Origin: a virus
Strand: one strand, 5' to 3'
Length of the DNA stretch: 64,000 bases
IMG/VR virus record: IMGVR_UViG_3300032132_000001
Location: 170,573-234,572 of that record
Shown: one piece after another, positions 1 to 64,000 of the stretch
Numbering within the stretch: the first letter of the stretch is position 1
How the letters are laid out: every line of letters begins with the position of its first letter
Position numbers and translations under genes: made by a program
Notes under the pieces: model-generated
The model's input: only the letters and a program-made list of their open reading frames with translations
Told to the model about the DNA's origin: nothing
The model's database searches: none

Positions 1-307
1 TGTGAAGACCGTGGATGCTTTCTGTGTTCTTTTTCTCTTGCATCAGCAGGTCTTGCATCAACGATGGAACCCCAGACCATACTGAATTATGGTTTTTCTC
101 TAGGGTAACGATTTCTACTTTCCATCCACGGTCAAGCATATGTTTTACCAGACGCTCAGCATGGGTACGCTCTTCTTGACTCTGAAGCATGAAGAAATGA
201 GCGAAACCGGGATAGTTGTGTTCCTTGCACCAGATGGACATCTGCCAATATAGCAGTTCAGCGTGGAGTTCCATCTGAATCTGAAGATTGATCGCGTTAA
301 TCAACAC
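1..307 (-). CDS. ftnA: ferritin (non-haem, FtnA-like); N-terminal ~100 aa only, the rest lies beyond the window start
   Basis: Own minus-strand translation from GTG at 305-307 (GGAGG 5 nt upstream): VLINAINLQIQMELHAELLYWQMSIWCKEHNYPGFAHFFMLQSQEERTHAERLVKHMLDRGWKVEIVTLEKNHNSVWSGVPSLMQDLLMQEKK. Collinear with the E. coli FtnA N-terminal half, including the QEE.TH di-iron region. Absent from the ORF track because it runs off the window edge. Confidence 0.7.
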   Translation of the reverse strand, partial: MLINAINLQIQMELHAELLYWQMSIWCKEHNYPGFAHFFMLQSQEERTHAERLVKHMLDRGWKVEIVTLEKNHNSVWSGVPSLMQDLLMQEKKNTESIHGLH

Positions 308-331
308 TGTCGCCTCCAAAAAAGCTGTCCC

Positions 332-706
332 TTATATACTTGGGTTGGGGAACGCTTCTAGTATTGCTTCTGTGATTTCATGGAAGCAATCGGGGTTTGC
401 CAGCTCTGTTTCCAGTATTTGCCACCGGGTGGCGATCGTACCCTTGAAGACTTGCATCGTCTTGTTCATATCCTTGTCGTAAGCCCATACTAGGACTGTT
501 TGGTTGTCTTCTTGGGCTTCGATGGAGATATATCTATCGGTGAAGTTCCCTTTAGACATAGTGATAGTCATGCCGGAACTGTGCTTCAGGATGCGGTCTT
601 TGGGCCACCCTCCGTCGAGCATGCACTCATACAAGACTTTCACTAAGAACTTATCTGCCATCTCAAGTTCCCAGGAACCTGGTCGCGTATAGATCATATG
701 GTCCAT
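332..706 (-). CDS. hypothetical protein (124 aa)
   Basis: ORF track; same strand as neighbours; no recognisable motif. Confidence 0.45.
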   Translation of the reverse strand: MDHMIYTRPGSWELEMADKFLVKVLYECMLDGGWPKDRILKHSSGMTITMSKGNFTDRYISIEAQEDNQTVLVWAYDKDMNKTMQVFKGTIATRWQILETELANPDCFHEITEAILEAFPNPSI

Positions 707-726
707 ATGTGGTCCATATACAGAAC

Positions 727-758
727 GGGGTGGTCACCTCGCCAAAAGTGACCACCCC
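727..758. terminator. perfect 11-bp stem hairpin (GGGGTGGTCAC...GTGACCACCCC), candidate terminator at the end of the minus-strand RNA-gene array
   Basis: Read directly from sequence; lies between the tRNA array and the start of CDS 332..706; no clean U-tract. Confidence 0.35.
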
Positions 759-887
759 GGGGACTTCAAACAGGAGTTGGAGGATCAGAGAAGAGAAAGA
801 TCGCTACGGCAGTAGAAGCCCTAGCTTTGACGCTAGGACTCCTTTTCAGTTCGATTGAAGTAACCGCAACATCACTGCTCCCCTGAA

Positions 888-962
888 TGGAGCGGGTGGA
901 GGGGCTCGAACCCTCAACCTCCGCGTTGGCAACGCGACGCTCTACCATTGAGCTACACCTGC
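888..962 (-). tRNA. tRNA-Gly (anticodon GCC), CCA encoded
   Basis: Reverse complement GCAGGTGTAGCTCAATGGTAGAGCGTCGCGTTGCCAACGCGGAGGTTGAGGGTTCGAGCCCCTCCACCCGCTCCA folds as a canonical cloverleaf; anticodon loop TTGCCAA. Confidence 0.85.
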
Positions 963-1089
963 ATCAACCGATCTTTGCTTGTCCTTGGGATGGCGGCAGA
1001 CCCGCTCCTCGATCACGGCTCAAGTCAGGTTAGGTGTTGTCTGCAGCAACACCGGATCGGTTCACCTTTGCAACTAGTACGTACTGCGC

Positions 1090-1166
1090 TGGTAGCGGGG
1101 GTAGGATTCGAACCTACGACCTTGAGGTTATGAGCCTCACGAGCTACCGGGCTGCTCCACCCCGCG
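1090..1166 (-). tRNA. tRNA-Met (anticodon CAT), initiator-like acceptor end (C1 unpaired with U72), CCA encoded
   Basis: Reverse complement CGCGGGGTGGAGCAGCCCGGTAGCTCGTGAGGCTCATAACCTCAAGGTCGTAGGTTCGAATCCTACCCCCGCTACCA; near-identical to E. coli tRNA-fMet in the acceptor and D arms. Only 2 of the 3 G-C pairs in the anticodon stem. Confidence 0.85.
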
Positions 1167-1282
1167 ATATTATCTGTTAGAGCGTAACTCCACGAAGGTA
1201 GAACCGCTTCTTCGTTACGCCCGTTTATCTTCACTACCTTGGCACTCCTGGAATGGTCCCTCCTATGTTCCAGTTTACCAAG

Positions 1283-1378
1283 TGGCTGGGAAAATGGGAG
1301 TCGAACCCATCATGAGGAGCCTCGGCTCCCGGTACCTACCACGGTCCCAATATTGGGTAGTTTTTGGTCATATCCCCA
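1283..1378 (-). ncRNA. tRNA-like element: canonical 3' half (T-arm GGGTTCGACTCCC, acceptor strand, discriminator G, CCA) but no canonical D or anticodon arms; possible tRNA pseudogene or interrupted tRNA
   Basis: Reverse complement ends ...CATGATGGGTTCGACTCCCATTTTCCCAGCCA. A partner strand CTGGGGA exists ~95 nt upstream, but I could not fold the intervening sequence as a cloverleaf. Confidence 0.3.
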
Positions 1379-1666
1379 GGACCTAGGGGCGACGGAAAAC
1401 CGCCAGCCCTCCACCAGGGTGCTTTTTGAGTCATCCCAAGACTAAAGGTGTGTGGCCCAGGAGTCTAACCTGGTTGGTAGAGGGGAACGACCAACTACCA
1501 GTACTTCTACTCATGACCAGTCGTTCAGAGCCGGCATCCGGCACAGCCGCCACAAGCCTCCTTCACGACGATGTTGCTTGTCGCTACACGGATGGAGGGC
1601 AGTCTGTTGCGAACCCGCTGCTCACTAGCACTGAGTTAGCGCCACACATAGTTTAGATTGTCAAAG

Positions 1667-2052
1667 TGGTGGAGACGGCGGGAATTGAACCCGCGTCCCG
1701 TAGCCGTTTTCTACAACCGTCTACGCTCATATCTCTCGGTTTGTTCTCGAAACCTAGCCGCGCAAGAGCACGCTGCCAAGCCTCTAGCTGATTTAGGTTG
1801 TCAGATCCAGCCCCTACAGCGCGGAGCGTTCACTTATCTCATCTGACGGCCGGCTATCATTCCCGATGAGCGAGGATTGGAGCCGGGCTCGTGCCGTTAG
1901 GCTGCGATCCGCGCGGGAGCGCGGAAAGCGTCGAGCGAGAGTACGTTGGTTTCGCCACGTAAAAGGCGTGTTTTCAGGGTTTAACGAGGCCACCTGAAAC
2001 CTCGGAGCGCAGATTGTAAAAGAACAAGCCCGGTCGATCCCATTTCGTCCCC
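1667..2052 (-). ncRNA. ssrA: tmRNA (ssrA), one-piece, ~386 nt
   Basis: Reverse complement starts GGGGACGAAATGGGATCGACCGGGC and ends GGGACGCGGGTTCAATTCCCGCCGTCTCCACCA. Both match the E. coli tmRNA tRNA-like domain (GGGGCUGAUUCUGGAUUCGACGGG ... GGACGCGGGUUCAACUCCCGCCAGCUCCACCA). An internal reading frame ends ...GCT TTC CGC GCT CCC GCG CGG ATC GCA GCC TAA (...AFRAPARIAA stop), a candidate tag. Confidence 0.8.
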
Positions 2053-2101
2053 GGGTGCCTCTGATATTTGCTTTCATCGGCACAAGCTTAGATACGCGCC
2101 G

Positions 2102-2416
2102 CTAAAGAGATCCCTTGTGCCTCTTCACGATGTGGTTCACCCAGAACTCCCATTCTGTGATATTGAGTGCTGAGATTGTGCCGTCAATCCTATATGTCTG
2201 ACCAAAGGTGGTGACTACACCGATGCCTCTCTTAGGATGGACTTCTACGTAGTCGATTTGACTTGCGTGGATCAAAGCGGGGGCAGGAGCGACAACACCC
2301 TCATGGACCGCCTGCAATATAAGGTCGCCAGTGCGCTTATTCAGCGCAAAGCAAGCACTTATAGAGCCTAGGACGTCTGCAAACAGACCGTAGCTCTTTT
2401 CACGGAGTGTTATCAT
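2102..2416 (-). CDS. hypothetical protein (104 aa)
   Basis: ORF track; operon-like packing with neighbours on the minus strand. Confidence 0.45.
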   Translation of the reverse strand: MITLREKSYGLFADVLGSISACFALNKRTGDLILQAVHEGVVAPAPALIHASQIDYVEVHPKRGIGVVTTFGQTYRIDGTISALNITEWEFWVNHIVKRHKGSL

Positions 2417-3083
2417 CTAAAATTCTCTGCTCTGGCTCTGAGTGCTCCAACACCGGCACGGACATCTTTTTCTTTAGTTCCGCGAGGCCGGTCTGGATTG
2501 CAACGGTGGTTAGGAAATTATCTATCTCGGCCTTAGCCTGAGTGACAACTTTTCCGATGTTTTCCCCGAAGCATTCTGCCAAGAATGGTGCAGAGTCGCT
2601 GATCCAGCGATAAGTTCTATAGGTGATATCTCGTAGCGCTTCTTTATCTGCTTTGTTGATTCTCGGTTTGCTGAGAATCTCTTCTTGTTCGTCGCAAATC
2701 TTCCCGAGGTTCGCAATTAATTGTTCTATATCTTTCTTGAACGTTTCCCGGACTTTTGTGGCTTCTGGAACCTGGCTTGGTGGTTCTTCTACCCCTTTCC
2801 CTTCATATCTTATGATGGTGCACGGGACACCATCGCCCACGTTCATAGTCGTGAGAAGCTGGGCGAATTGGGCGGGACTAAAGGCCACCTCAATATATTG
2901 CTTACCACTCCTGTGTACCCAGTCCCTACCAAGATGGTGTTCGACCTCGGCAGGGGCGATTCTAAGCATCACCATGCTCTGACATTGGACGTGCGACTGG
3001 AAAAGCGGCATGCTACCTGTGACGCGAGAAAAGCCAGCTAGCGCGTAACTTGGGTGACTTTCTTTTTCGCTTCGCTCTTTCAT
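2400..3083 (-). CDS. hypothetical protein (227 aa)
   Basis: ORF track; overlaps the downstream gene by 17 nt (translational coupling). Confidence 0.5.
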   Translation of the reverse strand: MKERSEKESHPSYALAGFSRVTGSMPLFQSHVQCQSMVMLRIAPAEVEHHLGRDWVHRSGKQYIEVAFSPAQFAQLLTTMNVGDGVPCTIIRYEGKGVEEPPSQVPEATKVRETFKKDIEQLIANLGKICDEQEEILSKPRINKADKEALRDITYRTYRWISDSAPFLAECFGENIGKVVTQAKAEIDNFLTTVAIQTGLAELKKKMSVPVLEHSEPEQRILDDNTP

Positions 3084-3331
3084 CGGTATTCCTTCAATGC
3101 TTGAAGCACAGCTTTCTGACCTTTCTCTACTACCAAGCCCACGATAACTGACATAAGAGGAGTTACCTGAACGGGCTTTTCAGGGTCTTCTGGGATAGTG
3201 TACATGAAGGTCATGCTTGGAGCGAACGACGTGCTCGTTTTTATAGTCACTCGGATCCGAGAACTTTCAATGATGACCTTGATAGGGATTATGCCCTCGG
3301 CCAAGAGCAGTTCTCGGATCCGCGCTTCCAT
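3080..3331 (-). CDS. hypothetical protein (83 aa)
   Basis: ORF track; 4-nt overlap with the upstream gene. Confidence 0.4.
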   Translation of the reverse strand: MEARIRELLLAEGIIPIKVIIESSRIRVTIKTSTSFAPSMTFMYTIPEDPEKPVQVTPLMSVIVGLVVEKGQKAVLQALKEYR

Positions 3332-3332
3332 C

Positions 3333-4244
3333 CTAGAAGTCGTCTTGTGCGTTGGAGAACCGCTTGTCAGCCATCCGTTGCATGTAAGCGGCTACCTTGT
3401 AGTAGATCCTGGTGAAGATCTTGCGCACGAAATCGCGGATCATGAACCAGAAGAACGACCACGGCCAGAGCGACATCCAGGCGATGATCTTGTTCTTGTT
3501 CCTGCGCGCCTTCGGGATCACATCAGCGAAGTCTTCGACGCGGAGGTGCTGTTTCCATTGGTGCTTGAGATCGTCTGGCATTTCGTTGCCAGTGATCTTG
3601 TTCTCATCTAGGAACGCTCGCCGTTTGTCGTCGTACTCTCCCTTCTCGTCAGTGAGGTATACTCCCCAGCGGAAGAAAGCGTAGATGACAGCGATTACCA
3701 AGTATCCTGAGATATACCCTACAACATGCCACGGTTTGGCTAGTAGGACCTCTACGACGTTGTAATTGCCGAACGCGTAAAGCGCACCAAAGAACATCAT
3801 AATGCTAGCCCAGCTTGCGACCCACCGATCGCTTTCTAGGAAATAGCAGAGAGAAATGAACAGGAAGATACTGAGGAGCCAGAAATAGGCACCCCCGATT
3901 ACGAAGATTTCCATCAGTGGAAACATGGGGCCTCTGGGCTTCTTAGGTTGTGGCGCTGGCGCCTCTTTCGGGGGATCCGGCTTGGTTGCTACTGGAGCTG
4001 CTGCGGGCTCAGGCTTTTTCTCTTCGGCTTTCTCTTCTTTCTTGTCTTCCTTTTTCTTGCCCCATGACCAATTGAAAGACCAGCCGTCTTTCTTCTTTGT
4101 TTCGGTGGCCGGTTTCGATTCCGCTGGTTTGGGTTTTGGTGCTTTATCTTGACAGCTTGTACATGTGGTAACTAACGCCACACAGACAGCGAGTAAGAAG
4201 CAGGTAGAGATACACCCGAAAAGGCGATCTATTGCGTCGAGCAT
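3333..4244 (-). CDS. membrane protein: N-terminal signal or lipoprotein-like segment, Lys/Pro/Glu-rich low-complexity linker, then 3-4 TM helices
   Basis: ORF track 3333..4325. I place the start at the Met of MLDAIDRLFGCISTCFLLAVCVALVTTC (TAATG overlap with the stop of 4244..4576). Hydrophobic runs FPLMEIFVIGGAYFWLLSIFLFISL and VVGYISGYLVIAVIYAFF. Confidence 0.5.
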   Translation of the reverse strand: MLDAIDRLFGCISTCFLLAVCVALVTTCTSCQDKAPKPKPAESKPATETKKKDGWSFNWSWGKKKEDKKEEKAEEKKPEPAAAPVATKPDPPKEAPAPQPKKPRGPMFPLMEIFVIGGAYFWLLSIFLFISLCYFLESDRWVASWASIMMFFGALYAFGNYNVVEVLLAKPWHVVGYISGYLVIAVIYAFFRWGVYLTDEKGEYDDKRRAFLDENKITGNEMPDDLKHQWKQHLRVEDFADVIPKARRNKNKIIAWMSLWPWSFFWFMIRDFVRKIFTRIYYKVAAYMQRMADKRFSNAQDDF

Positions 4245-4576
4245 TAACTTGCTAGCTCCGTGATGAATTGCTCGATCCGCCCAAATGCTATGATGTCGTG
4301 CGGATCGCGGAAGGCGTCGGGGCATTTACCATACCACCGACTGATGATTATTAGTTCGTGTTCATTGAAGATAAGCTCACCATAGCGCAGATCTCCTGAT
4401 TCGATCGCATTTTTAATGCGTATTGATAGCTTACAATCGACTTTAGTCCGTTCTGCGTTTTCTACAAAACCAAACCAGTCGTTGACAATCCGACATTCTG
4501 ATTTCGACAGTTGCAAATATGATTGTTGTCTCATAACTACCCCTACAATTCTCTCAAGAAGTTCTCTGATAGTCAT
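4244..4576 (-). CDS. hypothetical protein (110 aa; an internal Met at 4534 with an AGGGG RBS is an alternative start)
   Basis: ORF track; start ambiguity noted from sequence. Confidence 0.4.
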   Translation of the reverse strand: MTIRELLERIVGVVMRQQSYLQLSKSECRIVNDWFGFVENAERTKVDCKLSIRIKNAIESGDLRYGELIFNEHELIIISRWYGKCPDAFRDPHDIIAFGRIEQFITELAS

Positions 4577-5912
4577 TCCTGATTACCTGGACTCCATCGA
4601 ATCCTTTGTTGTATCTCTGGTGATGGTCGATACCATCACCCAGGTCGCACAAAAAGCGTTTCACTTGCTCTGATGCAAACCCGGTGTTGATTGGTCGTGT
4701 AGCGGTCTTACCTTGCAGCATTAGGCGTTGATGCTCTTCCTGCCGGCTATGTCCGAGAAGAACGCTTTCCATCATTTCGTCTTCCATAGCCAGCTGAGCC
4801 CGCTGTTCATCTAACTTGCGAGCTATTGCTACGTCGTCCACTTTCAGCTTGTCTAATACACTAAGTACTGAGAGAAGGACCCCATCCACAGCTAGGAATA
4901 GCTCAGGGATAACTATCCTTCTAACAGCGCTATCATCGAGTGACCTTTCTAGCCACTGCGTAGCATAAGTGGTAGCCATAGATGATGCGTTGGAGATTAC
5001 GAAGCGCGAGAGCGAGCAGATTCGTTCACTGATGATAGGGTTACACTTGAAAGGCATAGCGGAAGACCCTACTTGACCGCCGTCCTTGGCTTCTACGACC
5101 TCTCCGGTGTGAGAGAGTAGTCGAATGTCGTGAGCGAACTTAGAAGCTACCTCTGCTACAAGAGACAGCTCTTTGGATAGTATGGAATCTTCGATACGCG
5201 AGTAGGTCTGGTTGCATATCATCCCATTAGGGTCAACAGCCTGGAACATCAAGCAATGTTGGAGGTGATAGTTTATATTGGCTACAGCGCTCTGGTCCCC
5301 GTCGAATAGGGTGTGCATCGATGCTTGTGTTCCCACTGCGCCCCGGACACCACGGAGTTGCATATTCTCGATGAACTCTACGATACGGTCTGCTACTCGC
5401 AGAAAATCGTTGGCCCATGAAACAGCACGTCGAGATACTGTGGTCGGCTGCGCGGGTTGGAAGTGGGTGTAACCTAGAGTTGGTTTGTCCCTATGTTCTT
5501 CGATGAAATCACGCAGCAGCGTAAGGACACCAATCAGGTGGCCGTGGATTAAGAGCAGAGCTTGCCGATATAAGATGATATCGGAGTTATCCGTCACGAA
5601 GCAGCTGGTGGCACCCAGGTGGATAATCTTCCCACCTTCTGGGCATAGATCAGCCCAAGCTTTTATATGTGCCATCACATCATGGCGCATCTCGGCTTCA
5701 TATGCGGATATACGATCCCACTGGAAATTCCCTTTAGTGTCCTCTAATTCTTGGATCTGCCCATCAGTGATCGGGAGACCGGCTCGTTGTTGCGCTTGCG
5801 CGAGAGCAATCCAAAGCTCCCGCCAAATGGCATATCTCTTGTTCTGATCGAACAAGAGATCCATAGGGACACTTGCATAGCGTTCCGTTAGAGGGCTACG
5901 GTATCCGCTCAT
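4554..5912 (-). CDS. purB: adenylosuccinate lyase (PurB), fumarate-lyase superfamily
   Basis: 452 aa; signature GSSAMPFKCNP (family signature GSSxMPxKxNP); THFQPAQPTT matches PurB THGQPATPST; overall collinear with E. coli PurB. Confidence 0.85.
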   Translation of the reverse strand: MSGYRSPLTERYASVPMDLLFDQNKRYAIWRELWIALAQAQQRAGLPITDGQIQELEDTKGNFQWDRISAYEAEMRHDVMAHIKAWADLCPEGGKIIHLGATSCFVTDNSDIILYRQALLLIHGHLIGVLTLLRDFIEEHRDKPTLGYTHFQPAQPTTVSRRAVSWANDFLRVADRIVEFIENMQLRGVRGAVGTQASMHTLFDGDQSAVANINYHLQHCLMFQAVDPNGMICNQTYSRIEDSILSKELSLVAEVASKFAHDIRLLSHTGEVVEAKDGGQVGSSAMPFKCNPIISERICSLSRFVISNASSMATTYATQWLERSLDDSAVRRIVIPELFLAVDGVLLSVLSVLDKLKVDDVAIARKLDEQRAQLAMEDEMMESVLLGHSRQEEHQRLMLQGKTATRPINTGFASEQVKRFLCDLGDGIDHHQRYNKGFDGVQVIRNDYQRTS

Positions 5913-6165
5913 GTGGAATCTCCAAACCGGCTTGACGGTAGTTAGCTCGTTTACTGTTACATTTCTTACATGTAACAGTGTCCCAGTCTTTAGTCATCAT
6001 AGTCTGGTCGCTTACATTTAATCCGCACCAGGCACGTTTATACCCTAGCAGGGTCATGTGCATTTTAGGTGCTTTACGGCTTCCAGTGACTATACGCCCA
6101 GGAGCTTCACCGCTTTTACCGGGCCTACGTCCTACTGATCTTCCCATGCGCCCTCCTTTGGCCAT
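5896..6165 (-). CDS. small basic Zn-ribbon protein (about 89 aa), function unknown
   Basis: ORF track 5896..6168; the track's first M is a TTG, the ATG is at 6165. C..C...CxxC arrangement (WCGLN...TCKKC). Confidence 0.35.
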   Translation of the reverse strand: MAKGGRMGRSVGRRPGKSGEAPGRIVTGSRKAPKMHMTLLGYKRAWCGLNVSDQTMMTKDWDTVTCKKCNSKRANYRQAGLEIPHERIP

Positions 6166-6655
6166 CAAATACCGGCAGGAGGGAGAAGGTGATAGATACT
6201 AATGCCTAGTTAATGTCAATATAGTCGCTTCCCTCCCCCTGCCGCAGAACAAACCAGAAGAGCAAACCGTAAAAAACGTAGGTCTTTAGGAGTGTTGACT
6301 TCTTAGAGGTGTAGAACAGTGGCTAGTAGTGAAACCGTGAAAAACACGGTCGAAGGGCCGTTACCCCCTCTTAAATCTAGCATCCTGTTCTGTCTCATAG
6401 AAACCTGGCACGGGTCATCGCAAGGTCCTGATTCGAATTCATTCCCTTGGCTAAGAAGGAGGTCCACTGCCGCCAAGAAGCCACTAACCTCTTGGAACCA
6501 TGCAAACGTCACCGTAAGATGGCAGACTCTCGTAGAAACGAACGCCGAAGCGTCCTGCGTACAGGGGAGGCTTTCGCCTCCCCTCAGGGGCCGGTTATGA
6601 AGCGAAAAGTTCACCGGGGTCCTCTGTCCCTTCTTAGACTTGCAGGTTATATACG

Positions 6656-6985
6656 ATGACGCAGAAAATTGACGCCCTCCTCGCTCTAATGGTTTGGTTC
6701 AAAGACCACCACCTCCCATTCCGTTTTTGTGCTGACGGGTCTCCCAAAGGAGGTACATATTGGGAGTACATCTCGGTCCAAGCTGAGCATGGTATGATCT
6801 ACAACGTCTTCGAAAAGCAAGGCTGCTATCGAATAACCGAATGGAACAAGCACGACTATGAGGCTGATGTTAATATTGATGTGAGGTGTAAGGAAATATA
6901 CGAAGTAGAGATTGCCGACCCTGACTCTTTGGAACAAGTGGCTCGCATAACGATGCCTAAGTATTGTAAAAGGTGGTTGAGATGA
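6656..6985 (+). CDS. hypothetical protein (109 aa)
   Basis: ORF track; first gene of the plus-strand block after the 490-nt divergent region. Confidence 0.45.
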   Translation: MTQKIDALLALMVWFKDHHLPFRFCADGSPKGGTYWEYISVQAEHGMIYNVFEKQGCYRITEWNKHDYEADVNIDVRCKEIYEVEIADPDSLEQVARITMPKYCKRWLR

Positions 6986-7926
6986 TAAGATTTCCAAAGA
7001 GGAATATCGCGCAGGGGCGACCAAAGAAAGCCGAAAAAGAAAAGGTCGTCATAGACGTGGACGACCTTTCGATTGCCGAACGGGGAGCGCTCGCGGACCA
7101 GCTAGGAATTGGCGCTCCGCCGAAGAACGCCGTCCAAAGGGTGGGGCCTTCAGGAAGCGGGATTTGTGAACCTGCGCCGAACGCAGGCCATCTTTATCCG
7201 CAGGCACTCTGGAAACTACATGCGAAGTTGGAGGCCGCCGGGCAGGGAGCAACATATCTGGCAGACACGCCGGGCGGGCGCCGCGAAGAAAGGTCAATGT
7301 GGGAGCTTCTTCCCCCGAGCATGAGGCAGGCCGAAGAACAAGCGGACAAAATCCTCCAGAAATTCATGGAAGAAAAGCTCTCCCAGATCGGAGCCCAGCG
7401 CTTCTATGAGCAAATCCAAGGCGCAATGTCAGAGAAGGCACAGCTGATATTCGCTTACCGCTGCGTAATCGCAGCCACACATGAAGATTACATTCCTGAT
7501 ACGCTAGAGGTCTACTGCAATAAGGGAATGGACGGCTGGGATTTCTACAACCCTGAAGACATAGAAAAGGTCCTAAATCCTATTACTGGGAATGTAAATA
7601 TTTACATCCACGACGAGAAATACGACGGAGCCTACGACCGAGCAGAAAAGGTGGTCAGCCGAAAGCACCGGAAAGTGCACGAGGAGCAGACAGGACAGGA
7701 ACTATCTGAGAAAGACAAGCTTCCGCCACACGTTCTCTTGCGCATGCGCGGGCTCCTGCGCGGGGCGGGCGTCTCTGTTCCGCAAAACAACAAAGAGGCT
7801 TGGGATATGCTTGGCACCGTCGCAGCAGGTGCCACAATTGAAGACAAGATAATTGGAAGAATAGCCTATCTGATTGCTAACGCAGTAATGAATAAGAAAC
7901 AGGGTAAACTACCTGATAGTATCTAA
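6973..7926 (+). CDS. hypothetical protein (317 aa)
   Basis: ORF track; long ORF, no motif recognised. Confidence 0.5.
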   Translation: MVEMIRFPKRNIAQGRPKKAEKEKVVIDVDDLSIAERGALADQLGIGAPPKNAVQRVGPSGSGICEPAPNAGHLYPQALWKLHAKLEAAGQGATYLADTPGGRREERSMWELLPPSMRQAEEQADKILQKFMEEKLSQIGAQRFYEQIQGAMSEKAQLIFAYRCVIAATHEDYIPDTLEVYCNKGMDGWDFYNPEDIEKVLNPITGNVNIYIHDEKYDGAYDRAEKVVSRKHRKVHEEQTGQELSEKDKLPPHVLLRMRGLLRGAGVSVPQNNKEAWDMLGTVAAGATIEDKIIGRIAYLIANAVMNKKQGKLPDSI

Positions 7927-7931
7927 CCTAT

Positions 7932-8180
7932 ATGCGGCTTCCCCATCCGGATACTGTTCGATTACACTGGTCTACTAAAGAAACCGATCCAAGGAAGCGG
8001 TTTTCAATTGAGTGGCCGGCGTTCCCATGGGTCCCCACTCAAATAAAAGAACGCATCGAAAACTATATCAACGACCCTAAAAATATAATAGAGGCCCTAG
8101 AAAGTGGTTTCACGTACGCTGTGGCCGCGCAGGAGCTAAAGAAAAGGGCGTTCTCAATCTGGAATTGGCTACTATGTTAG
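7932..8180 (+). CDS. hypothetical protein (82 aa)
   Basis: ORF track. Confidence 0.35.
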   Translation: MRLPHPDTVRLHWSTKETDPRKRFSIEWPAFPWVPTQIKERIENYINDPKNIIEALESGFTYAVAAQELKKRAFSIWNWLLC

Positions 8181-8455
8181 AATGGTTATTTGGGAAGCGA
8201 GAAAAACCCGCAGAGAAAGTACATATTGTAGTAGAACTTAGGGTCTCAGGGAAGCTAGAGCTAAGTGGCGAAGGACTCGGAAAAGTGGAGAGTGCCGAAC
8301 GAGGACCGGGAAGGTTCTCTGACGTCTCCATATCTGAACCTACAGCCAGGGCAGAAACTGCCGCCCAAAGTCCAAAAAGAGCTGAACCGACTATCTCGCC
8401 AGACTTCTTTGCCGATGACGGATCTACTCCGGATGATTTCGGCAAAGAAGTGTGA
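8165..8455 (+). CDS. small acidic protein (96 aa) immediately upstream of the actin-like gene; candidate adaptor or partner
   Basis: ORF track; its stop is followed by GGAGGA and then the ATG of the actin-like gene. Confidence 0.4.
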   Translation: MATMLEWLFGKREKPAEKVHIVVELRVSGKLELSGEGLGKVESAERGPGRFSDVSISEPTARAETAAQSPKRAEPTISPDFFADDGSTPDDFGKEV

Positions 8456-8468
8456 CGGAGGATACTAC

Positions 8469-9497
8469 ATGAATAGAATAGGGCTTGACGTCGGAACCAA
8501 GAACATCGTTCTTGCATATCGCGACGGTAACAAGAAAATCAAGTTCAAAAGGGAGATTAACGGGTTCCTCTCTATCGAGAAGACTGACGGCTTCATGGGC
8601 CAGATGTTGAAGATGCAGAAGGTCCCGGTAATCGAACGCGACGATAGGTTTATTGCTCTGGGGCAAAAGGCTGAAGAGATGGCCTATGCTTTCGGCAACT
8701 TCTTGCGCAGACCGATGGAACAGGGTGTCCTGTCGGTCGGTGAAGACGAGGCGATGAAGATTGTATCCGCTATCATCAAGGGAATCATCGGCAAGTTGAA
8801 GGACGACACAGTCCTATATTACTGTGTCCCCGCCAAAGCGGTAAATGCTGAAGTGAATGTCCAGTTCCACCAGAAGATCGTCCAGGCTATTGTGGACTCA
8901 TATCGTTCTGATGAGTTCAAGCTGGTCGGACACCCGATGAACGAGGCTCGTGCTATCGTTCTGTCCCAAATCCCAGATAAGACCGGAATCGCGGTGAGCT
9001 TTGGCGCTGGTATGGTCAACGTTTCCTACTGCATGTTCGGCCTGCCGATCTACGAATTCTCTATCGTTGGTAGTGGAGACTGGATCGATGTAGAGACCGC
9101 CCGAGTAACTGGTAACTTAGAGGAAGACGAGCACGGAAAATCAAAAGCTGCCCAACTAGTAACCAAAGCCAAAGAAGAGATAGATCTTAGTAAGGGTATG
9201 CCCAGCGACAATCTAAGCCGCGCCATATACATCAACTACGGCCTTCTGATCGACAATGTAGTAAAAGGTATAGTAGAAGGCTTTATGAAGAACGAAAGTA
9301 AAGCGAGATCAGGCAAACCCATGCCAGTGATTTGCGCAGGTGGTACTTCCTCACCAAATGGCTTCCTTGAGATGTTCGCTAACGCGTTCCAGAAAGAGAA
9401 GATGCCATTTGATGTAGGCGAGATTTCCCGCGCACCAGAGCCACTCTACGCGGTGGCCGAAGGTTGCCTCATAGCGTGTGAATTGCATGAGGAGTAG
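8469..9497 (+). CDS. actin-like ATPase (MreB/ParM/Hsp70 superfamily), 343 aa
   Basis: The track ORF 8265..9497 has a 68-aa N-extension. I call the start at ATG 8469 (GGAGGA at -14..-9). Motifs collinear with MreB: phosphate-1 GLDVGTKNIVLAY, phosphate-2 VSFGAGMVNVS, adenosine PVICAGGTSSPNGF. Confidence 0.7.
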   Translation: MNRIGLDVGTKNIVLAYRDGNKKIKFKREINGFLSIEKTDGFMGQMLKMQKVPVIERDDRFIALGQKAEEMAYAFGNFLRRPMEQGVLSVGEDEAMKIVSAIIKGIIGKLKDDTVLYYCVPAKAVNAEVNVQFHQKIVQAIVDSYRSDEFKLVGHPMNEARAIVLSQIPDKTGIAVSFGAGMVNVSYCMFGLPIYEFSIVGSGDWIDVETARVTGNLEEDEHGKSKAAQLVTKAKEEIDLSKGMPSDNLSRAIYINYGLLIDNVVKGIVEGFMKNESKARSGKPMPVICAGGTSSPNGFLEMFANAFQKEKMPFDVGEISRAPEPLYAVAEGCLIACELHEE

Positions 9498-9499
9498 TT

Positions 9500-9889
9500 A
9501 TGCAGATTGGAACCAGATTCCCTTGGTTGTGTTTAATGCTTACCCTTTCTTTGACAGCATCTCTTTGCGGCGGCATCCTGTTGCACTCCCTGAAGGTAGG
9601 ACAGTTGAAGCAAGTGCAGAGGGAACTTGTACTAGAGAAAGAGAAGGTTCGTCTTTGGAGAACCGTCGCAGAAGGCAAAAACGACGAGGCCCTAAAGATC
9701 CTAAAAAGGTTGGAAGGCGCTTCGACCGGACGGCCTAATTTCAAAGAAGACCTATACCATATCTGCAAGCAGATCAAAGAACTCATTGCAGAGAATGATA
9801 TTCCTGGGAAGTTTATGGAGTTCGAAAAGAAACGTAAGGAGATCGAAAAACGTCTTCAAAAAGAATTAGATAAACTACCCAAAGAATAG
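9500..9889 (+). CDS. N-terminal TM anchor plus coiled-coil protein (129 aa); i-spanin-like architecture
   Basis: ORF track; WLCLMLTLSLTASLCGGILL followed by a Lys/Glu-rich helical region. Confidence 0.4.
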   Translation: MQIGTRFPWLCLMLTLSLTASLCGGILLHSLKVGQLKQVQRELVLEKEKVRLWRTVAEGKNDEALKILKRLEGASTGRPNFKEDLYHICKQIKELIAENDIPGKFMEFEKKRKEIEKRLQKELDKLPKE

Positions 9890-9902
9890 CCAAACATACA
9901 TT

Positions 9903-12900
9903 ATGAGCCAAGATGTAGAATTCACTAAACGTCTTCCAATATACAACAATGAAGACGGCGACCAGATCGCTGACGCTCACGGCAACGTTTATGAGTACAA
10001 TGCAGAGCGTCAAGAGTGGATCTTTCTAGGGCAGGTCGCTTGCCCTGACATCGTTACAGAGCAGGAAAGAGGCTTAGTCTCCCCTTCGATTCAACGGAAG
10101 CTTGAGCATCTCCAAAGGCTCATCGATGAAGGTGCTGACTTCAACCTCTTCAAGCTGTTTACGGATGTAGATCCTAACCCATACTACTATCTATTCCAGT
10201 CTGCTGATGGTCTGATCAAGTTCCAACCAGAAGTTATCAAGACTAGTCTTGTCTTGCTACTTCAAGATTTCGTCCAATCGTTCCAGATTGTTTCCGGTAG
10301 CACCATCATCTCAACAAGCCGGAACAACATCGCACCCGGTTCCATGGTTGGGGCGACTATCACGTTTATCACAGGTGCTGAGCGGCGCGAGTCGTTCACT
10401 ATCATTGATCATAATGTCAGACAAGTTGAAATTGCAGGCCAGCTAGACTTAGCAGATGGCGACATCTTCAGAATCTTCACTCCAGCAGAGCAGAAGACCA
10501 ACCTGAGGATGGAGGTAAATCGAGACCAACTATATCGTCGTCTGATTGGTAAGTGTTGTGTTGGCCCGAAAGGCGACCTAGGAGAGAAAGGCAACTCTGG
10601 CCGTGACGGGCTCTCCTCGCCAGATGAGGTGTTTAAGACTCCTGGGCTAGCAACAGATGATGTTCTGACTATAGATGATATTGTCAGCTCCCCAATAGAC
10701 ACACCTATATCTCTACGCTTGTTTCGAGGGGATACGATACTGGTAGAGTTCCTAGTGGCTTTGGACGGCTCGGGCGCTGAGACTACCATTTTCGACGAAG
10801 AAATTCAAATCGAAGAAACTGGATCCACTATCTTCTATGACCAGAGTAACGAAAGGCTCCTAGCTGAAATAAAGTTCACAGCTGGAACAGATGATATAGA
10901 AGATTGGCTATACAAAGCTCGCCAGCAGGGACCTCCCGGAGAGGACGGGAAAGAAGGCAATCAGTTCTTCACTATTGGACAGTCTACCCTTGGTGATCCT
11001 GCTATTCGGAGTGCGAGCGCCCTAATCAGTTTGCGGAAGTCGGAAGTAGACGATTCGATCTTCATCACCGCAGACGAAATGTTCCAAACTGTATGCGCCA
11101 CCAATCTGGTGCCATCGTCCTCTCAGTTCCCAACAGGCGATATCCAAGAGATGAGCCTGGTGTCGGTGGAGATCTCCACTAGAGATTGCAAAGATATCGG
11201 CACCTTCATCTTCCAACCAGTAGAAGAAAAACCCTTACTGATTTTACCACTATGGACACCAACCAAAGATTGCATCGATCCTCGCAGATACTTCCAGTAC
11301 AACTTCGATTGGTACGCATGCCTTGAAGAGAGGTACCCGTTCCAGATCTTCCCGAACCCAAAACCGCCAGAAATGTGCTGTGCGGATGACTTCTTTTTCT
11401 GTCCGAACCTTGGGGATGTGTGTGAAATCGAGGGCGTTCCGAGCGCTCCCCCATTCTTCCCACCAGAAGCTGAGTGCGAGTGTGTTGACCCAATCGAGTT
11501 CGACTTGCAAGGTGGTGGTTTTCTACTAGATCCTCTTGATACTACCGGGTTAGAAAGCGGAGAAATAGCAACCACCTCTATAGAAGGTGTGATTCGTGGG
11601 TGTCCAAACCGGTTCATGCAAGAGCTTACAGTAACTGGTACGACATATTCAGTAGAACTTACTAAATCTCCTATCTGCGGCACAAGCGATTTTGTAGTAG
11701 CAGATTGCCCAATTACGATCCAAGTAGTTCTAACTGGCGATTGTGGAATCGATCAGCCGATTCAGACTGTTACCAGTCTACCATCTTCGGTAGAGTTCAA
11801 CATCGAAGCGACCGACGACGAATGCGAAATCATGGCAGAGATTGTGGTGAACACCGAAGGTGTTGACTGCTGCCAGGGTTACACTATGACCACTACGTTG
11901 ACGCCGGCTATCCCGCCGATTCCACCGATAAGCTCGTTCCCTGGTGTTCCACCAGCGTCGGGGTCGGGTCCTGGCGATACAGCCGGTTCAGGTCCTGGCG
12001 ACACAGCCGGTTCTGGCTCTGGTACGCCACAACAGCCGTTCCCACCAGAGATCACAGGCGGCGGAGGCGGGAAAGAGATCGCGGGAGAAGATGGCGGAGA
12101 AGCAATCGCAGAAACGGGTGGTGGCGTAAGCCCACCGATATCTCCGATCCCACCGGAAGTGGAAGAAAAGCAAACTGCTGAAATCTTCACTGTTACTATT
12201 GATACAAATGGCAACGTCGAAATTGTCGGTGAACACTTCACATTCGATGGTGACTCGATCGTTACTGGTGTTCTGTTTGATGGTATGGACGGGGGCGATT
12301 TTGACGTCCAGGACGATAATACTATTCAAATGGTCCTTGGGATCCCAATTCCACCAGGAAGTACAGTCACCGTACAGCTATTGCTAGAGTGCCCACCAGG
12401 TCTATCTAACACCGTAGAGGCTACAATCCCGCAATCTCCGGTCATTCCGCCGGTTGCGACGTGCATCGAGAACTTCGACAACATCGGCACCTGGTTCGAC
12501 GTCCGGTTCCCGTTGGGAACGGTCATCGAATCTACGAATCAAGCGGAAGGTGCCGGCGCTTTCGAGATCACCCAGATCATCCCGTTTGGTCTTGTAGTCA
12601 ACGGTGGCAATCTGAGCGGCTTTGGAGCGGCCCCTTGGGACTTCTCCAGCGTAAACTCAATCGACATCTTGATTGCGAAAGAGTTCGACCCAGGAGAGTT
12701 CGGACCAGCAGACTTCTTTGAGATTCAATTCACAGACAGTGGATTCAATACCAAGACTATCCAAATACCGTGGCCAGCTACGGCTAGATATCCAGCTGCA
12801 CACCCTCTGAACCCAGGGGACTTCCAGATTCTAAATGTGAATCTGGCTCTCGGCGGGTTTGCGAACATGGCCGACATTATCAATATGGGTATTGCTGTTC

Positions 12901-12962
12901 AAGACTTTGGTACAGCGATTCCGCTGAGCGCTTGGATTGACTGCATGGCGGTCGGCCCCTAA
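9903..12962 (+). CDS. large structural-type protein (1019 aa) with collagen-like Gly-X-Y stretches and an SGPGDTAG tandem repeat; tail-fibre-like or surface protein
   Basis: ORF track; GPKGDLGEKGNSGRDG, GPPGEDGKEG, PGDTAGSGPGDTAGSGSG; Cys-rich middle region; acidic composition. Confidence 0.55.
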   Translation: MSQDVEFTKRLPIYNNEDGDQIADAHGNVYEYNAERQEWIFLGQVACPDIVTEQERGLVSPSIQRKLEHLQRLIDEGADFNLFKLFTDVDPNPYYYLFQSADGLIKFQPEVIKTSLVLLLQDFVQSFQIVSGSTIISTSRNNIAPGSMVGATITFITGAERRESFTIIDHNVRQVEIAGQLDLADGDIFRIFTPAEQKTNLRMEVNRDQLYRRLIGKCCVGPKGDLGEKGNSGRDGLSSPDEVFKTPGLATDDVLTIDDIVSSPIDTPISLRLFRGDTILVEFLVALDGSGAETTIFDEEIQIEETGSTIFYDQSNERLLAEIKFTAGTDDIEDWLYKARQQGPPGEDGKEGNQFFTIGQSTLGDPAIRSASALISLRKSEVDDSIFITADEMFQTVCATNLVPSSSQFPTGDIQEMSLVSVEISTRDCKDIGTFIFQPVEEKPLLILPLWTPTKDCIDPRRYFQYNFDWYACLEERYPFQIFPNPKPPEMCCADDFFFCPNLGDVCEIEGVPSAPPFFPPEAECECVDPIEFDLQGGGFLLDPLDTTGLESGEIATTSIEGVIRGCPNRFMQELTVTGTTYSVELTKSPICGTSDFVVADCPITIQVVLTGDCGIDQPIQTVTSLPSSVEFNIEATDDECEIMAEIVVNTEGVDCCQGYTMTTTLTPAIPPIPPISSFPGVPPASGSGPGDTAGSGPGDTAGSGSGTPQQPFPPEITGGGGGKEIAGEDGGEAIAETGGGVSPPISPIPPEVEEKQTAEIFTVTIDTNGNVEIVGEHFTFDGDSIVTGVLFDGMDGGDFDVQDDNTIQMVLGIPIPPGSTVTVQLLLECPPGLSNTVEATIPQSPVIPPVATCIENFDNIGTWFDVRFPLGTVIESTNQAEGAGAFEITQIIPFGLVVNGGNLSGFGAAPWDFSSVNSIDILIAKEFDPGEFGPADFFEIQFTDSGFNTKTIQIPWPATARYPAAHPLNPGDFQILNVNLALGGFANMADIINMGIAVQDFGTAIPLSAWIDCMAVGP
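11967..12014 (+). repeat. 2 x 24-nt near-perfect tandem repeat (GGTCCTGGCGAYACAGCCGGTTCW) inside CDS 9903..12962
   Basis: Read directly; encodes the SGPGDTAG repeats. Confidence 0.8.
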
Positions 12963-14659
12963 CCCCAGTTGACGGCTTCTTTCATCCAGCCGGGGAGGAG
13001 CTTCTTGGACCGATTGAAGAACTTGCGGAATTCTTCGTCCAAGACGTAGGTGTCCGCGTAGTCTGTCTCGCTTCTCACCACGCGACCCGTGCTTTGAGCA
13101 AGCTTCAGCGCTGTGAGCCAGAGATAATACATGTCGTCCAGGTCCATCCGCATCTTCATCTGCTCGTTCTCGTGGAAGTTGGGGTACGGAACTTTGCAGA
13201 TGATCTGGAAGCGAGCTAAGTCGTCTTTCAGGTCTAGTCCTTCGTGCATAGCAGGTGCGACGATGATCGAGTCGTCTTTCTCAGCGTGCGCTGCCAACAT
13301 GTGCTTCTTGGTCTTGAAGTTCTTCTGAAAGAGCATCCTTCGCGACGCGGCACATTCGTTGACGAGAAGCTCTGAGATTTCGAAATTGTGAGTGTGGATC
13401 ATACCGCGCTGTCTTGGGTAGGATGAGACGATTGAGTCTACATCCTTGATCAGCTTGGGGTATGTCGCTCTCTTGCTTCTGTAGTTGAGAGAACCAGAAG
13501 GCATGAAGTAGATCGGCCTGTTCTTGACCGGGAAGCGGTTCTTCATGCGATACGTGTACACCTCTTCTTGCTCAAGACCAAGAGCACCGTAGATGTGCTG
13601 TGGTGAAAGCACCGTAGCGCTCATCATGAGCGTGTACTCTGCATGCTTGAATAGGTACTCTGGAGCGAAGTCATCCACGAAGATCGGTTTGAACTGGACC
13701 TTATTGAAAGGTCCTCTGGTTTTGTGGTCGAATACCCACGTCTCGTTGGTTGCTTCCGATAGGAAGTTGAGGATCTTCCTTCGAAGATCTAGCCACTCAT
13801 CCTCTTCCCTGAAATTCCCTGCGTACTTGGCCATGGTAGCCATGTCTTCTAGGATTTCCGGGAGGTTGACATCATGGAAGACCTTCTTGTAACCTTGGAT
13901 GTTACTTTGTCGTGGGATTGAGATCCCACGGTGCTTGAAAGGCATATCCTCAACGTTGACGGAAACGAAGTCTAGAATCTCTGACTCAATACCGTGGCAT
14001 TCGTCGATGATGAGAAGGTCACGTTTTGGGAAGCGTTCTGAGATAGAAGTTTGGAACAAGAAAGACTTGAAGTTCATCAAGCAGATTTTGGCTTGTTGGG
14101 CTTCTCTAGTCCTGGCCCAATATGGGCAATGAGAGGGAGCGACGACGCCTAGCTTTCTCTCAAAGCCGCTTGGGAAGCATTCGGCGCATCCGGTGGCGTC
14201 GTCCCGAAGACGGCAGATGCCGCCTGAGCATTCCATCTTGATATCTGCGTGCTGGACGACCCACGTCGCTGTTGGGTCTTTCTTGGCCCTCATGAGGACC
14301 TTTCTGGCGTCTTCATCTGGGAGCTTGTTGTGCACGGTGTCCCAGAACGTGCACGGATAGTTGGATCTTCCCTTTAGGTCAATGGTATCACCATATTGTT
14401 CAAAGTCTCCAATGACCTGATCTTGGAGGAACTTCTGAGGACATACCCAAAAAACTCTATCAAAGAACTGAGCAAGAGTATAGGCAATGACCGATTTTCC
14501 AGACCCACACGGGCCTTCGAACACGATATGGTTCTTTCCGGACTGGTATGCACCCAAGAAGGCTTCGATAGCCTCTTTCTGGCCGTCCCTGTACTCATCG
14601 AAGGGAAAGTGGTGATCAATAACCGCGCCGGGGTTTGCTATTTTCTTCATAGTTCTCAC
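12959..14659 (-). CDS. ATP-dependent helicase, XPD/Rad3/DinG family (Fe-S helicase)
   Basis: 566 aa; Walker A FEGPCGSGKS; DEAH-type motif LIIDECH. Four-Cys cluster between motifs I and II (CTFWD...CSGGIC...CAEC...CPYW), typical of the XPD/DinG 4Fe-4S domain. Confidence 0.7.
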   Translation of the reverse strand: MRTMKKIANPGAVIDHHFPFDEYRDGQKEAIEAFLGAYQSGKNHIVFEGPCGSGKSVIAYTLAQFFDRVFWVCPQKFLQDQVIGDFEQYGDTIDLKGRSNYPCTFWDTVHNKLPDEDARKVLMRAKKDPTATWVVQHADIKMECSGGICRLRDDATGCAECFPSGFERKLGVVAPSHCPYWARTREAQQAKICLMNFKSFLFQTSISERFPKRDLLIIDECHGIESEILDFVSVNVEDMPFKHRGISIPRQSNIQGYKKVFHDVNLPEILEDMATMAKYAGNFREEDEWLDLRRKILNFLSEATNETWVFDHKTRGPFNKVQFKPIFVDDFAPEYLFKHAEYTLMMSATVLSPQHIYGALGLEQEEVYTYRMKNRFPVKNRPIYFMPSGSLNYRSKRATYPKLIKDVDSIVSSYPRQRGMIHTHNFEISELLVNECAASRRMLFQKNFKTKKHMLAAHAEKDDSIIVAPAMHEGLDLKDDLARFQIICKVPYPNFHENEQMKMRMDLDDMYYLWLTALKLAQSTGRVVRSETDYADTYVLDEEFRKFFNRSKKLLPGWMKEAVNWG

Positions 14660-14700
14660 ATACGGGTTCGCATGTCGTATTTGATAGGCAGGTAACCACT

Positions 14701-15783
14701 ATGAAGATAATCATTACTGCTGACGTCCATCTGGGACGTCAAGGACGCCTACGTGACTGTGTGTGGGCCTTGAGAGCAATGCGTGAATACGCGTTGGAGC
14801 ATGAGATAGATGTAGTAGTTATAGCAGGGGATCTCTTCCACGATCGAGTAAGTATCAACATCGAGGTCGGGAATGCTGCAATCGACTTTCTCCGAGAAGC
14901 AAAACAAGAATATGGCCAAGACTGGGTGATATTCCCAGGCAACCACGACATGTTCCTCAAGAACTCGTGGGATTCGAACTCACTCAAGTTTGTTGGTGAC
15001 TATGCCACTCTCGTTGGGGAGATTGGCATAGTAGAAATCTATGGACACCGTTTCTGGATATTGCCGTTTATCCACTATGAGAAGGTGTTCATGAAAGCTC
15101 TTCGAACAATAGAAGAGCATCACCAAGAAGGAGACGTTCTCCTTACTCACATCGGCACGCATGATGCTACGATCAATATGTGTTTCCTTTGTAAACACTG
15201 GAGCTTGGTGAGCTTCGCTAACTCCAAGTTCGATCGCATTTACTCAGGGCACTTCCACTGCCACCAGCAAGTTGGCACCAATATGTGGTACCCAGGAAGC
15301 CCGATACCATTCAACTTCGACGAAGGGCTGATGGAACACGGTTTCTTCGTGTATGATCTAGAAACAAGAGACCACGAATTCGTCAACATACGTGATGCAG
15401 GTTTGTTGTTGGACGAAACTCCAGCGATCGACTTTATCACAATCGGAGACGATGACCTTGACAAAACTGTGCCGGAAAACGCCAAGGTCAGACTGCATCT
15501 TGGCCAGAATCAGACAGACGATGAATACGAGAAAATCAAGGCACGACTGATCGAGGGCGGTGCGGTCTCGGTCGCGCGGATGAAGCTCCAAGAAGAAGAC
15601 GTACAGATAGACGAAGAGAAAATCGGCACCATAGATGTGGCTGACGAATTTTCTCTTGTCAGCTTATATTACGACCACGACAAGCCAGTCGGTATAAGCA
15701 AATCGGTGTTGAAAGAGTTGAACAAAGTCATAGTCAAGAAAAGCCAGGCGATCCTAGATGACGGCGAAGCTGCATATCTCTGA
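14701..15783 (+). CDS. sbcD: SbcD/Mre11-family nuclease (T4 gp47-like), calcineurin-like phosphoesterase
   Basis: 360 aa; N-terminal MKIIITADVHLG...VVVIAGDLFHD...GNHD metallophosphatase motifs; immediately followed by, and overlapping, sbcC. Confidence 0.8.
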   Translation: MKIIITADVHLGRQGRLRDCVWALRAMREYALEHEIDVVVIAGDLFHDRVSINIEVGNAAIDFLREAKQEYGQDWVIFPGNHDMFLKNSWDSNSLKFVGDYATLVGEIGIVEIYGHRFWILPFIHYEKVFMKALRTIEEHHQEGDVLLTHIGTHDATINMCFLCKHWSLVSFANSKFDRIYSGHFHCHQQVGTNMWYPGSPIPFNFDEGLMEHGFFVYDLETRDHEFVNIRDAGLLLDETPAIDFITIGDDDLDKTVPENAKVRLHLGQNQTDDEYEKIKARLIEGGAVSVARMKLQEEDVQIDEEKIGTIDVADEFSLVSLYYDHDKPVGISKSVLKELNKVIVKKSQAILDDGEAAYL

Positions 15784-17866
15784 TATTACTATTCAGAACT
15801 ACAAGGGGTTCGGGGATTGCATCACCATTCCTTTGGACAACCTTGGCCCGGTGCTTATCACGGGAAAGAACGGCGTCGGGAAGACGACAGCTTTCGCCGA
15901 TGCTATAGTTTGGTGTTTGTTTGGTCGCACGATCAACAACCCGCGCCCAGCAGATCGCGTAGTCAACTGGGAAAGAGGACATAGCACTTTGGTCCAAATT
16001 AGGACTAAAGATGGTTGGATAATTAAGCGCACCCGCAAGATGGCAGGTCACAATGATTTGCTAATCTATATGGACGGGGACGAGAAAACAAGATCTACTA
16101 ATGATGCTGCGCAGCAGTTTATCACCAACAAATTCAACCTCGACTATGACATCTTCATCTCCTCTATTCTGTTCGGTCAGAAGGGCGCTTCCCTGCTCAA
16201 GCTCACCGACAAGAAGAGGAAAGAGGCCATTGAGCGCATGTTGATGATGCATGTCCTCAACGTGCGTTCTGGTGTAGCAGCCGGCCTGATGAAAGAAAAA
16301 CAAGACAAGCTGGCAACGCTCAATGCAGTAGATGAAGGATTTGAAAGAGATCAAGATAGAATTGAACAACAGATAATATCAAGCAAAGAGTCTGGTGAGA
16401 ATTTTGAGGTAACCCGAAAAACTCGCAAGACGAAGATCCATGTAGAAAACGATCAGCTGAAGGAAAAAGCCACCAGAATCAAGGATGTTGATAGAGAAGA
16501 ATATCAGAAAAAGTGGGCTGCTATCGACAAGGTCCAGTCCAGATTGCTGATCATACAGAAACAGCGCCGTGATGCTCAATTAGAGGTAACTCGTCTCAAA
16601 GCTGGCGAGGAAGCTGCTCGTAAGCATCTCCTCTTATACGAGTACATCGACTTAGACAAGCTCAAAGAAGGGATTGCAACAATCGAAGAAATCGATGCTA
16701 TCAATGCGCACGAGATGGAGTGTGCGAAAGAGCTTCGAAAACTAGATACAGCAAAGAATAGTATTGAGCGGGACATCCGCAGAGTAGAATCTGACGTAGC
16801 TGCTTGGGAATCGAAACTCAAACACAAGATCTGTCCCAATTGCGAACAAGAGATTCAACATGGGCACGTAGATGAGAAATGCTATCCCCTACAAGAGGGG
16901 ATAGCAAGACACAAAGCTGCCTTAGTCCCGATTGAAGAGAAGATTCACGTGACACAGACTGATATGGACCGTGCTCACGAAGCCCATGAGCAGTTTATCG
17001 GGTTTGAGCCACCTACCTGTTCCATAGAAGAAGCGATCGAATTCAACAAAGAAGTTGATCGTATGAAATCTGAGCAACAAGAGAAAGCGGAAGCTCTTGA
17101 GAAAAAAGCTGTCGAAGTGAAGAAGTTCGCCAAACAAATCGAAAAGGCGATGACCGTTCTTGAGCAGAACAAGCCCGATTTCACCCTAGAGCAGATAGAT
17201 CTCCTAGTCGAGCGTAGAGAAGGATACCTACGTAGAATAGAAGAAAACAAGCGGACCCTTTGGGACATCCGCAAAGAAGAGAACCCATACGATGAAGTAG
17301 TAAGGACTCTAGAAGCTGAAAGTTTGAGATCGAAAGCTCGTAGAGTAGAAAACCAACGCAAAATCGACAATATGAACACCATAATCAGGCATTTAGATTA
17401 TATGAAGAAAGCCTATGGTGACAGGCGTAGGATCAAGAAGATGTTGCTAGCTGATAGGATCCCATACTTAAACAAGAGAATCAAGTACCATGGAGATGTG
17501 TTCGATCTTGCGATCGACCTCAAATTCACCAACACCCTTGGCCTAGATTCTACCACATGGGACTATTCTGAATGTTCTGGTGGGCAGCAATGTAGAATTG
17601 ACGTTGCAGTGATGTTCGCTGTGTATGATCTCATGATTTCTATCTATGGCCAACAGTGCAACATCATGATTATGGATGAGGTAGACAAAGAGCTAGACGA
17701 CGATGGCGTCCCGGCTTTTGTAGAGGCGGTCATGCGCCTATCGTCAAACGACAAGAAACCAAGCACGATATTCGTAATGAGCCACAAGACGACTCTCAAA
17801 TCCGCATTTCCAAGAGAGATCACGCTCACTATGGAAGACGGATACAGTAAAATCAATAGTAACTAG
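15758..17866 (+). CDS. sbcC: SbcC/Rad50-family ATPase (T4 gp46-like)
   Basis: 702 aa; Walker A ITGKNGVGKTT; long coiled coil with central zinc hook CPNC; ABC signature SGGQQ and D-loop MIMDEVD near the C-terminus. Confidence 0.8.
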   Translation: MTAKLHISDITIQNYKGFGDCITIPLDNLGPVLITGKNGVGKTTAFADAIVWCLFGRTINNPRPADRVVNWERGHSTLVQIRTKDGWIIKRTRKMAGHNDLLIYMDGDEKTRSTNDAAQQFITNKFNLDYDIFISSILFGQKGASLLKLTDKKRKEAIERMLMMHVLNVRSGVAAGLMKEKQDKLATLNAVDEGFERDQDRIEQQIISSKESGENFEVTRKTRKTKIHVENDQLKEKATRIKDVDREEYQKKWAAIDKVQSRLLIIQKQRRDAQLEVTRLKAGEEAARKHLLLYEYIDLDKLKEGIATIEEIDAINAHEMECAKELRKLDTAKNSIERDIRRVESDVAAWESKLKHKICPNCEQEIQHGHVDEKCYPLQEGIARHKAALVPIEEKIHVTQTDMDRAHEAHEQFIGFEPPTCSIEEAIEFNKEVDRMKSEQQEKAEALEKKAVEVKKFAKQIEKAMTVLEQNKPDFTLEQIDLLVERREGYLRRIEENKRTLWDIRKEENPYDEVVRTLEAESLRSKARRVENQRKIDNMNTIIRHLDYMKKAYGDRRRIKKMLLADRIPYLNKRIKYHGDVFDLAIDLKFTNTLGLDSTTWDYSECSGGQQCRIDVAVMFAVYDLMISIYGQQCNIMIMDEVDKELDDDGVPAFVEAVMRLSSNDKKPSTIFVMSHKTTLKSAFPREITLTMEDGYSKINSN

Positions 17867-18345
17867 GGCTGCTGGGTGAGCTTCTGGATCTCACCCAAGT
17901 GGCGAGATATTTCGGATATATCTCGCTTTATGACCGACGTGGACAGATTGCCAGCATCGGGGACTGCGGTCTCGATATACTCTACGAAGAATCGGCCCAG
18001 GTGGTCTTTCATTTCTTCGTAGAAGGTCTTAGAGTCGGTCTGGAAATGGCGATATCTATATACTATCTCTTCTATTTTCTTGACTCCCCTGTCTCTTATT
18101 GCTTTACATCTTTCTCGATAATCTTCGTGGAGATCAGGATGGACATAGGTAATATAATGGTCTTCCATGACCATCTGCTTTGCGATGAGTTTCATCAGTG
18201 GCTTTGCTGCTTTTTCTTCCGGAAGGGTCCATAGAATCTCTGCTCTCTTCCGATAATACTCATCATCTAGGACTGGTTTCTCTTGAATATCTGCAGTATG
18301 ACAGCCGCAGACGGTGACCAGCAGTAGGAGATGTAGGCATTTCAT
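17863..18345 (-). CDS. secreted protein or lipoprotein candidate (160 aa)
   Basis: ORF track; N-terminus MKCLHLLLLVTVCGC resembles a signal peptide with a lipobox-like Cys. Confidence 0.45.
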   Translation of the reverse strand: MKCLHLLLLVTVCGCHTADIQEKPVLDDEYYRKRAEILWTLPEEKAAKPLMKLIAKQMVMEDHYITYVHPDLHEDYRERCKAIRDRGVKKIEEIVYRYRHFQTDSKTFYEEMKDHLGRFFVEYIETAVPDAGNLSTSVIKRDISEISRHLGEIQKLTQQP

Positions 18346-18370
18346 AACATATCTACATCAAACCTAAACT

Positions 18371-18928
18371 ATGAGCAGCGCAGCCGACGAAGCCCTAGTA
18401 GACAAGCTGAAAAGGAAGCTCAGCACAATCTATGGGCGTAAGAGACTCCTCGAATACTTCAAGCATAAGGGTTTCGAGGATCTAGAAACTTACGTTTATC
18501 CGCCGTCTCTCAACGATCTACCGCTTCTCATCCCAGAGATGCGCAATAAGATCGAAGTCGCACCATTTTCCGAGAAGATTGATCCAACCACCGGGATGGT
18601 GCAGATCGGGTGGAACCTCTTCGTCTTAGGCGTTAACCGCCAGTTCCTTGGCTTCTCGTTTCATAAGAACGCGCAGGACCTCCAACGGTCCTTCGGCGTA
18701 AACAGCAGCGAGATGCCGCAAGAAGCTAAGAAGAAGGTCTCCGATATCATCGACTTCATCATCGAGACGTTGGAGAAGAACCAGGACGGGGTGCTAGATC
18801 CGAGCCAAGCTCAGCAGACACCCGACCTGTTCAAGAACGTGGACGGCTACAGCCAGAACGACATGGCACCTCAGCCGCTTCCATCGGGTACAGCCTTCGG
18901 ATATGATAAGGCTAAACCTGTAAACTAG
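18371..18928 (+). CDS. hypothetical protein (185 aa)
   Basis: ORF track; a CAAACCTAAACT motif abuts the ATG. Confidence 0.5.
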   Translation: MSSAADEALVDKLKRKLSTIYGRKRLLEYFKHKGFEDLETYVYPPSLNDLPLLIPEMRNKIEVAPFSEKIDPTTGMVQIGWNLFVLGVNRQFLGFSFHKNAQDLQRSFGVNSSEMPQEAKKKVSDIIDFIIETLEKNQDGVLDPSQAQQTPDLFKNVDGYSQNDMAPQPLPSGTAFGYDKAKPVN

Positions 18929-19226
18929 TCGAGAGTCGGCCACTCACTAGTTCTACGATCCTATTGAAGACCTCTTTGGTCTTCTCATATGTCTCATCTG
19001 GTTGATTACTAAATAGGTCCGCGTTTTCTTCGCCTTCGGTCCAAGCCGAAACACCAAACGGCATTCCCTTCTTATAGGTAACCACTATTATGTGGTTACC
19101 GTTCCAGAAGTCTAGGAAATACGTCTGATGCTCCTGCATTGGAGTATCTATCTTATGCTTGATATGAGGATATAGCTTGAGAACGTCATTCGCTATACCC
19201 TCGCAGATCTGACCACCAGATGGCAT
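18912..19226 (-). CDS. hypothetical protein (104 aa)
   Basis: ORF track; convergent with the upstream plus-strand gene. Confidence 0.4.
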   Translation of the reverse strand: MPSGGQICEGIANDVLKLYPHIKHKIDTPMQEHQTYFLDFWNGNHIIVVTYKKGMPFGVSAWTEGEENADLFSNQPDETYEKTKEVFNRIVELVSGRLSTSLQV

Positions 19227-19236
19227 CTGATCTATC

Positions 19237-20766
19237 CTAAAAGTCCGGAGTCAAGCCCTCTGCCAATAGATGGCACTTGATAGCAGAGAACGCTTCCTCT
19301 ACCTCTCTCTGGCTCTTTCCCAGGAACTGCATCACGTGGTTCTTGTGGATGCGTTCTGTGCGGAACTCTTTGTAGTAAGCATCCGGAGTGTGGACGATCA
19401 AATCCAACACCTCGCGAGCGTTCTCCGGGAGACGGGACCGGATGACAGAAATCCGATCCAGCTCATCGATGATTTGCTCACTGTAGACTGTGATGTCAGG
19501 CTTGGCCTTGTACTCACAGAAGTCGCGGAAGTTGTTGGAATCGTCGTCAGGACCATCCAGACTCACGTGTTTCACGAACGCTTTCTTCACCTTCAGACGA
19601 GTGATCATCTTGGCGTAGAATCTGTCGTTCAAGTTGAACAGAGGTGTGATGTGAATCTGATTGTGGCTAGTGGCTACATTTACTCCCATCGGCTCGAACT
19701 CATCCTTGAGTTCGGCGATCTGGAGGATCATCCTCTGAGGAATCAGACCGGTCTCACAGAAGATCGTGTGGCTGTGATCCTCAGAGAGCGTGCTGTGCTC
19801 TACCTTGTTCTTCTTCCTGTTCTTCTCATCGGTCAGTAGCTCGCAGATCATCTCCATCAAGACATCGTCTGCAGGGCTGCTCAGTTCCAATTCCTCCTTG
19901 ATTGACGGAGGTTTGTTTTCCTTGAGGATCTGCTTGAGATAGTTGAACAAGTAGGTCTGGAAGAACTTCTTCCTCTTGATGTAGTCTCCCTTGATGATCT
20001 TCTCACACTGAGAACAAGACGACTCCACCGGATCTCCGTCGTGCTGCTCTTTCCACGTGTGAGGCAGGTGGATGTCGCCGTCCGAGTTGGGGACCTTATG
20101 CTTGCGGATGTTATTGCAGGTGAATGTCACCTCGCTGGCGATCTCGGGCTTGGGCTCCCACGAGATATCCAGGTCACCCAGACACTCTTGCTCTGCGTGG
20201 ACAATGTGGACCTTCTTTTCGATCAGGCACTCAGGGCAGACCTTGATCTTGAACAGATCACCCTTTCTCACTTTGTCGATTTCTTTCTGGTCCTTAGGGC
20301 TGATCTCGTAATTGTTGAGGTCGTTGTCCTCTAACCATTTGGTGTTGATTACTGTGGGTTTGCAGGTGCCGTGTGGTTTCCCTGTCACCCCTTTGGATCC
20401 CTCGCCCCTCGGTTGATCACACCAATACTTCAGCGTGCGGACACAGTAGCTGGGTATCTCGTATGTTGTGGTGTATGATTTAGCGCACCGTTGGCATTTT
20501 CTAGACTCGTGGTAGAGCACCATGAGCCCGGCCCGCCAAAAAGTGACATGGGCGTCCTGCATGCCTGCTTCGTAATCTCTGTATTCGTTACCGATGGTCC
20601 GAGCTAGAGCCATGCAGAATTCGCTCAGACCGTTGCGAATCAGCGGGCAGGACCATGCCTGCATCATTAGCCGCTGGACCTTGTCTTTATCTTCCTGGGG
20701 GAGTTCTTTCGCGGTAGTGTACATCAGATTGCCGCGAAGGTAAAGCTTGGCGAGTTGGCCTCCCAT
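19237..20766 (-). CDS. multi-Zn-ribbon protein (509 aa), function unknown; divergent from the gp55-like sigma gene
   Basis: ORF track; several CxxC pairs (CQRCAKS, CPEC, CSQCEK); no catalytic motif recognised. Confidence 0.55.
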   Translation of the reverse strand: MGGQLAKLYLRGNLMYTTAKELPQEDKDKVQRLMMQAWSCPLIRNGLSEFCMALARTIGNEYRDYEAGMQDAHVTFWRAGLMVLYHESRKCQRCAKSYTTTYEIPSYCVRTLKYWCDQPRGEGSKGVTGKPHGTCKPTVINTKWLEDNDLNNYEISPKDQKEIDKVRKGDLFKIKVCPECLIEKKVHIVHAEQECLGDLDISWEPKPEIASEVTFTCNNIRKHKVPNSDGDIHLPHTWKEQHDGDPVESSCSQCEKIIKGDYIKRKKFFQTYLFNYLKQILKENKPPSIKEELELSSPADDVLMEMICELLTDEKNRKKNKVEHSTLSEDHSHTIFCETGLIPQRMILQIAELKDEFEPMGVNVATSHNQIHITPLFNLNDRFYAKMITRLKVKKAFVKHVSLDGPDDDSNNFRDFCEYKAKPDITVYSEQIIDELDRISVIRSRLPENAREVLDLIVHTPDAYYKEFRTERIHKNHVMQFLGKSQREVEEAFSAIKCHLLAEGLTPDF

Positions 20767-20853
20767 GGGAGTCTCCTGTCTCTTTCGTTCTGGCGATTGT
20801 GGTTGTGAAGTCCCGATTTACAGTATTTGACTCTTACTTAGGAGCTATCTCAT

Positions 20854-21243
20854 ATGGCAAAAGCTAAAAAACGTAGCAACTACTACGTGGACAGCTCGGT
20901 TTTGGAGCAGCATTGGACAAAGTGGCTCAAGGACGAAGATCCTAAATCTTGGGAGGAGCTGACGGCTGGCATCTACAAGATTTGCCAGGGTGTGGCTGTC
21001 AACTTTAATCCCAAAGATGCTGACGAACATGCAGAGCTGACTCATGAGGCATTGGTATTGACGCTTGAGAAGATCAAGGACGGAAGATTGAAATTTGAAC
21101 CCGGTCGGGCTCCGGTGTTCAATCTCCTGACCACAACGATCTTCAGGCATCTGTATAGTAAGAAGAATAAGGAAAGCCGTAGGTGCCGTATTATGTCCAA
21201 TTATCGGCAGCGCCTTTTGGACGCCGCGCCACACAAAAATTAA
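20854..21243 (+). CDS. late-transcription sigma factor, T4 gp55-like
   Basis: 129 aa; collinear with T4 gp55: YYVDSSVLEQHWTKW vs NYVNNKELLQAIIDWK; ICQGVAVNFNPKD vs LIAEGLSKRFNFSGY; a helix and basic C-terminal region vs [24 protein letters not shown]. Confidence 0.55.
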   Translation: MAKAKKRSNYYVDSSVLEQHWTKWLKDEDPKSWEELTAGIYKICQGVAVNFNPKDADEHAELTHEALVLTLEKIKDGRLKFEPGRAPVFNLLTTTIFRHLYSKKNKESRRCRIMSNYRQRLLDAAPHKN

Positions 21244-21314
21244 AGCACGATCTCGGCCCGCTGTCAAGCTTCTTTTTTCGGCAGCTTTTCGGAGTGGGTA
21301 CTCAAACATAACGT

Positions 21315-22286
21315 ATGTCGAAATATCGTTTATCCCCAAAGCCAGGGATAATAAGAGTAAACAAATCGATCACTATCAGGACTGCTCCTTCTCTCCCAAA
21401 GCGGAACGGAGTCATATCCGTCCGTAGCCGAGCGACAAAGCCAGCGCATAAATTAAAACAGCGTCAGGCGGTTCCGTCAACCCCTGTTCCCCGCTCAGCT
21501 CACGAACGTCCAAATACAAAGAAAGCGGATCGTATTATTCGACGCCACCGTAAACATGAGGTGGTTAACCCACGCCGACGTACCTCATCAGTACTGAGAG
21601 ACCGGCAACGCGATATTCTCTCCAAGTACACTGACAAGGTTAGAAACCTTAGGGACGTTGGAAAGGGTAAGGTACTAGTAATTGTTGCTTGTGGTCCTTC
21701 TATTCTCCAGGCTGAGATTGGTCGCCTAAAGAACCATCCGCTCATAGACACTATGTCTATCAATAAGCCCGATAAGAGGGTGTGGCCCTCCACTTATTGG
21801 GTATTTTGTGACTATAGCCAGTACAACCGGAATAGGGAAATTTGGGATCCTTATCGTGGAACGATCCTCAACCCGTCATCTATGAGAGCCAGGCATCCGA
21901 ACCAGATTCTCATCAAGAATCTTGGAGGTAAGGGATTCTCCAAGAACCTTCTGAAGGGATATCATATTGGTCGTTCCACTACGTTCGCCAACATGCAAAC
22001 TGCGCTGTGGATGAACTATGATAAGATTTATATCTTCGGGTGTGATATGACCGACGTGAACGGTCGAATGCATTACTATGGCCAGAACCCCGACGTCGAA
22101 GATGCCAACCGGATGAAGAGGTTTGGCACAGAAGCCGAGTATTACATGCACGCAGCAGATACCATGACGGAAGTGGAGAGAGCCAAGTTTGTCTTCTGTT
22201 CATCCTACAATAAATGGCCGTTCGTGAAGAAGTTCCAGCAGCTTGACCAGACAAAAGCTGTAGATCATATTCTTTCAAATATATAG
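21315..22286 (+). CDS. GT42/DUF115-like (Maf/Cst-type) putative glycosyltransferase
   Basis: 323 aa; VLVIVACGPSILQAEI and YIFGCDMT resemble Cst-I-type IIAGNGPSLKEID and YLSGIDFY. It sits at the position the alpha-glucosyltransferase occupies next to gene 55 in T4. Confidence 0.35.
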   Translation: MSKYRLSPKPGIIRVNKSITIRTAPSLPKRNGVISVRSRATKPAHKLKQRQAVPSTPVPRSAHERPNTKKADRIIRRHRKHEVVNPRRRTSSVLRDRQRDILSKYTDKVRNLRDVGKGKVLVIVACGPSILQAEIGRLKNHPLIDTMSINKPDKRVWPSTYWVFCDYSQYNRNREIWDPYRGTILNPSSMRARHPNQILIKNLGGKGFSKNLLKGYHIGRSTTFANMQTALWMNYDKIYIFGCDMTDVNGRMHYYGQNPDVEDANRMKRFGTEAEYYMHAADTMTEVERAKFVFCSSYNKWPFVKKFQQLDQTKAVDHILSNI

Positions 22287-22297
22287 CGGAGGATCAA

Positions 22298-22537
22298 ATG
22301 GCCAAGAAGAAAGTATCATCCCCGCAACGCCGCAAGCAAAAAACTGCCCATGGCGCTCATGGCGGGAACAACGAATATGAACTAGAAGAGATCGATAGCG
22401 CCTTCAAGGTGCACGACTATCTCCAAAAAGACAAAGACAAACCAGAAGACGCCAAAGCCCTTGCTCTAAACAAGGAAGCCGGCTACAATGAGAGTCTGCG
22501 CAGAGTAGAAGCTCTCCTTGAAACCAAATCAGCTTGA
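22298..22537 (+). CDS. hypothetical protein (79 aa)
   Basis: ORF track. Confidence 0.4.
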   Translation: MAKKKVSSPQRRKQKTAHGAHGGNNEYELEEIDSAFKVHDYLQKDKDKPEDAKALALNKEAGYNESLRRVEALLETKSA

Positions 22538-22566
22538 TCTAATACCACGTCTGTATCTGATCCCCT

Positions 22567-23169
22567 ATGAAACTATTAAAGGGGACTCGTTGTTATCTTG
22601 CCGGCCCGGTTGACAACGACGAAAACGCCGACAGTTGGCGTAACCAGATCACCTCAAGCCTCCTAGTCCCCTTAGGGATTACGGTCTACGATCCGCTAGT
22701 GAAAGCGGAGTGGATGACTGATAAAACTAAAGTCAACCCACGCTTGTACTATGAGCACCTCTACAGTGGCGAGATTGCTAGGCAAGAATACGTCTTTGAC
22801 GCTCTAGCAGAACTCAGAGCTGTATGCATGGCGGCCGTCAGCGCAGCTGAGTTTATCATCTGCCATCTCCCCAAGACCACATTTACTTGGGGCACTATCG
22901 ATGAAATCCAGCATATGAGGAAGAGCAACAAGCCAGTGTTTTTCCATGCGCCAGACGGAGTACCGTCTACATGGGGCCTTGAACAATTCGCGAAACCCTA
23001 CAACTGGGAGCAGGTATTTTTCAAGAATTGGCATGATCTTACGGAACACATCCTACAGATAGATAATGGTGAAGTAGAACTGGACCCGATACAGTGGTTT
23101 TCGGTGGCCCACGAACAGGATAAATTGAAGCTATGGAACTTTACACGATCACTAGCCGCTTCGAGATAA
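22567..23169 (+). CDS. nucleoside 2-deoxyribosyltransferase-family protein (NDT/DNPH1-like; possible dNMP N-hydrolase)
   Basis: 200 aa; N-terminal CYLAGPVDND (family motif YLAG/YFGA-P); putative catalytic Glu in TWGTIDEIQHMRKSNKPVFF, aligning with L. leichmannii NDT GLGMELGYA. Confidence 0.5.
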   Translation: MKLLKGTRCYLAGPVDNDENADSWRNQITSSLLVPLGITVYDPLVKAEWMTDKTKVNPRLYYEHLYSGEIARQEYVFDALAELRAVCMAAVSAAEFIICHLPKTTFTWGTIDEIQHMRKSNKPVFFHAPDGVPSTWGLEQFAKPYNWEQVFFKNWHDLTEHILQIDNGEVELDPIQWFSVAHEQDKLKLWNFTRSLAASR

Positions 23170-23888
23170 ATGTTCTCGAATCTAATGTAAACCCAATCAC
23201 AGCAGCAGATTGGGCTCAGAAGCACCGATGCCCCGCTGTCGTGGTCGGCCCACAGCACGTTGCGCCCCTCATGGCGAACAGAGCCGCAAAGAGCGGCCAG
23301 TATCACATCATCGCAGCTCTTGATTTCCCAAAGGGTAGCCATTTTGCGATGGACAAGCTCCGAATCGCAGGCCAAGATTTTAGCGTATGTGATGGGGTAG
23401 ACGTCCTGCTCACGGGTGGTCGCACCCAGGTAGAGACGCGGAACGAAATCAAGGCGCTCTATGAATTCCTACGTGCTATGAACATGTACGAGATACGTTA
23501 TGTTCTGGGCGCATACACGCGCTCGCGTGAGGAACTAGTAAACATGCTTGTAGGCATGAAACAGTTCCCGCCACGATGGATTCGACTTGACCAACACATG
23601 CGGAAACCCAATGTCGCGACCGGCCATCACAAGGGGATGGCCGAGCTTTTCAAGCTGCACATGCCCACGCCCCTAAAGGTGGGATGCAATGTTGACTGGG
23701 ACACAGTCAAGGCTCTAAGAGATACCAAATTCCGCTTTGATGTCACGCTCGACCAGGCAATCGGCATCGTGAAGGATTATGAGAAGGAAGAACGAGAGAA
23801 AGCTGAGCAAAAGCGGCTGGACTTGGCTGCCGTAGCAGAAAAGGCAATCAAGGAAGCTGATAAAGTACAGCTTCACGATGCGGATTGA
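23133..23888 (+). CDS. TIM-barrel protein with weak DeoC (deoxyribose-phosphate aldolase)-like features
   Basis: 251 aa; IIAALDFPKG vs DeoC IATVTNFPHG. The position of the DeoC Schiff-base Lys (FIKTSTGK) reads WIRLDQH, so activity is uncertain. Overlaps the NDT-like gene by 37 nt. Confidence 0.3.
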   Translation: MELYTITSRFEINVLESNVNPITAADWAQKHRCPAVVVGPQHVAPLMANRAAKSGQYHIIAALDFPKGSHFAMDKLRIAGQDFSVCDGVDVLLTGGRTQVETRNEIKALYEFLRAMNMYEIRYVLGAYTRSREELVNMLVGMKQFPPRWIRLDQHMRKPNVATGHHKGMAELFKLHMPTPLKVGCNVDWDTVKALRDTKFRFDVTLDQAIGIVKDYEKEEREKAEQKRLDLAAVAEKAIKEADKVQLHDAD

Positions 23889-24237
23889 GGCGGCTTGCCC
23901 AAAGTGTGGGAAGCTCAACGTCCTGATCTCTGAAGGCTGGCATGACGTTGGGTTCATGCCAGTGGAGTGTTCTAACTGCTTAGTCCTCTATTGGGGCGAA
24001 GTGTTCTCCGATATAGAAAAGAGCGTAATATCGGAGACCAAGCAGTTTCTCAAAGAAGAGATCCCGGAGCTTGAAGAGGGCACTGAGGTGTTCTTGATCC
24101 ATCGTGACCACAAATACCACCTAGAGCCAGGGGTGGTAATAGATAGAGATCACAAACACTATAGGATCAAGTTTCACGACGACAAGGTGATTTGGTTTCC
24201 TTCCAATCTGGTCCAGAAGATCCCGGATGAATTATGA
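23878..24237 (+). CDS. Zn-ribbon protein (119 aa)
   Basis: ORF track; CPKCGK...ECSNC. Confidence 0.4.
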   Translation: MRIEAACPKCGKLNVLISEGWHDVGFMPVECSNCLVLYWGEVFSDIEKSVISETKQFLKEEIPELEEGTEVFLIHRDHKYHLEPGVVIDRDHKHYRIKFHDDKVIWFPSNLVQKIPDEL

Positions 24238-24971
24238 TCATAGCAGGGACTGATACCGAAACCACCGGGCTAGATCCAAAGAAAGACGAGATAGTAGAAC
24301 TCGCTCTTTGGGTTTGTGATACTAGAGATCCTAGCTCACCATTATTCGCATATAGTACCCTGTTCGATGTGAACAGATGGAATCCAGAAGTAGCCAAGAT
24401 TCATAAAATCCCAGAAGAGATGTCAAAGCTAGGGATCGACACCGCCGATATAGATCCATATGAAATGTTAGCTGCCTATGACCCTCAATATGTCCTAGCC
24501 CATCGTGCTACATTCGATTTTGAATTTATGATGGAGCATTGGCCAGAGGTAAAAAGGTGGAACTGGATGTGTTCTAAGTTCGACCTACCCCATGAAGATA
24601 TCATAGGAAAGTATAGGTCGAGCAGGCTGATGCACTTGGCTGTTGACTATGGCCTGCCTGTGACGAGCTGGCACCGCGCCATGGTTGATGCTCAGAAGGT
24701 CTGCGAAATTGCATCGTTCCACAATTTGAATGCGGCATATGAACGTTCTCTGGAGCCTACTTTCCAAATCAAGGCGTGGGGTAAATACTCCATCGACCAC
24801 AAGGAAAAGCTGAAGGAAGAGAAGTTCTGGTGGAACTCAGAAGAACGCAAGTGGGTGAAAGAGCACATCGTATCTGATGAGCTTGAACGCCTGGTTGATC
24901 TCGCTAACGAACGGGATGACTGGGAGGTAGAAGTAGAAGAACACCCACCCCGGAGCTATAATGCAGATTAA
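24234..24971 (+). CDS. DnaQ-like 3'-5' exonuclease, DEDDh family (T4 DexA-like)
   Basis: 245 aa; exo I GTDTETTGLD, exo II HRATFDFEFM, exo III WHRAMVDAQ. Confidence 0.7.
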   Translation: MIIAGTDTETTGLDPKKDEIVELALWVCDTRDPSSPLFAYSTLFDVNRWNPEVAKIHKIPEEMSKLGIDTADIDPYEMLAAYDPQYVLAHRATFDFEFMMEHWPEVKRWNWMCSKFDLPHEDIIGKYRSSRLMHLAVDYGLPVTSWHRAMVDAQKVCEIASFHNLNAAYERSLEPTFQIKAWGKYSIDHKEKLKEEKFWWNSEERKWVKEHIVSDELERLVDLANERDDWEVEVEEHPPRSYNAD

Positions 24972-25872
24972 AGAACCCAAAGTCGCTTTCGTAGCAGCTA
25001 GTGATATCGAACGGGAAGGGCTGGAAGCATACCTGGAAGACATCGGAGCCCCAGAATTTGAGTTGAATGCGCCCTCCGGGGCGGAACAGCTCGTCACTAT
25101 CGGCGGAAAGCTCTGCTACAAGTCTTTTGCCCCTGGGCTCAACCCGAACGTCTCCAAAGTCCGCAACGATAACGAACAATATATCGGAAATATCAACAAA
25201 GTAGGGCATGGCAGTGTGGTGGAACACGCCAACGTCTCTTTCATCTTCTGGAATGTCAGCCGCGTCTTCACGCACGAGCTGGTGCGACATCGGGCCGGTA
25301 CTGCGATGTCACAAGAGTCGCTACGATACGTCCGTCTCACTGACCTATCGTTTTGGGTTCCGCAGATCATCGACAAACACGACAATGAGAAGGGAGAAGG
25401 CCGCAGCTTGATGCTGAATACGGTCATCTACCTCGAAGAAGTCCAGAAGAAGCTGGCTGAGATCTATGGTATCGAAGATATCAAGAATTTCGGTCTGAAG
25501 AAGAAGCTCACCTCAGCGTTCCGCCGCGTAGCTCCGATTGGGCTCGGTACTGCTATCATGTGGACCATGAACTTGCGAGCCGCTCGTCACCTGATTCAGA
25601 TTCGCACTTCTCGCCACGCCGAAGAAGAGATCCGGATGGTGTTCGACCAGGTTGCTCAGACCTTGGTAGAGAAATACCCCAACATGTTCCAAGACTTCGA
25701 TCGCTCTGAAGTGGATGGGCATGGCGAGTGGGTAGCAGAGCACGCGTCGATGCCATACGACTCCGAGAAAATCACGAAGCTCAAGAAGCAGATTGAGAAG
25801 CTAAAGACCGAAAACAGAGGACTGCGGGCGGCTCAAATGGAAGAGGGTTGCGGTCTCAAAGCGTACGATTGA
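24961..25872 (+). CDS. thyX: flavin-dependent thymidylate synthase ThyX
   Basis: 303 aa; ThyX motif RHRAGTAMSQESLRY (RHRx7-8S); a second copy of the fold in the C-terminal half (LRAARHLIQIRTSRHA). Confidence 0.8.
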   Translation: MQIKEPKVAFVAASDIEREGLEAYLEDIGAPEFELNAPSGAEQLVTIGGKLCYKSFAPGLNPNVSKVRNDNEQYIGNINKVGHGSVVEHANVSFIFWNVSRVFTHELVRHRAGTAMSQESLRYVRLTDLSFWVPQIIDKHDNEKGEGRSLMLNTVIYLEEVQKKLAEIYGIEDIKNFGLKKKLTSAFRRVAPIGLGTAIMWTMNLRAARHLIQIRTSRHAEEEIRMVFDQVAQTLVEKYPNMFQDFDRSEVDGHGEWVAEHASMPYDSEKITKLKKQIEKLKTENRGLRAAQMEEGCGLKAYD

Positions 25873-25880
25873 GGTGAGCG

Positions 25881-26036
25881 ATGTTTGAAGGTAAAGACTT
25901 CTGGATCGCCTGGGCGTTTGTAACTGTTGGCATCTTTGTCAGCATCGCTGTGTGCATATCAGTTGCAAACATTAGCCAGTTTTGGCTCCTTCTAGGGTTG
26001 CTCCCTTTGTCTATACCATTCGCAAAGGACAAGTAG
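25881..26036 (+). CDS. small hydrophobic (2-TM) protein, 51 aa; below the ORF-track size cutoff
   Basis: Own translation MFEGKDFWIAWAFVTVGIFVSIAVCISVANISQFWLLLGLLPLSIPFAKDK; GAGGTGAG RBS 5 nt upstream of the ATG. Confidence 0.4.
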   Translation: MFEGKDFWIAWAFVTVGIFVSIAVCISVANISQFWLLLGLLPLSIPFAKDK

Positions 26037-26037
26037 C

Positions 26038-26241
26038 ATGGACATGTTTCCTATCATTGCCAAGTTGAAGAGATCTACTGGTATGACCCGGGTAGTGCCT
26101 ATGGGTGATGCTTCTGGGCTGTTCAGAATCGAAGCAGAATATGCTGATGGTTGGCAGCCTGTATTAGAAAACGTAACGCGCCCGGTCGCTCAATCGTTAA
26201 TTGAGCAGGCCAAGTCTACTAAGCAAGTGATTATAGACTAG
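26038..26241 (+). CDS. hypothetical protein (67 aa)
   Basis: ORF track; tightly packed between the small TM ORF and dcd. Confidence 0.4.
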
Positions 26242-26906
26242 TGTCTGAAGATCTAGATGGCGTCATGCTAGAATGGGGAAGAGAAATGTTTGACACCGAA
26301 CAGACAGAAACTCTAATGGGTCTTCTCCCTGATAATGCGATAAGCGCTCTGGCCCAAAAGGGGATGATAAGTCCGTTCGTGGAAGGGCAGAAACGAGAAG
26401 GTGTGATCTCGTACGGTCTGTCAAGCTATGGTTACGACATCCGAGTGAGCAGCGAATTCAAAATCTTCACTGACGTTCACTCTGTGTTAGTTGACCCGAA
26501 AAATTTCAACCCCAAGTCATTTGTAGATGTCGATGTGAGCGATGTGGACTCACAGGTCGTTGATCCGCAAATGAACAATGTAGCAATCATCCCGCCCAAC
26601 TCTTTTGCTCTTGCTAGAAGTGTTGAGTACTTTCGTATGCCAGACAATATCACTGGCATCGTCCTCGGCAAGAGCACGTACGCCCGCTGCGGAATCGTGA
26701 CCAACTTCACTCCGCTTGAAGCTGGATGGGAAGGCTACATCACGATCGAGATCAGCAACACGACGCCGCTCCCGGCGAAGATCTACGCCAACGAGGGCAT
26801 CGCCCAGGTGCTGTTCCTTGGAGGCGAGAGGTGTGATGTCACCTATCGTGACAAGAAGGGCAAGTATCAAGGACAAACTGGAATTACGCTGCCCAAGATC
26901 GGATGA
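26241..26906 (+). CDS. dcd: dCTP deaminase
   Basis: 221 aa; [16 protein letters not shown]; collinear with bacterial Dcd over the full length. Confidence 0.85.
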
Positions 26907-27112
26907 GATTCAAGCCAGGTGATAAAGTCACTTATGATGGCGGCGACGGTCCTGCTCCTGAATGTGGTATTATTCTCCACACGTGGGTTGATGACCATGG
27001 CGATGAAGATTGTTACATTGCCTTTTTCGGTTTTCGGTTCCCGGAACCGGGCATAAAACCCGAAAAACCCTATGTCCTACGATACTTCGCTAAGAGCCTG
27101 ACTGCCGTCTAG
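26903..27112 (+). CDS. hypothetical protein (69 aa)
   Basis: ORF track; ATGA overlap with the dcd stop. Confidence 0.4.
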
Positions 27113-27524
27113 CGGCTCGTTTCTCAGCAGCTCTCCGAGTCATTTCTTTTTGCAGCACCCTGAAGGTATACCCTCTCTGGCGAGCTGCTTTACCTACTGC
27201 GTTCGAGAATGATTCTCCTTCTTTACGCAGTGCTTCCACATGATCTACAGCATCATTATATTTTGGGTTACCGTACTGTGTACGACCCTTCGGTTTGGGC
27301 TTTGGTCGTAATTTAGCTTTAGCGGCGCGTTTTTCTCGCCTCTTCTTATTCTTGATTTTCCTTCGGCGCTCTTCTTCCCGGAACCGTTTCATCTTCTCCT
27401 CCCATTCTTTTTCGTGCGCCGCTAGCATCTCCCTTTCAGATTGAGTCTCGAATTCCTTACCCGCTTCGCCCTCGGGCCAATCCAAGCGTTCCCCATTCCC
27501 TTCGAACAGTAATCTCAATCGCAT
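27090..27524 (-). CDS. Lys/Arg/Glu-rich basic protein (144 aa); histone-like or nucleic-acid-binding candidate
   Basis: ORF track; KRFREEERRRKIKNKKRREKRAAKAKLRPKPKPKGR. Confidence 0.45.
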   Translation of the reverse strand: MRLRLLFEGNGERLDWPEGEAGKEFETQSEREMLAAHEKEWEEKMKRFREEERRRKIKNKKRREKRAAKAKLRPKPKPKGRTQYGNPKYNDAVDHVEALRKEGESFSNAVGKAARQRGYTFRVLQKEMTRRAAEKRAARRQSGS

Positions 27525-27558
27525 ATTCTAAGTTTGATCCTCCTAGGGATATTGAAAG

Positions 27559-27606
27559 AGTGACACTTTTAGCAAATATAATTTGTCACATGTGATGGTA
27601 CGTACC
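27559..27606. promoter_or_regulatory. divergent control region: GTGACA-N19-TGTCAC inverted repeat around an AAATATAAT core, plus CACATGTG and GGTACGTACC palindromes
   Basis: Read directly; lies between the starts of 27090..27524 (-) and 27627..28013 (+). Confidence 0.4.
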
Positions 27607-27626
27607 AATACAAAAGGGAGTTACAG

Positions 27627-28013
27627 ATGGCCTCACAACCAGCGAACACTGATATCAGAGTTCACCGCAGGGTTAGGAGCTATCGCCAGGATCTGCGCCA
27701 TACTTCTGTTCTACAGTTGACTGGCGACATCAGCACGCTGATCATGTCAGTTCCTAGCGAAGAAGTCCTAGTCACAGAGACTCGCGATGGGAGCACCGCA
27801 GGGTTGCTCGTCACCACGGCTCTCGACGCGGATCGTGCCGGTCTGCCGGTCGTGCGCGAACTGCGCCCGGTCACTACCTTCGAAGAAGCAGCCGAAGGTA
27901 TCAGCGGACTCAATTTCCCAATCCGTATGCCAGGTATCCGGGACGTGTTCCTGGAGAAGGCAGACGCGTTTGTGGAAGACGATCTGCACCAGGATCTGCG
28001 GGACGTCAAGTAA
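27627..28013 (+). CDS. hypothetical protein (128 aa)
   Basis: ORF track; AAGGGAG RBS 7 nt upstream. Preferred over the fully antisense ORF 27680..28009. Confidence 0.5.
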   Translation: MASQPANTDIRVHRRVRSYRQDLRHTSVLQLTGDISTLIMSVPSEEVLVTETRDGSTAGLLVTTALDADRAGLPVVRELRPVTTFEEAAEGISGLNFPIRMPGIRDVFLEKADAFVEDDLHQDLRDVK

Positions 28014-28051
28014 GCCAGCCTTCAACAGACTGGTTCCACTTACACCTAAGA

Positions 28052-28090
28052 AAAGCCACGCTCGCCTACGGCGGGGGTGGCTTTCTGCAT
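28052..28090 (+). terminator. rho-independent terminator candidate (GCCACGCTCGCC ... GGCGGGGGTGGC then TTTCT)
   Basis: Read directly; follows CDS 27627..28013 and precedes tRNA-Met. Confidence 0.45.
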
Positions 28091-28100
28091 ATATATCTGT

Positions 28101-28177
28101 AGCGGGGTGGAGCAGTCTGGTAGCTCAGCAGCCTCATAAGCTGAAGGTCGTGGGTTCAAATCCCACCCCCGCTACCA
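28101..28177 (+). tRNA. tRNA-Met (CAT), elongator-type (A1-U72 paired), CCA encoded
   Basis: AGCGGGGTGGAGCAGTCTGGTAGCTCAGCAGCCTCATAAGCTGAAGGTCGTGGGTTCAAATCCCACCCCCGCTACCA; cloverleaf with anticodon loop CTCATAA. Confidence 0.85.
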
Positions 28178-28190
28178 TCAAAAATAACCC

Positions 28191-28628
28191 ATGAAAAAAC
28201 GAAACTGGGACATTCAGTCGATTGCCGATCTTATCACTGAAGATCCATGTGTCCTAAATGAATCGCCGGTCGAGCCAGGGAAAGAGGTAGGGACCGACGT
28301 CGAAGTAGAAAAGCTCCGCCATATGATAGATAATCAGGTTAGTGGATTGAAAGCTCATCTAGGTGGATTTATAAAGCAAGCAGAAAGATTTGTTGGATTT
28401 ACTAGCGATGTATACTCTTCTCGCGTTTCTGGTTATAAATCTGCATACAAGAAAGAAGATGCAGTAAAGAAGTTGCGAGAACTTGGTCGCCTAATAAAAG
28501 CTGTCAGCGATGCTAGACAGTGTATAAAAGACTTCTCATTAGAAATAGCGCAACGGCCACCTAAAAATGTCCAGATCCGAGGGGAAGATGACCCTGAATA
28601 TGAAGGACCAGAAAGACGTGAACCATAG
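28191..28628 (+). CDS. hypothetical protein (145 aa) carrying the N-terminal I..LITEDPCVL tag
   Basis: ORF track; tag at aa 8-21. Confidence 0.5.
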   Translation: MKKRNWDIQSIADLITEDPCVLNESPVEPGKEVGTDVEVEKLRHMIDNQVSGLKAHLGGFIKQAERFVGFTSDVYSSRVSGYKSAYKKEDAVKKLRELGRLIKAVSDARQCIKDFSLEIAQRPPKNVQIRGEDDPEYEGPERREP

Positions 28629-28640
28629 CAAATATAAATT

Positions 28641-29204
28641 ATGACACTTCACACACTTCATCCGTTTCAACCGCACATTGGTGGGCCGAACGAGGAGCTA
28701 CATATCCCGTTCCGGGCGTTCGTAAAGTTCGTACCCGACCTAGCCAATGGCAGAAGGTGGGAGATGATTCGGCACTTTGAAAAGGTGCAGTTCGTCATCG
28801 AAAGCCGTCTAGCTGCCGAAACCTCGTTGGTCGTCGCGGAGCCAGTCGCTTTTACCCATCAGATCGCTCAGTCCCCCGGTAGATTCACTATCGTTGGATT
28901 TTTCATTACGGATGGAGTGAACGAGCCGCCAGTAGATCGCCTCACACAGCCGGCTGAGATTCACAGCGGTACAATTCCTGGTGAGGTCACTGATCTTATC
29001 GAAGAGATCCCGCGAGGCGGTGATCTGGCTAGAGGCCAGGATCCTCTCCCACGCACCGATACCAGAGTGATGATTCTAAAAGATCTTCTCGATATGACGC
29101 TATCAGGTATTAGCGGCTTGGGTGAAGTGTTCTTTATGGACTTCAACGGTGTGGAATATGGCCAGATCCCGAATCGCAAGGGATTCCGCTCTTTCCCAGC
29201 CTGA
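28641..29204 (+). CDS. hypothetical protein (187 aa)
   Basis: ORF track; GCAAATATAAATT abuts the ATG. Confidence 0.5.
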   Translation: MTLHTLHPFQPHIGGPNEELHIPFRAFVKFVPDLANGRRWEMIRHFEKVQFVIESRLAAETSLVVAEPVAFTHQIAQSPGRFTIVGFFITDGVNEPPVDRLTQPAEIHSGTIPGEVTDLIEEIPRGGDLARGQDPLPRTDTRVMILKDLLDMTLSGISGLGEVFFMDFNGVEYGQIPNRKGFRSFPA

Positions 29205-29601
29205 TATTATAGCTCTTCTCATCACTGAAGACCCAGACGTTTTCAGTGAAGTGGATTGGAAGAAGCTCGGTGTTGGGGCAGCTCTAGTTGGCGGCGGTAT
29301 TGCTGCTGGTTTGGGTATAGGTGGAGGAGAAGCCCCTCAAACTAAAGCACCGCAAACGATTGAGCAATCTCAGAATATGTGGTATAGCTTTGTTGTTGAG
29401 AAGCCAGATGGGGACTTAGTTGATATAGACCCAAATGCTAGATTGAGTGTTCCTAGACGATTCGCTCAGGCCACTAGATTGGCCAATAAAACTGGTGGGA
29501 AGATATTAGTGTTTGACCCTGGTAGTGATAAACCAATTCCAGGCCATGTATTCCAAAACAAGATATTACCTAAAATAATGAAGAAACTGGCCACCAAGTA
29601 A
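29158..29601 (+). CDS. Gly/Ala-rich hypothetical protein carrying the N-terminal IIALLITEDPDVF tag
   Basis: Track ORF 29122..29601; I prefer the ATG at 29158 (MARSRIARD...). Overlaps the upstream gene. Confidence 0.45.
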   Translation: MARSRIARDSALSQPDIIALLITEDPDVFSEVDWKKLGVGAALVGGGIAAGLGIGGGEAPQTKAPQTIEQSQNMWYSFVVEKPDGDLVDIDPNARLSVPRRFAQATRLANKTGGKILVFDPGSDKPIPGHVFQNKILPKIMKKLATK

Positions 29602-29620
29602 CCGTCAGTATCTAAACCAC

Positions 29621-30565
29621 ATGCGATACCTGATAACAGGTGGATGTGGTTTCATCGGCTCTAACTTCATCCACATGCTCCTGAAGGAGCAAGAAGACGC
29701 CTTCGTTTTCTGTATTGACAATCTCCGCACTGGGGGAGATGTCAATAACGTGAAAGAAGTCTTTAGTAGTGACAGATTCGAATTTGAGTACTGGGGCATC
29801 TGTGACGGTCTGAGCCATATAATGGAGCAGGCTAGGCCAGACATCATAATAAACTTCGCAGCGGAAACGCACGTCGATCGAAGTATCGTGAATCCCAGAT
29901 TATTCTTAGAAACGAATATTATGGGGACTCACAATCTGCTAAATCACATGCAGAGAAACTATTATGACGGTGAAGTTACCAAATATGTCCAAATTAGCAC
30001 AGACGAAGTATACGGCTCGACTAAGACCGGTTTCTTCTACGAAAATTCTGAGATAAAACCTAGCAGCCCTTATTCAGCGAGTAAGGTTGCAGCAGACTTC
30101 ATAGCTCTATCTTACTATAAAACCTATGGGTCACCAGTGGTGATTACCAGATGTAGCAATAATTATGGGCCGAGACAATATCATGAAAAACTTATCCCAT
30201 TAGCGATCAAGAGAATCCAAAACGGCGAGAAGATTCCAGTGTACGGCACTGGTGAGAACGTGCGCGATTGGATCTATGTAGATGATCACTGCCGAGCTAT
30301 TCTCCAAGCGATAGAGTATGGTAAACTTGGAGAAGTGTACAATATCGGTGCACGCCAAGAGATGTCCAACCTAAAGATCCTTGCTCTACTCTGCGAGATC
30401 ATGGGCGTAGATTTCGAAGAGTCGATCGAGTTTGTAGAAGATCGAGCTGGTCATGACTTCCGCTATGCGATTATGCCGAACAAAGCAGAGACAGAGCTTC
30501 AGTGGAAGGCCCAGATGAACTTCTACGACGGTCTGAAGAGAACTGTAGACTGGTACAGCCAATAA
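29621..30565 (+). CDS. rfbB: dTDP-glucose 4,6-dehydratase (short-chain dehydrogenase/reductase family)
   Basis: 314 aa; ITGGCGFIGSNF Rossmann motif; catalytic YSASK; collinear with RfbB/RmlB. Confidence 0.8.
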   Translation: MRYLITGGCGFIGSNFIHMLLKEQEDAFVFCIDNLRTGGDVNNVKEVFSSDRFEFEYWGICDGLSHIMEQARPDIIINFAAETHVDRSIVNPRLFLETNIMGTHNLLNHMQRNYYDGEVTKYVQISTDEVYGSTKTGFFYENSEIKPSSPYSASKVAADFIALSYYKTYGSPVVITRCSNNYGPRQYHEKLIPLAIKRIQNGEKIPVYGTGENVRDWIYVDDHCRAILQAIEYGKLGEVYNIGARQEMSNLKILALLCEIMGVDFEESIEFVEDRAGHDFRYAIMPNKAETELQWKAQMNFYDGLKRTVDWYSQ

Positions 30566-30616
30566 GACGTATGTAACCGACTGGTACGGTACCGAACACT
30601 TAGGAGAGAAAGGTAG

Positions 30617-32020
30617 ATGTTGGCAACAGATATCCTAACCAACCAAGGTGAGACGACCAAATGGGGCATCGATCCCAGTAATGGTCCACTCAATCTGACC
30701 ACCGCCGACGAGGTGGTCGAGTATGTCGAACAGAACAATATCAGATCTATCAGGATCTGGTTCACCGACATACTCGGTTTCCTGAAGTCCTTCTCGATCA
30801 CACCGCGCGAGCTTTCAAACGCCTTCGAAGAAGGTATGGGCTTCGACGGCTCTTCGATCCAAGGATACACCAGGATCAATGAAAGCGACATGGTGGCGAA
30901 GCCAGACCCAACCACTGCTCAGCTTATCCCGTTTCTTATCGGCGGTAAAGCGTCGATCCGGATGTTCGCAGACATCTACAATCCGGATGGTACTCCATAC
31001 GCAAACGATCCGCGCCAGATTCTGAAGAGGAATCTAAACGATCTGACGCTAATGGGAATCACGACAATGAACGTCGGCCCTGAGGCCGAGTTCTACTACT
31101 TCAAAAAAGCCGGTAGCACCGAGCTACTAGATAACGCCGGCTACTTCGACCTCAACCCGATCGACAATGGTGACAGTCTTCGTGAAATCACCATCACCGC
31201 TCTTGAAGCGATGGGCATCGAAGTCGAATACTCGCATCACGAGGTTGGTCCGAGCCAACACGAGATCGACCTCCGATTCTCTGACGCTCTGACGATGGCT
31301 GATAATCTCATGACCTATAAGTGGGTGGTCAAGGAGATTGCACATCGTGCTGGCGTCCACGCGACGTTTATGCCGAAGCCACTCGCAGATCAGAACGGCA
31401 GCGGGATGCACACGCACCTCTCTCTCGCCGGGCAAGAAGGGCAGAATATGTTCTTCGAAAAGAACGGCCCATCGTGCCTATCGCAGACCGCACAGGCATT
31501 CCTCGCAGGGGTACTGACCCACGCACAAGAGATCTGTCTGGTTACTAACCAGAGCTTCAACAGTTACAAGCGCCTGGTACCAGGCTACGAGGCTCCGGTA
31601 TACGTCGCCTGGTCTGCTCGTAACAGATCTGCCCTGGTGCGCATCCCAACTTACAAGCCCGGAAAAGAACAGGCGACGCGTATCGAACTGCGCTTCCCTG
31701 ACCCAGCATGTAACCCGTACCTAGCTTTCTCAGCAATGTTGCAGGCTGGGATCCACGGGATCCACAGCAAATCGACGCTTCCCGACTCGGTAGATCATGA
31801 CATCTACGAGTTGACTGCGATGGAGCGAGAGCAGCTCAACATCCCAGCTCTACCACATGACCTCTACTCCGCTATCAAGGCAGCAGAGAAGAGCGATCTG
31901 CTGAAGAAAGCGTTGGGCGAGGATACTTTCACCAACTTGATCGAGACTAAGTTGGAGGAAGACCTGAAGTACCGGACCCATGTTACCAACCGTGAAATCA
32001 CAGACTTTACGGTCTTGTAA
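30617..32020 (+). CDS. glnA: glutamine synthetase, type I
   Basis: 467 aa; GFDGSSIQGY; KPLADQNGSGMHTHLSL; RIPTYKPG...RIELRFPD; AGGAGAGA RBS. Confidence 0.8.
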   Translation: MLATDILTNQGETTKWGIDPSNGPLNLTTADEVVEYVEQNNIRSIRIWFTDILGFLKSFSITPRELSNAFEEGMGFDGSSIQGYTRINESDMVAKPDPTTAQLIPFLIGGKASIRMFADIYNPDGTPYANDPRQILKRNLNDLTLMGITTMNVGPEAEFYYFKKAGSTELLDNAGYFDLNPIDNGDSLREITITALEAMGIEVEYSHHEVGPSQHEIDLRFSDALTMADNLMTYKWVVKEIAHRAGVHATFMPKPLADQNGSGMHTHLSLAGQEGQNMFFEKNGPSCLSQTAQAFLAGVLTHAQEICLVTNQSFNSYKRLVPGYEAPVYVAWSARNRSALVRIPTYKPGKEQATRIELRFPDPACNPYLAFSAMLQAGIHGIHSKSTLPDSVDHDIYELTAMEREQLNIPALPHDLYSAIKAAEKSDLLKKALGEDTFTNLIETKLEEDLKYRTHVTNREITDFTVL

Positions 32021-32022
32021 TC

Positions 32023-32250
32023 ATGAGCGATGATCAGGGACTTCCGATCATCGCTACGCGGGCCCAAGCTGAAGCCGATCAGATGTGGGAGGAGCTTAGA
32101 GCATGCTCCTCCCGCATTGTAGATCTGAAAAACAAGCTGAAAGCTGGTCAGCGTACCTTCGATGAAGCGGATGCAAGTATGCTAGACTTTATTGCTTGTG
32201 CAGCTATATTCGAGATTAGAGTGCGTAATATTCATCGTGAAATGTTATAA
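32023..32250 (+). CDS. hypothetical protein (75 aa)
   Basis: ORF track; starts 3 nt after the glnA stop. Confidence 0.4.
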   Translation: MSDDQGLPIIATRAQAEADQMWEELRACSSRIVDLKNKLKAGQRTFDEADASMLDFIACAAIFEIRVRNIHREML

Positions 32251-32251
32251 T

Positions 32252-33061
32252 CTAGATGCTAAGTTCTTCTACGTCACCTTCAGCAGCTCTAGCTTTCTTA
32301 GCGGCTGTCAGCTCCATTAGTCTTTTATATCTCTTCACTAGCAGTTTTCGGAAGTAGCTTCCTTTCCCAAATACTGTAGCTAGATCGTCTACAAACTCAG
32401 ATTTTAAGCCCCATCGGGCATTACCGATGTTGATATGTGGACCTTCGATAGGCGACCTATTGGCACTTCTCCATCTGTCGATCTGATCATTTACCATTTT
32501 TATTGTTTTGATATATGATTTATAGTCTTTTAGTTTCTTGCTGGTCAGATCGATGGTGTACACATCAGTATATGCCACATGCTCTTTCGCTGATGGTTGG
32601 TTTGCTAATACTATTTTTCTAATCTTCGCTATGTGAGATGGGTGCACTCTTTCTAATGTATCCATCTCTGTCCATTTGCCTTTTATGATCTTCCCGCCCC
32701 TTTCCAAAGGCATATAGAAAATAGGGAAGACCATAGCACGTCTACCTTCAGCTTGGCGAGCTTGCATCTGCCGCAGACGTTCCATCTCTTGCTCTTCACG
32801 CCACTTCGATGTTCTGATCCGCTCTAGGGTCCTTTTTAATTCAGCACGACCTGCCCTTCCTGTTTTTAGTAGGGCGTCCCCTCCAGCCATAGCTCGGCGG
32901 GCTTTTGTGGCCAGAGGAGCCTCATCGGTGTCTTCGATCTCATATCCTGCCGTGTCGAATCCAGATTCTTTGAGATGCTTGCGAGTCCTCATAAGAGAAA
33001 CATCAGTAAGGTCTGGATCTTCGTGGATAGCGTCTGCTATTTGATCGATGTCGTCGTTCAT
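32252..33061 (-). CDS. hypothetical protein (269 aa) carrying the N-terminal IADAIHEDPDLT tag
   Basis: ORF track; CAAACATAAACT abuts its ATG on the minus strand. Confidence 0.5.
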   Translation of the reverse strand: MNDDIDQIADAIHEDPDLTDVSLMRTRKHLKESGFDTAGYEIEDTDEAPLATKARRAMAGGDALLKTGRAGRAELKRTLERIRTSKWREEQEMERLRQMQARQAEGRRAMVFPIFYMPLERGGKIIKGKWTEMDTLERVHPSHIAKIRKIVLANQPSAKEHVAYTDVYTIDLTSKKLKDYKSYIKTIKMVNDQIDRWRSANRSPIEGPHINIGNARWGLKSEFVDDLATVFGKGSYFRKLLVKRYKRLMELTAAKKARAAEGDVEELSI

Positions 33062-33090
33062 AGTTTATGTTTGGCCCTCAAATATATATC

Positions 33091-33849
33091 ATGGCAATAC
33101 TAGGCCCAAGCGAACTTCCTCTAGTCCTAAAGATCGACAGTAACCCCTTGAAGGCGTTGGCCATCAAGGAGCTTGGCCACCCTGTGGTCCTTGTCGAACT
33201 CATGGAACCTCAGTTTGAATGCGAACTGAGACGTATCGGGGACTTTATCGCCGAGTACTTCCCTCTTGAAGAAAGGTACGCGTTCTTTATGACGCAGCCG
33301 CTTCAAGCTGAGTATCCGCTACCTGAAGATGCGTATTGGATCCGGAACGTCAACTGGGATCCGGCCACGACTCGCCTCGATGACATATTCGGCGCTGAGT
33401 CGTTCCTCTTCAATATCGGTAACATCTCAGGAATTCAGAACATCCTGACAGATTACCACCTTCTTCAGGCTTATCGAAAGTTCTCACAGCGCATTTTGGG
33501 AACTGAAGGTCAGTGGGAATTCAAACCAAGCTCGGATGGTGGCCCAAGTACGATCAGGCTGTTCCCGGTTCCGCGTGGGTCTTTCCCAGTAATTATCGAA
33601 TATCTTCCGACCATATCGGAATTCAAGAAACCGTCTAACAAAGAACTCACGATTCGTGCGTTTCTAGCTCGGATGAAGATGATTCTTGGTAGGATCCGAG
33701 GGAAGTATCAATCTGGTATTCCAGGCCCAGACGGAAGTATGATCACTTTCGATGGAGATTCCCTAATTCAAGAAGGGAAAGAAGAGTGGGACCAGGTGAT
33801 CGATGATGCTATCAAACTAGGTGAGCCATTAGGCCCATATCTCTGGTAA
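33091..33849 (+). CDS. hypothetical protein (about 252 aa)
   Basis: Track ORF starts at 33067. I prefer the second ATG at 33091 because CAAATATATATC abuts it and the first codons, ATGGCAAT, match gene 39836. Confidence 0.45.
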   Translation: MAILGPSELPLVLKIDSNPLKALAIKELGHPVVLVELMEPQFECELRRIGDFIAEYFPLEERYAFFMTQPLQAEYPLPEDAYWIRNVNWDPATTRLDDIFGAESFLFNIGNISGIQNILTDYHLLQAYRKFSQRILGTEGQWEFKPSSDGGPSTIRLFPVPRGSFPVIIEYLPTISEFKKPSNKELTIRAFLARMKMILGRIRGKYQSGIPGPDGSMITFDGDSLIQEGKEEWDQVIDDAIKLGEPLGPYLW

Positions 33850-33852
33850 CCT

Positions 33853-34026
33853 AGACAGCTTTCTTGATCGGCGCAGGCTCTTCAACCTTCTTCTTTTCTT
33901 TTTCTGCTTGCGCTTCCTGAAGCTTGGCTTTCGCTCTTTCTTCTTTCAACTGTGCAAGCAGTTTCCTGCACTTAGTCTTAGACCGATCGATAATCTGATC
34001 AATCGTCGGCTGCTGTTGAGGCATTG
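33853..34026 (-). CDS. small Lys/Glu-rich ORF (57 aa), below the ORF-track cutoff
   Basis: Own translation MPQQQPTIDQIIDRSKTKCRKLLAQLKEERAKAKLQEAQAEKEKKKVEEPAPIKKAV; overlaps the end of the DUF1003 gene by 28 nt. Confidence 0.25.
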
Positions 34027-34439
34027 TGACCCTCTTTTAGGCTCTCTGAGAGCGAATCCAGTAGTTTCTCGACATGGGCAATTGACCTGTACGCATCGAT
34101 TGCTCGTCTACGATCCTTCTCCGCTGAACGATTGCTTGCCATTAGAATGAGAGGGGATGCGAAAGCTGCTTGGAACGACAGCATTAGATTCAATAGGATA
34201 AACGGGTATGGGTCCCATCCCGCAGCGAGGAGGACTACATTTATAGCCATCCATATTACGAGTAGAACGCCCTGTATAATGATGAATTTCCAGCTACCGA
34301 TTGCGGTAACTACCCAGTCTGCGGCTCTTGCGCTCAGCGGAGCGTTTTGCAAGTCGCCGTATCTCAGAGTCTCCAATTCTTCTAGAATATGGCTCTGAGT
34401 CTCAAACATCTTCTCCAGTTTATGTTCTGAGATTGACAT
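33999..34439 (-). CDS. DUF1003-family membrane protein
   Basis: 146 aa; GSWKFIIIQGVLLVIWMAINVVLLAAGWDPYPFILLNLMLSFQAAFASPLILMASNR matches the DUF1003 core (WDPYPFILLNL...SxQAA...P.I.MSQNR). Confidence 0.55.
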   Translation of the reverse strand: MSISEHKLEKMFETQSHILEELETLRYGDLQNAPLSARAADWVVTAIGSWKFIIIQGVLLVIWMAINVVLLAAGWDPYPFILLNLMLSFQAAFASPLILMASNRSAEKDRRRAIDAYRSIAHVEKLLDSLSESLKEGHNASTAADD

Positions 34440-34440
34440 G

Positions 34441-34464
34441 GTAGTATATATTTGATAATACTAC
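34441..34464. promoter_or_regulatory. GTAGTAT-N10-ATACTAC inverted repeat around an ATATTTGATA core; operator and divergent-promoter candidate
   Basis: Read directly; lies between the divergent starts 34439 (-) and 34504 (+). The minus-strand reading gives CAAATATATACTACC immediately before the DUF1003 ATG. Confidence 0.45.
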
Positions 34465-34503
34465 CAATATGTGGCGATCTGCTCAAGAATTCAAAGATAA
34501 CAC

Positions 34504-34905
34504 ATGGGAAAAGTCACAATACAAAACAGGCTGGAAGTGCTACTGGGAAACAAGCTATTAGTTCCAGGTTGTGAACCAACTAGCGCATTTACCAGCCCAA
34601 CGCTTGCAGAAAACCGTGAATGCAATGCTACGGTAGTCGATCTTGGAGATGCCCTAGAGGCTATTCCAGGATCTACGATTATTTCATGGCAGAACCCACG
34701 GAGATTGTTCTTCGTGCTACCAGAGGGTCCACCTAATCGATTTGGTTGTATCGATACTACATCAGTAGAAGACTATTATGCCATCTTGAGAGGCATTGGT
34801 GAACCAGCGGATATGCTGAAAACAATCGTGGAGGTTGGACAACCATCGCAAACTGTAGATGTAGCTACAATGTGTGATGCATTCCAATTCAAGGGCATCT
34901 TTTAG
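34504..34905 (+). CDS. hypothetical protein (133 aa)
   Basis: ORF track. Confidence 0.45.
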   Translation: MGKVTIQNRLEVLLGNKLLVPGCEPTSAFTSPTLAENRECNATVVDLGDALEAIPGSTIISWQNPRRLFFVLPEGPPNRFGCIDTTSVEDYYAILRGIGEPADMLKTIVEVGQPSQTVDVATMCDAFQFKGIF

Positions 34906-37900
34906 TGGATTTTCTGGAAAGAAAGCTCCTTCGGGAACTGAAGCAGCTCCTATCTGAGGCTAATGTTCCAGGTGAAGTAGTGGACCAGTCTCTGGTCGGA
35001 ATCCATGTGTATGCCCCTAACACGGAGCTACCACCTGGGGGAATCCCGCTCGACCCCAGAGTAGAAATCCATCCAGACACTAGATCTCGAACTATAATCA
35101 ACATTGAAGCCTATGGTAGGTCCGACTCTGCAGCTGTAGATTATCATCGTACCGGCCAAAATGACTTCAATGAACGGGGCGAATCCGAGTTCGTCAACGG
35201 CTTAGTAAAGTTCCAGCTCAATGGCGATCTTCACTATAAGGTAACATATAATCCAGCTTCTGAAGATAGGAGTATAGATGTAAGCGTTGAAGATGAGAGT
35301 GGAGAGACAACTAATGAGAAATATCTGACTCTGGGTCAGTTTCAGAAAAATGATCCGCAGGGCTTCCACATGTGGAAGCAGATGTATTATCAGTCTGCAT
35401 ATCAGGTGATGAATCTGCCTGATCAGCATCCCTCCAATAAATCATACCCAGGAGAGATCCTAAGAAGTGCTCCGTATGCGCTGCGTCCAGAGGGCATGGA
35501 AGATGAGGACTACGAAGAAGCTCAACGCCGGCTAGGAAAAGTCGAGCGTTCAAGGAAAGCTGGAGCCAAAGGCGGAAAAAAGACGAGAGGAGCAAGGCGA
35601 CAAGAACAGATCGGTAAAGGGGAGACACCTACCGAAGGGAAACCAGGTCTTTTTGACGCAGCAGAGACTATGAGCCCATTTCAACTGTTCATGGTATGGT
35701 TCCACGAGTTTTTGAGATCTCACGGGTATAACACGGACAGGCTAGCTGGATTCGGACCAGAATTTGACAGAGAAAGACCGCGAGAGCAAGAAGACGCTCG
35801 CAGATGGCAAGAAGCTCGTCAAGAAAGAGATGAGATTAGAGATAATCGAATCAACCAAAAACTTGACAATGACGACGACCATCTTATGACTCCAGATGAG
35901 GAGAGTTGGAGCCCTGGAACCAATGATCCTTGGACCTTGCAAGATGCTAGAGATTATCTATGGGATAAAGGGTACGGCGATCCCTCTATGGACCAGGTGA
36001 GGAAAGATGCACTCCTCAAACACTATTTCTTTGGTAAACCGATTACGGTGCCGAAACTTGCAGCGTCTTTACAGACAGCTCTCGACAGTAAGGGTAATAC
36101 GCTTGGCGTCGAGATCACAGATGTAGACGAAGATTTCCGATTTGGTCTCAAGTGGCTGATCAAGAATACCTGTAAAGAATGTCCAGACGCTACCGGAAGG
36201 ATAATGGGCCCAGACGGGAGGGCGGTTCCTTGTGGGGCTTGCAACGGTACAGGTGTGTCGCTCACAAGAGCGATCAAGCCAGTAGAAGATCGAAAGAAAG
36301 CGGAACAAGATAAACGCAGAAAACATGCCGATACCCCCAACCAAAGAAGAATTGCCCGCAAGCGCAGGCTCAAGAAGCGCGCGGGCCGTGGACGGAAGCC
36401 CGTAAAACCTGAAACTGACAAGCGAGCGCCATGGCGCAACATCGAAATCAGGGACATACCAGATATTGAAGACCCGCATCAACGTGCGGTGGCTCTTCGA
36501 ACTTGGCGTAGGCTAGAACATAAGAAGAGCAGGAGAGACTACAACTTCTCCAAAGAAGAGCTGGACCAAATACTGAAAGTCCGGAGAGGAGAGACTGGCC
36601 GAACATCAGCCGCAAAGTATCTCGCCCCAAGAGACATCATTTGGGCAGTATCCAAAGATGCCTACTGCCCATCTTGCGCTCAGAAGACTCTGACTCAGCG
36701 GAAAGGGGAAGGGTCCAGGAAAGTTGGCGAGCCTTCATCGATTGAAAAAGAAGGGTTCACTGGTTCTACCACGATGAGACTGGAAGGAGACAGTCTTATT
36801 TGTACTCAATGTGGAGATGCAGTAGCTCTAGATTCGATCAAGTGGATAGTAGTAAGTGATCTCTCTGATTATAACGAAGCTACCAAGGGCATGAAGGAAG
36901 GTAAGGAAGTTCCCTATTATCTCATCAGATTGAAACGCCTCGGTGAAAACAAAAAGTGGAAAGACCACGTGTTCATGTTGAAGCTGGAAGAGGGTCTTGG
37001 CTTCGACAGGAATAGGAACCTATCGGTAGGAGTTTCTAAGCGCCCGAATATCCCGAAAGGAAAGACAGCCAAAGCTGATGGATCTATCTATCACAAGGTC
37101 CAAGAAGGCGATGATCTAAAGAAACTTGCTAAGATATACTATGGCGATGCACATTACTCAGAAGAGATCTACCGAGCTAACGCCAATCTAAAAATGGAAC
37201 CGGGCCAAAAGTTGTTGATCCCAGTCATCTCGTTTGGTGAGGACAACGAGAGCATAAAAGAAACATTCCGCAAACTGATCAATGTGGCCAAGAAAAAGCG
37301 TGGTAAGAAAGGTGGAATGCCCGGCTATTTTGACATAGTAGAATTAGCCAACTGGAAAGACAAAGAGAGAACTAAAGATCTTTCACCAGATTCTCCAGGT
37401 TATTGGGTAGTGAAGTACAAAGTGAAAGAGTTTGGCACAGGACCTGGTGACGTCGAGCATGCCAAGACAGTGATCGATATCAATAGATCCAATGTTCTGA
37501 GAGATTGGAACAAACTCACTATAGATCTTACCCACCTCCTTGGCCTTACCAAGCAAGACCTTGCCTATCTCGGAGGGGAGATTGGGTCCGATTTCGCCAC
37601 AGGCGTTCAAGATGAGATCGAAGATCTCAATATGTATGATGTGGTGGATAAAGGTTTGGCGATGTACCTGGAGACCCTAAATACAGGAATAGTAGATCAA
37701 AGAAACATCCCACTCCAACCTCTCGATGATTATGCGCGAGCGCAAGATCGAGTCGCCAGTTTCATGCGCTATCTGCTCAATCCAAAGACTAAATGGATTC
37801 TCCGATTCCCTACTAGAGATGCTATAAGATCCATACTAAAAAGCTCGAAACCACAAGATACTCTAGATGCAGAGTCTGTGTTGGGAATAGCAAAGCTGAT

Positions 37901-39818
37901 TGCTAGTCCAGGGAGTGGCCATCTAAGGAAGATCAAGGATTTTATCTTAAACAAGATCAATGAGAGGCGAGTTTACGGTAGACCTTTAGAGCCTATAGCT
38001 TCTCTTTACGGGCCAAAACCAGATGGGACAGATCAAGATAGCTGGGAAGAATTCAAGCTTGAGAGGCTTACAGGGCTGTGGGAAAACTCGGCACGGTCAA
38101 TAGCCCTTATGACCAAAAAGTCTCCTCATATGGATGAAATGACTCCAAGAGAGGTAGAAGAATACTTGAACGACCATGTGATGCGTCGTACTAGAAACTA
38201 CGATTTCGATTTCGAACATGCCGACCAGAGAGGAAAAGAGCAAGCCGTAAGATTGGCAAATAACTTCGAATTCGTAGATCTGTTGAATGCACTTCAGCGG
38301 AAAGACAACCCATACGAGCGTGCCATAGAACGGATTACCTATGACATTTCAAGGCCGGGACCAGGCCGCCCTAATCTCGGAATTGGATTAGATGAAGAAG
38401 GAACTCGAATAGTACAAACTATCATCAATAACATCGTTGGACACAAGCTTGGCGAATCGCCAGACACTTACTATGAAAGGACTTATAAAGAGCGCCAAGC
38501 TGGAAGATCAAGTGCATATGCTGGAGAGTTTGACTATTATCTCGATGTCGCAGCAGAAATGCGATCGCTCGGGGACGTTCTAGAAGTTGATAGGATGAAC
38601 GTGACAAGCGGCTTAACTGCCGCTGGGCGAGAGTATGCCGCTGAGGTGGTGAATGGTCTCAAAGTAAGAGATGTCATCCAATTCGCACAAGAAAACGGTC
38701 TGCTTACCAGAGATGATGAATCTGAATCGCAAGTGTTTGATGAGGATACTATAGAGTCTATCTTGGATGACTATACTAACCTTGGTGTATATCGGCTAAT
38801 GAAGAGAGTGTCTGATACCATCAGGGGCACCGGCCAGATTCTCAATTGGGATGAAGCTTACACACATCTGGAGGAATATGCATCAGGAGAGCTTGGGACT
38901 GGATTCTCGTTCTCCGATCCACCAGATGTCAAGCGCGGAGTCCTAGCTATGTTCAATAAAATGGACGATGAGTTTTTCAGGAGAGTGCTGGAAGGATATA
39001 AGGGTATAGAGATAGAAGCTATAGTGAAGAAGAGTTCAGGAGTGGCGGCCAACCAAGAAGAGTTTAGTGCTATTCTCGGGAAATATGGTCTAACTATGGA
39101 GGACCTTTTGAGGCACCTATCTTCTCAGAAGGGGTTCGCTGAATTCGAAATGGACAAATATCTCCAGACTGTTGATATTGGTAGAGTTATGCGGCGCTTC
39201 CGGGAAAACCCAGAAGCACTCATGCAAATCGAGAGAGCTGCTACCGAGGATACCGGCGAATCAGAGTGGGAAGAATTTGTAGCAATCACCGATGAATTGG
39301 ATGCTCTCCAAAAGGTGTTGGATGTAGAGCAAAATAGAGAACAACGAGAACAACAATACATTAGAGTGAACGAGCTTGTAGATGCACTGACTAAGATCTA
39401 CAACTCTACTAAGATTGAAGATCTAAGAAATAGAGCCGCCGAAGTAATTGAACAAACAAAGAGACAGGAAGAGGTAGACGAAGAAGCTCCAGATGAAGAG
39501 AGGCCAGATGAAGATGAAGAAGAGCTAGTACACGAGCCTCTTGAAGATGAAGAAGAGGAAGAAGACGAAGATGATGTATATGCTACAGTAGCAGGCCGCG
39601 CTGCTCAGAGAGCAGCTGCTGTTGTTCGTAGTCCAGAGCCGGAAGAGCCAGATGTACCGAAAGCGCCTAAGATGTCGGACGAACAGCAGCAGATTTACAA
39701 TTATTACGCGTCCGAATTCCGGTCTGAGCACCCCGACTGGACCGATGAACAGGTAGATGCTGCAGCTAAGAAAGAGTTGGCAGCCGGCGGATATATGGAC
39801 CCAAGCCAGATGATGTAG
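34905..39818 (+). CDS. giant protein (1637 aa) with Zn ribbons, a LysM peptidoglycan-binding domain and a poly-acidic C-terminus; virion-associated or ejection protein candidate
   Basis: ORF track; LysM KVQEGDDLKKLAKIYYGDAHYSEEIYRANANLKMEPGQKLLIPV; CKECPDATGR...CGACNGTG; C-terminal EDEEEEEDEDD; lies just upstream of the tail module. Confidence 0.6.
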   Translation: MDFLERKLLRELKQLLSEANVPGEVVDQSLVGIHVYAPNTELPPGGIPLDPRVEIHPDTRSRTIINIEAYGRSDSAAVDYHRTGQNDFNERGESEFVNGLVKFQLNGDLHYKVTYNPASEDRSIDVSVEDESGETTNEKYLTLGQFQKNDPQGFHMWKQMYYQSAYQVMNLPDQHPSNKSYPGEILRSAPYALRPEGMEDEDYEEAQRRLGKVERSRKAGAKGGKKTRGARRQEQIGKGETPTEGKPGLFDAAETMSPFQLFMVWFHEFLRSHGYNTDRLAGFGPEFDRERPREQEDARRWQEARQERDEIRDNRINQKLDNDDDHLMTPDEESWSPGTNDPWTLQDARDYLWDKGYGDPSMDQVRKDALLKHYFFGKPITVPKLAASLQTALDSKGNTLGVEITDVDEDFRFGLKWLIKNTCKECPDATGRIMGPDGRAVPCGACNGTGVSLTRAIKPVEDRKKAEQDKRRKHADTPNQRRIARKRRLKKRAGRGRKPVKPETDKRAPWRNIEIRDIPDIEDPHQRAVALRTWRRLEHKKSRRDYNFSKEELDQILKVRRGETGRTSAAKYLAPRDIIWAVSKDAYCPSCAQKTLTQRKGEGSRKVGEPSSIEKEGFTGSTTMRLEGDSLICTQCGDAVALDSIKWIVVSDLSDYNEATKGMKEGKEVPYYLIRLKRLGENKKWKDHVFMLKLEEGLGFDRNRNLSVGVSKRPNIPKGKTAKADGSIYHKVQEGDDLKKLAKIYYGDAHYSEEIYRANANLKMEPGQKLLIPVISFGEDNESIKETFRKLINVAKKKRGKKGGMPGYFDIVELANWKDKERTKDLSPDSPGYWVVKYKVKEFGTGPGDVEHAKTVIDINRSNVLRDWNKLTIDLTHLLGLTKQDLAYLGGEIGSDFATGVQDEIEDLNMYDVVDKGLAMYLETLNTGIVDQRNIPLQPLDDYARAQDRVASFMRYLLNPKTKWILRFPTRDAIRSILKSSKPQDTLDAESVLGIAKLIASPGSGHLRKIKDFILNKINERRVYGRPLEPIASLYGPKPDGTDQDSWEEFKLERLTGLWENSARSIALMTKKSPHMDEMTPREVEEYLNDHVMRRTRNYDFDFEHADQRGKEQAVRLANNFEFVDLLNALQRKDNPYERAIERITYDISRPGPGRPNLGIGLDEEGTRIVQTIINNIVGHKLGESPDTYYERTYKERQAGRSSAYAGEFDYYLDVAAEMRSLGDVLEVDRMNVTSGLTAAGREYAAEVVNGLKVRDVIQFAQENGLLTRDDESESQVFDEDTIESILDDYTNLGVYRLMKRVSDTIRGTGQILNWDEAYTHLEEYASGELGTGFSFSDPPDVKRGVLAMFNKMDDEFFRRVLEGYKGIEIEAIVKKSSGVAANQEEFSAILGKYGLTMEDLLRHLSSQKGFAEFEMDKYLQTVDIGRVMRRFRENPEALMQIERAATEDTGESEWEEFVAITDELDALQKVLDVEQNREQREQQYIRVNELVDALTKIYNSTKIEDLRNRAAEVIEQTKRQEEVDEEAPDEERPDEDEEELVHEPLEDEEEEEDEDDVYATVAGRAAQRAAAVVRSPEPEEPDVPKAPKMSDEQQQIYNYYASEFRSEHPDWTDEQVDAAAKKELAAGGYMDPSQMM

Positions 39819-39835
39819 TAGCCCAAATATATAGT

Positions 39836-40435
39836 ATGGCAATCCACAACTTCGGTCAGATGAAAGAGCAGTTCGTTACTATAGAGAAAATTCCCGATTT
39901 CCGCTCGGAAGTCGAGAAACAGTTCACTCCTCTTTCGATCTACGACCACGACAAACCAGATATCGCACTAGCTGAAAGATGGTCCGAAGAGATTGTAAAC
40001 CTCTCCGGGGCCTGGTGCACATTATACACCTATATCCCCAAACCAGATTCTGCGTTGGATACTTGGGATCAAGACGAGAAGCCTATATACTCTACCCCTA
40101 AGAATATGAAGGCTTTCTTCAAGCCAGAAGAATCAAGGTTTGAGTACACGAGGTGGGGACTGGACATTCCGATCAAGGCGACTGTTGTCTTCTCTCGCGC
40201 TGTGATCTTCAAAGAGCTTGGAGCCAGACAGATAGTCCCCGGCGATATTATAGAACTTCCGTACAACGTCCCGTCTCAGACTGAGAAAATGAGGCCCAAA
40301 AGATTCCAGGTAACCAACGCCTTCTCCTCTGGAATGTTTTTGTACAGATGGTTGTACATCACCTGTGCTTGCATCTTGATCCCAGGCGATGTAGACCTAA
40401 ACGTAGTCCATCGTGGAATTGGTGGGCTGCTATGA
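39836..40435 (+). CDS. hypothetical protein (199 aa)
   Basis: ORF track; CCAAATATATAGT abuts the ATG. Confidence 0.5.
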   Translation: MAIHNFGQMKEQFVTIEKIPDFRSEVEKQFTPLSIYDHDKPDIALAERWSEEIVNLSGAWCTLYTYIPKPDSALDTWDQDEKPIYSTPKNMKAFFKPEESRFEYTRWGLDIPIKATVVFSRAVIFKELGARQIVPGDIIELPYNVPSQTEKMRPKRFQVTNAFSSGMFLYRWLYITCACILIPGDVDLNVVHRGIGGLL

Positions 40436-40866
40436 TAAAATCTGGTGACATCAAAAAGCTTGTGCAGCATATGGCGAAAGATGTTGGTGATATCTCTAGG
40501 AAAATCGGCGGTGATCTCCAAGTAGAGACTAAGAGAGAAATCATAAAGCGATATGATAGAGTGGATGATTCTCCTGGAGGGGAGAAAGGAGCAGATCTAA
40601 TAAATCTGCCATATGGTGTAAATATTAGCCGTCAGAAGATCGTAAACTCTATCCTACCGAAGCAGATGCCAAAATCAGGGACCGATGCAGATCGGTTCGG
40701 GTTGTGGGTCCCAGGAGATCCAAGCGATAATAGCACAATCGCATATCAAGCATATGTGTTCGAGTGGCTAGGCAGTAAGCCATGGCGGATGACTAGAAAT
40801 AACATAAGAGACGTGATCCAAAGAGTAGCCAAAGGTAGTATCACTTACCTTGGCGAGAAATCATGA
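40432..40866 (+). CDS. hypothetical protein (144 aa)
   Basis: Track ORF 40348..40866; I prefer the ATG at 40432 (ATGA overlap with the upstream stop). Confidence 0.45.
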   Translation: MIKSGDIKKLVQHMAKDVGDISRKIGGDLQVETKREIIKRYDRVDDSPGGEKGADLINLPYGVNISRQKIVNSILPKQMPKSGTDADRFGLWVPGDPSDNSTIAYQAYVFEWLGSKPWRMTRNNIRDVIQRVAKGSITYLGEKS

Positions 40867-41717
40867 TATACGATTTTACCTCTAGGCCCAAGAAAGTAAA
40901 AGATGGGATAATCCCTGAGCGGAGCCCGGCTATCTCCCAGGAGCCGTATGCCGCCGACCCAGTAGAAAGGGCAAGTAAAGATCTATTTGAGCTTGTCAAC
41001 CGCCAGCCTAACGATGTACAATCTCTACTAGTTCCGGGTTTCAAGGCTCTAGATGAAGGGATAGTCCAATGGCTTAACGATATCGTTGTTCCATCTGCCA
41101 CTGGCGTAAAAAGGATGACTACGCGTGTTGCTGGTGGCGATAAGACTATCTTATTCTGGAAGCAAAACTTTAAGACTGGCCGGATCAAGCTTCCAGTCTG
41201 CTCTGTGAACCGCACCTCATGGCGCTTCTTTGAGCAGAAGTTCAACCCGGCGTACCTGCCAGCTACTCGTGGGTTTACTGACCGGCACGGCACGCACATG
41301 AGATTGACTTACCGTCCGTGGCCAGCGATGGTTGACTATCAGCTATCGATCTGGACAGAGTGGAAGCCAGATATGGAATATATCCAATACCAGATCGTGA
41401 CCAGATTCGACCCTCTTGCAGAAATAGACATCGAAGATGAACACCTTCGTGGTAGAGTTCAGATAAAACTAAACAACGTCACTGACAGTAGTGACAAAGA
41501 AGTCGATGCCGAATCCAGAGCTGAAGTGAGATATGATATCGATATCTCGTGTGAAGCTTGGTTACCACATCCAGCTAAGATTATACCTACGGTCCTTGGA
41601 CATGTAGGAACTCTACATGAGTTCGACGGTACGTTCCTTGATATCGTAGGTTTCAAAAATAGCAATGTGGAAATTGATGGGTTTGAAATAGGCCCAGAAT
41701 CAATAGGAGGAGTATGA
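40863..41717 (+). CDS. hypothetical protein (284 aa); tail completion or terminator candidate by position
   Basis: ORF track; ATGA-type coupling; two genes upstream of the sheath gene. Confidence 0.45.
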   Translation: MIYDFTSRPKKVKDGIIPERSPAISQEPYAADPVERASKDLFELVNRQPNDVQSLLVPGFKALDEGIVQWLNDIVVPSATGVKRMTTRVAGGDKTILFWKQNFKTGRIKLPVCSVNRTSWRFFEQKFNPAYLPATRGFTDRHGTHMRLTYRPWPAMVDYQLSIWTEWKPDMEYIQYQIVTRFDPLAEIDIEDEHLRGRVQIKLNNVTDSSDKEVDAESRAEVRYDIDISCEAWLPHPAKIIPTVLGHVGTLHEFDGTFLDIVGFKNSNVEIDGFEIGPESIGGV

Positions 41718-42004
41718 TGGACAGGCCGTTGACCCAGCGAGAAATCCGGGCAAGGAAAAGATCTCGGAAAGAGATCAGCTACGTGATGCTGTACAACCCA
41801 AAACGGATGGCTATCCCCATTCAACTATCCCCGCCACCAGGCTGGGACTTTTGGACTGGCGAGCAGACCGTTCAGCTGAAAGGCCGGGAACAATGCAAGT
41901 TTCCAGCACACAGACTGAATGAAGATCAGATCGTCAATCTAGAGAAGAAAGGGATGCTAAAAGTCCTATCCGGCCATCAACATTTGGGTAAGCGTCTTAC
42001 GTAG
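41714..42004 (+). CDS. hypothetical protein (96 aa)
   Basis: ORF track; coupled to the upstream gene. Confidence 0.4.
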   Translation: MMDRPLTQREIRARKRSRKEISYVMLYNPKRMAIPIQLSPPPGWDFWTGEQTVQLKGREQCKFPAHRLNEDQIVNLEKKGMLKVLSGHQHLGKRLT

Positions 42005-42050
42005 CAATTATTGATCAAATATACTCCAAAGATAAGTCGGAGGTCCAGAA

Positions 42051-44909
42051 ATGGCCGTATTTTTGTCACCGGGCGTTTTCCCGAACGAGATTGATCTGAG
42101 CGTACTGCCAACGGCGGTCGGTCCGCTCCGTCCTGTCTTCATTGGGACCGCACAGAAAGGCCCGGTTAACGAACCGGTCTTCGTTTCTAACTCCCAGCAG
42201 GCGTTGGACAGCTTCGGCGATCCAATCCCCGAGTCTCCTCTCATGTACGGTGTACTTGCGTATATGGAAGAGGGGAACCAGGCTTACATCCTGCGTGTGG
42301 GTATCGAATGCGAAGCAGGTCAAGTCGAAGATTTGGCCGATGTATGCATCGACACGAGCGGCAATAGGGTGGAAGGTTGGGGTCGGATTCCAGTGTTTAC
42401 TGGAATCGACTTTGGGCGGATTCAGCTCCGCAACGCCTCCTCTGACGCGCCGTACGAGTTCCACATCGCATCGGTAGACGACGAGACCTACAACGACATC
42501 GACGTCTCAACCACTGATGGGCCGACCTCCGCATCTATCGCCCTAAGTGGTACCTACTCAGGCTCAATCGATGATAGCTTCATCGTCCTGATCAAGACGG
42601 ACCCCGACCCATCTTCAGGCGATACTCTAGACGGTGCTGAGTACGACGTAATCAGGAACAGCGATGGTGTTGTAGTGTCGGATGGCACGCTCACTGTCAG
42701 TGGTACACCTGGTGTGTCGGTACCGTTCGATATCGGTACTGGTGATGAAGCCTCTGGCCTGACCGCCGTTATCACAGTCGTAGGCTCTTCCCCGCTAGAA
42801 TCGAACGATACGTTCACGTTCGTGGTAGCGCCGGATAATACCACCTTCGCAGTGGAGATCGAGGGACTGGCAAGTTCGCCAGTATCCTTCTCCTTCGGCG
42901 ATGGTGAGACTTACTCCAGCAACGAAGATCTCGCGGACGCGTTCAACCTACTAGTTGGTAGTGGAGTTGACTTCCTAGCGATCGCCCTCGACGATGAGAA
43001 CCTCTACATCCGTACCAAGGTCGCAGGTGAGCGAATTCAGGTTGTGGATACTGAGGGATGGGCACTAGAAGCCGGCATCCAGAAGTGGGCATGGGACATC
43101 CCGCGCAGCTTCCTGATGAGCACCGACTCTGGTCCATACATCATCACAACATCCAATAACCGCGTCAACACGCTGGTGATTGGTGACGGATCCCAGACAG
43201 AACTAGAAGTGACCATCCCAGTCGGCACTGGGCTATCCCCGGCTGCCGTGGCGGCATCTCTAGATCTTGGTGGTGTCCAGGCTGGTGAAGCGTTCTACGA
43301 AGCGTTCGCACTGCAAGTGACTGATGACGACGCCCAAGTTACTATGGTAACTGTGGTCGGACACCAGTTTGACACACTCAAGATGCAGGCTGATTTCAGC
43401 CACATTCAGACTCTACGGTTCACGGAAGAGCTGGTAATCCCGTTCCCTTACACAAGGAACTACAGAGGATTCAGCGATCCGAGACTCTCGCTACCGGATA
43501 CTGGCACTATCACTCCTTCGTCTCCGCTCTCCTGTGAGCTAGACCCAGCGAGCGATGAGTGTGCCGCAGATTCCGCGTACTTCGCGGACATCGTGGGTTG
43601 GTTGGTAGCCAAGAGCCCAGGCACATGGCTCGACGGTTATACCGTCAATGTCGAGCTATTCCAGGATTCTGGCAACCTCTTCACCTTGGAGATCTACAAC
43701 GATCAAGGTGTACTGGTTGATCGCACTGAGGCTCTGAGCTTCGATCCGAGAGAAGACAGATACATCGCCAACGTGATCAACGAAGGATCACCGCTTGGCG
43801 GCCAAAACGGCAACGCATGGGTCCAATGGGAAGACCGCCCAGGTTTCCTAGGTAACGATCCAGATGACGCCTCCACGTTCGAAGTACGCCTGCCGAGTCA
43901 GTTCTTCGGTAAGGAGTTCGGCGGCATGGCAAATGGTATCCCACCAAGCGCAGAGTACAGCTCTGAGCTAGACAGGGCTATCATCGGTAACCCAGCCGAG
44001 TCTACTGGAATGTTCGCGTTCCAGAACCCGGAAACCTTCGACTTCAACCTTCTGATCATCCCAGGTATCAGCTCTGGTGCTGTAATCGCACAAGGTCTAC
44101 AGCTCTGTGAGAGCCGTGGCGACTGCCTCTTCATCATCGACCCGCCGTTCGGCCTAAGGCCACAGCAGGTCGTGGACTGGCACAACGGCATGCTCCTCAG
44201 TGACCTCACCGCTGCGATCAACTCCAGCTATGGTGCGCTGTACTGGTCATGGTTGAAGATCTTCGATCAGTTCAATGGTGGCGAGATCTTCATCCCGCCG
44301 AGTGGTCACGTAGCCTCGGTCTTCTCGCGTACAGCGCGTGTGGCTGAGCAGTGGTTCGCTCCAGCTGGCCTAAACCGTGGTCGTCTACTCACTGCCCTAG
44401 ATGTCGAGTTCAACCCGACCAAGGGCGAACGCGATCTACTATACGGAAGTGGTAACGCGGTCAACCCAATCGTGAACTTCCCACAGGATGGTATTGTGGT
44501 CTTCGGTCAGCGCACTCTCCAGCGCCGTCAATCGGCTCTGGATCGCGTGAACGTCCGAATGCTGCTCATCTTCCTCAAGAAGAACCTAATCAGGTTGCTC
44601 CGCAACTTCCTATTCGAGCCGAATGACCGGATCCTATGGGAGCAGGTCATCAACGTGGTTAACCCATTCCTCGGAGATGTGCTGGCACGTCGTGGTCTCA
44701 CTGCCTTCAAGACGGTAGTAGATGAGACTAACAACACTCCAGAGCGAATCGACAGGAACGAGCTTTGGGTGTCTATTTTCCTGAAACCTACGAGAGCAGT
44801 AGAATTCATCGTACTCAACCTTGTTGTCTTGCGTACCGAAGCTTCGTTCACCTCAGAAGAGGTCCTCGCGGCTGGTGGCGTAACAACTTCGACAACGGGT
44901 CCATTCTAA
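42051..44909 (+). CDS. contractile tail sheath protein
   Basis: 952 aa; N-terminus AVFLSPGVFPNEIDLS matches the sheath N-terminal PGVYxEEID motif; conserved C-terminal region; GGAGG RBS. Confidence 0.75.
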   Translation: MAVFLSPGVFPNEIDLSVLPTAVGPLRPVFIGTAQKGPVNEPVFVSNSQQALDSFGDPIPESPLMYGVLAYMEEGNQAYILRVGIECEAGQVEDLADVCIDTSGNRVEGWGRIPVFTGIDFGRIQLRNASSDAPYEFHIASVDDETYNDIDVSTTDGPTSASIALSGTYSGSIDDSFIVLIKTDPDPSSGDTLDGAEYDVIRNSDGVVVSDGTLTVSGTPGVSVPFDIGTGDEASGLTAVITVVGSSPLESNDTFTFVVAPDNTTFAVEIEGLASSPVSFSFGDGETYSSNEDLADAFNLLVGSGVDFLAIALDDENLYIRTKVAGERIQVVDTEGWALEAGIQKWAWDIPRSFLMSTDSGPYIITTSNNRVNTLVIGDGSQTELEVTIPVGTGLSPAAVAASLDLGGVQAGEAFYEAFALQVTDDDAQVTMVTVVGHQFDTLKMQADFSHIQTLRFTEELVIPFPYTRNYRGFSDPRLSLPDTGTITPSSPLSCELDPASDECAADSAYFADIVGWLVAKSPGTWLDGYTVNVELFQDSGNLFTLEIYNDQGVLVDRTEALSFDPREDRYIANVINEGSPLGGQNGNAWVQWEDRPGFLGNDPDDASTFEVRLPSQFFGKEFGGMANGIPPSAEYSSELDRAIIGNPAESTGMFAFQNPETFDFNLLIIPGISSGAVIAQGLQLCESRGDCLFIIDPPFGLRPQQVVDWHNGMLLSDLTAAINSSYGALYWSWLKIFDQFNGGEIFIPPSGHVASVFSRTARVAEQWFAPAGLNRGRLLTALDVEFNPTKGERDLLYGSGNAVNPIVNFPQDGIVVFGQRTLQRRQSALDRVNVRMLLIFLKKNLIRLLRNFLFEPNDRILWEQVINVVNPFLGDVLARRGLTAFKTVVDETNNTPERIDRNELWVSIFLKPTRAVEFIVLNLVVLRTEASFTSEEVLAAGGVTTSTTGPF

Positions 44910-44921
44910 CCGAGGTGAGAG

Positions 44922-45446
44922 ATGCCAGGTTTTCAAATTAGTGGAAGTGGCGGCGGCCCTGGTCCGCGTAACGTCGTAGAAACTCGTCGTAAACACCGTT
45001 GGGTGTTCCGTGCTTTCGGCGGAGCTGTTGCCGATGACGTGCTGCTCCACCTACAAAGAGCGCAGCGCCCGAAGCATAGCTACGAAGAAGCGGTAATGCA
45101 CCACAACCAGGAAGAAGTCTACTTTCCTGGTAAGACAAAGTGGGAACCGATTACACTCGGATTCTACGATGCTCTCCAGCAGCCTGACTCTTCGCTGGCT
45201 ATGTGGAACTGGCTAAACGTAACTGTGCAGCCATCTGTGGCTTCTGCCAACATGAACTACCCAGAGACCCTCAAGAAGGATGGTACTCTGGAAATGCTCG
45301 ACGGCTTGAATGCCCCAAAGGGCAAGTGGAAGCTTTTCGGCATCTGGCCACGCGAGACTAACTGGCAAGATCTCGATTACACTTCCAGTGAGATCATGTT
45401 GATTGAAGTGGTTATGAGGTTCGACCGCGCAATCAAAGAATCCTAA
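44922..45446 (+). CDS. tail tube protein, paralog 1
   Basis: 174 aa; N-terminus MPGFQISGSGGGPGPRNVVETRRKHRW parallels the next gene's MPGFEIGNGGGGPANNLPTFRQHRW; follows the sheath gene as gp19 does in T4. Confidence 0.5.
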   Translation: MPGFQISGSGGGPGPRNVVETRRKHRWVFRAFGGAVADDVLLHLQRAQRPKHSYEEAVMHHNQEEVYFPGKTKWEPITLGFYDALQQPDSSLAMWNWLNVTVQPSVASANMNYPETLKKDGTLEMLDGLNAPKGKWKLFGIWPRETNWQDLDYTSSEIMLIEVVMRFDRAIKES

Positions 45447-45458
45447 GATAGATATGGT

Positions 45459-45950
45459 ATGCCAGGATTCGAAATTGGTAATGGCGGCGGTGGGCCGGCT
45501 AATAATCTTCCTACATTTCGGCAGCACCGCTGGAAAATAACTCAGCTAGGCCCAATAACTTCAAGCCTAGATGTCGCCCGAGACCTTCAACTTCCTAACT
45601 TCAACGTTGAGAGGGAGAAGGTATGGGGTGCCAGCGTTGCGTACAAATACGCAAAAGGTGTTGACTGGGAAGATGTTACCGTAGCGTTCTATGATTTGTT
45701 TGATATCTATGGAAGACTAGAGACTTGGAAGAAAACTGTCTGGGATCCAGCAAAAGGGCTACACCCTGCTGGCGACTATAAGGCAGTATCAGTTTTCAAG
45801 CTTCTAGATGCAAGAGGAACGCCGCAACAAACGCATACACTAATAAATAGTTGGCCAGTTAAAATAACTCACGGCCCACTATCGTACACGTCATCTGAGA
45901 TTAAGTATACTCAAGTAACTCTATCTTATGATTGGGCAGAAGTTAGCTAA
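45459..45950 (+). CDS. tail tube protein, paralog 2
   Basis: 163 aa; shares the N-terminal signature with paralog 1. Confidence 0.5.
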   Translation: MPGFEIGNGGGGPANNLPTFRQHRWKITQLGPITSSLDVARDLQLPNFNVEREKVWGASVAYKYAKGVDWEDVTVAFYDLFDIYGRLETWKKTVWDPAKGLHPAGDYKAVSVFKLLDARGTPQQTHTLINSWPVKITHGPLSYTSSEIKYTQVTLSYDWAEVS

Positions 45951-45996
45951 AAGCTCTGCCATCAATAAATAACACTGAATCCCAACGGAGGAAAAT

Positions 45997-46905
45997 ATGT
46001 CCGTCGAAGAAATCGATCTCAAGTCTGAAACCGAAAAGCCAGATACAGAAGCGCCTGCTGGGAACCTCACGGCAGCAGAACTGCTTGATAGAGCACTAAA
46101 AGCCAAGGAAGAGGAGATCATCCCTTGGGATGATGCTCAACTACCGAGCGAAGGTGAATACTACAGCGCGTTCACCGATGGCATGGTCCAAGTCAGACCA
46201 ATGAGCATCCATGCTGAGAAAATGATGGCTACTCAGCGGTTTGCTAAGTCGGGCAAGTCTATCGACATGCTCTTCAAACAATGTTGCCAGCTTCCCGAGG
46301 AGTTTGACACCCTCGACCTGCTCGCTGGCGACCGTGTATTCCTTCTCTACTTCATTCGTGGTATCACTCATGGTAACATCTATGAGTTCACGCTCGAATG
46401 TCCTCATGAAGGATGTAATGATACGAACACATACTCGTACGACCTAAACGATCTATACGAGACTGTTCAAGGCCCGGCTTTTGATCTTGGCGATGAGCCC
46501 TTCAAAGTCGTTCTACCTCATATGAGCAAGATCTTCGGCCAAGAATTCTGGGTGAAGGTGCGCTTCATGCGCGGCCGTGACATGCAGAAAATGTTGCAGC
46601 GCCAGCAGTTCGACCGCAAGATGAGAGGCGGCCGTATCAATCACAAGATGGACTCGGTAGATCAGACTCTAGAAGAGAACATCAACATCGTGATCGAAGA
46701 CGTTATGGGCGATCGCGATAGGATCAAGATCCAACAGATCGTGAAGAAGCTCCACGCGCTAGACACTTCTGCGATTCGCGAATTCCTACGGAAGAACTCG
46801 CCTGGGATCGACACCAACGTGAAGCTAGATTGTCCAAGCTGTGGGGAGCTGATCTCTATCGATCTACCAATCACAGAATCGTTTTTTCGTCCAACGGTCC
46901 AGTGA
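45997..46905 (+). CDS. hypothetical protein (302 aa) with a C-terminal Zn ribbon
   Basis: ORF track; ECPHEGC...CPSCGEL; GGAGGAAAAT RBS. Confidence 0.5.
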   Translation: MSVEEIDLKSETEKPDTEAPAGNLTAAELLDRALKAKEEEIIPWDDAQLPSEGEYYSAFTDGMVQVRPMSIHAEKMMATQRFAKSGKSIDMLFKQCCQLPEEFDTLDLLAGDRVFLLYFIRGITHGNIYEFTLECPHEGCNDTNTYSYDLNDLYETVQGPAFDLGDEPFKVVLPHMSKIFGQEFWVKVRFMRGRDMQKMLQRQQFDRKMRGGRINHKMDSVDQTLEENINIVIEDVMGDRDRIKIQQIVKKLHALDTSAIREFLRKNSPGIDTNVKLDCPSCGELISIDLPITESFFRPTVQ

Positions 46906-46933
46906 AGAACTGGAGAACGAGTGGGACCACCTG

Positions 46934-47128
46934 ATGGAACAGCAGTTCCATCTGAAGGAGTATGGTGGGTTTAGCTTGGACGAAATGTCACACCTTACCG
47001 GTGAAGAGCGCCAGTGGTGGATGAATAGGCTACAAAAGAAGCACGAACAAGAACAAGAAGCAGCAAAGAGTGCTTCTGGTTCTAACAACACCATTGCTCC
47101 ATCCCCAGGTAGTCCCCCGCAAGCATAA
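46934..47128 (+). CDS. hypothetical protein (64 aa)
   Basis: ORF track. Confidence 0.3.
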   Translation: MEQQFHLKEYGGFSLDEMSHLTGEERQWWMNRLQKKHEQEQEAAKSASGSNNTIAPSPGSPPQA

Positions 47129-47145
47129 GCCGGCAAAGATATTAT

Positions 47146-47910
47146 ATGCCGGTATTTCCACGAATTTCGGGTCAAGTCGGATCGCCGATCGACCTCTCCG
47201 TAATCTTCTACAGGAACGGAGTAGCAGCAGACCCGCTTGCTATAAGGCGAATAGACATTTACGCGCAATCTGTGCGTGAAGAGAATCTTGTAGCTCAAGT
47301 AATTATGCCAGAGCCAGACGAGACTGGCTATCCCCTGCCTCTCACTACTACTGGGCCTGGCGAATTCAATCTCCGATTCGATGTCCCGTGCGATTTTGAA
47401 GACGGGATCGTATACCTAGATGTCTGGCGCTTCATTGGTGTGGATTGTGATGTCACAGGTCTAGATTTCGATGACGAATCGTTCTGGCAAGATTCGTGCA
47501 ATAGGTTCTACGTCTTCTCGGATTCGTGCTTCGTTGATGATCAGCTTATCATCCCGAGGTTCGACTTTGAGCCTCTAGATTTTAGAGTAAGAAAAGAAGA
47601 GATAAGGACTATCGAAGTTGGCATCATGCCGCTTCCATTGTACGACTTCGACTTCAACCTTATGATGCCTCTCATTCCTCAGTTCAAGCCTTTCATCCAG
47701 GTAGAGACTGAGCAATGTGAAGTGGTAATCCCCTGGACTCCTGGTAAGATGGGCATCCGCCAGGGAAGCTATCGCACCAATCCGTGGAACGCACAATTCA
47801 CGTTCGATTTCAGCAGCTTCCTTCGTGGGAGCTATCTGTACAAGGTACGGATCGACCTGCCGAACGGAGAACGTCGCGTTTCCAAGCCTCTACGGTTTAG
47901 CATTGAATGA
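47146..47910 (+). CDS. hypothetical protein (254 aa)
   Basis: ORF track; CAAAGATATTAT abuts the ATG. Confidence 0.5.
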   Translation: MPVFPRISGQVGSPIDLSVIFYRNGVAADPLAIRRIDIYAQSVREENLVAQVIMPEPDETGYPLPLTTTGPGEFNLRFDVPCDFEDGIVYLDVWRFIGVDCDVTGLDFDDESFWQDSCNRFYVFSDSCFVDDQLIIPRFDFEPLDFRVRKEEIRTIEVGIMPLPLYDFDFNLMMPLIPQFKPFIQVETEQCEVVIPWTPGKMGIRQGSYRTNPWNAQFTFDFSSFLRGSYLYKVRIDLPNGERRVSKPLRFSIE

Positions 47911-48428
47911 AACCGTCAGAGGAACCTCCGCTCAAGTTCGATCCTGAAGATATCGACAATCCAGTAGGCGGTGGTAATCCACAGGGGGACTCGGACAACC
48001 CAGCGGATGATGAAGATATGTTGCGCACAGATAGCCCCAGGACACCAGACCTAGCCGCTGAGCAGATAGACACAATTGCTGCTATGCTTACGGATGACCC
48101 GGATGTCTTCCATGAGGCAGATTGTTGTGGGTCGGACCATGGTGGTAGCCATGCTGAGTTCAGAAAGAAAGAGAACTCGCGCAAGACCAAGCACAGAAAT
48201 GAACATCCTGGCATGGAGCGTTCTGCGCAGAAAAGACACGAGAAAAGAGTTGGTAGAAATTCTACCCATCGTGGGAAGAATAGAGACAAGAAAAAGCGCA
48301 AGACTTGTTCGATGTGTGGTAAGAGTACAGGTAGCCTGCCTGCAGGACAGAAGATTGAAGGCGACCACACTGGCGGCGGAGTAGTAAGTAAATGTACCGC
48401 TTGCCACGCGAAGAAGAATAGAAAATGA
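47907..48428 (+). CDS. basic, His/Lys-rich protein carrying the IAAMLTDDPDVF tag (tag at aa 54-68; a later start at 48018 is possible)
   Basis: ORF track; CTACHAKK C-terminal Cys pair. Confidence 0.45.
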   Translation: MKPSEEPPLKFDPEDIDNPVGGGNPQGDSDNPADDEDMLRTDSPRTPDLAAEQIDTIAAMLTDDPDVFHEADCCGSDHGGSHAEFRKKENSRKTKHRNEHPGMERSAQKRHEKRVGRNSTHRGKNRDKKKRKTCSMCGKSTGSLPAGQKIEGDHTGGGVVSKCTACHAKKNRK

Positions 48429-48949
48429 AATTGTTCGACATTCATGAATCTAAAGCAGTCTTGAGGGAATTCGACTCGGATGTGAAGGACGCCGAGTTCG
48501 TAAAATGGGTAGCTGCATCTGGAAAGATGCGCGAAGAAGTAAATGAGCTACTCAGAGTTACCAAGAAAATCATCTTGCGGCTGAATAGAGATAAAGAACG
48601 GAACGACAAACTATACAAAGCAATGAAGGATATGCGCAAGGGCCAGGATGACGTCCTTGAAACTATCAAACAGTTCTCTGATTACACAAGAGAGCCAGAT
48701 TTCCTCCAAGATAATCCCTCATTTATAGAATTACGCAAAAATATGGAGGAAATTCTCAAGAACTTGAGTGAAGTCCAGAGCGGCGATGGCCTAGAAATCA
48801 ACCCTCTGATAACCGATCTCCAGGCTCGCTTGGGAGATATCGAAGCAAGACTCCCAGCACTGGAAATAGGACAGGAACAGACATATGAAACTGACAGTGA
48901 TCAGCAGGGGCTACTGGCCGACGTCGATGGCACCTTCGAACTCCTATGA
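48425..48949 (+). CDS. coiled-coil protein (174 aa)
   Basis: ORF track; coupled to the upstream gene. Confidence 0.45.
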   Translation: MKLFDIHESKAVLREFDSDVKDAEFVKWVAASGKMREEVNELLRVTKKIILRLNRDKERNDKLYKAMKDMRKGQDDVLETIKQFSDYTREPDFLQDNPSFIELRKNMEEILKNLSEVQSGDGLEINPLITDLQARLGDIEARLPALEIGQEQTYETDSDQQGLLADVDGTFELL

Positions 48950-48959
48950 TGGAGCTATC

Positions 48960-49175
48960 ATGGGCGGTTTCACACAGAATAGTATTTGGGATAATGTAGG
49001 TCGTCCGAGTCAGGGAGCTTGTGGCGCGTATCTCCAACCAGTCCAAACCTCTCAAGATGGCGGGAGCGAGAGAAGCGGGGGACTTTGGGATATCATTCGC
49101 CAAATGCCGGCAATGACGAACTACTCAAACTACGATGCTCCAGATCCCATGAAACCAGAAGGTCGCCCAATCTAA
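48960..49175 (+). CDS. hypothetical protein (about 71 aa)
   Basis: Track ORF 48885..49175; I prefer ATG 48960 (GGAG 6-9 nt upstream, 10 nt after the previous stop). Confidence 0.35.
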   Translation: MGGFTQNSIWDNVGRPSQGACGAYLQPVQTSQDGGSERSGGLWDIIRQMPAMTNYSNYDAPDPMKPEGRPI

Positions 49176-49202
49176 CAAAGGGTCGCTTTGACGGGCGGTC
49201 AC

Positions 49203-49228
49203 AAGAGCCACCTTAATTGGTGGCTCTT
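49203..49228. terminator. perfect 10-bp stem hairpin AAGAGCCACC-ttaatt-GGTGGCTCTT; terminator or regulatory candidate without a U-tract
   Basis: Read directly; lies between the tail-assembly genes and the Toprim gene. Confidence 0.4.
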
Positions 49229-49248
49229 GGTATGTAAAGACCGTAACC

Positions 49249-50253
49249 GTGAGCTACAAAATAACAGCCGAGCAAGTCGAGGACTGGGTCTCCAGAAACT
49301 TCGACTATAAGACGCGGAGGGGCGGCTCTGAAATCATCATGCCAAACCCCTTTGTGCCAGGGGATACCCAATATAAATTCAACATTAGTCTGGTCCCGAA
49401 ATATAGCAAAAGGGACGTAGAGCAGAAGCTCAAGACGTTCTGGGTCCACGACTGGCGCCCTGACCATCAAGACTGGGACAGCTCTTTCGTTAAGTTCGTA
49501 CAGCGCTACAAGAAGTGCTCTTTCTGGGAAGCGATCAAGGACATAGGTGGCACCTATTCGCGCCTGATCCATTTTCCCCATAAAAGAGAGAAGGAAGAAG
49601 AGGAAGAAGTAGAATATATTGTTGAATTGCCCTCTGGTTCTATCTCTTTTCGCGACAAGAAAGAAGGGAAGATCAGAAAGATCGCTCTGAACTATCTCAG
49701 GAAGCGAGGTCTCCCTGAAGAATCGGTCATCTCCCACGGGCTACACTACTCTGCGGCTTTCGTGGTATTTCCGTACTTCGAGTACGGCATGATGGTGTTC
49801 TGGCAGGCAAGAGATCTTCTGAGCAAGAAGTTCGCCTTTCCAGACACAGAGAAAACCGGTCTTGAGAAATCTAACTACCTATATGGCTTCGACCATGTGG
49901 AGCCGACCCAGACCGTGTACATGGTCGAAGCGGTCATCGACGCTCTCACTGTTGGGGACGGGGCATTGGCCATCGGTGGTGATTCGATGTCCAAGAAGCA
50001 GGTGCAAAAGCTGCGCTCTCTACTCCCCGGCAAGATCATCCTTTGCCCTGATAATGACGATGCGGGCCGAGCCCTGCTGAAGTCGATGTATGCCGACCTC
50101 AGGCCCCGTAACCCTTCTCTGTACTTTGCTGTCCCACCCGATCCGCATAAGGATTGGAACGATCTAGAAGTCGCAATGGGACCAGGTACTGCGAGGAAGC
50201 ACATCGAGGCGAACGCGAGGAAGCTCACCCCGCCTGTGCTGTTCCGCCTATAG
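49249..50253 (+). CDS. Toprim-domain protein (DnaG-primase-like catalytic core; GTG start)
   Basis: 334 aa; Toprim Glu in VYMVEAVIDALTV and DxD in ILCPDNDDAGR; no N-terminal Zn ribbon seen. Confidence 0.55.
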   Translation: MSYKITAEQVEDWVSRNFDYKTRRGGSEIIMPNPFVPGDTQYKFNISLVPKYSKRDVEQKLKTFWVHDWRPDHQDWDSSFVKFVQRYKKCSFWEAIKDIGGTYSRLIHFPHKREKEEEEEVEYIVELPSGSISFRDKKEGKIRKIALNYLRKRGLPEESVISHGLHYSAAFVVFPYFEYGMMVFWQARDLLSKKFAFPDTEKTGLEKSNYLYGFDHVEPTQTVYMVEAVIDALTVGDGALAIGGDSMSKKQVQKLRSLLPGKIILCPDNDDAGRALLKSMYADLRPRNPSLYFAVPPDPHKDWNDLEVAMGPGTARKHIEANARKLTPPVLFRL

Positions 50254-50260
50254 TTCAAAC

Positions 50261-50291
50261 ATACTGTATGCAACTTTTAGGCATACAGTAT
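50261..50291. terminator. perfect 11-bp stem hairpin ATACTGTATGC-N9-GCATACAGTAT just after the Toprim gene
   Basis: Read directly; lies inside track ORF 50154..50543, arguing that ORF's 5' part is not coding. Confidence 0.4.
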
Positions 50292-50315
50292 AGACGCGAT
50301 AACACGATAAAAAAT

Positions 50316-50543
50316 ATGGTGGTCCTGTTGTTAGTGGATCACCCAGATAGAATGTCGTGTCTTAGATCCGATAAATTGAGCCAAAACGAAATAGAGCTGC
50401 TCAAGCAACTGTCTTCTGAAATAGATAATATGGAAATAAGAGATCGAATCGCCTGGTTTAAGGAGAATATCTCTTCTTACCCAAAGGCTTATAGAGAATT
50501 GAAAAAGGAGTATGCTGTCGTCAAAGACAGCTTCGACCTATAA
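50316..50543 (+). CDS. hypothetical small protein (start uncertain)
   Basis: 3' part of track ORF 50154..50543, placed downstream of the hairpin; no SD found. Confidence 0.25.
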   Translation: MVVLLLVDHPDRMSCLRSDKLSQNEIELLKQLSSEIDNMEIRDRIAWFKENISSYPKAYRELKKEYAVVKDSFDL

Positions 50544-51811
50544 TGAGCAGCCAAGTCACCGCAAAACCAAGTATCGAATTATCGATTGCAGGTAGTGTCA
50601 ACCTGGTAGAAAAGTATGAAAAATTCGAATGGATATCATTTGTAAATGGTGGATATATCATCCGTGGGAAGATTGATGACTCATGGTGGAAGACCATCCG
50701 CAAGCTCGCAACAGACAGATATCTCCAAAAAGGAAGGCTAGAAGCCACCCCGGTAACATTTTCGATCTTGTGGGACGAGAATAAAAGAACCACACCACGT
50801 ACGGCGATCCTAACCGAACTTGAGAACGACGGTAAGGGAGCAGGCGGCTCAGTCACTTTTGTAGGTGTTGATCCGCCGAGCTATTTCCTCAACTCTGGCG
50901 ATGCCTCTGGTAGAGTTTATGAAGGGAGGATCTCCGACGTAATCAAGAGAGTAGTTCAAGATTATACTACCCAATCGCCAACACCTATCACAGTAGAAGT
51001 GACCAAAACTCAAGATAATCCACAGGGCAAGTGGTGGATGATGAGACAAGATCCGAAGACTTTTATTCGATCTCTACTTGACTGGTCACCTTCTATCTGC
51101 CCCGATAAGACCAGCTGGATTGTGGCTAGCACAGATTTCAAAATCATCATCCGAGAACAAGCTGAGTTCAAAGGAACAGACTTCGGCGTCTTTGAGATGA
51201 ACAAAACCGGGGGAGCTAAAGATATCGAAGGTGTTGAGCTTCTCGCCGACAGCATGCTGACTCCCCTTCAGACAGCAATTAGGACAGCCGGTATCAGCGC
51301 TGTTTCTGGTCAGATATTCACCAATATCCAAGTCAACGATGATAATACCAGCAACAAGAGAAACGTAAAAATCACAGCCGCTCAAGGATTCAAGAAACCG
51401 CCATCCAAAGTTGAACCTGGATCTCCGGGAGGTTCTACTTATGTGACTGCCGTCCCAGAATTGAACGGCGGGGAAATGGGTAAAAACTATGAGGAGTGGA
51501 TCGACGGTCGAGCGCGCGGCGTGTTCATGAATATGTTGAACATGGTCATGAGGCTGAGGATCACAGTCGATGGAAATCATGGAATAGACAGTAGCGAATT
51601 GCTAGGCGTTTCTACTTTGGTAGTAAACTGGAACGATGCCGATGATAAGCCGTACTTTCTTGGTGGAAAGTGGTTGATCTACGGTTTCCACCACGACTGC
51701 CGTCCGAAGAAGTGGAAGACTCACCTATACCTAGCAAGATTGGACTACGATGCAGCAGCGAAAACGGTTCTTGCTCCCATCAGGGAAGCCAAAGCGTCTG
51801 GTAATCTATAA
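50543..51811 (+). CDS. hypothetical tail or baseplate-associated protein (422 aa)
   Basis: ORF track; immediately precedes, and is coupled to, the tape measure gene. Confidence 0.5.
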   Translation: MSSQVTAKPSIELSIAGSVNLVEKYEKFEWISFVNGGYIIRGKIDDSWWKTIRKLATDRYLQKGRLEATPVTFSILWDENKRTTPRTAILTELENDGKGAGGSVTFVGVDPPSYFLNSGDASGRVYEGRISDVIKRVVQDYTTQSPTPITVEVTKTQDNPQGKWWMMRQDPKTFIRSLLDWSPSICPDKTSWIVASTDFKIIIREQAEFKGTDFGVFEMNKTGGAKDIEGVELLADSMLTPLQTAIRTAGISAVSGQIFTNIQVNDDNTSNKRNVKITAAQGFKKPPSKVEPGSPGGSTYVTAVPELNGGEMGKNYEEWIDGRARGVFMNMLNMVMRLRITVDGNHGIDSSELLGVSTLVVNWNDADDKPYFLGGKWLIYGFHHDCRPKKWKTHLYLARLDYDAAAKTVLAPIREAKASGNL

Positions 51812-54800
51812 TGGCAGATCCAGGATATGAGCTAGGAATTCAGTTCACACTGATGACCAAGCCTGCGTTGCAGGAATTGAACGTTTTTGCGTCAGAAGTG
51901 GAGAAAGTAGTAGCCAAGCACGGTGAGATGACCCTTGCCCTAAACGTCGAGTCGAATATCGGCGCAGTACAGGCCGAAATGGACGCGTTTAAGAGTACTG
52001 CGCAAGAAGACATGGGCGCCAAAGCTATGACCAGCATGGCTGGCATGGAGCCTGGCACAGAAGCTAAAGTTGCAGTGGAAGGGGCCGATGCAGCGGCTCA
52101 GGATATTGACGCTGTAGCCCAGTCTGCAATCGGAGCAGAGAAAGCAGTTCAAAGTCTTACTGCGGCTTCTGATAATCTAGAGGGCGCTTTCAAGAACCTA
52201 AAAGATGATTACAGTGAGAATAGAGCCTCTCTAGAACATCTCCGCAACTTGATGGGTCAATATGATAGTTCTATTGAATCATCAGTTTCAAGCCAGCTAA
52301 ATCTTGCGAAATCTATGAGGACTTCGCAAGGAGCTTATGACTCTCAATTGGCGGCGATCCAGAAGCAGCGAGAAGCTCGTGACGCGATTCAGAAACAGAT
52401 CGATAAACTAACCGACACTACTAAGAATAAACTGCTTCCAGCTCAACAAGAAGCGCTCAAACTACTGAAGATACGTCTACAAGAGTTGGATAATCTTGAA
52501 CAAAGAAGCGATGAAGAATTAAAGTCTATGGAGCAGAAGCTGAAGCTCACTCAGAAAGTGAGTGCTGCTTCTGGTTTCTTATCCAAGGCTATGACTACGG
52601 GGACTAAAGAACTCGGCGCAATCACCGAGGGAGTCAACAAGTTCCTCACCAGTGGCAATCTATTAGCTGCAGCGCTGCCGATCTTGGAAGTTGCTTTCCT
52701 TGATCTAGTAGAAACACAGGACATGTACGCGAAGGCTAACTTCCGAGCAGCCGGTAGCGTAACAGAACTTATGCATGTCAACACTGATCTTCAAGGATCA
52801 TTGGCGTTGACGTCGAGCGAAGCGGCCAAAGCAGCAAAAGCGGTAGCAGATGCTGGTATCAACGCTGAAGAAGGGTTTGGTCAAGCTGCAAAATCAGTAA
52901 GTCAATTTACTACTGTCACCGGAGCGAGTGCACAGGCTACTGCTGAATTCTCTAAGCAGGCACTTGTAGCGTTTAAGACTTCTGAAGGATTCGCCAAAGC
53001 ACAAGGCGATCTGCGCGATGTGATGGGCGGCATGGTCAATGCTATGAAGGCCGGCGGCCTGAGCAGCGGCGATATGAATCAGGTAATGGGCAAGCTGAGC
53101 AAGAATTTGCTAGTGGTCCGAGGCAGCTTCGGCGCTGAAGCTGCTAAAGAATACGCACAGACGATGGCTGCGGCAGCTGCCGCTTCGAAGAAGCTTGGTC
53201 TTGAGTCAGACACGCTCACTACCATGCTTGATGATCTGACTACCCCAATGGGTGCTCTAGATTCCGACTTTATGGTCCTGTACGCCAGAGCTGGTGTGCT
53301 TGAGAAAGTCTTGGCTGGTACCATGAAGCCGGCCGAAGCCTACGCTCAATCTCTTGGCCAGGTTGCAAAAGACTTGGGAGAAGTCACGAAGAGCGGAACT
53401 GCTATGGAGCAGCAGTTGAGCTTGGTGGCTATGGGAACGGCCAGAAACGAACAAGAAGCTGCGAAGATGATCGCTTCCTTCAAAGCGCAAGGAAGCTCTG
53501 GCGAGAAGTGGCTCCAAGTCCAAAAAGATATGGCCAAGGAAGCCAAGAAGAAAGCAGACCTGGACAAACAGTGGGCGGAAGCTACCGACACTCTGAAGAT
53601 GACCCTGATGAAAGCGCTGATGCCTCTAATCGCGCTCATCGAGAAGGGCATGGTCCCACTTATTTCAGTGTTGACGGTTTTGCTCAAGCCCTTACAGTGG
53701 GTCGCTAGTGCCTTCGACTATTTGACGACCAAATTCAATGAGGCAGATCCAACAACCCAAGCTATAGTAGGCGGCATGGGTAAAGTAGTAGTAGCCGTGT
53801 TAGCTGTCGGTGTAGCATTCAAGGTTGCCGCTTTAGCTTCTGGTGGTCTGTTGAGTGCGCTTGGAGGGCTTGCTTTGGCGCCCTTCAAAGCAGCAAAGGG
53901 GCTAATGGCTCTTGGGAAAGCTGGAAAGGCTGCCGCTACATTGGGCCCAGCAGGAAAGGCAATGCAGGGGGCAGCTACAGGTGCGTCTTCTCTTGGAAAA
54001 GCGGCGAATCCGACAATAGGCAAGACGATATTCTCATTCTTCAATGGTCTTGCTCAAGGATTGGCTAAGCTTGCAAACCCCGCAGTAATAGGTGGAGCGC
54101 TTGTAGCGATCGTTACCATTGGGCTTCTAGCTGCTATCCTAGTGATAACTGCACGGCACTTGAAAGGGTTTGAAATTACGGCTATAGCGGCTGCACTAGC
54201 CATCATCGGAATGGCAGTTGCGTTCTATATCATGGCGCCAGCTCTTGTCGCTGTGGGCGGTGCCGGTCTTGTTGCCATCCCAATCTTAGCTGTATTTGCT
54301 TTGGTTGTTTTGGCAGTAGGTGCAGCAGTTTTAATGGCAGCATATGGCATATCTCTGATAGTCGAAGCTGCTGCTAAGATGGTGGAGGCATTCGCCTCTC
54401 TATTTGCGGTCATCACTTTCGAAAGTGCGCTAGTATTCGGTGTTGTTGCTCTTGGGATTTACGCACTAGGTGCTTCAATGCTTGCTGTCCCACTTATTAT
54501 AGTGGGATTTGTTGCTCTTGCTGCTGCATTTCTTGCGGCTTGGGGCGCTTCGAAGACGCTCAATCAAGTGGTACCAAAGCTAGTTGAGCTTAGCAAGGCT
54601 GGTAAGGGGTTGTGGCAAGTAGGTACGGGTATGAGCATGATAGCCGATGGGCTAGCTAAGCTCGATGACCTACCAGATTCGGTAGATGCAAGACTAGAAA
54701 AAGTCCACACTATTACTGCTAAATCTGAGCCAATGCCAGCAGTGAAGTTCGCTGAGATGTTCCTTGGTAAGGTGGACGATGCGTCCAAGGGTAAAGAAGA

Positions 54801-54981
54801 CAAGAAGATGGATATACTAGAAAATCAGTTGAACATACTCAACGCGATTTTCTCCAAGGTGGCTGGATCGCCGCCGATTATGGTTGAGATTATGCAGCTG
54901 TTGCAGGCTCACTTGCCAGAAATCGATGATAAGCTAGACAGTCAATCTAGTATGTCTACAAGAATTAATCAGTGGGTATAA
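51811..54981 (+). CDS. tail tape measure protein
   Basis: 1056 aa; N-terminal coiled coils, then a long Gly/Ala/Leu-rich hydrophobic stretch (~aa 600-900) typical of tape measure proteins. Confidence 0.7.
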   Translation: MADPGYELGIQFTLMTKPALQELNVFASEVEKVVAKHGEMTLALNVESNIGAVQAEMDAFKSTAQEDMGAKAMTSMAGMEPGTEAKVAVEGADAAAQDIDAVAQSAIGAEKAVQSLTAASDNLEGAFKNLKDDYSENRASLEHLRNLMGQYDSSIESSVSSQLNLAKSMRTSQGAYDSQLAAIQKQREARDAIQKQIDKLTDTTKNKLLPAQQEALKLLKIRLQELDNLEQRSDEELKSMEQKLKLTQKVSAASGFLSKAMTTGTKELGAITEGVNKFLTSGNLLAAALPILEVAFLDLVETQDMYAKANFRAAGSVTELMHVNTDLQGSLALTSSEAAKAAKAVADAGINAEEGFGQAAKSVSQFTTVTGASAQATAEFSKQALVAFKTSEGFAKAQGDLRDVMGGMVNAMKAGGLSSGDMNQVMGKLSKNLLVVRGSFGAEAAKEYAQTMAAAAAASKKLGLESDTLTTMLDDLTTPMGALDSDFMVLYARAGVLEKVLAGTMKPAEAYAQSLGQVAKDLGEVTKSGTAMEQQLSLVAMGTARNEQEAAKMIASFKAQGSSGEKWLQVQKDMAKEAKKKADLDKQWAEATDTLKMTLMKALMPLIALIEKGMVPLISVLTVLLKPLQWVASAFDYLTTKFNEADPTTQAIVGGMGKVVVAVLAVGVAFKVAALASGGLLSALGGLALAPFKAAKGLMALGKAGKAAATLGPAGKAMQGAATGASSLGKAANPTIGKTIFSFFNGLAQGLAKLANPAVIGGALVAIVTIGLLAAILVITARHLKGFEITAIAAALAIIGMAVAFYIMAPALVAVGGAGLVAIPILAVFALVVLAVGAAVLMAAYGISLIVEAAAKMVEAFASLFAVITFESALVFGVVALGIYALGASMLAVPLIIVGFVALAAAFLAAWGASKTLNQVVPKLVELSKAGKGLWQVGTGMSMIADGLAKLDDLPDSVDARLEKVHTITAKSEPMPAVKFAEMFLGKVDDASKGKEDKKMDILENQLNILNAIFSKVAGSPPIMVEIMQLLQAHLPEIDDKLDSQSSMSTRINQWV

Positions 54982-54984
54982 ATC

Positions 54985-55578
54985 ATGGTTGAAACATATA
55001 CAGCTGCAGATAAGAAAGCGATCGGCAAATGCAGTATGACCATCAGGTCATCTGCGGGCAGCGACAATGAGTCGTTTATTGCTGGCAAGGTGACTGATAT
55101 AATCTTTCAGTTCCCACCAAAAGTGACAGCTGACGGTAAGAAGACGCTCTGGAAAGCGAGAGATAAGACGCGAGCAGCGTTTGAGCCTATCGTAACTTGG
55201 GATGGCGCTGACCCGCGTGCGATCACAGTAGAGATGACCTATGTGGTAAGTGGTACACCTTGGACTGCGCAAAGGATAATGGAGCTAGCGCGAGAGTTCA
55301 AAAGGTATCACTACGGTAAGATTGGTGCCAAGGCTACAGTTCACATCATTGAGATGAAGCTATTCGACTCTATTGTTGGAGCCAACGGCAAGTTTCGGAT
55401 TGAGAGCACGTCGATCAAGTATAGCCCACAACTCGTAACATCTGGTGACGTAATCTGGCCTAAGGTCACTACTATCACCATCGCATGTCTACACATGTCT
55501 AGGGTGAAGGTCACTGACGGTATTGCCAAGCTTGACGTGAAGGGCCTAGATGATCTACCTAGACCGGAGTGGTACTAA
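54985..55578 (+). CDS. hypothetical baseplate-module protein (197 aa)
   Basis: ORF track; GGGTATAAATC abuts the ATG. Confidence 0.45.
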   Translation: MVETYTAADKKAIGKCSMTIRSSAGSDNESFIAGKVTDIIFQFPPKVTADGKKTLWKARDKTRAAFEPIVTWDGADPRAITVEMTYVVSGTPWTAQRIMELAREFKRYHYGKIGAKATVHIIEMKLFDSIVGANGKFRIESTSIKYSPQLVTSGDVIWPKVTTITIACLHMSRVKVTDGIAKLDVKGLDDLPRPEWY

Positions 55579-55898
55579 TGACTATCAATATTCTTCCCTA
55601 TTCCAGGTTTGGGATTTCAGAAGCGATCATAGTAGAAAATAAGGAGACTTTCGGCCTCCTTACTAGATATAGTTTCTTAGATCCCGACAACCTAGAACCA
55701 GAGCAGATCGCTAGACTAGAAATAAGACCACCCCTAAATGAACGCCCTGATCTTATTGCTGATCAGGTCTATGGTATTCCCCATCTACATTGGGTCATAA
55801 TCTTGTTCAATAATCCTAGGGAGACGCTCAATTGGCCTCTCAACGGTACAGTAATTAGATATCCGGTCCCCGATGTGGTATTCGCTGAAGTTATATAG
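55569..55898 (+). CDS. hypothetical protein (109 aa)
   Basis: ORF track. Confidence 0.4.
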   Translation: MVLMTINILPYSRFGISEAIIVENKETFGLLTRYSFLDPDNLEPEQIARLEIRPPLNERPDLIADQVYGIPHLHWVIILFNNPRETLNWPLNGTVIRYPVPDVVFAEVI

Positions 55899-55906
55899 AG
55901 GTAGCC

Positions 55907-58678
55907 ATGGCTGGCGACAATCTCCTCAATGTATGGAATAAGTTCTTCGCAGAGAGAACTACTAATCTATTTCGTAGATTTACCGGTTTCTATCGGGCAG
56001 TAGTAAAAGAAACCAACGACCCTCTCCGCATTGGGCGGCTTCGTGTTTTCATTCCGGAGCTTCACGATTTAGATCTTGTTGCCAAAGACCTACCATGGGC
56101 TTCCAGAGCCCCGTGGCTCGGTGGTCAAGGTTGTGGATCGTGGCACAACGCAATCATCGGAGATCAGGTTTTTGTCATTTTCGAGAAGGGGCATGCCTAT
56201 GCCCCTGTTGTAGTCGGATTCGCAGATCCCACGAGACGCGCTTTCTACCCTCATCAGATGGTCCATGGTGAGACTCCGATCACAGTAGATGTGAAAGGTA
56301 AGTCCACAGGTCAATCTCCCAAGGACTTTGAGAAAGATTATCTGCCGAAAGATGAGCGGCCGATGAGTACCGGTTTTCGTGACCGCTACGGTTCTTTCTT
56401 TGAGATGACATCGGTTGGCTTTGTGCCCTTTGAGCATCAAGGGAAAGCAGCGCCTACCGGGTCGGATGGTATAACCCTAGGGACATTCAAGGCTGCTGAG
56501 AGCCCGCCTGTAGAAAATGAACCAGATGTCAAGCATATAGTCATGCATACCAAGTATGGCCATACTATGATGCTAAACGACACAGGGTACGACTGGTCTA
56601 AAGAGTTCAAAGGCAAATTCAGTGATGATGATAGCTTCGAAGAAGAGAGATCCAAGTATTTGGTGAAATTCTTCAACGAAGAAAAAGCCAAGGAACGCGA
56701 CCAACGCCGATTCGAAGTCCGTACAAGGTACGGGCACAAAGAAGAGTACCGAGATGTCGGCTGGAAGAAAACCAGACCAGGGGAGTTCAAAGACCAGAAG
56801 ACCATTAGCAAGGCTGAAGAAGATGAAAGGTGGATGAAGTGGCGCACGAAGGGTGGGCACTTCTTCCAGATGATCGACACTGGCAGCGATGCAGATAATG
56901 ACCTGTTTGTGAAGCGTCTTCTGAAAACAGAGGTGAATACGTTCACCGAAGAAGAAGATAAGATGAGCGAAGACCGCCGCATGATGCGGTGGAAAACTCG
57001 CTACGGATTCAAGATGGCTCTCGACGATAGAGGGTCTGACAAGAAAGATGCCGACAACAAAGAAGAGCCTCGGGGCAACGGCTTTATTGTAAAGGGTGTA
57101 CGGGACGGACGCGGTTTCACTATCGAGTTCAATGAAAAAGACTCGATGAACAGATTGATGATCGTTTCTCCGAAGAGTAAGGGCATCTGCATCGATGATA
57201 AGTTAGAGTATGTTGGACTACATACTGATACTTCAGAGCATCTGAGTGAGAAAGTAGACGCCGATAAGCGCACACGCGACAATGAATTCGGCATGAGTGT
57301 CCCAGTCACTTATGATTTCGAATCTAACACTCATCATATCAAGCTAGACAAGCAGAACAAGTACGTCCGCATGAAGACCCCACAACAGCAAGGGATCGAA
57401 ATGCGCGATGAGGGTGGGCCGTGTGGTACCTGGACTGAAACTCGCGACAACGAAGGTCGTGCGGTCTTCATGTCCAAGACTGACCAGATGCTCGCGATCC
57501 GGGATAAGGCGGTCCCGCTTTCGACAGTCCCACAGGCTCAGCCGAGAAACACGAGTGAAGGCGGTTCGGTAGATCCGCTAGATAGTGTCCCTGGTGCTAC
57601 CTTGCCGGGTGCTCCTGCCTCCGCTTCTGCGGGTGGGGAAAACAGTGCGGGCCAGGGTGTCCATCAAAAGGTGATCATCCTAGACGATAATCTGAAAATT
57701 ATCCTAATCAAGAACATCCACGACAAGGGTAAAGTCCAAATTGCTGTGCCGATGGGCGACGTAGAAATCGTCGCCAAAAACATTAAGCTCTGTGCAGAAG
57801 AGATAGTAGAAATAACAGCTGGTAAAGAGATCTGCTTGCAAGCAGCTGGCTCTCAATTCGTGGTCCGTGCTGGTCATGTTGGTACTAACACTGAGCTTAG
57901 AGCCAGCCATGTTACCGCAAAGCGGCTCACTGGTACACACACTGCTATCCAGATTCCGCTGCACCCATTAGCCCCGGCTCCCCCAGGTCAAGCTACAGCT
58001 TGCTTTGTTGATCCTCCGAAAGAAATCAAGAAGCAGAGGATTGGCCCGCGCGAGTTCGATGTAGAACAGGGTTGTGCGCCAAATAAGATTCTCGCTGGTC
58101 CCGTGAGCCCACAGATCCGTCAAGGCGGCGGCGGTGGAGGCGGGGGTGGTGGTAGCAGCCCCCCGGGATCTCCACCAGCTCCAGGTCCGAACCCTGTACC
58201 ACCAGAAGTTCCATTTGTACCAGATCCACCTGCAGAGCCAGACAATTTCGAAGAGCTAACCCAGGGAAGCGGCACAGTCCTCTGGTACGGCACTTCTACC
58301 GAGTTCTTGGCTGAGATCCAAGAGTTCGGTCTGCTGAGAAGTTCTTTCGCCAACAATGATAATGTACCACCAGATCTGGATGCTCCAAAGATTACTCTAG
58401 CCTTTAGTGTGGATATCGCGAGAGGGGACGGAGGACAAGTACTAAGACCTGGCGAGGATTTTGCCGCACTCGCTAAGCAGAGGTACGGAAAGGAGTCTCT
58501 AATCCTAAGAGTCTTCCAGGTCCCCGAACCAGATAAATTGTCGCTAGTCGAAAATAATCCGGACATCTTTGAGTACACTGGGGATGTCATTACTCCGGAC
58601 TTTTTCGACATTTTCGAGATAGGAACCGACACGTTTATTGGAACTCCTGAGTTCCCGAACGTTGGAGAAATACCATAA
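55907..58678 (+). CDS. baseplate central spike or hub protein (gpV/gp5/VgrG-like)
   Basis: 923 aa; N-terminal gpV OB-fold signature FYRAVVKETNDPLRIGRLRVFIPELH...GDQVFVIFEKGHAYAPVVVGF; later beta-helix-like segment; Gly10 run and Pro-rich C-terminus. Confidence 0.55.
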   Translation: MAGDNLLNVWNKFFAERTTNLFRRFTGFYRAVVKETNDPLRIGRLRVFIPELHDLDLVAKDLPWASRAPWLGGQGCGSWHNAIIGDQVFVIFEKGHAYAPVVVGFADPTRRAFYPHQMVHGETPITVDVKGKSTGQSPKDFEKDYLPKDERPMSTGFRDRYGSFFEMTSVGFVPFEHQGKAAPTGSDGITLGTFKAAESPPVENEPDVKHIVMHTKYGHTMMLNDTGYDWSKEFKGKFSDDDSFEEERSKYLVKFFNEEKAKERDQRRFEVRTRYGHKEEYRDVGWKKTRPGEFKDQKTISKAEEDERWMKWRTKGGHFFQMIDTGSDADNDLFVKRLLKTEVNTFTEEEDKMSEDRRMMRWKTRYGFKMALDDRGSDKKDADNKEEPRGNGFIVKGVRDGRGFTIEFNEKDSMNRLMIVSPKSKGICIDDKLEYVGLHTDTSEHLSEKVDADKRTRDNEFGMSVPVTYDFESNTHHIKLDKQNKYVRMKTPQQQGIEMRDEGGPCGTWTETRDNEGRAVFMSKTDQMLAIRDKAVPLSTVPQAQPRNTSEGGSVDPLDSVPGATLPGAPASASAGGENSAGQGVHQKVIILDDNLKIILIKNIHDKGKVQIAVPMGDVEIVAKNIKLCAEEIVEITAGKEICLQAAGSQFVVRAGHVGTNTELRASHVTAKRLTGTHTAIQIPLHPLAPAPPGQATACFVDPPKEIKKQRIGPREFDVEQGCAPNKILAGPVSPQIRQGGGGGGGGGGSSPPGSPPAPGPNPVPPEVPFVPDPPAEPDNFEELTQGSGTVLWYGTSTEFLAEIQEFGLLRSSFANNDNVPPDLDAPKITLAFSVDIARGDGGQVLRPGEDFAALAKQRYGKESLILRVFQVPEPDKLSLVENNPDIFEYTGDVITPDFFDIFEIGTDTFIGTPEFPNVGEIP

Positions 58679-58749
58679 TTATTCGATTTCCGACTGGCCT
58701 CTACGAGGATATAAACCAGATCCCACTGCAGCCTTCCGATAGTGGGAAT

Positions 58750-59397
58750 GTGACATGGACTATATCTAGTGAAGACCCTATCCGCTCACAAGAATCATTC
58801 CTTCAACTGCCAATCGCTGAAGAGCTTAGGAAAAGAGATCCGAGGAACTTCACTGAGCAACAAAGGCGGATTGACCAAGGTGAGCTTCTGTTTACTATCA
58901 TCCAAGGTAGCCAAGTAGACAACGGGTCCAACACTAAGCTGTTTGAAGTTGGACAGTTTTTGGAGTTCGACAACCAAGAGCAGATCGAAGATGTCGAAAC
59001 AACCAATGCACCTGATCTAATCGACATCATGCACTTTACCAATCTCCTAGATCTGCAAGCTGCCGGTCTTACTGAGGAGGAAATCGAACAGGTACTACTA
59101 CAAGCTGATGATAGACAGCGAGAGCTAGAAGATCAAGTAGCGAGCTTGCAGGTGGAAATCAACGATCTCGAATCTCAGATTATCGAAGTGCAGAAAGGGA
59201 TAAACGAGACAAATAAAGCGATTGGTGCGATCCAAGAGATCGGCATCACAGACACCACAATAATCGAGAAGCTCCAAGAAAACTTGGACCAATTGACCAC
59301 TGAAAGATCCGACACGATCTCTGCTGTCAACGACCGTAAGGCAGATCTAGAAGAGGCATATAATTCACTATTGCGTGTTTCGGAGCTGGTCAGATGA
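58750..59397 (+). CDS. coiled-coil protein (215 aa), carries a weak SSEDP N-terminal motif
   Basis: ORF track. Confidence 0.45.
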   Translation: MTWTISSEDPIRSQESFLQLPIAEELRKRDPRNFTEQQRRIDQGELLFTIIQGSQVDNGSNTKLFEVGQFLEFDNQEQIEDVETTNAPDLIDIMHFTNLLDLQAAGLTEEEIEQVLLQADDRQRELEDQVASLQVEINDLESQIIEVQKGINETNKAIGAIQEIGITDTTIIEKLQENLDQLTTERSDTISAVNDRKADLEEAYNSLLRVSELVR

Positions 59398-59789
59398 GAT
59401 CTTTATGGTTCGGATTCAACCCTCCTTTCATAGCTCCTGGTGGTCAGATTCTTCAAACTCAGACCAACGAAAGGCTAATAAAGAACGACTTCCTTCAGCT
59501 GCTTCTTACCACTCCAGGCGAAAGAGTAATGCGGCCTGGTTTTGGAACTGGTATCCGGACTTCGTTGTTCGATCCCAACGATGAGCTTCTAGTTGACAAT
59601 CTACGAGAGAGCATCATCGATGCTTCACTACGAATAGAAAGTCGCATTATAATCCAAGAATTGCTATTCCAACCGAATGAAGACCAGAATATTCTGAATA
59701 TCCGTCTTGATTGCTCTATAGTTAACGACGACGGATCACGCCAGAGATTTATTCTAGAACTCGACACTCCAATTGAGCTAGTAACATGA
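59394..59789 (+). CDS. baseplate wedge protein, gp25/GPW family
   Basis: 131 aa; LLTTPGERVMRPGFGTGIRTSLFDPNDE matches the gp25-like core; precedes the J-like gene. Confidence 0.6.
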   Translation: MRSLWFGFNPPFIAPGGQILQTQTNERLIKNDFLQLLLTTPGERVMRPGFGTGIRTSLFDPNDELLVDNLRESIIDASLRIESRIIIQELLFQPNEDQNILNIRLDCSIVNDDGSRQRFILELDTPIELVT

Positions 59790-61447
59790 CAACCGTTTTT
59801 GATATCCCCACACAACCTGACGAGTTCGGCGTTGTACTTCAACCTGCTCAACTAAGGCGGCTCAATTTCAGCGCCCTTGATTACGCTACTATGCGTAGAG
59901 CGTCAATTGAGTATATCAAAGCCTATTTCCCAGAAGAGTTCAATGATTTCGTTGCCAACAACGGAATCGTCATGCTCATCGAGCTTTTCAGTTACATCGC
60001 GGGCAATCTATCACAGCGATCTGATATCCTAGTAGAGGAGAGTTTTCTCCCGACCGCCAGGACACTTACCGCAGTAATCAATCACCTTGCTCTAATCAAT
60101 CAGAGAGTTAGACGACAAACTCCAGCAGTAGTAGACCTAGAGATAAGCATTGGCAACCCTCTGCCGACCCAGTTGAACATCCCGGCTGGAACCACGTTCT
60201 CTCTCACCGGCTCGGACGGTCTACCATTGCAGTATGAGGTATATCGTGCGCCAGGAGACTTCCTAAGTAACGTCTCGATCCCACCTGGAAAGAGAGGGAT
60301 TGTCGGGTTTGGTATCGAAGGATCGTTCGCTCCAGAAGTCATCGCTGTATCAGCTGGTGGTTCAAACCAGACAATTGATATTGTAGACAATGATATTCTA
60401 GAAGATCCGTTCATCGTAGAAGTGGCGACAGGAAGTACCTCTGTTACATGGCGTAGAGTCCAGAATATTGAACGAGCTGAGCCGAACGATGAAGTCTATG
60501 AAGTCCGCTTAGGGGACAATGTTGCGTCTATCGTGTTTGGCGATGACCAAGCTGGTAAATCACCGCTGTCTGGTCAAGTAATCACCACAAGATATCGCAG
60601 AGGTGGCGGAATCAGAGGACGTATTGGTCGTCTAACGATCGATGAGTCTCGCTCTCTGACAGCCGAAGCACCAGCCAACGCACCTATTGACGTGCTTTTC
60701 CGCAATCCGAACCCGTCCTCGGGCGGTAGAGATGCTGAAACAGCAGAACAAGCCAAGAGAAGAGCGCCGAAAGAGGCAGCAACGCTTAATTCGGCCACCT
60801 CTGGAGAGGACTACGCTCAGTTGTCCTCGACTTTCACTCATCCAGTGTTTGGGTCGGTTCTGAAGGCTATCGCGACCGTACGGACGGGAGTAGAAACCTC
60901 AAGAGAGGATCTAGCTATCGCAGTGCGGGCCGCAGCAACGGTCGAAGAAGCGGTCGAAATCTTGGATGCCCAGTTTGTAAACCAAAACATTGTGGAAGTT
61001 TACATCCTGGCAGAAGGCCCGCTTGGAGTGCCGGTCCTACCAAGCGCCGGTCTTCGTCAGGGGCTCAAACAGTTCTTCGATGCTATCAAAGTACTTACAG
61101 ACGATGTTAGGGTACTTGATGGCGTGATCAAGCAAGTAGACTTCAGAGCTAACATCCAGATCTCCCGGAGCGCTGACGCATCGGCGGTGAAGGAGCAGGT
61201 CAACGTAGTAGTTGATGACTTCTTCGATGCGGAGAACTTCGACATGGGCGAACCATTCTATCTTAGCAATTTGTACCGCGAGATAGAGCAGGTACCCGGT
61301 GTCAGGACTGTTGCGATCTTCGAGCCAGCTGACGACATTATCAGGACGAGGAAGCTGGCCGATCCGGCAGAAGATGGTGTTGGTCTAAATGAGATGATCA
61401 CTCTTGGTAAGAAAGAGATGCGGTTCTTCTTTGAGAAGATTCGCTAG
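59786..61447 (+). CDS. baseplate J-like protein (gp6/gpJ family)
   Basis: 553 aa; position directly after the gp25-like gene and typical size. Sequence evidence is weak. Confidence 0.45.
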   Translation: MTTVFDIPTQPDEFGVVLQPAQLRRLNFSALDYATMRRASIEYIKAYFPEEFNDFVANNGIVMLIELFSYIAGNLSQRSDILVEESFLPTARTLTAVINHLALINQRVRRQTPAVVDLEISIGNPLPTQLNIPAGTTFSLTGSDGLPLQYEVYRAPGDFLSNVSIPPGKRGIVGFGIEGSFAPEVIAVSAGGSNQTIDIVDNDILEDPFIVEVATGSTSVTWRRVQNIERAEPNDEVYEVRLGDNVASIVFGDDQAGKSPLSGQVITTRYRRGGGIRGRIGRLTIDESRSLTAEAPANAPIDVLFRNPNPSSGGRDAETAEQAKRRAPKEAATLNSATSGEDYAQLSSTFTHPVFGSVLKAIATVRTGVETSREDLAIAVRAAATVEEAVEILDAQFVNQNIVEVYILAEGPLGVPVLPSAGLRQGLKQFFDAIKVLTDDVRVLDGVIKQVDFRANIQISRSADASAVKEQVNVVVDDFFDAENFDMGEPFYLSNLYREIEQVPGVRTVAIFEPADDIIRTRKLADPAEDGVGLNEMITLGKKEMRFFFEKIR

Positions 61448-61692
61448 ATCCGCATATCGTTACTCACTCGTTGCCTAAACGTGGCATACGCCCCTGCGTT
61501 CATTTTCGCAGCGTCGTAAAAGTGGCAGTTCCAGAATGTGATAGGATCTTCTAGATCCTCATGATCTAGAGTTATAACTGCAGCAATCTGCAGTTCCTTA
61601 AACAACTCAGAACAAGCAGCGTGTAGCTTGTCCATGAGCGCTTGGCGATCGACTTCTACTGGCTCTTCCACGGTTTCTTCTGGATTTTCCAT
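61444..61692 (-). CDS. hypothetical acidic protein (82 aa)
   Basis: ORF track. Confidence 0.35.
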   Translation of the reverse strand: MENPEETVEEPVEVDRQALMDKLHAACSELFKELQIAAVITLDHEDLEDPITFWNCHFYDAAKMNAGAYATFRQRVSNDMRI

Positions 61693-61822
61693 GATCTGTT
61701 CCTATATAATGGGACTTGCACCAATCAAACGCACTCTTTGAGATTTCACTCAGAATATCTACGAACGTATTCGGTCTGTGGCTGGAAAGCGATTCGAAGC
61801 TTGACAAAGATAGAGAGCTACT

Positions 61823-62440
61823 ATGGTAAAAGACGATCCCGTTGCAACCATCTTCAGGCAATTCCGCACGGAGATGAAATCTGTGGGCAGGAAGATCAAC
61901 TTCCCACAAAACACGCCCCCAGAGAAGACTTATCTATATCGTTCTCTCAAGTGCTTTGCCGAAAAGGTGGATGAGTGGGAGATGAGCCATGATATGTCTC
62001 ATACGATGATAAGTCTCGTTGTACGATACGCCAAAGACCATAATATGCTAGATCGAGGCGCTGCTCTGCTGACCATGAGGTCAATCCTAGACATCTGCCA
62101 TAAACAGTTGTCTATGCAACTAGACGAACGAGAAGACGCGCACAGCAACTTGCAAAGATGCAGGGACTTTTTGGACAATCAAGATCTCAGCGCCAGGCGA
62201 CGCCCCGGTGGGTATTGCAATCTCACAGTTTGGTACCAGACAGGACAGCTCTCCTTGGCTTTCCTGTCAGTATCTAAGAGCTGCTTGGCTGCGTTATCTA
62301 AATTGCCCAAGTCTGAGCGGTCGGAATTACCGTCCAAGTACGACTTGTTGAAGAGTAGAATAGCGCTTCTATGCACAGAAGAGAACCGCGTGGCGGTTCG
62401 AAAGATCATGGGTGCCGATTTGCAGCCCATAAACGCGTAG
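61823..62440 (+). CDS. hypothetical protein (205 aa)
   Basis: ORF track. Confidence 0.45.
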   Translation: MVKDDPVATIFRQFRTEMKSVGRKINFPQNTPPEKTYLYRSLKCFAEKVDEWEMSHDMSHTMISLVVRYAKDHNMLDRGAALLTMRSILDICHKQLSMQLDEREDAHSNLQRCRDFLDNQDLSARRRPGGYCNLTVWYQTGQLSLAFLSVSKSCLAALSKLPKSERSELPSKYDLLKSRIALLCTEENRVAVRKIMGADLQPINA

Positions 62441-62448
62441 GAGAGAGC

Positions 62449-63990
62449 ATGGAATCGTACACTGCCCAGGAATCTTTGTTGGAGTCCATCGACTATTTCG
62501 ATGGGGACAGGCTACCGGCCGACGCGTGGCTCAGGAAATACTGTCTAAAAGACCGAACTAAGTACCTGGAAGCGACCCCAGACGACACTCACTGGCGCAT
62601 GGCCAGAGAGTTCGCGAGAATGGAGACCAAGCTCTCTCCCACCGACCCTGTACCGTCCAACGTTTTCTATGAAGCGATGAAGAACTTTGCAAGGATCGTA
62701 CCGCAAGGTTCTCCAATGTACGCTATCGGTAACCAGTATAGTCTTGCATCGGTCTCTAACTGTTTTGTAGTTCCAGGCCCAACAGATAGCATTGAGAGCA
62801 TCTTCAACAGCGCCCGCGACATGTCGCAGATCATGAAGAGGCGCGGCGGTGTAGGTGTAGATCTATCCAAGCTTAGACCAGAAGACGCCCCAGTAAACAA
62901 CTCAGCCAACAGAAGCAGCGGAGCTTGGAGTTTCTCTGACTTCTATTCATACTGCGGGCGCATGATCGGTCAGAACGGTCGCCAAGGCGCGATCATGATC
63001 ACGATGCATATCAAGCACCCTGATGCTCGTCAGTTCGCTCTGATGAAGTCTGACCGGACCAAAGTAACAGGCGCGAACGTCAGTCTCAAGATAACAGATG
63101 AGTTCATGAGGGCCGTGGAGAACGACGAAGACTTCGTTCAACAATGGCCTGTCGATTCAGATAATCCAGAATTCGTACAAACTATCAACGCAAGAGAGCT
63201 ATGGGATGTCATCGTAGATTGTGCCCAGCAATCTGGTGAGCCAGGGCTCTTGATGTGGGACAATATCTGCGATAATCTGCCAGCTCATTGCTTTTCCGGT
63301 TTCGAAGCAGTCTGTGTGAATCCATGCGCTGAGCTGGTCCTCAGCCCGTATGACTCATGCCGTCTGATCTCAATGAATCTGACAGGATATGTCAATGCCC
63401 CTTTCAATGGGTCATCATTCAATTGGGACCTGTTCAAAAAAGACGTTCGTCTCGCGATGCGGATGAGCGACAATCTAGTGGAGCTGGAAATCGAGGCTGT
63501 TCAAAGAATCATGAGCGGCCTCGATTCGTCTTCGGACGAATTCCAAATGTGGTGCAAGGTGGAGGAGACAGCAGAATGGGGACGTCGTACCGGTCTGGGT
63601 ACTCACGGCCTCGCTGATTGTCTCGCCATGCTTGGAGTCCGGTACGACAGCGAAGAAGCTCTTCGCATGGTTGACGAGATCTACGGTACGCTGAAAGAAA
63701 CTGCGTACGACGAGTCGGTAGAGATGGCCAAAGAGCGAGGACCGTTCCCAGTATGGGGTCCTGGTGTTGATGATCAGTGCGCGTTCATCCAGCGCATGTC
63801 TCCGGATCTCCAGAGCAAAATGCAAGTCCATGGTCGGCGCAACATTTCATTGCTGACCAACGCTCCTACTGGTACTATCTCCTGCCTTTCACAAACAAGT
63901 TCAGGGATCGAGCCGATTTTCCGTCTACAGTACGACAGACGAGTCAAGCTCACCTGGGACGACGTGCCACTCAGTGTCGATTTCGTAGAT
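62449..63990 (+). CDS. ribonucleotide reductase large (catalytic) subunit; 5' 514 codons, continues past the window end
   Basis: Own translation from ATG 62449 (AGGAGAGAG RBS): MESYTAQESL...; active-site loop VNPCAELVLSPYDSCRL (NPCxE Cys motif); thiyl-region SNCFVVP; no stop before the window end. Confidence 0.75.
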
Positions 63991-64000
63991 GAGAAAGGCG

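Follow-up and report, generated by a model that had tools for sequence, protein, structure and literature searches.

Two overlapping genes of a giant (jumbo) T4-like phage encode a putative two-enzyme module that would remove a canonical purine deoxynucleotide or exchange its base. They lie in the stretch of 64,000 nucleotides that we analysed as a whole, called here the window (positions 170,573 to 234,572 of IMG/VR record IMGVR_UViG_3300032132_000001); coordinates below are those of the window and refer to its plus strand unless stated otherwise. As judged from profile comparisons, the product of the first gene, P1, is an NDT-superfamily protein and a remote homolog of DmtZ, and that of the second, P2, is a highly divergent homolog of the aldolase DERA/DeoC, a kinship that its modelled structure shares. 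We give a probability of about 0.5 to the reading in which the two are translationally coupled and carry out a two-step breakdown of deoxynucleoside monophosphates (dNMPs). One point in its favour is that the predicted product of P1 is what enzymes of P2's parent family consume.

P1 spans 22567..23169 (ATG start, TAA stop, 200 aa) and P2 spans 23133..23888 (ATG start, TGA stop, 251 aa). The 3' end of P1 and the 5' end of P2 thus share 37 nt (23133..23169), exactly as an earlier note on this DNA had reported. The two are bona fide genes rather than chance open reading frames, since a word-indexed search matched 13 homologs of P1 and 10 of P2 (E 1e-38 to 1e-166) and the P2 family extends to 218 cluster representatives. 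The overlap is also genuine, because the start of P2 at 23133 is backed by its homologs, whose N-termini begin to align at residue 1-2; the non-conserved part of P1 is precisely its overlapped C-terminal tail. An AGGA motif lies 13-16 nt upstream of the ATG of P2, within P1. The compact arrangement continues downstream, as P1, P2, a Zn-ribbon-like ORF of 119 aa, an exonuclease gene and thyX form a chain with successive overlaps of 37, 11, 4 and 11 nt. Among relatives, the junction between P1 and P2 ranges from an overlap of ~44 nt to a gap of 14 nt. A scan for promoters and terminators gave counts no higher than those of shuffled sequence.

The AF2 model of P1 (pLDDT 86) has a flavodoxin-like alpha/beta fold with a parallel sheet, as in the solved structures of the NDT family. 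Its best Foldseek matches in the PDB are NDTs (PF05014), among them that of Chroococcidiopsis thermalis (8pqt), with E 2.5e-5 and TMt up to 0.71; next in the list come YtoQ, DNPH1, BcmB and MilB. Viral NDTs are found among its matches in BFVD, including a 161-aa protein of Gordonia phage Ghobes that has the length of DmtZ gp53, and so are a TIR-domain protein and a CMP/hmCMP hydrolase. Two Pfam families match P1 below their gathering thresholds: PF15891 (9.5e-6, 26.4 bits against 30) and PF05014 (1e-3, 19.6 bits against 28.8). By analogy with the NDTs, P1 is expected to use covalent catalysis by a Glu.

The closest characterised relative of P1, DmtZ, was described in 2026 as a dAMP N-hydrolase and dR5P transferase of Z-genome phages with PurZ0, both activities being experimental; it depletes dAMP in these phages and transfers dR5P onto the Z base (PMC12884076). 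Its representatives are gp53 of Gordonia phage Ghobes and an NDT-Dut fusion of Arthrobacter phage Wayne (PMC12884076). We checked the identity of Ghobes gp53 as DmtZ and found that ten published residue numbers match. The relationship with P1 is remote, since there is no BLAST-level match between the two. At the profile level, however, an alignment of 40 P1 sequences matched one of six DmtZ sequences in hhalign with a probability of 95.9% (E 5.8e-9, 137 columns). Identity is only ~20-25%, and P1 exceeds DmtZ in length by ~40-50 aa; it has an insertion near residues 49-75 and an extended C-terminus. Both proteins are phage-encoded, DmtZ in actinophage siphoviruses and P1 in T4-like jumbo phages, and relatives of P1 also occur near PurZ and a gene of the dUTPase fold. 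A genome with DmtZ is expected to encode, besides PurZ/PurZ0, a dATP-hydrolysing partner (DutZ or DUF5664); the DmtZ phages lack the DERA-like gene with which P1 is paired.

Residue conservation, counted over the 40 P1 sequences, follows the functional sites of this superfamily. The N-terminal motif Y10-L-A-G-P-V15-D16 (22594..22614) corresponds to Y6-F-A-R-P-V11-D12 of DmtZ, which provides the triad Tyr, backbone contacts to the phosphate and, with Asp12, a proposed reader of the adenine 6-amino group (PMC12884076). Y10, G13, V/I15 and D/E16 are all present in 40/40 sequences, and Y10, within a Y-x-x-G motif, aligns with the triad Tyr of both DNPH1 (Y24) and DmtZ (Y6). A second motif, T107-x-G109-T-x-x-E113 (22885..22905), would hold the hydroxyl of the phosphate site and the catalytic Glu nucleophile. 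Its residues T/S107, G109 and E113 are again found in 40/40 sequences, aligned with S98/G100/E104 of DNPH1 and T97/G99/E103 of DmtZ; E113 sits in G-[TS]-x-x-E, at the start of the helix that follows strand beta4, where the nucleophile of an NDT is expected. The lid Trp124 of DmtZ, in S-S-W, has its equivalent in Trp136 of P1 (22972..22974; W in 36/40, Y in 4/40), in S-T-W, and the two proteins share a D-P-x-V-K motif after strand beta2. The description of the first gene as NDT/DNPH1-like in the earlier note is therefore borne out by both the fold and the nucleophile.

The third position of the catalytic triad departs from this pattern. Where DNPH1 has Asp80 and DmtZ, in the 95.9% profile alignment, has Asn77, P1 has an invariant Cys87 (22825..22827; 40/40), a change that may mean a different chemistry or leaving group. 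The position of T107 is the one that we take, partly after PMC12884076, to hold the 5'-OH-binding Asp in nucleoside transferases, and a hydroxyl residue there suggests a 5'-phosphorylated substrate. The comparison with DNPH1/Rcl (a 2'-deoxynucleoside 5'-phosphate / 5-hydroxymethyl-dUMP N-hydrolase) points to the same predicted type of reaction, dNMP to base and dR5P, within the same fold, albeit at 17% identity and with a low alignment probability when a single sequence is used. At Tyr+6, DNPH1 has an Arg whereas P1, like DmtZ, has Asp/Glu. From these comparisons, P1 is a candidate (deoxy)nucleoside 5'-monophosphate N-glycosidase or dR5P transferase.

The second protein had been called DeoC-like in the earlier note, and its fold agrees with this. 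In its AF2 model (pLDDT 92.4, pTM 0.85), P2 forms a beta/alpha barrel of eight strands with a long C-terminal helix (residues 206-248) after it, and its top 50 Foldseek matches in the PDB are all DERA or designs on a DERA scaffold (E down to 4.7e-10, TM 0.65-0.80). When 151 members of the P2 family were compared by hhalign with a profile of eight DERA sequences, taken from annotated plasmid deoC genes, the probability was 95.8% (E 7.1e-9, 208 columns); against E. coli DeoC as a single sequence, only a local alignment over beta6-beta7 was obtained, with 0.3% probability. Simpler sequence searches do not reveal this kinship. P2 has no meaningful match in Pfam, PHROG, NCBIfam or PADLOC, none of the 79 family members scanned matches Pfam DeoC at E<=1, and searches of PDB sequences with the profiles A1, A2 and A3, and with P0022, returned nothing relevant. 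A QRPTase_C match in two family members (E 0.0015) was treated as noise across 79 scans. The two outcomes that the earlier note had set against its own proposal, a first protein without the catalytic Glu geometry and a second one folding as a non-aldolase TIM barrel with no shared metabolite, did not appear: the Glu is in place and the second protein is a DERA-like barrel.

P2 retains several active-site residues of DERA at ~13% identity. In the 151 family members over which conservation was counted, the most conserved positions are those that are catalytic in DERA (E11=D16, D/E90=D102, K182=K201, G185=G204, R201=R234), which makes the pocket look to be under selection as a ligand-binding or active site. 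The proton-relay pair Asp102/Lys201 is kept, as Asp90 (23400..23402; D in 61, E in 90, hence 151/151) and as K182 (143/151). The latter belongs to the segment K182-V-G-C-N186 (23676..23690), the counterpart of K201-P-A-G204-G205 of DERA with its second active-site Lys and phosphate loop, in which position 185 is Gly in 133/151 members. The F-P-x-G motif is also shared with DERA. P2 residues K75 and E105, considered as new catalytic residues, were rejected because they match the covarying K86-[ED]121 pair of DERAs, which we read as a structural salt bridge.

Other parts of the site have changed. The Schiff-base Lys of DERA (E. coli K167, strand beta6), which is Lys in 8/8 reference DERAs, aligns with Arg151 of P2 (23583..23585) in both the single-DeoC and the profile alignments, and the family has Arg there in 146/151 members (97%) and Lys in 5/151. 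The alteration of this Lys announced by the earlier note is thus confirmed; of the Lys that it proposed to look for in the barrel, there is one at the K201 position, K182, and none at the K167 position. The region of Lys137 has likewise turned to Arg: Arg122 of strand beta5 (23496..23498; R in 145/151) lies at or within 2 residues of it, the raw alignment placing K137 on E120 beside a 2-residue gap so that the register is ambiguous by 2, and there is no Lys at either E120 or R122. C47 of DERA is replaced by Val, and P2 carries the C-terminal helix as an extra ~45 residues. Since both the Schiff-base Lys and the Lys of the K137 region are replaced, and there is no DeoC match, canonical class I aldolase (PF01791) chemistry is not assured for P2. 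Positions 151 and 182 covary (Fisher p 1.6e-5, uncorrected for phylogeny): the few members with Lys151 mostly lack K182, and 4 members have Lys at neither position.

An exhaustive profile search delimited the P2 family, whose members reach down to ~21% identity, are unannotated and are found only on phage or metagenomic contigs. With the alignment A1 we found no relatives in 185,579 species genomes, in a pattern-limited scan that does not prove absence. A tblastn search of 50,697 deposited phage genomes gave nothing for P2, nor for the short type of NDT described below, and its sole match for P1 was an NDT-like gene in LR756511, a 595-kb uncultured phage, where it stands alone without a P2 partner. 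Flavobacterium phage MaF61, the closest cultured phage with a related PurZ, has no NDT/DERA-like gene near its PurZ.

The pairing of the two genes, which sets the P2 family apart from DERA together with its restriction to phages, is conserved over a broad range of divergence. Immediately before P2, all 10 of 10 syntenic loci have an NDT-fold gene, and the same holds for distant members (L011, L012, L014) and for the contexts of P0172 and P0168. Of the contexts examined, only the loci L049 and L113 showed no recognisable NDT gene at that place. The pairing with P2 persists in 7 loci where a different, short NDT type, with an acidic residue at the third triad position, stands in for the long P1 type. 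A covariation of P1 Cys87 with P2 position 151 was considered and rejected, since the partner of the K151-type P2 also has Cys.

The P2 family may constitute a new phage-restricted class derived from DERA, in which the catalytic Lys has moved from beta6 to beta7, Arg151 then taking the role of charge partner, or in which Schiff-base chemistry has been dropped altogether. As the obligate partner of an NDT N-glycosidase of Tyr/Cys/Glu type, it would form a hitherto undescribed two-enzyme route for the irreversible destruction or re-routing of a canonical purine dNMP in jumbo T4-like phages. We regard this narrower proposal as possible rather than probable.

That 97% of the family lack the Schiff-base Lys can also be taken to mean that P2 is not an aldolase at all. 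P1 would then mainly transfer dR5P from a canonical dNMP to a non-canonical base, and P2 would be an accessory that might bind dR5P or P1 to exclude water or tune specificity, or that might carry out a reaction without a Schiff base. DmtZ genuinely has transferase activity, and a Pro in its sequence (Pro57) lies in a region tied to water exclusion in transferases (PMC12884076). P1 has two candidate equivalents: P43, which follows strand beta2 and is conserved in 39/40 sequences, and P58 (23/40), the one that hhalign pairs with Pro57. The tight overlap of the genes suggests equal amounts of P1 and P2, as would be expected of a complex. Yet the conserved residues of P2 are DERA active-site positions, and we found no sign of a conserved patch on its surface. 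The covariation of K151 and K182 suggests that P2 cannot do without one catalytic Lys, and the short NDT partners, which lack the insertions of the long type, still pair with P2, which argues against a specific docking surface. We therefore consider this alternative unlikely. A catalytically dead P2, serving as a structural or regulatory partner while P1 alone does the chemistry, seems to us more doubtful still: such a pseudo-aldolase would fit the lost Lys and the lack of a sequence-level match to any DERA model, but D/E90, R/K151, K182, E11 and R122 are near-invariant over 218 divergent clusters, as is typical of a working pocket, and compensatory variants with K151 and without K182 occur.

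The genes around the pair place it in a nucleotide context. The earlier note had pointed to DexA-like, ThyX and Dcd genes downstream, and we found all three at their places. The first is a DEDDh (RNase T / DnaQ-like) 3'-5' exonuclease (24234..24971; Pfam RNase_T 2e-11, PHROG 192 1.9e-22, NCBIfam 3'-5' exonuclease 2.2e-17), a plausible source of dNMPs from DNA. The second is the flavin-dependent thymidylate synthase ThyX (24961..25872; TIGR02170, 102 bits against a cutoff of 87.9), and the third a dCTP deaminase, Dcd, with the dUTPase-superfamily fold (26241..26906; TIGR02274, 6.9e-46, 156 bits against a cutoff of 92.8), whose cluster (C19) directly follows P2 in L004, L008 and L009. We considered Dcd as an equivalent of DutZ and rejected it, since its likeness to Ghobes DutZ (21% over 119 aa) is only at the superfamily level and NCBIfam calls the window protein a canonical Dcd. 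The Zn-ribbon-like ORF (23878..24237) overlaps P2 by 11 nt, and its cluster (C13) comes after P2 in 7/10 loci. Farther away, on the minus strand, lies a gene for a PurB-like adenylosuccinate lyase (4554..5912; TIGR00928 purB 1.9e-90, 303.8 bits, below the cutoff of 326.2).

Upstream of the pair, 21315..22286 encodes an MptE-like or sialyltransferase-like protein (323 aa) whose first ~120 aa form a basic tail; its matches to Pfam PF01973 (1.3e-3) and PHROG 4603 (2.5e-4) are both weak. This gene (cluster C3) is found upstream of the pair in 10/10 syntenic loci and near it in L012, L097, L138, L147, L158 and L186. This conserved placement makes it a possible third component of the module. Neither this gene nor Cys87 of P1 figures in the earlier note. 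Genes for glycosyltransferases, sulfotransferases and sugar dehydratases also occur near the pair, in the window and in relatives.

A link with base replacement is visible in the relatives. Their PurA-like gene is PurZ according to NCBIfam NF038379 and to the diagnostic change of Asp13 to Ser, and it occupies the slot of ThyX in 6/10 syntenic relatives. PurZ shares the contig with P2 in 8 of the 14 P2 contigs examined, and P2 lies within ~6 kb of PurZ in ~28 of 79 long PurZ loci, an enrichment confounded by shared ancestry, since a single T4-like clade accounts for most of the loci, and by the origin of the PurZ query, which was taken from loci linked to P2. As for the phage studied here, no PurZ, Mom, DatZ or MazZ was found in the window (PurZ and Mom by tblastn) or in ~14 kb beyond its edges, and its own contig (397,419 bp) is absent from the PurZ matches of the metagenome scan. 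Of genes bearing on such a pathway, the window and these flanks yielded only the PurB-like gene and Dcd. The former hints, circumstantially, that the phage runs a purine pathway of the PurZ type; in the Z-genome phage Ghobes, a gene for adenylosuccinate lyase accompanies those for PurZ0 and DmtZ. The suggestion of the earlier note that one dNMP is depleted in favour of a modified base hence finds a precedent in DmtZ, with dAMP, and a counterpart in the PurZ genes beside many relatives, but no gene for PurZ or for base modification was found in the window or the ~14 kb beyond.

The same neighbourhood weighs on whether deoxynucleotides are the target at all. The NDT fold is common to CMP hydrolases and resembles TIR and SLOG domains, and the BFVD matches to a TIR-domain protein and a CMP/hmCMP hydrolase could be taken to suggest that the module acts on ribonucleotides, as an NMP hydrolase like MilB, BcmB or LOG, or on nucleotide-derived immune signals, as an anti-defence device. 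This is very improbable, given that the specific homology of P1 is to DmtZ, that the genes stand within a string devoted to deoxynucleotide metabolism (exonuclease, ThyX, Dcd, PurZ), that P2 descends from an aldolase specific for 2-deoxyribose and that PADLOC matches none of them. The least likely reading makes the pair and the MptE-like gene part of a sugar or glycoconjugate pathway (glycosylation of DNA or virion) with an incidental nucleotide link, as the adjacency of that gene even in rearranged loci and the sugar-related genes nearby could suggest, but the identification of that gene is weak (E 1e-3 to 2.5e-4, below cutoffs), the closest characterised relative of P1 acts on dAMP, and DERA-family enzymes act on deoxyribose phosphate and not on nonulosonic sugars.

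In the two-step reading, Glu113 of P1 would attack C1' of a deoxynucleoside 5'-monophosphate, which we infer to be most likely dAMP, and free the base. Hydrolysis would follow if water accepts the dR5P, and transfer if another base does. The DERA-derived barrel of P2 would take up dR5P and most likely still cleave or convert it, in an active site rearranged so that the beta7 Lys (K182) is kept while the beta6 Schiff-base Lys has become Arg151; such a conversion would make the hydrolysis irreversible. The adjoining exonuclease could feed the module with dNMPs from DNA. In many relatives, the neighbouring PurZ would make dZMP, and the module would be the arm that clears adenine nucleotides in the pathway to a 2-aminoadenine genome. 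What the analysis shows are the folds, the homologies, the conserved residues and the linkage of the genes; the nature of the substrate, catalysis by P2 and, for the present phage, the tie to base replacement are inferred.

Phages that rewrite their DNA alphabet must remove the canonical nucleotide besides making the new one. The principle of DmtZ, removal of dAMP by an NDT fold, so far a matter of small actinophages, would here be carried to very large T4-like phages known only from metagenomes. The new element is an obligate partner family that had not been described, with ~218 clusters, descended from DERA and with a rebuilt active site. It points to a coupled route in which the base is cut off and the sugar is then destroyed, leading to irreversible depletion of the nucleotide. 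Should P2 be active, it would be a natural class I aldolase scaffold that works without the canonical Schiff-base Lys, and thus of interest to those who engineer DERA. The P1/P2 pair could also serve to mark purine-modified genomes in metagenomes, where P2 is invisible to association studies based on Pfam. If the proposed new class is real, it would represent a third, convergent solution to the clearing of adenine nucleotides in 2-aminoadenine genomes, after DatZ/MazZ and DutZ/DmtZ.

The P1 gene (22567..23169, plus strand, 200 aa) and the P2 gene (23133..23888, plus strand, 251 aa) are best read, with a probability of about 0.5, as encoding a joint activity in which P1 cleaves a dNMP and P2 takes up or converts the resulting deoxyribose 5-phosphate (dR5P). 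Both ORFs and their 37-nt overlap lie where the earlier note placed them, and the homologs indicate that both are genuine genes: a word-indexed search gave 13 homologs for P1 and 10 for P2 (E 1e-38 to 1e-166), and an exhaustive profile search gave 218 representatives of P2-family clusters, of which 195 have E<=1e-10. The P2 start codon and the overlap are real, since the homologs can be aligned with P2 from its very N-terminus. The overlapped stretch of P1 is its C-terminal tail, which is not conserved, and an AGGA motif lies 13-16 nt 5' of the P2 ATG. The exonuclease, ThyX and Dcd genes were also found downstream as claimed, the order after P2 being a Zn-ribbon ORF, a DEDDh exonuclease, ThyX and Dcd, with overlaps of 37, 11, 4 and 11 nt in the chain from P1 to ThyX. 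The window is part of a 397,419-bp metagenomic contig of a T4-like jumbo myovirus, which encodes a sheath, gp15, baseplate proteins and an SbcCD-like pair.

The window also encodes a full-length type I glutamine synthetase (30617..32020, plus strand; TIGR00653 E 3e-150, above cutoff), with homologs (ORF cluster C37) in the related loci L006 and L007, and an actin-like protein of the volactin family (8265..9497, plus strand; PF25216 E 7e-61), after which comes a 1019-aa ORF without family match. Sugar-modification genes are placed at 29621..30565 (plus strand) and at L185 13023-13718. They comprise a dTDP-glucose/GDP-mannose 4,6-dehydratase-like epimerase (PF16363 E 8e-75) and, just past the right edge of the window, a GT2 glycosyltransferase; in relatives, GT1, GT2 and sulfotransferase genes occur close to the module.

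P1 matches Pfam NDT families only below threshold (PF15891, 26.4 bits for a cutoff of 30; PF05014, 19.6 bits for a cutoff of 28.8). The best fold matches of its AlphaFold model (pLDDT 86) are nucleoside 2'-deoxyribosyltransferases (E 2.5e-5), followed by YtoQ, DNPH1, BcmB and MilB, and among viral predicted structures a Gordonia phage Ghobes protein of 161 aa ranks third. The NDT-like protein of this phage, DmtZ, was found by experiment to convert dAMP to adenine and dR5P (PMC12884076, 2026). It also moves dR5P onto 2-aminoadenine and is enriched among PurZ0 Z-genome phages, and its D12 was proposed by the authors to read the adenine 6-amino group (PMC12884076). We identified DmtZ as gp53 of Ghobes (KX557278.1), with which 10/10 published residue numbers agree. 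When 40 non-redundant P1 proteins were combined into a profile, it matched a profile of 6 DmtZ sequences with 95.9% probability (E 5.8e-9, 137 columns). All 40 P1 proteins have Y10, V/I15, D/E16, T/S107, G109 and E113, which correspond, respectively, to Y6, V11, D12, T97, G99 and E103 of DmtZ, and 36 have W136 (the lid Trp W124 in DmtZ), replaced by Tyr in the other 4. Human DNPH1, whose sequence was verified against PDB entries, aligns in identical register (Y24, S98, E104); E113 is the catalytic Glu for which the earlier note proposed a test. The third triad residue is Cys87, invariant in the 40 proteins, whereas DNPH1 has Asp80 and DmtZ has Asn77. P1 is thus a distant homolog of DmtZ whose triad reads Tyr/Cys/Glu, and it exceeds DmtZ in length by some 40-50 residues. 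Since it misses both the triad Asp/Asn and the Pfam thresholds, we consider it a variant rather than a plain NDT member, distantly related to DmtZ and presumably similar in mode of action. Among deposited phage proteins, BLAST-level similarity to P1 is restricted to one solo NDT-like gene of a 595-kb uncultured phage (LR756511.1, L015 4947-5516; E 3e-21 to the P1 HMM). This gene occurs without P2 and, judged by eye, seems to carry an Asp close to the site of the triad Cys of P1.

P2 was not recognised by the Pfam, PHROGs, NCBIfam and PADLOC libraries, nor by a PDB sequence search, and none of 79 P2-family members reached Pfam DeoC. Its AlphaFold model, of high confidence (pLDDT 92.4), shows eight beta/alpha units followed by a long helix at the C-terminus, and each of the 50 best PDB fold matches is a deoxyribose-phosphate aldolase (DERA) or a design based on the DERA scaffold (E to 4.7e-10, TM 0.65-0.80). 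Since the single E. coli DeoC sequence was insufficient for a sequence-level test, we combined eight annotated deoC genes into a DERA profile, which matched an alignment of 151 P2 members with 95.8% probability (E 7.1e-9, 208 columns). P2 is a true DERA descendant, extremely diverged. In E. coli DERA numbering, D16 corresponds to P2 E11 (141/151), F76-P-x-G79 to F65-P-x-G68 (G68 in 134/151), D102 to D90 (Asp or Glu in 151/151), K201 to K182 (143/151), G204 to position 185 (Gly in 133/151), and R234-F to R201-F (Arg in 112/151, Lys in 17/151). The Schiff-base K167, a Lys in 8/8 DERAs, aligns with R151 (Arg in 146/151, Lys in 5/151), and the K137 region with R122 (Arg in 145/151; register uncertain by 2). 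The invariant K75 and near-invariant E105 match a covarying K86-[ED]121 pair of DERAs, and are therefore read as a probable structural salt bridge. Judging from these alignments, P2 keeps most other DERA active-site positions and fails at the beta6 Schiff-base Lys that defines class I DERAs, which makes DeoC an unsuitable annotation for it. The earlier interpretation is borne out in part: its NDT-like and DeoC-like assignments and its altered Schiff-base Lys position hold, the barrel has a Lys on beta7 (K182), and two-step dNMP breakdown is the leading model.

The two positions vary together across the family: K182 is present in 142 of the 146 Arg151 members, and position 182 is hydrophobic in 4 of the 5 Lys151 members (Val/Ile182 in P0155, P0162, P0169 and P0172), with a Fisher p of 1.6e-5 that ignores phylogeny. 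Members with K151 and Val/Ile182 usually have Cys/Ile at 122, the mutual identity of Lys151 members is just 18-41%, and four P2 members lack Lys at both positions. The pattern fits a one-lysine pocket, with the lysine on beta6 (as in DERA) or beta7, and P2 could still perform Schiff-base chemistry. Less probable than the joint model is one centred on base transfer, with P2 as an accessory protein that is no aldolase: the base transfer by DmtZ and the Arg at position 151 speak for it, the DERA active-site residues that P2 keeps against it. That P2 is a pseudoenzyme is improbable. Slightly less probable still is a ribonucleotide or immune signal as the target, against which the lack of PADLOC matches speaks.

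The P2 family was seen on phage or metagenomic contigs only, with 0 matches in deposited phage genomes and 0 when 185,579 species genomes were scanned by pattern, and its sole name in any source is "hypothetical protein". In the literature that could be searched, we found no description of a DERA-like protein in PurZ phages, nor of a phage NDT/DERA pair. The preprint on the dZ association worked with Pfam domains; P2 has none.

P2 was recovered in ten loci, namely in the window, on two Logan contigs and on seven from IMG/VR (up to 370 kb long), and in 10/10 a P1-type gene lies directly upstream; at the junction the two genes overlap by up to ~44 nt or are separated by as much as 14 nt. These loci have a long syntenic block in common, so common descent could explain some of the adjacency. 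The same NDT-P2 arrangement is found with P2 members at ~25% identity and in another local gene order (L011, L012, L014), and around the very divergent P0172 (K151-type) and P0168; two tandem DUF6065 genes (L187 1800-3276, minus strand) lie near the pair in the P0168 context. Seven PurZ-linked loci lack the long P1 and have instead, directly 5' of P2, a short NDT-family protein of ~130 aa. Examples of this short type lie at L097 4473-4865, L138 4125-4508 and L187 6460-6894, and in L145, L147, L156, L158 and L171. Its triad is the canonical Tyr/Glu/Glu, in the motif IYVG[TS]SL ... G[TS]H.E.G, and it has no tblastn match in deposited phage genomes. Functional coupling of P1 and P2 is supported most strongly by this swap of the partner within a lasting partnership. 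Loci L049 and L113 have no recognisable NDT gene directly 5' of P2. An MptE-like or sialyltransferase-like gene, with weak matches only (21315..22286, plus strand), is usually found 5' of the pair, rearranged loci included (L012 1876-2802, L097 3483-4472, L186 5215-6276). Its product has a strongly basic N-terminal tail of ~120 aa and may be a third module component or a DNA-directed transferase; a sugar pathway shared by this gene and the pair is the least probable reading.

In 6/10 syntenic relatives, a PurA-like gene lies a few genes 3' of P2, in the place that ThyX takes in the window. This gene is of PurZ type because NF038379 (PurZ) is the NCBIfam model that it matches best, it has 28-35% identity over ~95% of the length to the established PurZ of phiVC8 and SH-Ab 15497, and the diagnostic Ser for PurA Asp13 is invariant in 7/7 sequences. 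PurZ is near the pair in L012 and ~170 kb away in the L004 contig. It is present on 8/14 P2-bearing contigs, the other six including short ones and the window, where it was unseen in the examined stretch. Of 79 PurZ loci that span 12 kb or more, ~28 have P2 within ~6 kb; this sample is enriched in query relatives and has some duplicates between two collections. Neither PurZ nor the adenine-modifying Mom family was found in the window or in ~14 kb past its edges, and the 397-kb contig is absent from the PurZ matches of a pattern-limited metagenome scan. In L001, whose P2 is 62% identical, two Mom-family (PF25680) genes (7832-9217 and 14097-15479) flank the nucleotide-metabolism block and there is no PurZ in the 16.7 kb covered, which suggests that a different adenine modification is linked to the module in this relative. 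A PurB-like adenylosuccinate lyase is, however, encoded in the window (4554..5912, minus strand; TIGR00928 E 1.9e-90, 303.8 bits, below the cutoff of 326.2). Since the Z-genome phage Ghobes has its own lyase adjoining PurZ0 and DmtZ, this gene hints at a PurZ-type pathway in the source phage, despite the window being without PurZ.

For the joint model of dNMP cleavage and dR5P use, we infer the chemical steps from what is directly observed, namely folds, homologies, residue conservation and gene coupling. The adjacent exonuclease could feed dNMPs from DNA, and Glu113 of P1 would displace the base, dAMP being the best guess for the substrate, given that P1 has the V-D motif of DmtZ and that the context is adenine-centred. 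The product would be dR5P or a base-exchanged dNMP, and P2 would bind, and probably convert, the P1-derived dR5P in a DERA-like pocket with K182, D90 and R151 in place of K167/K201/D102.
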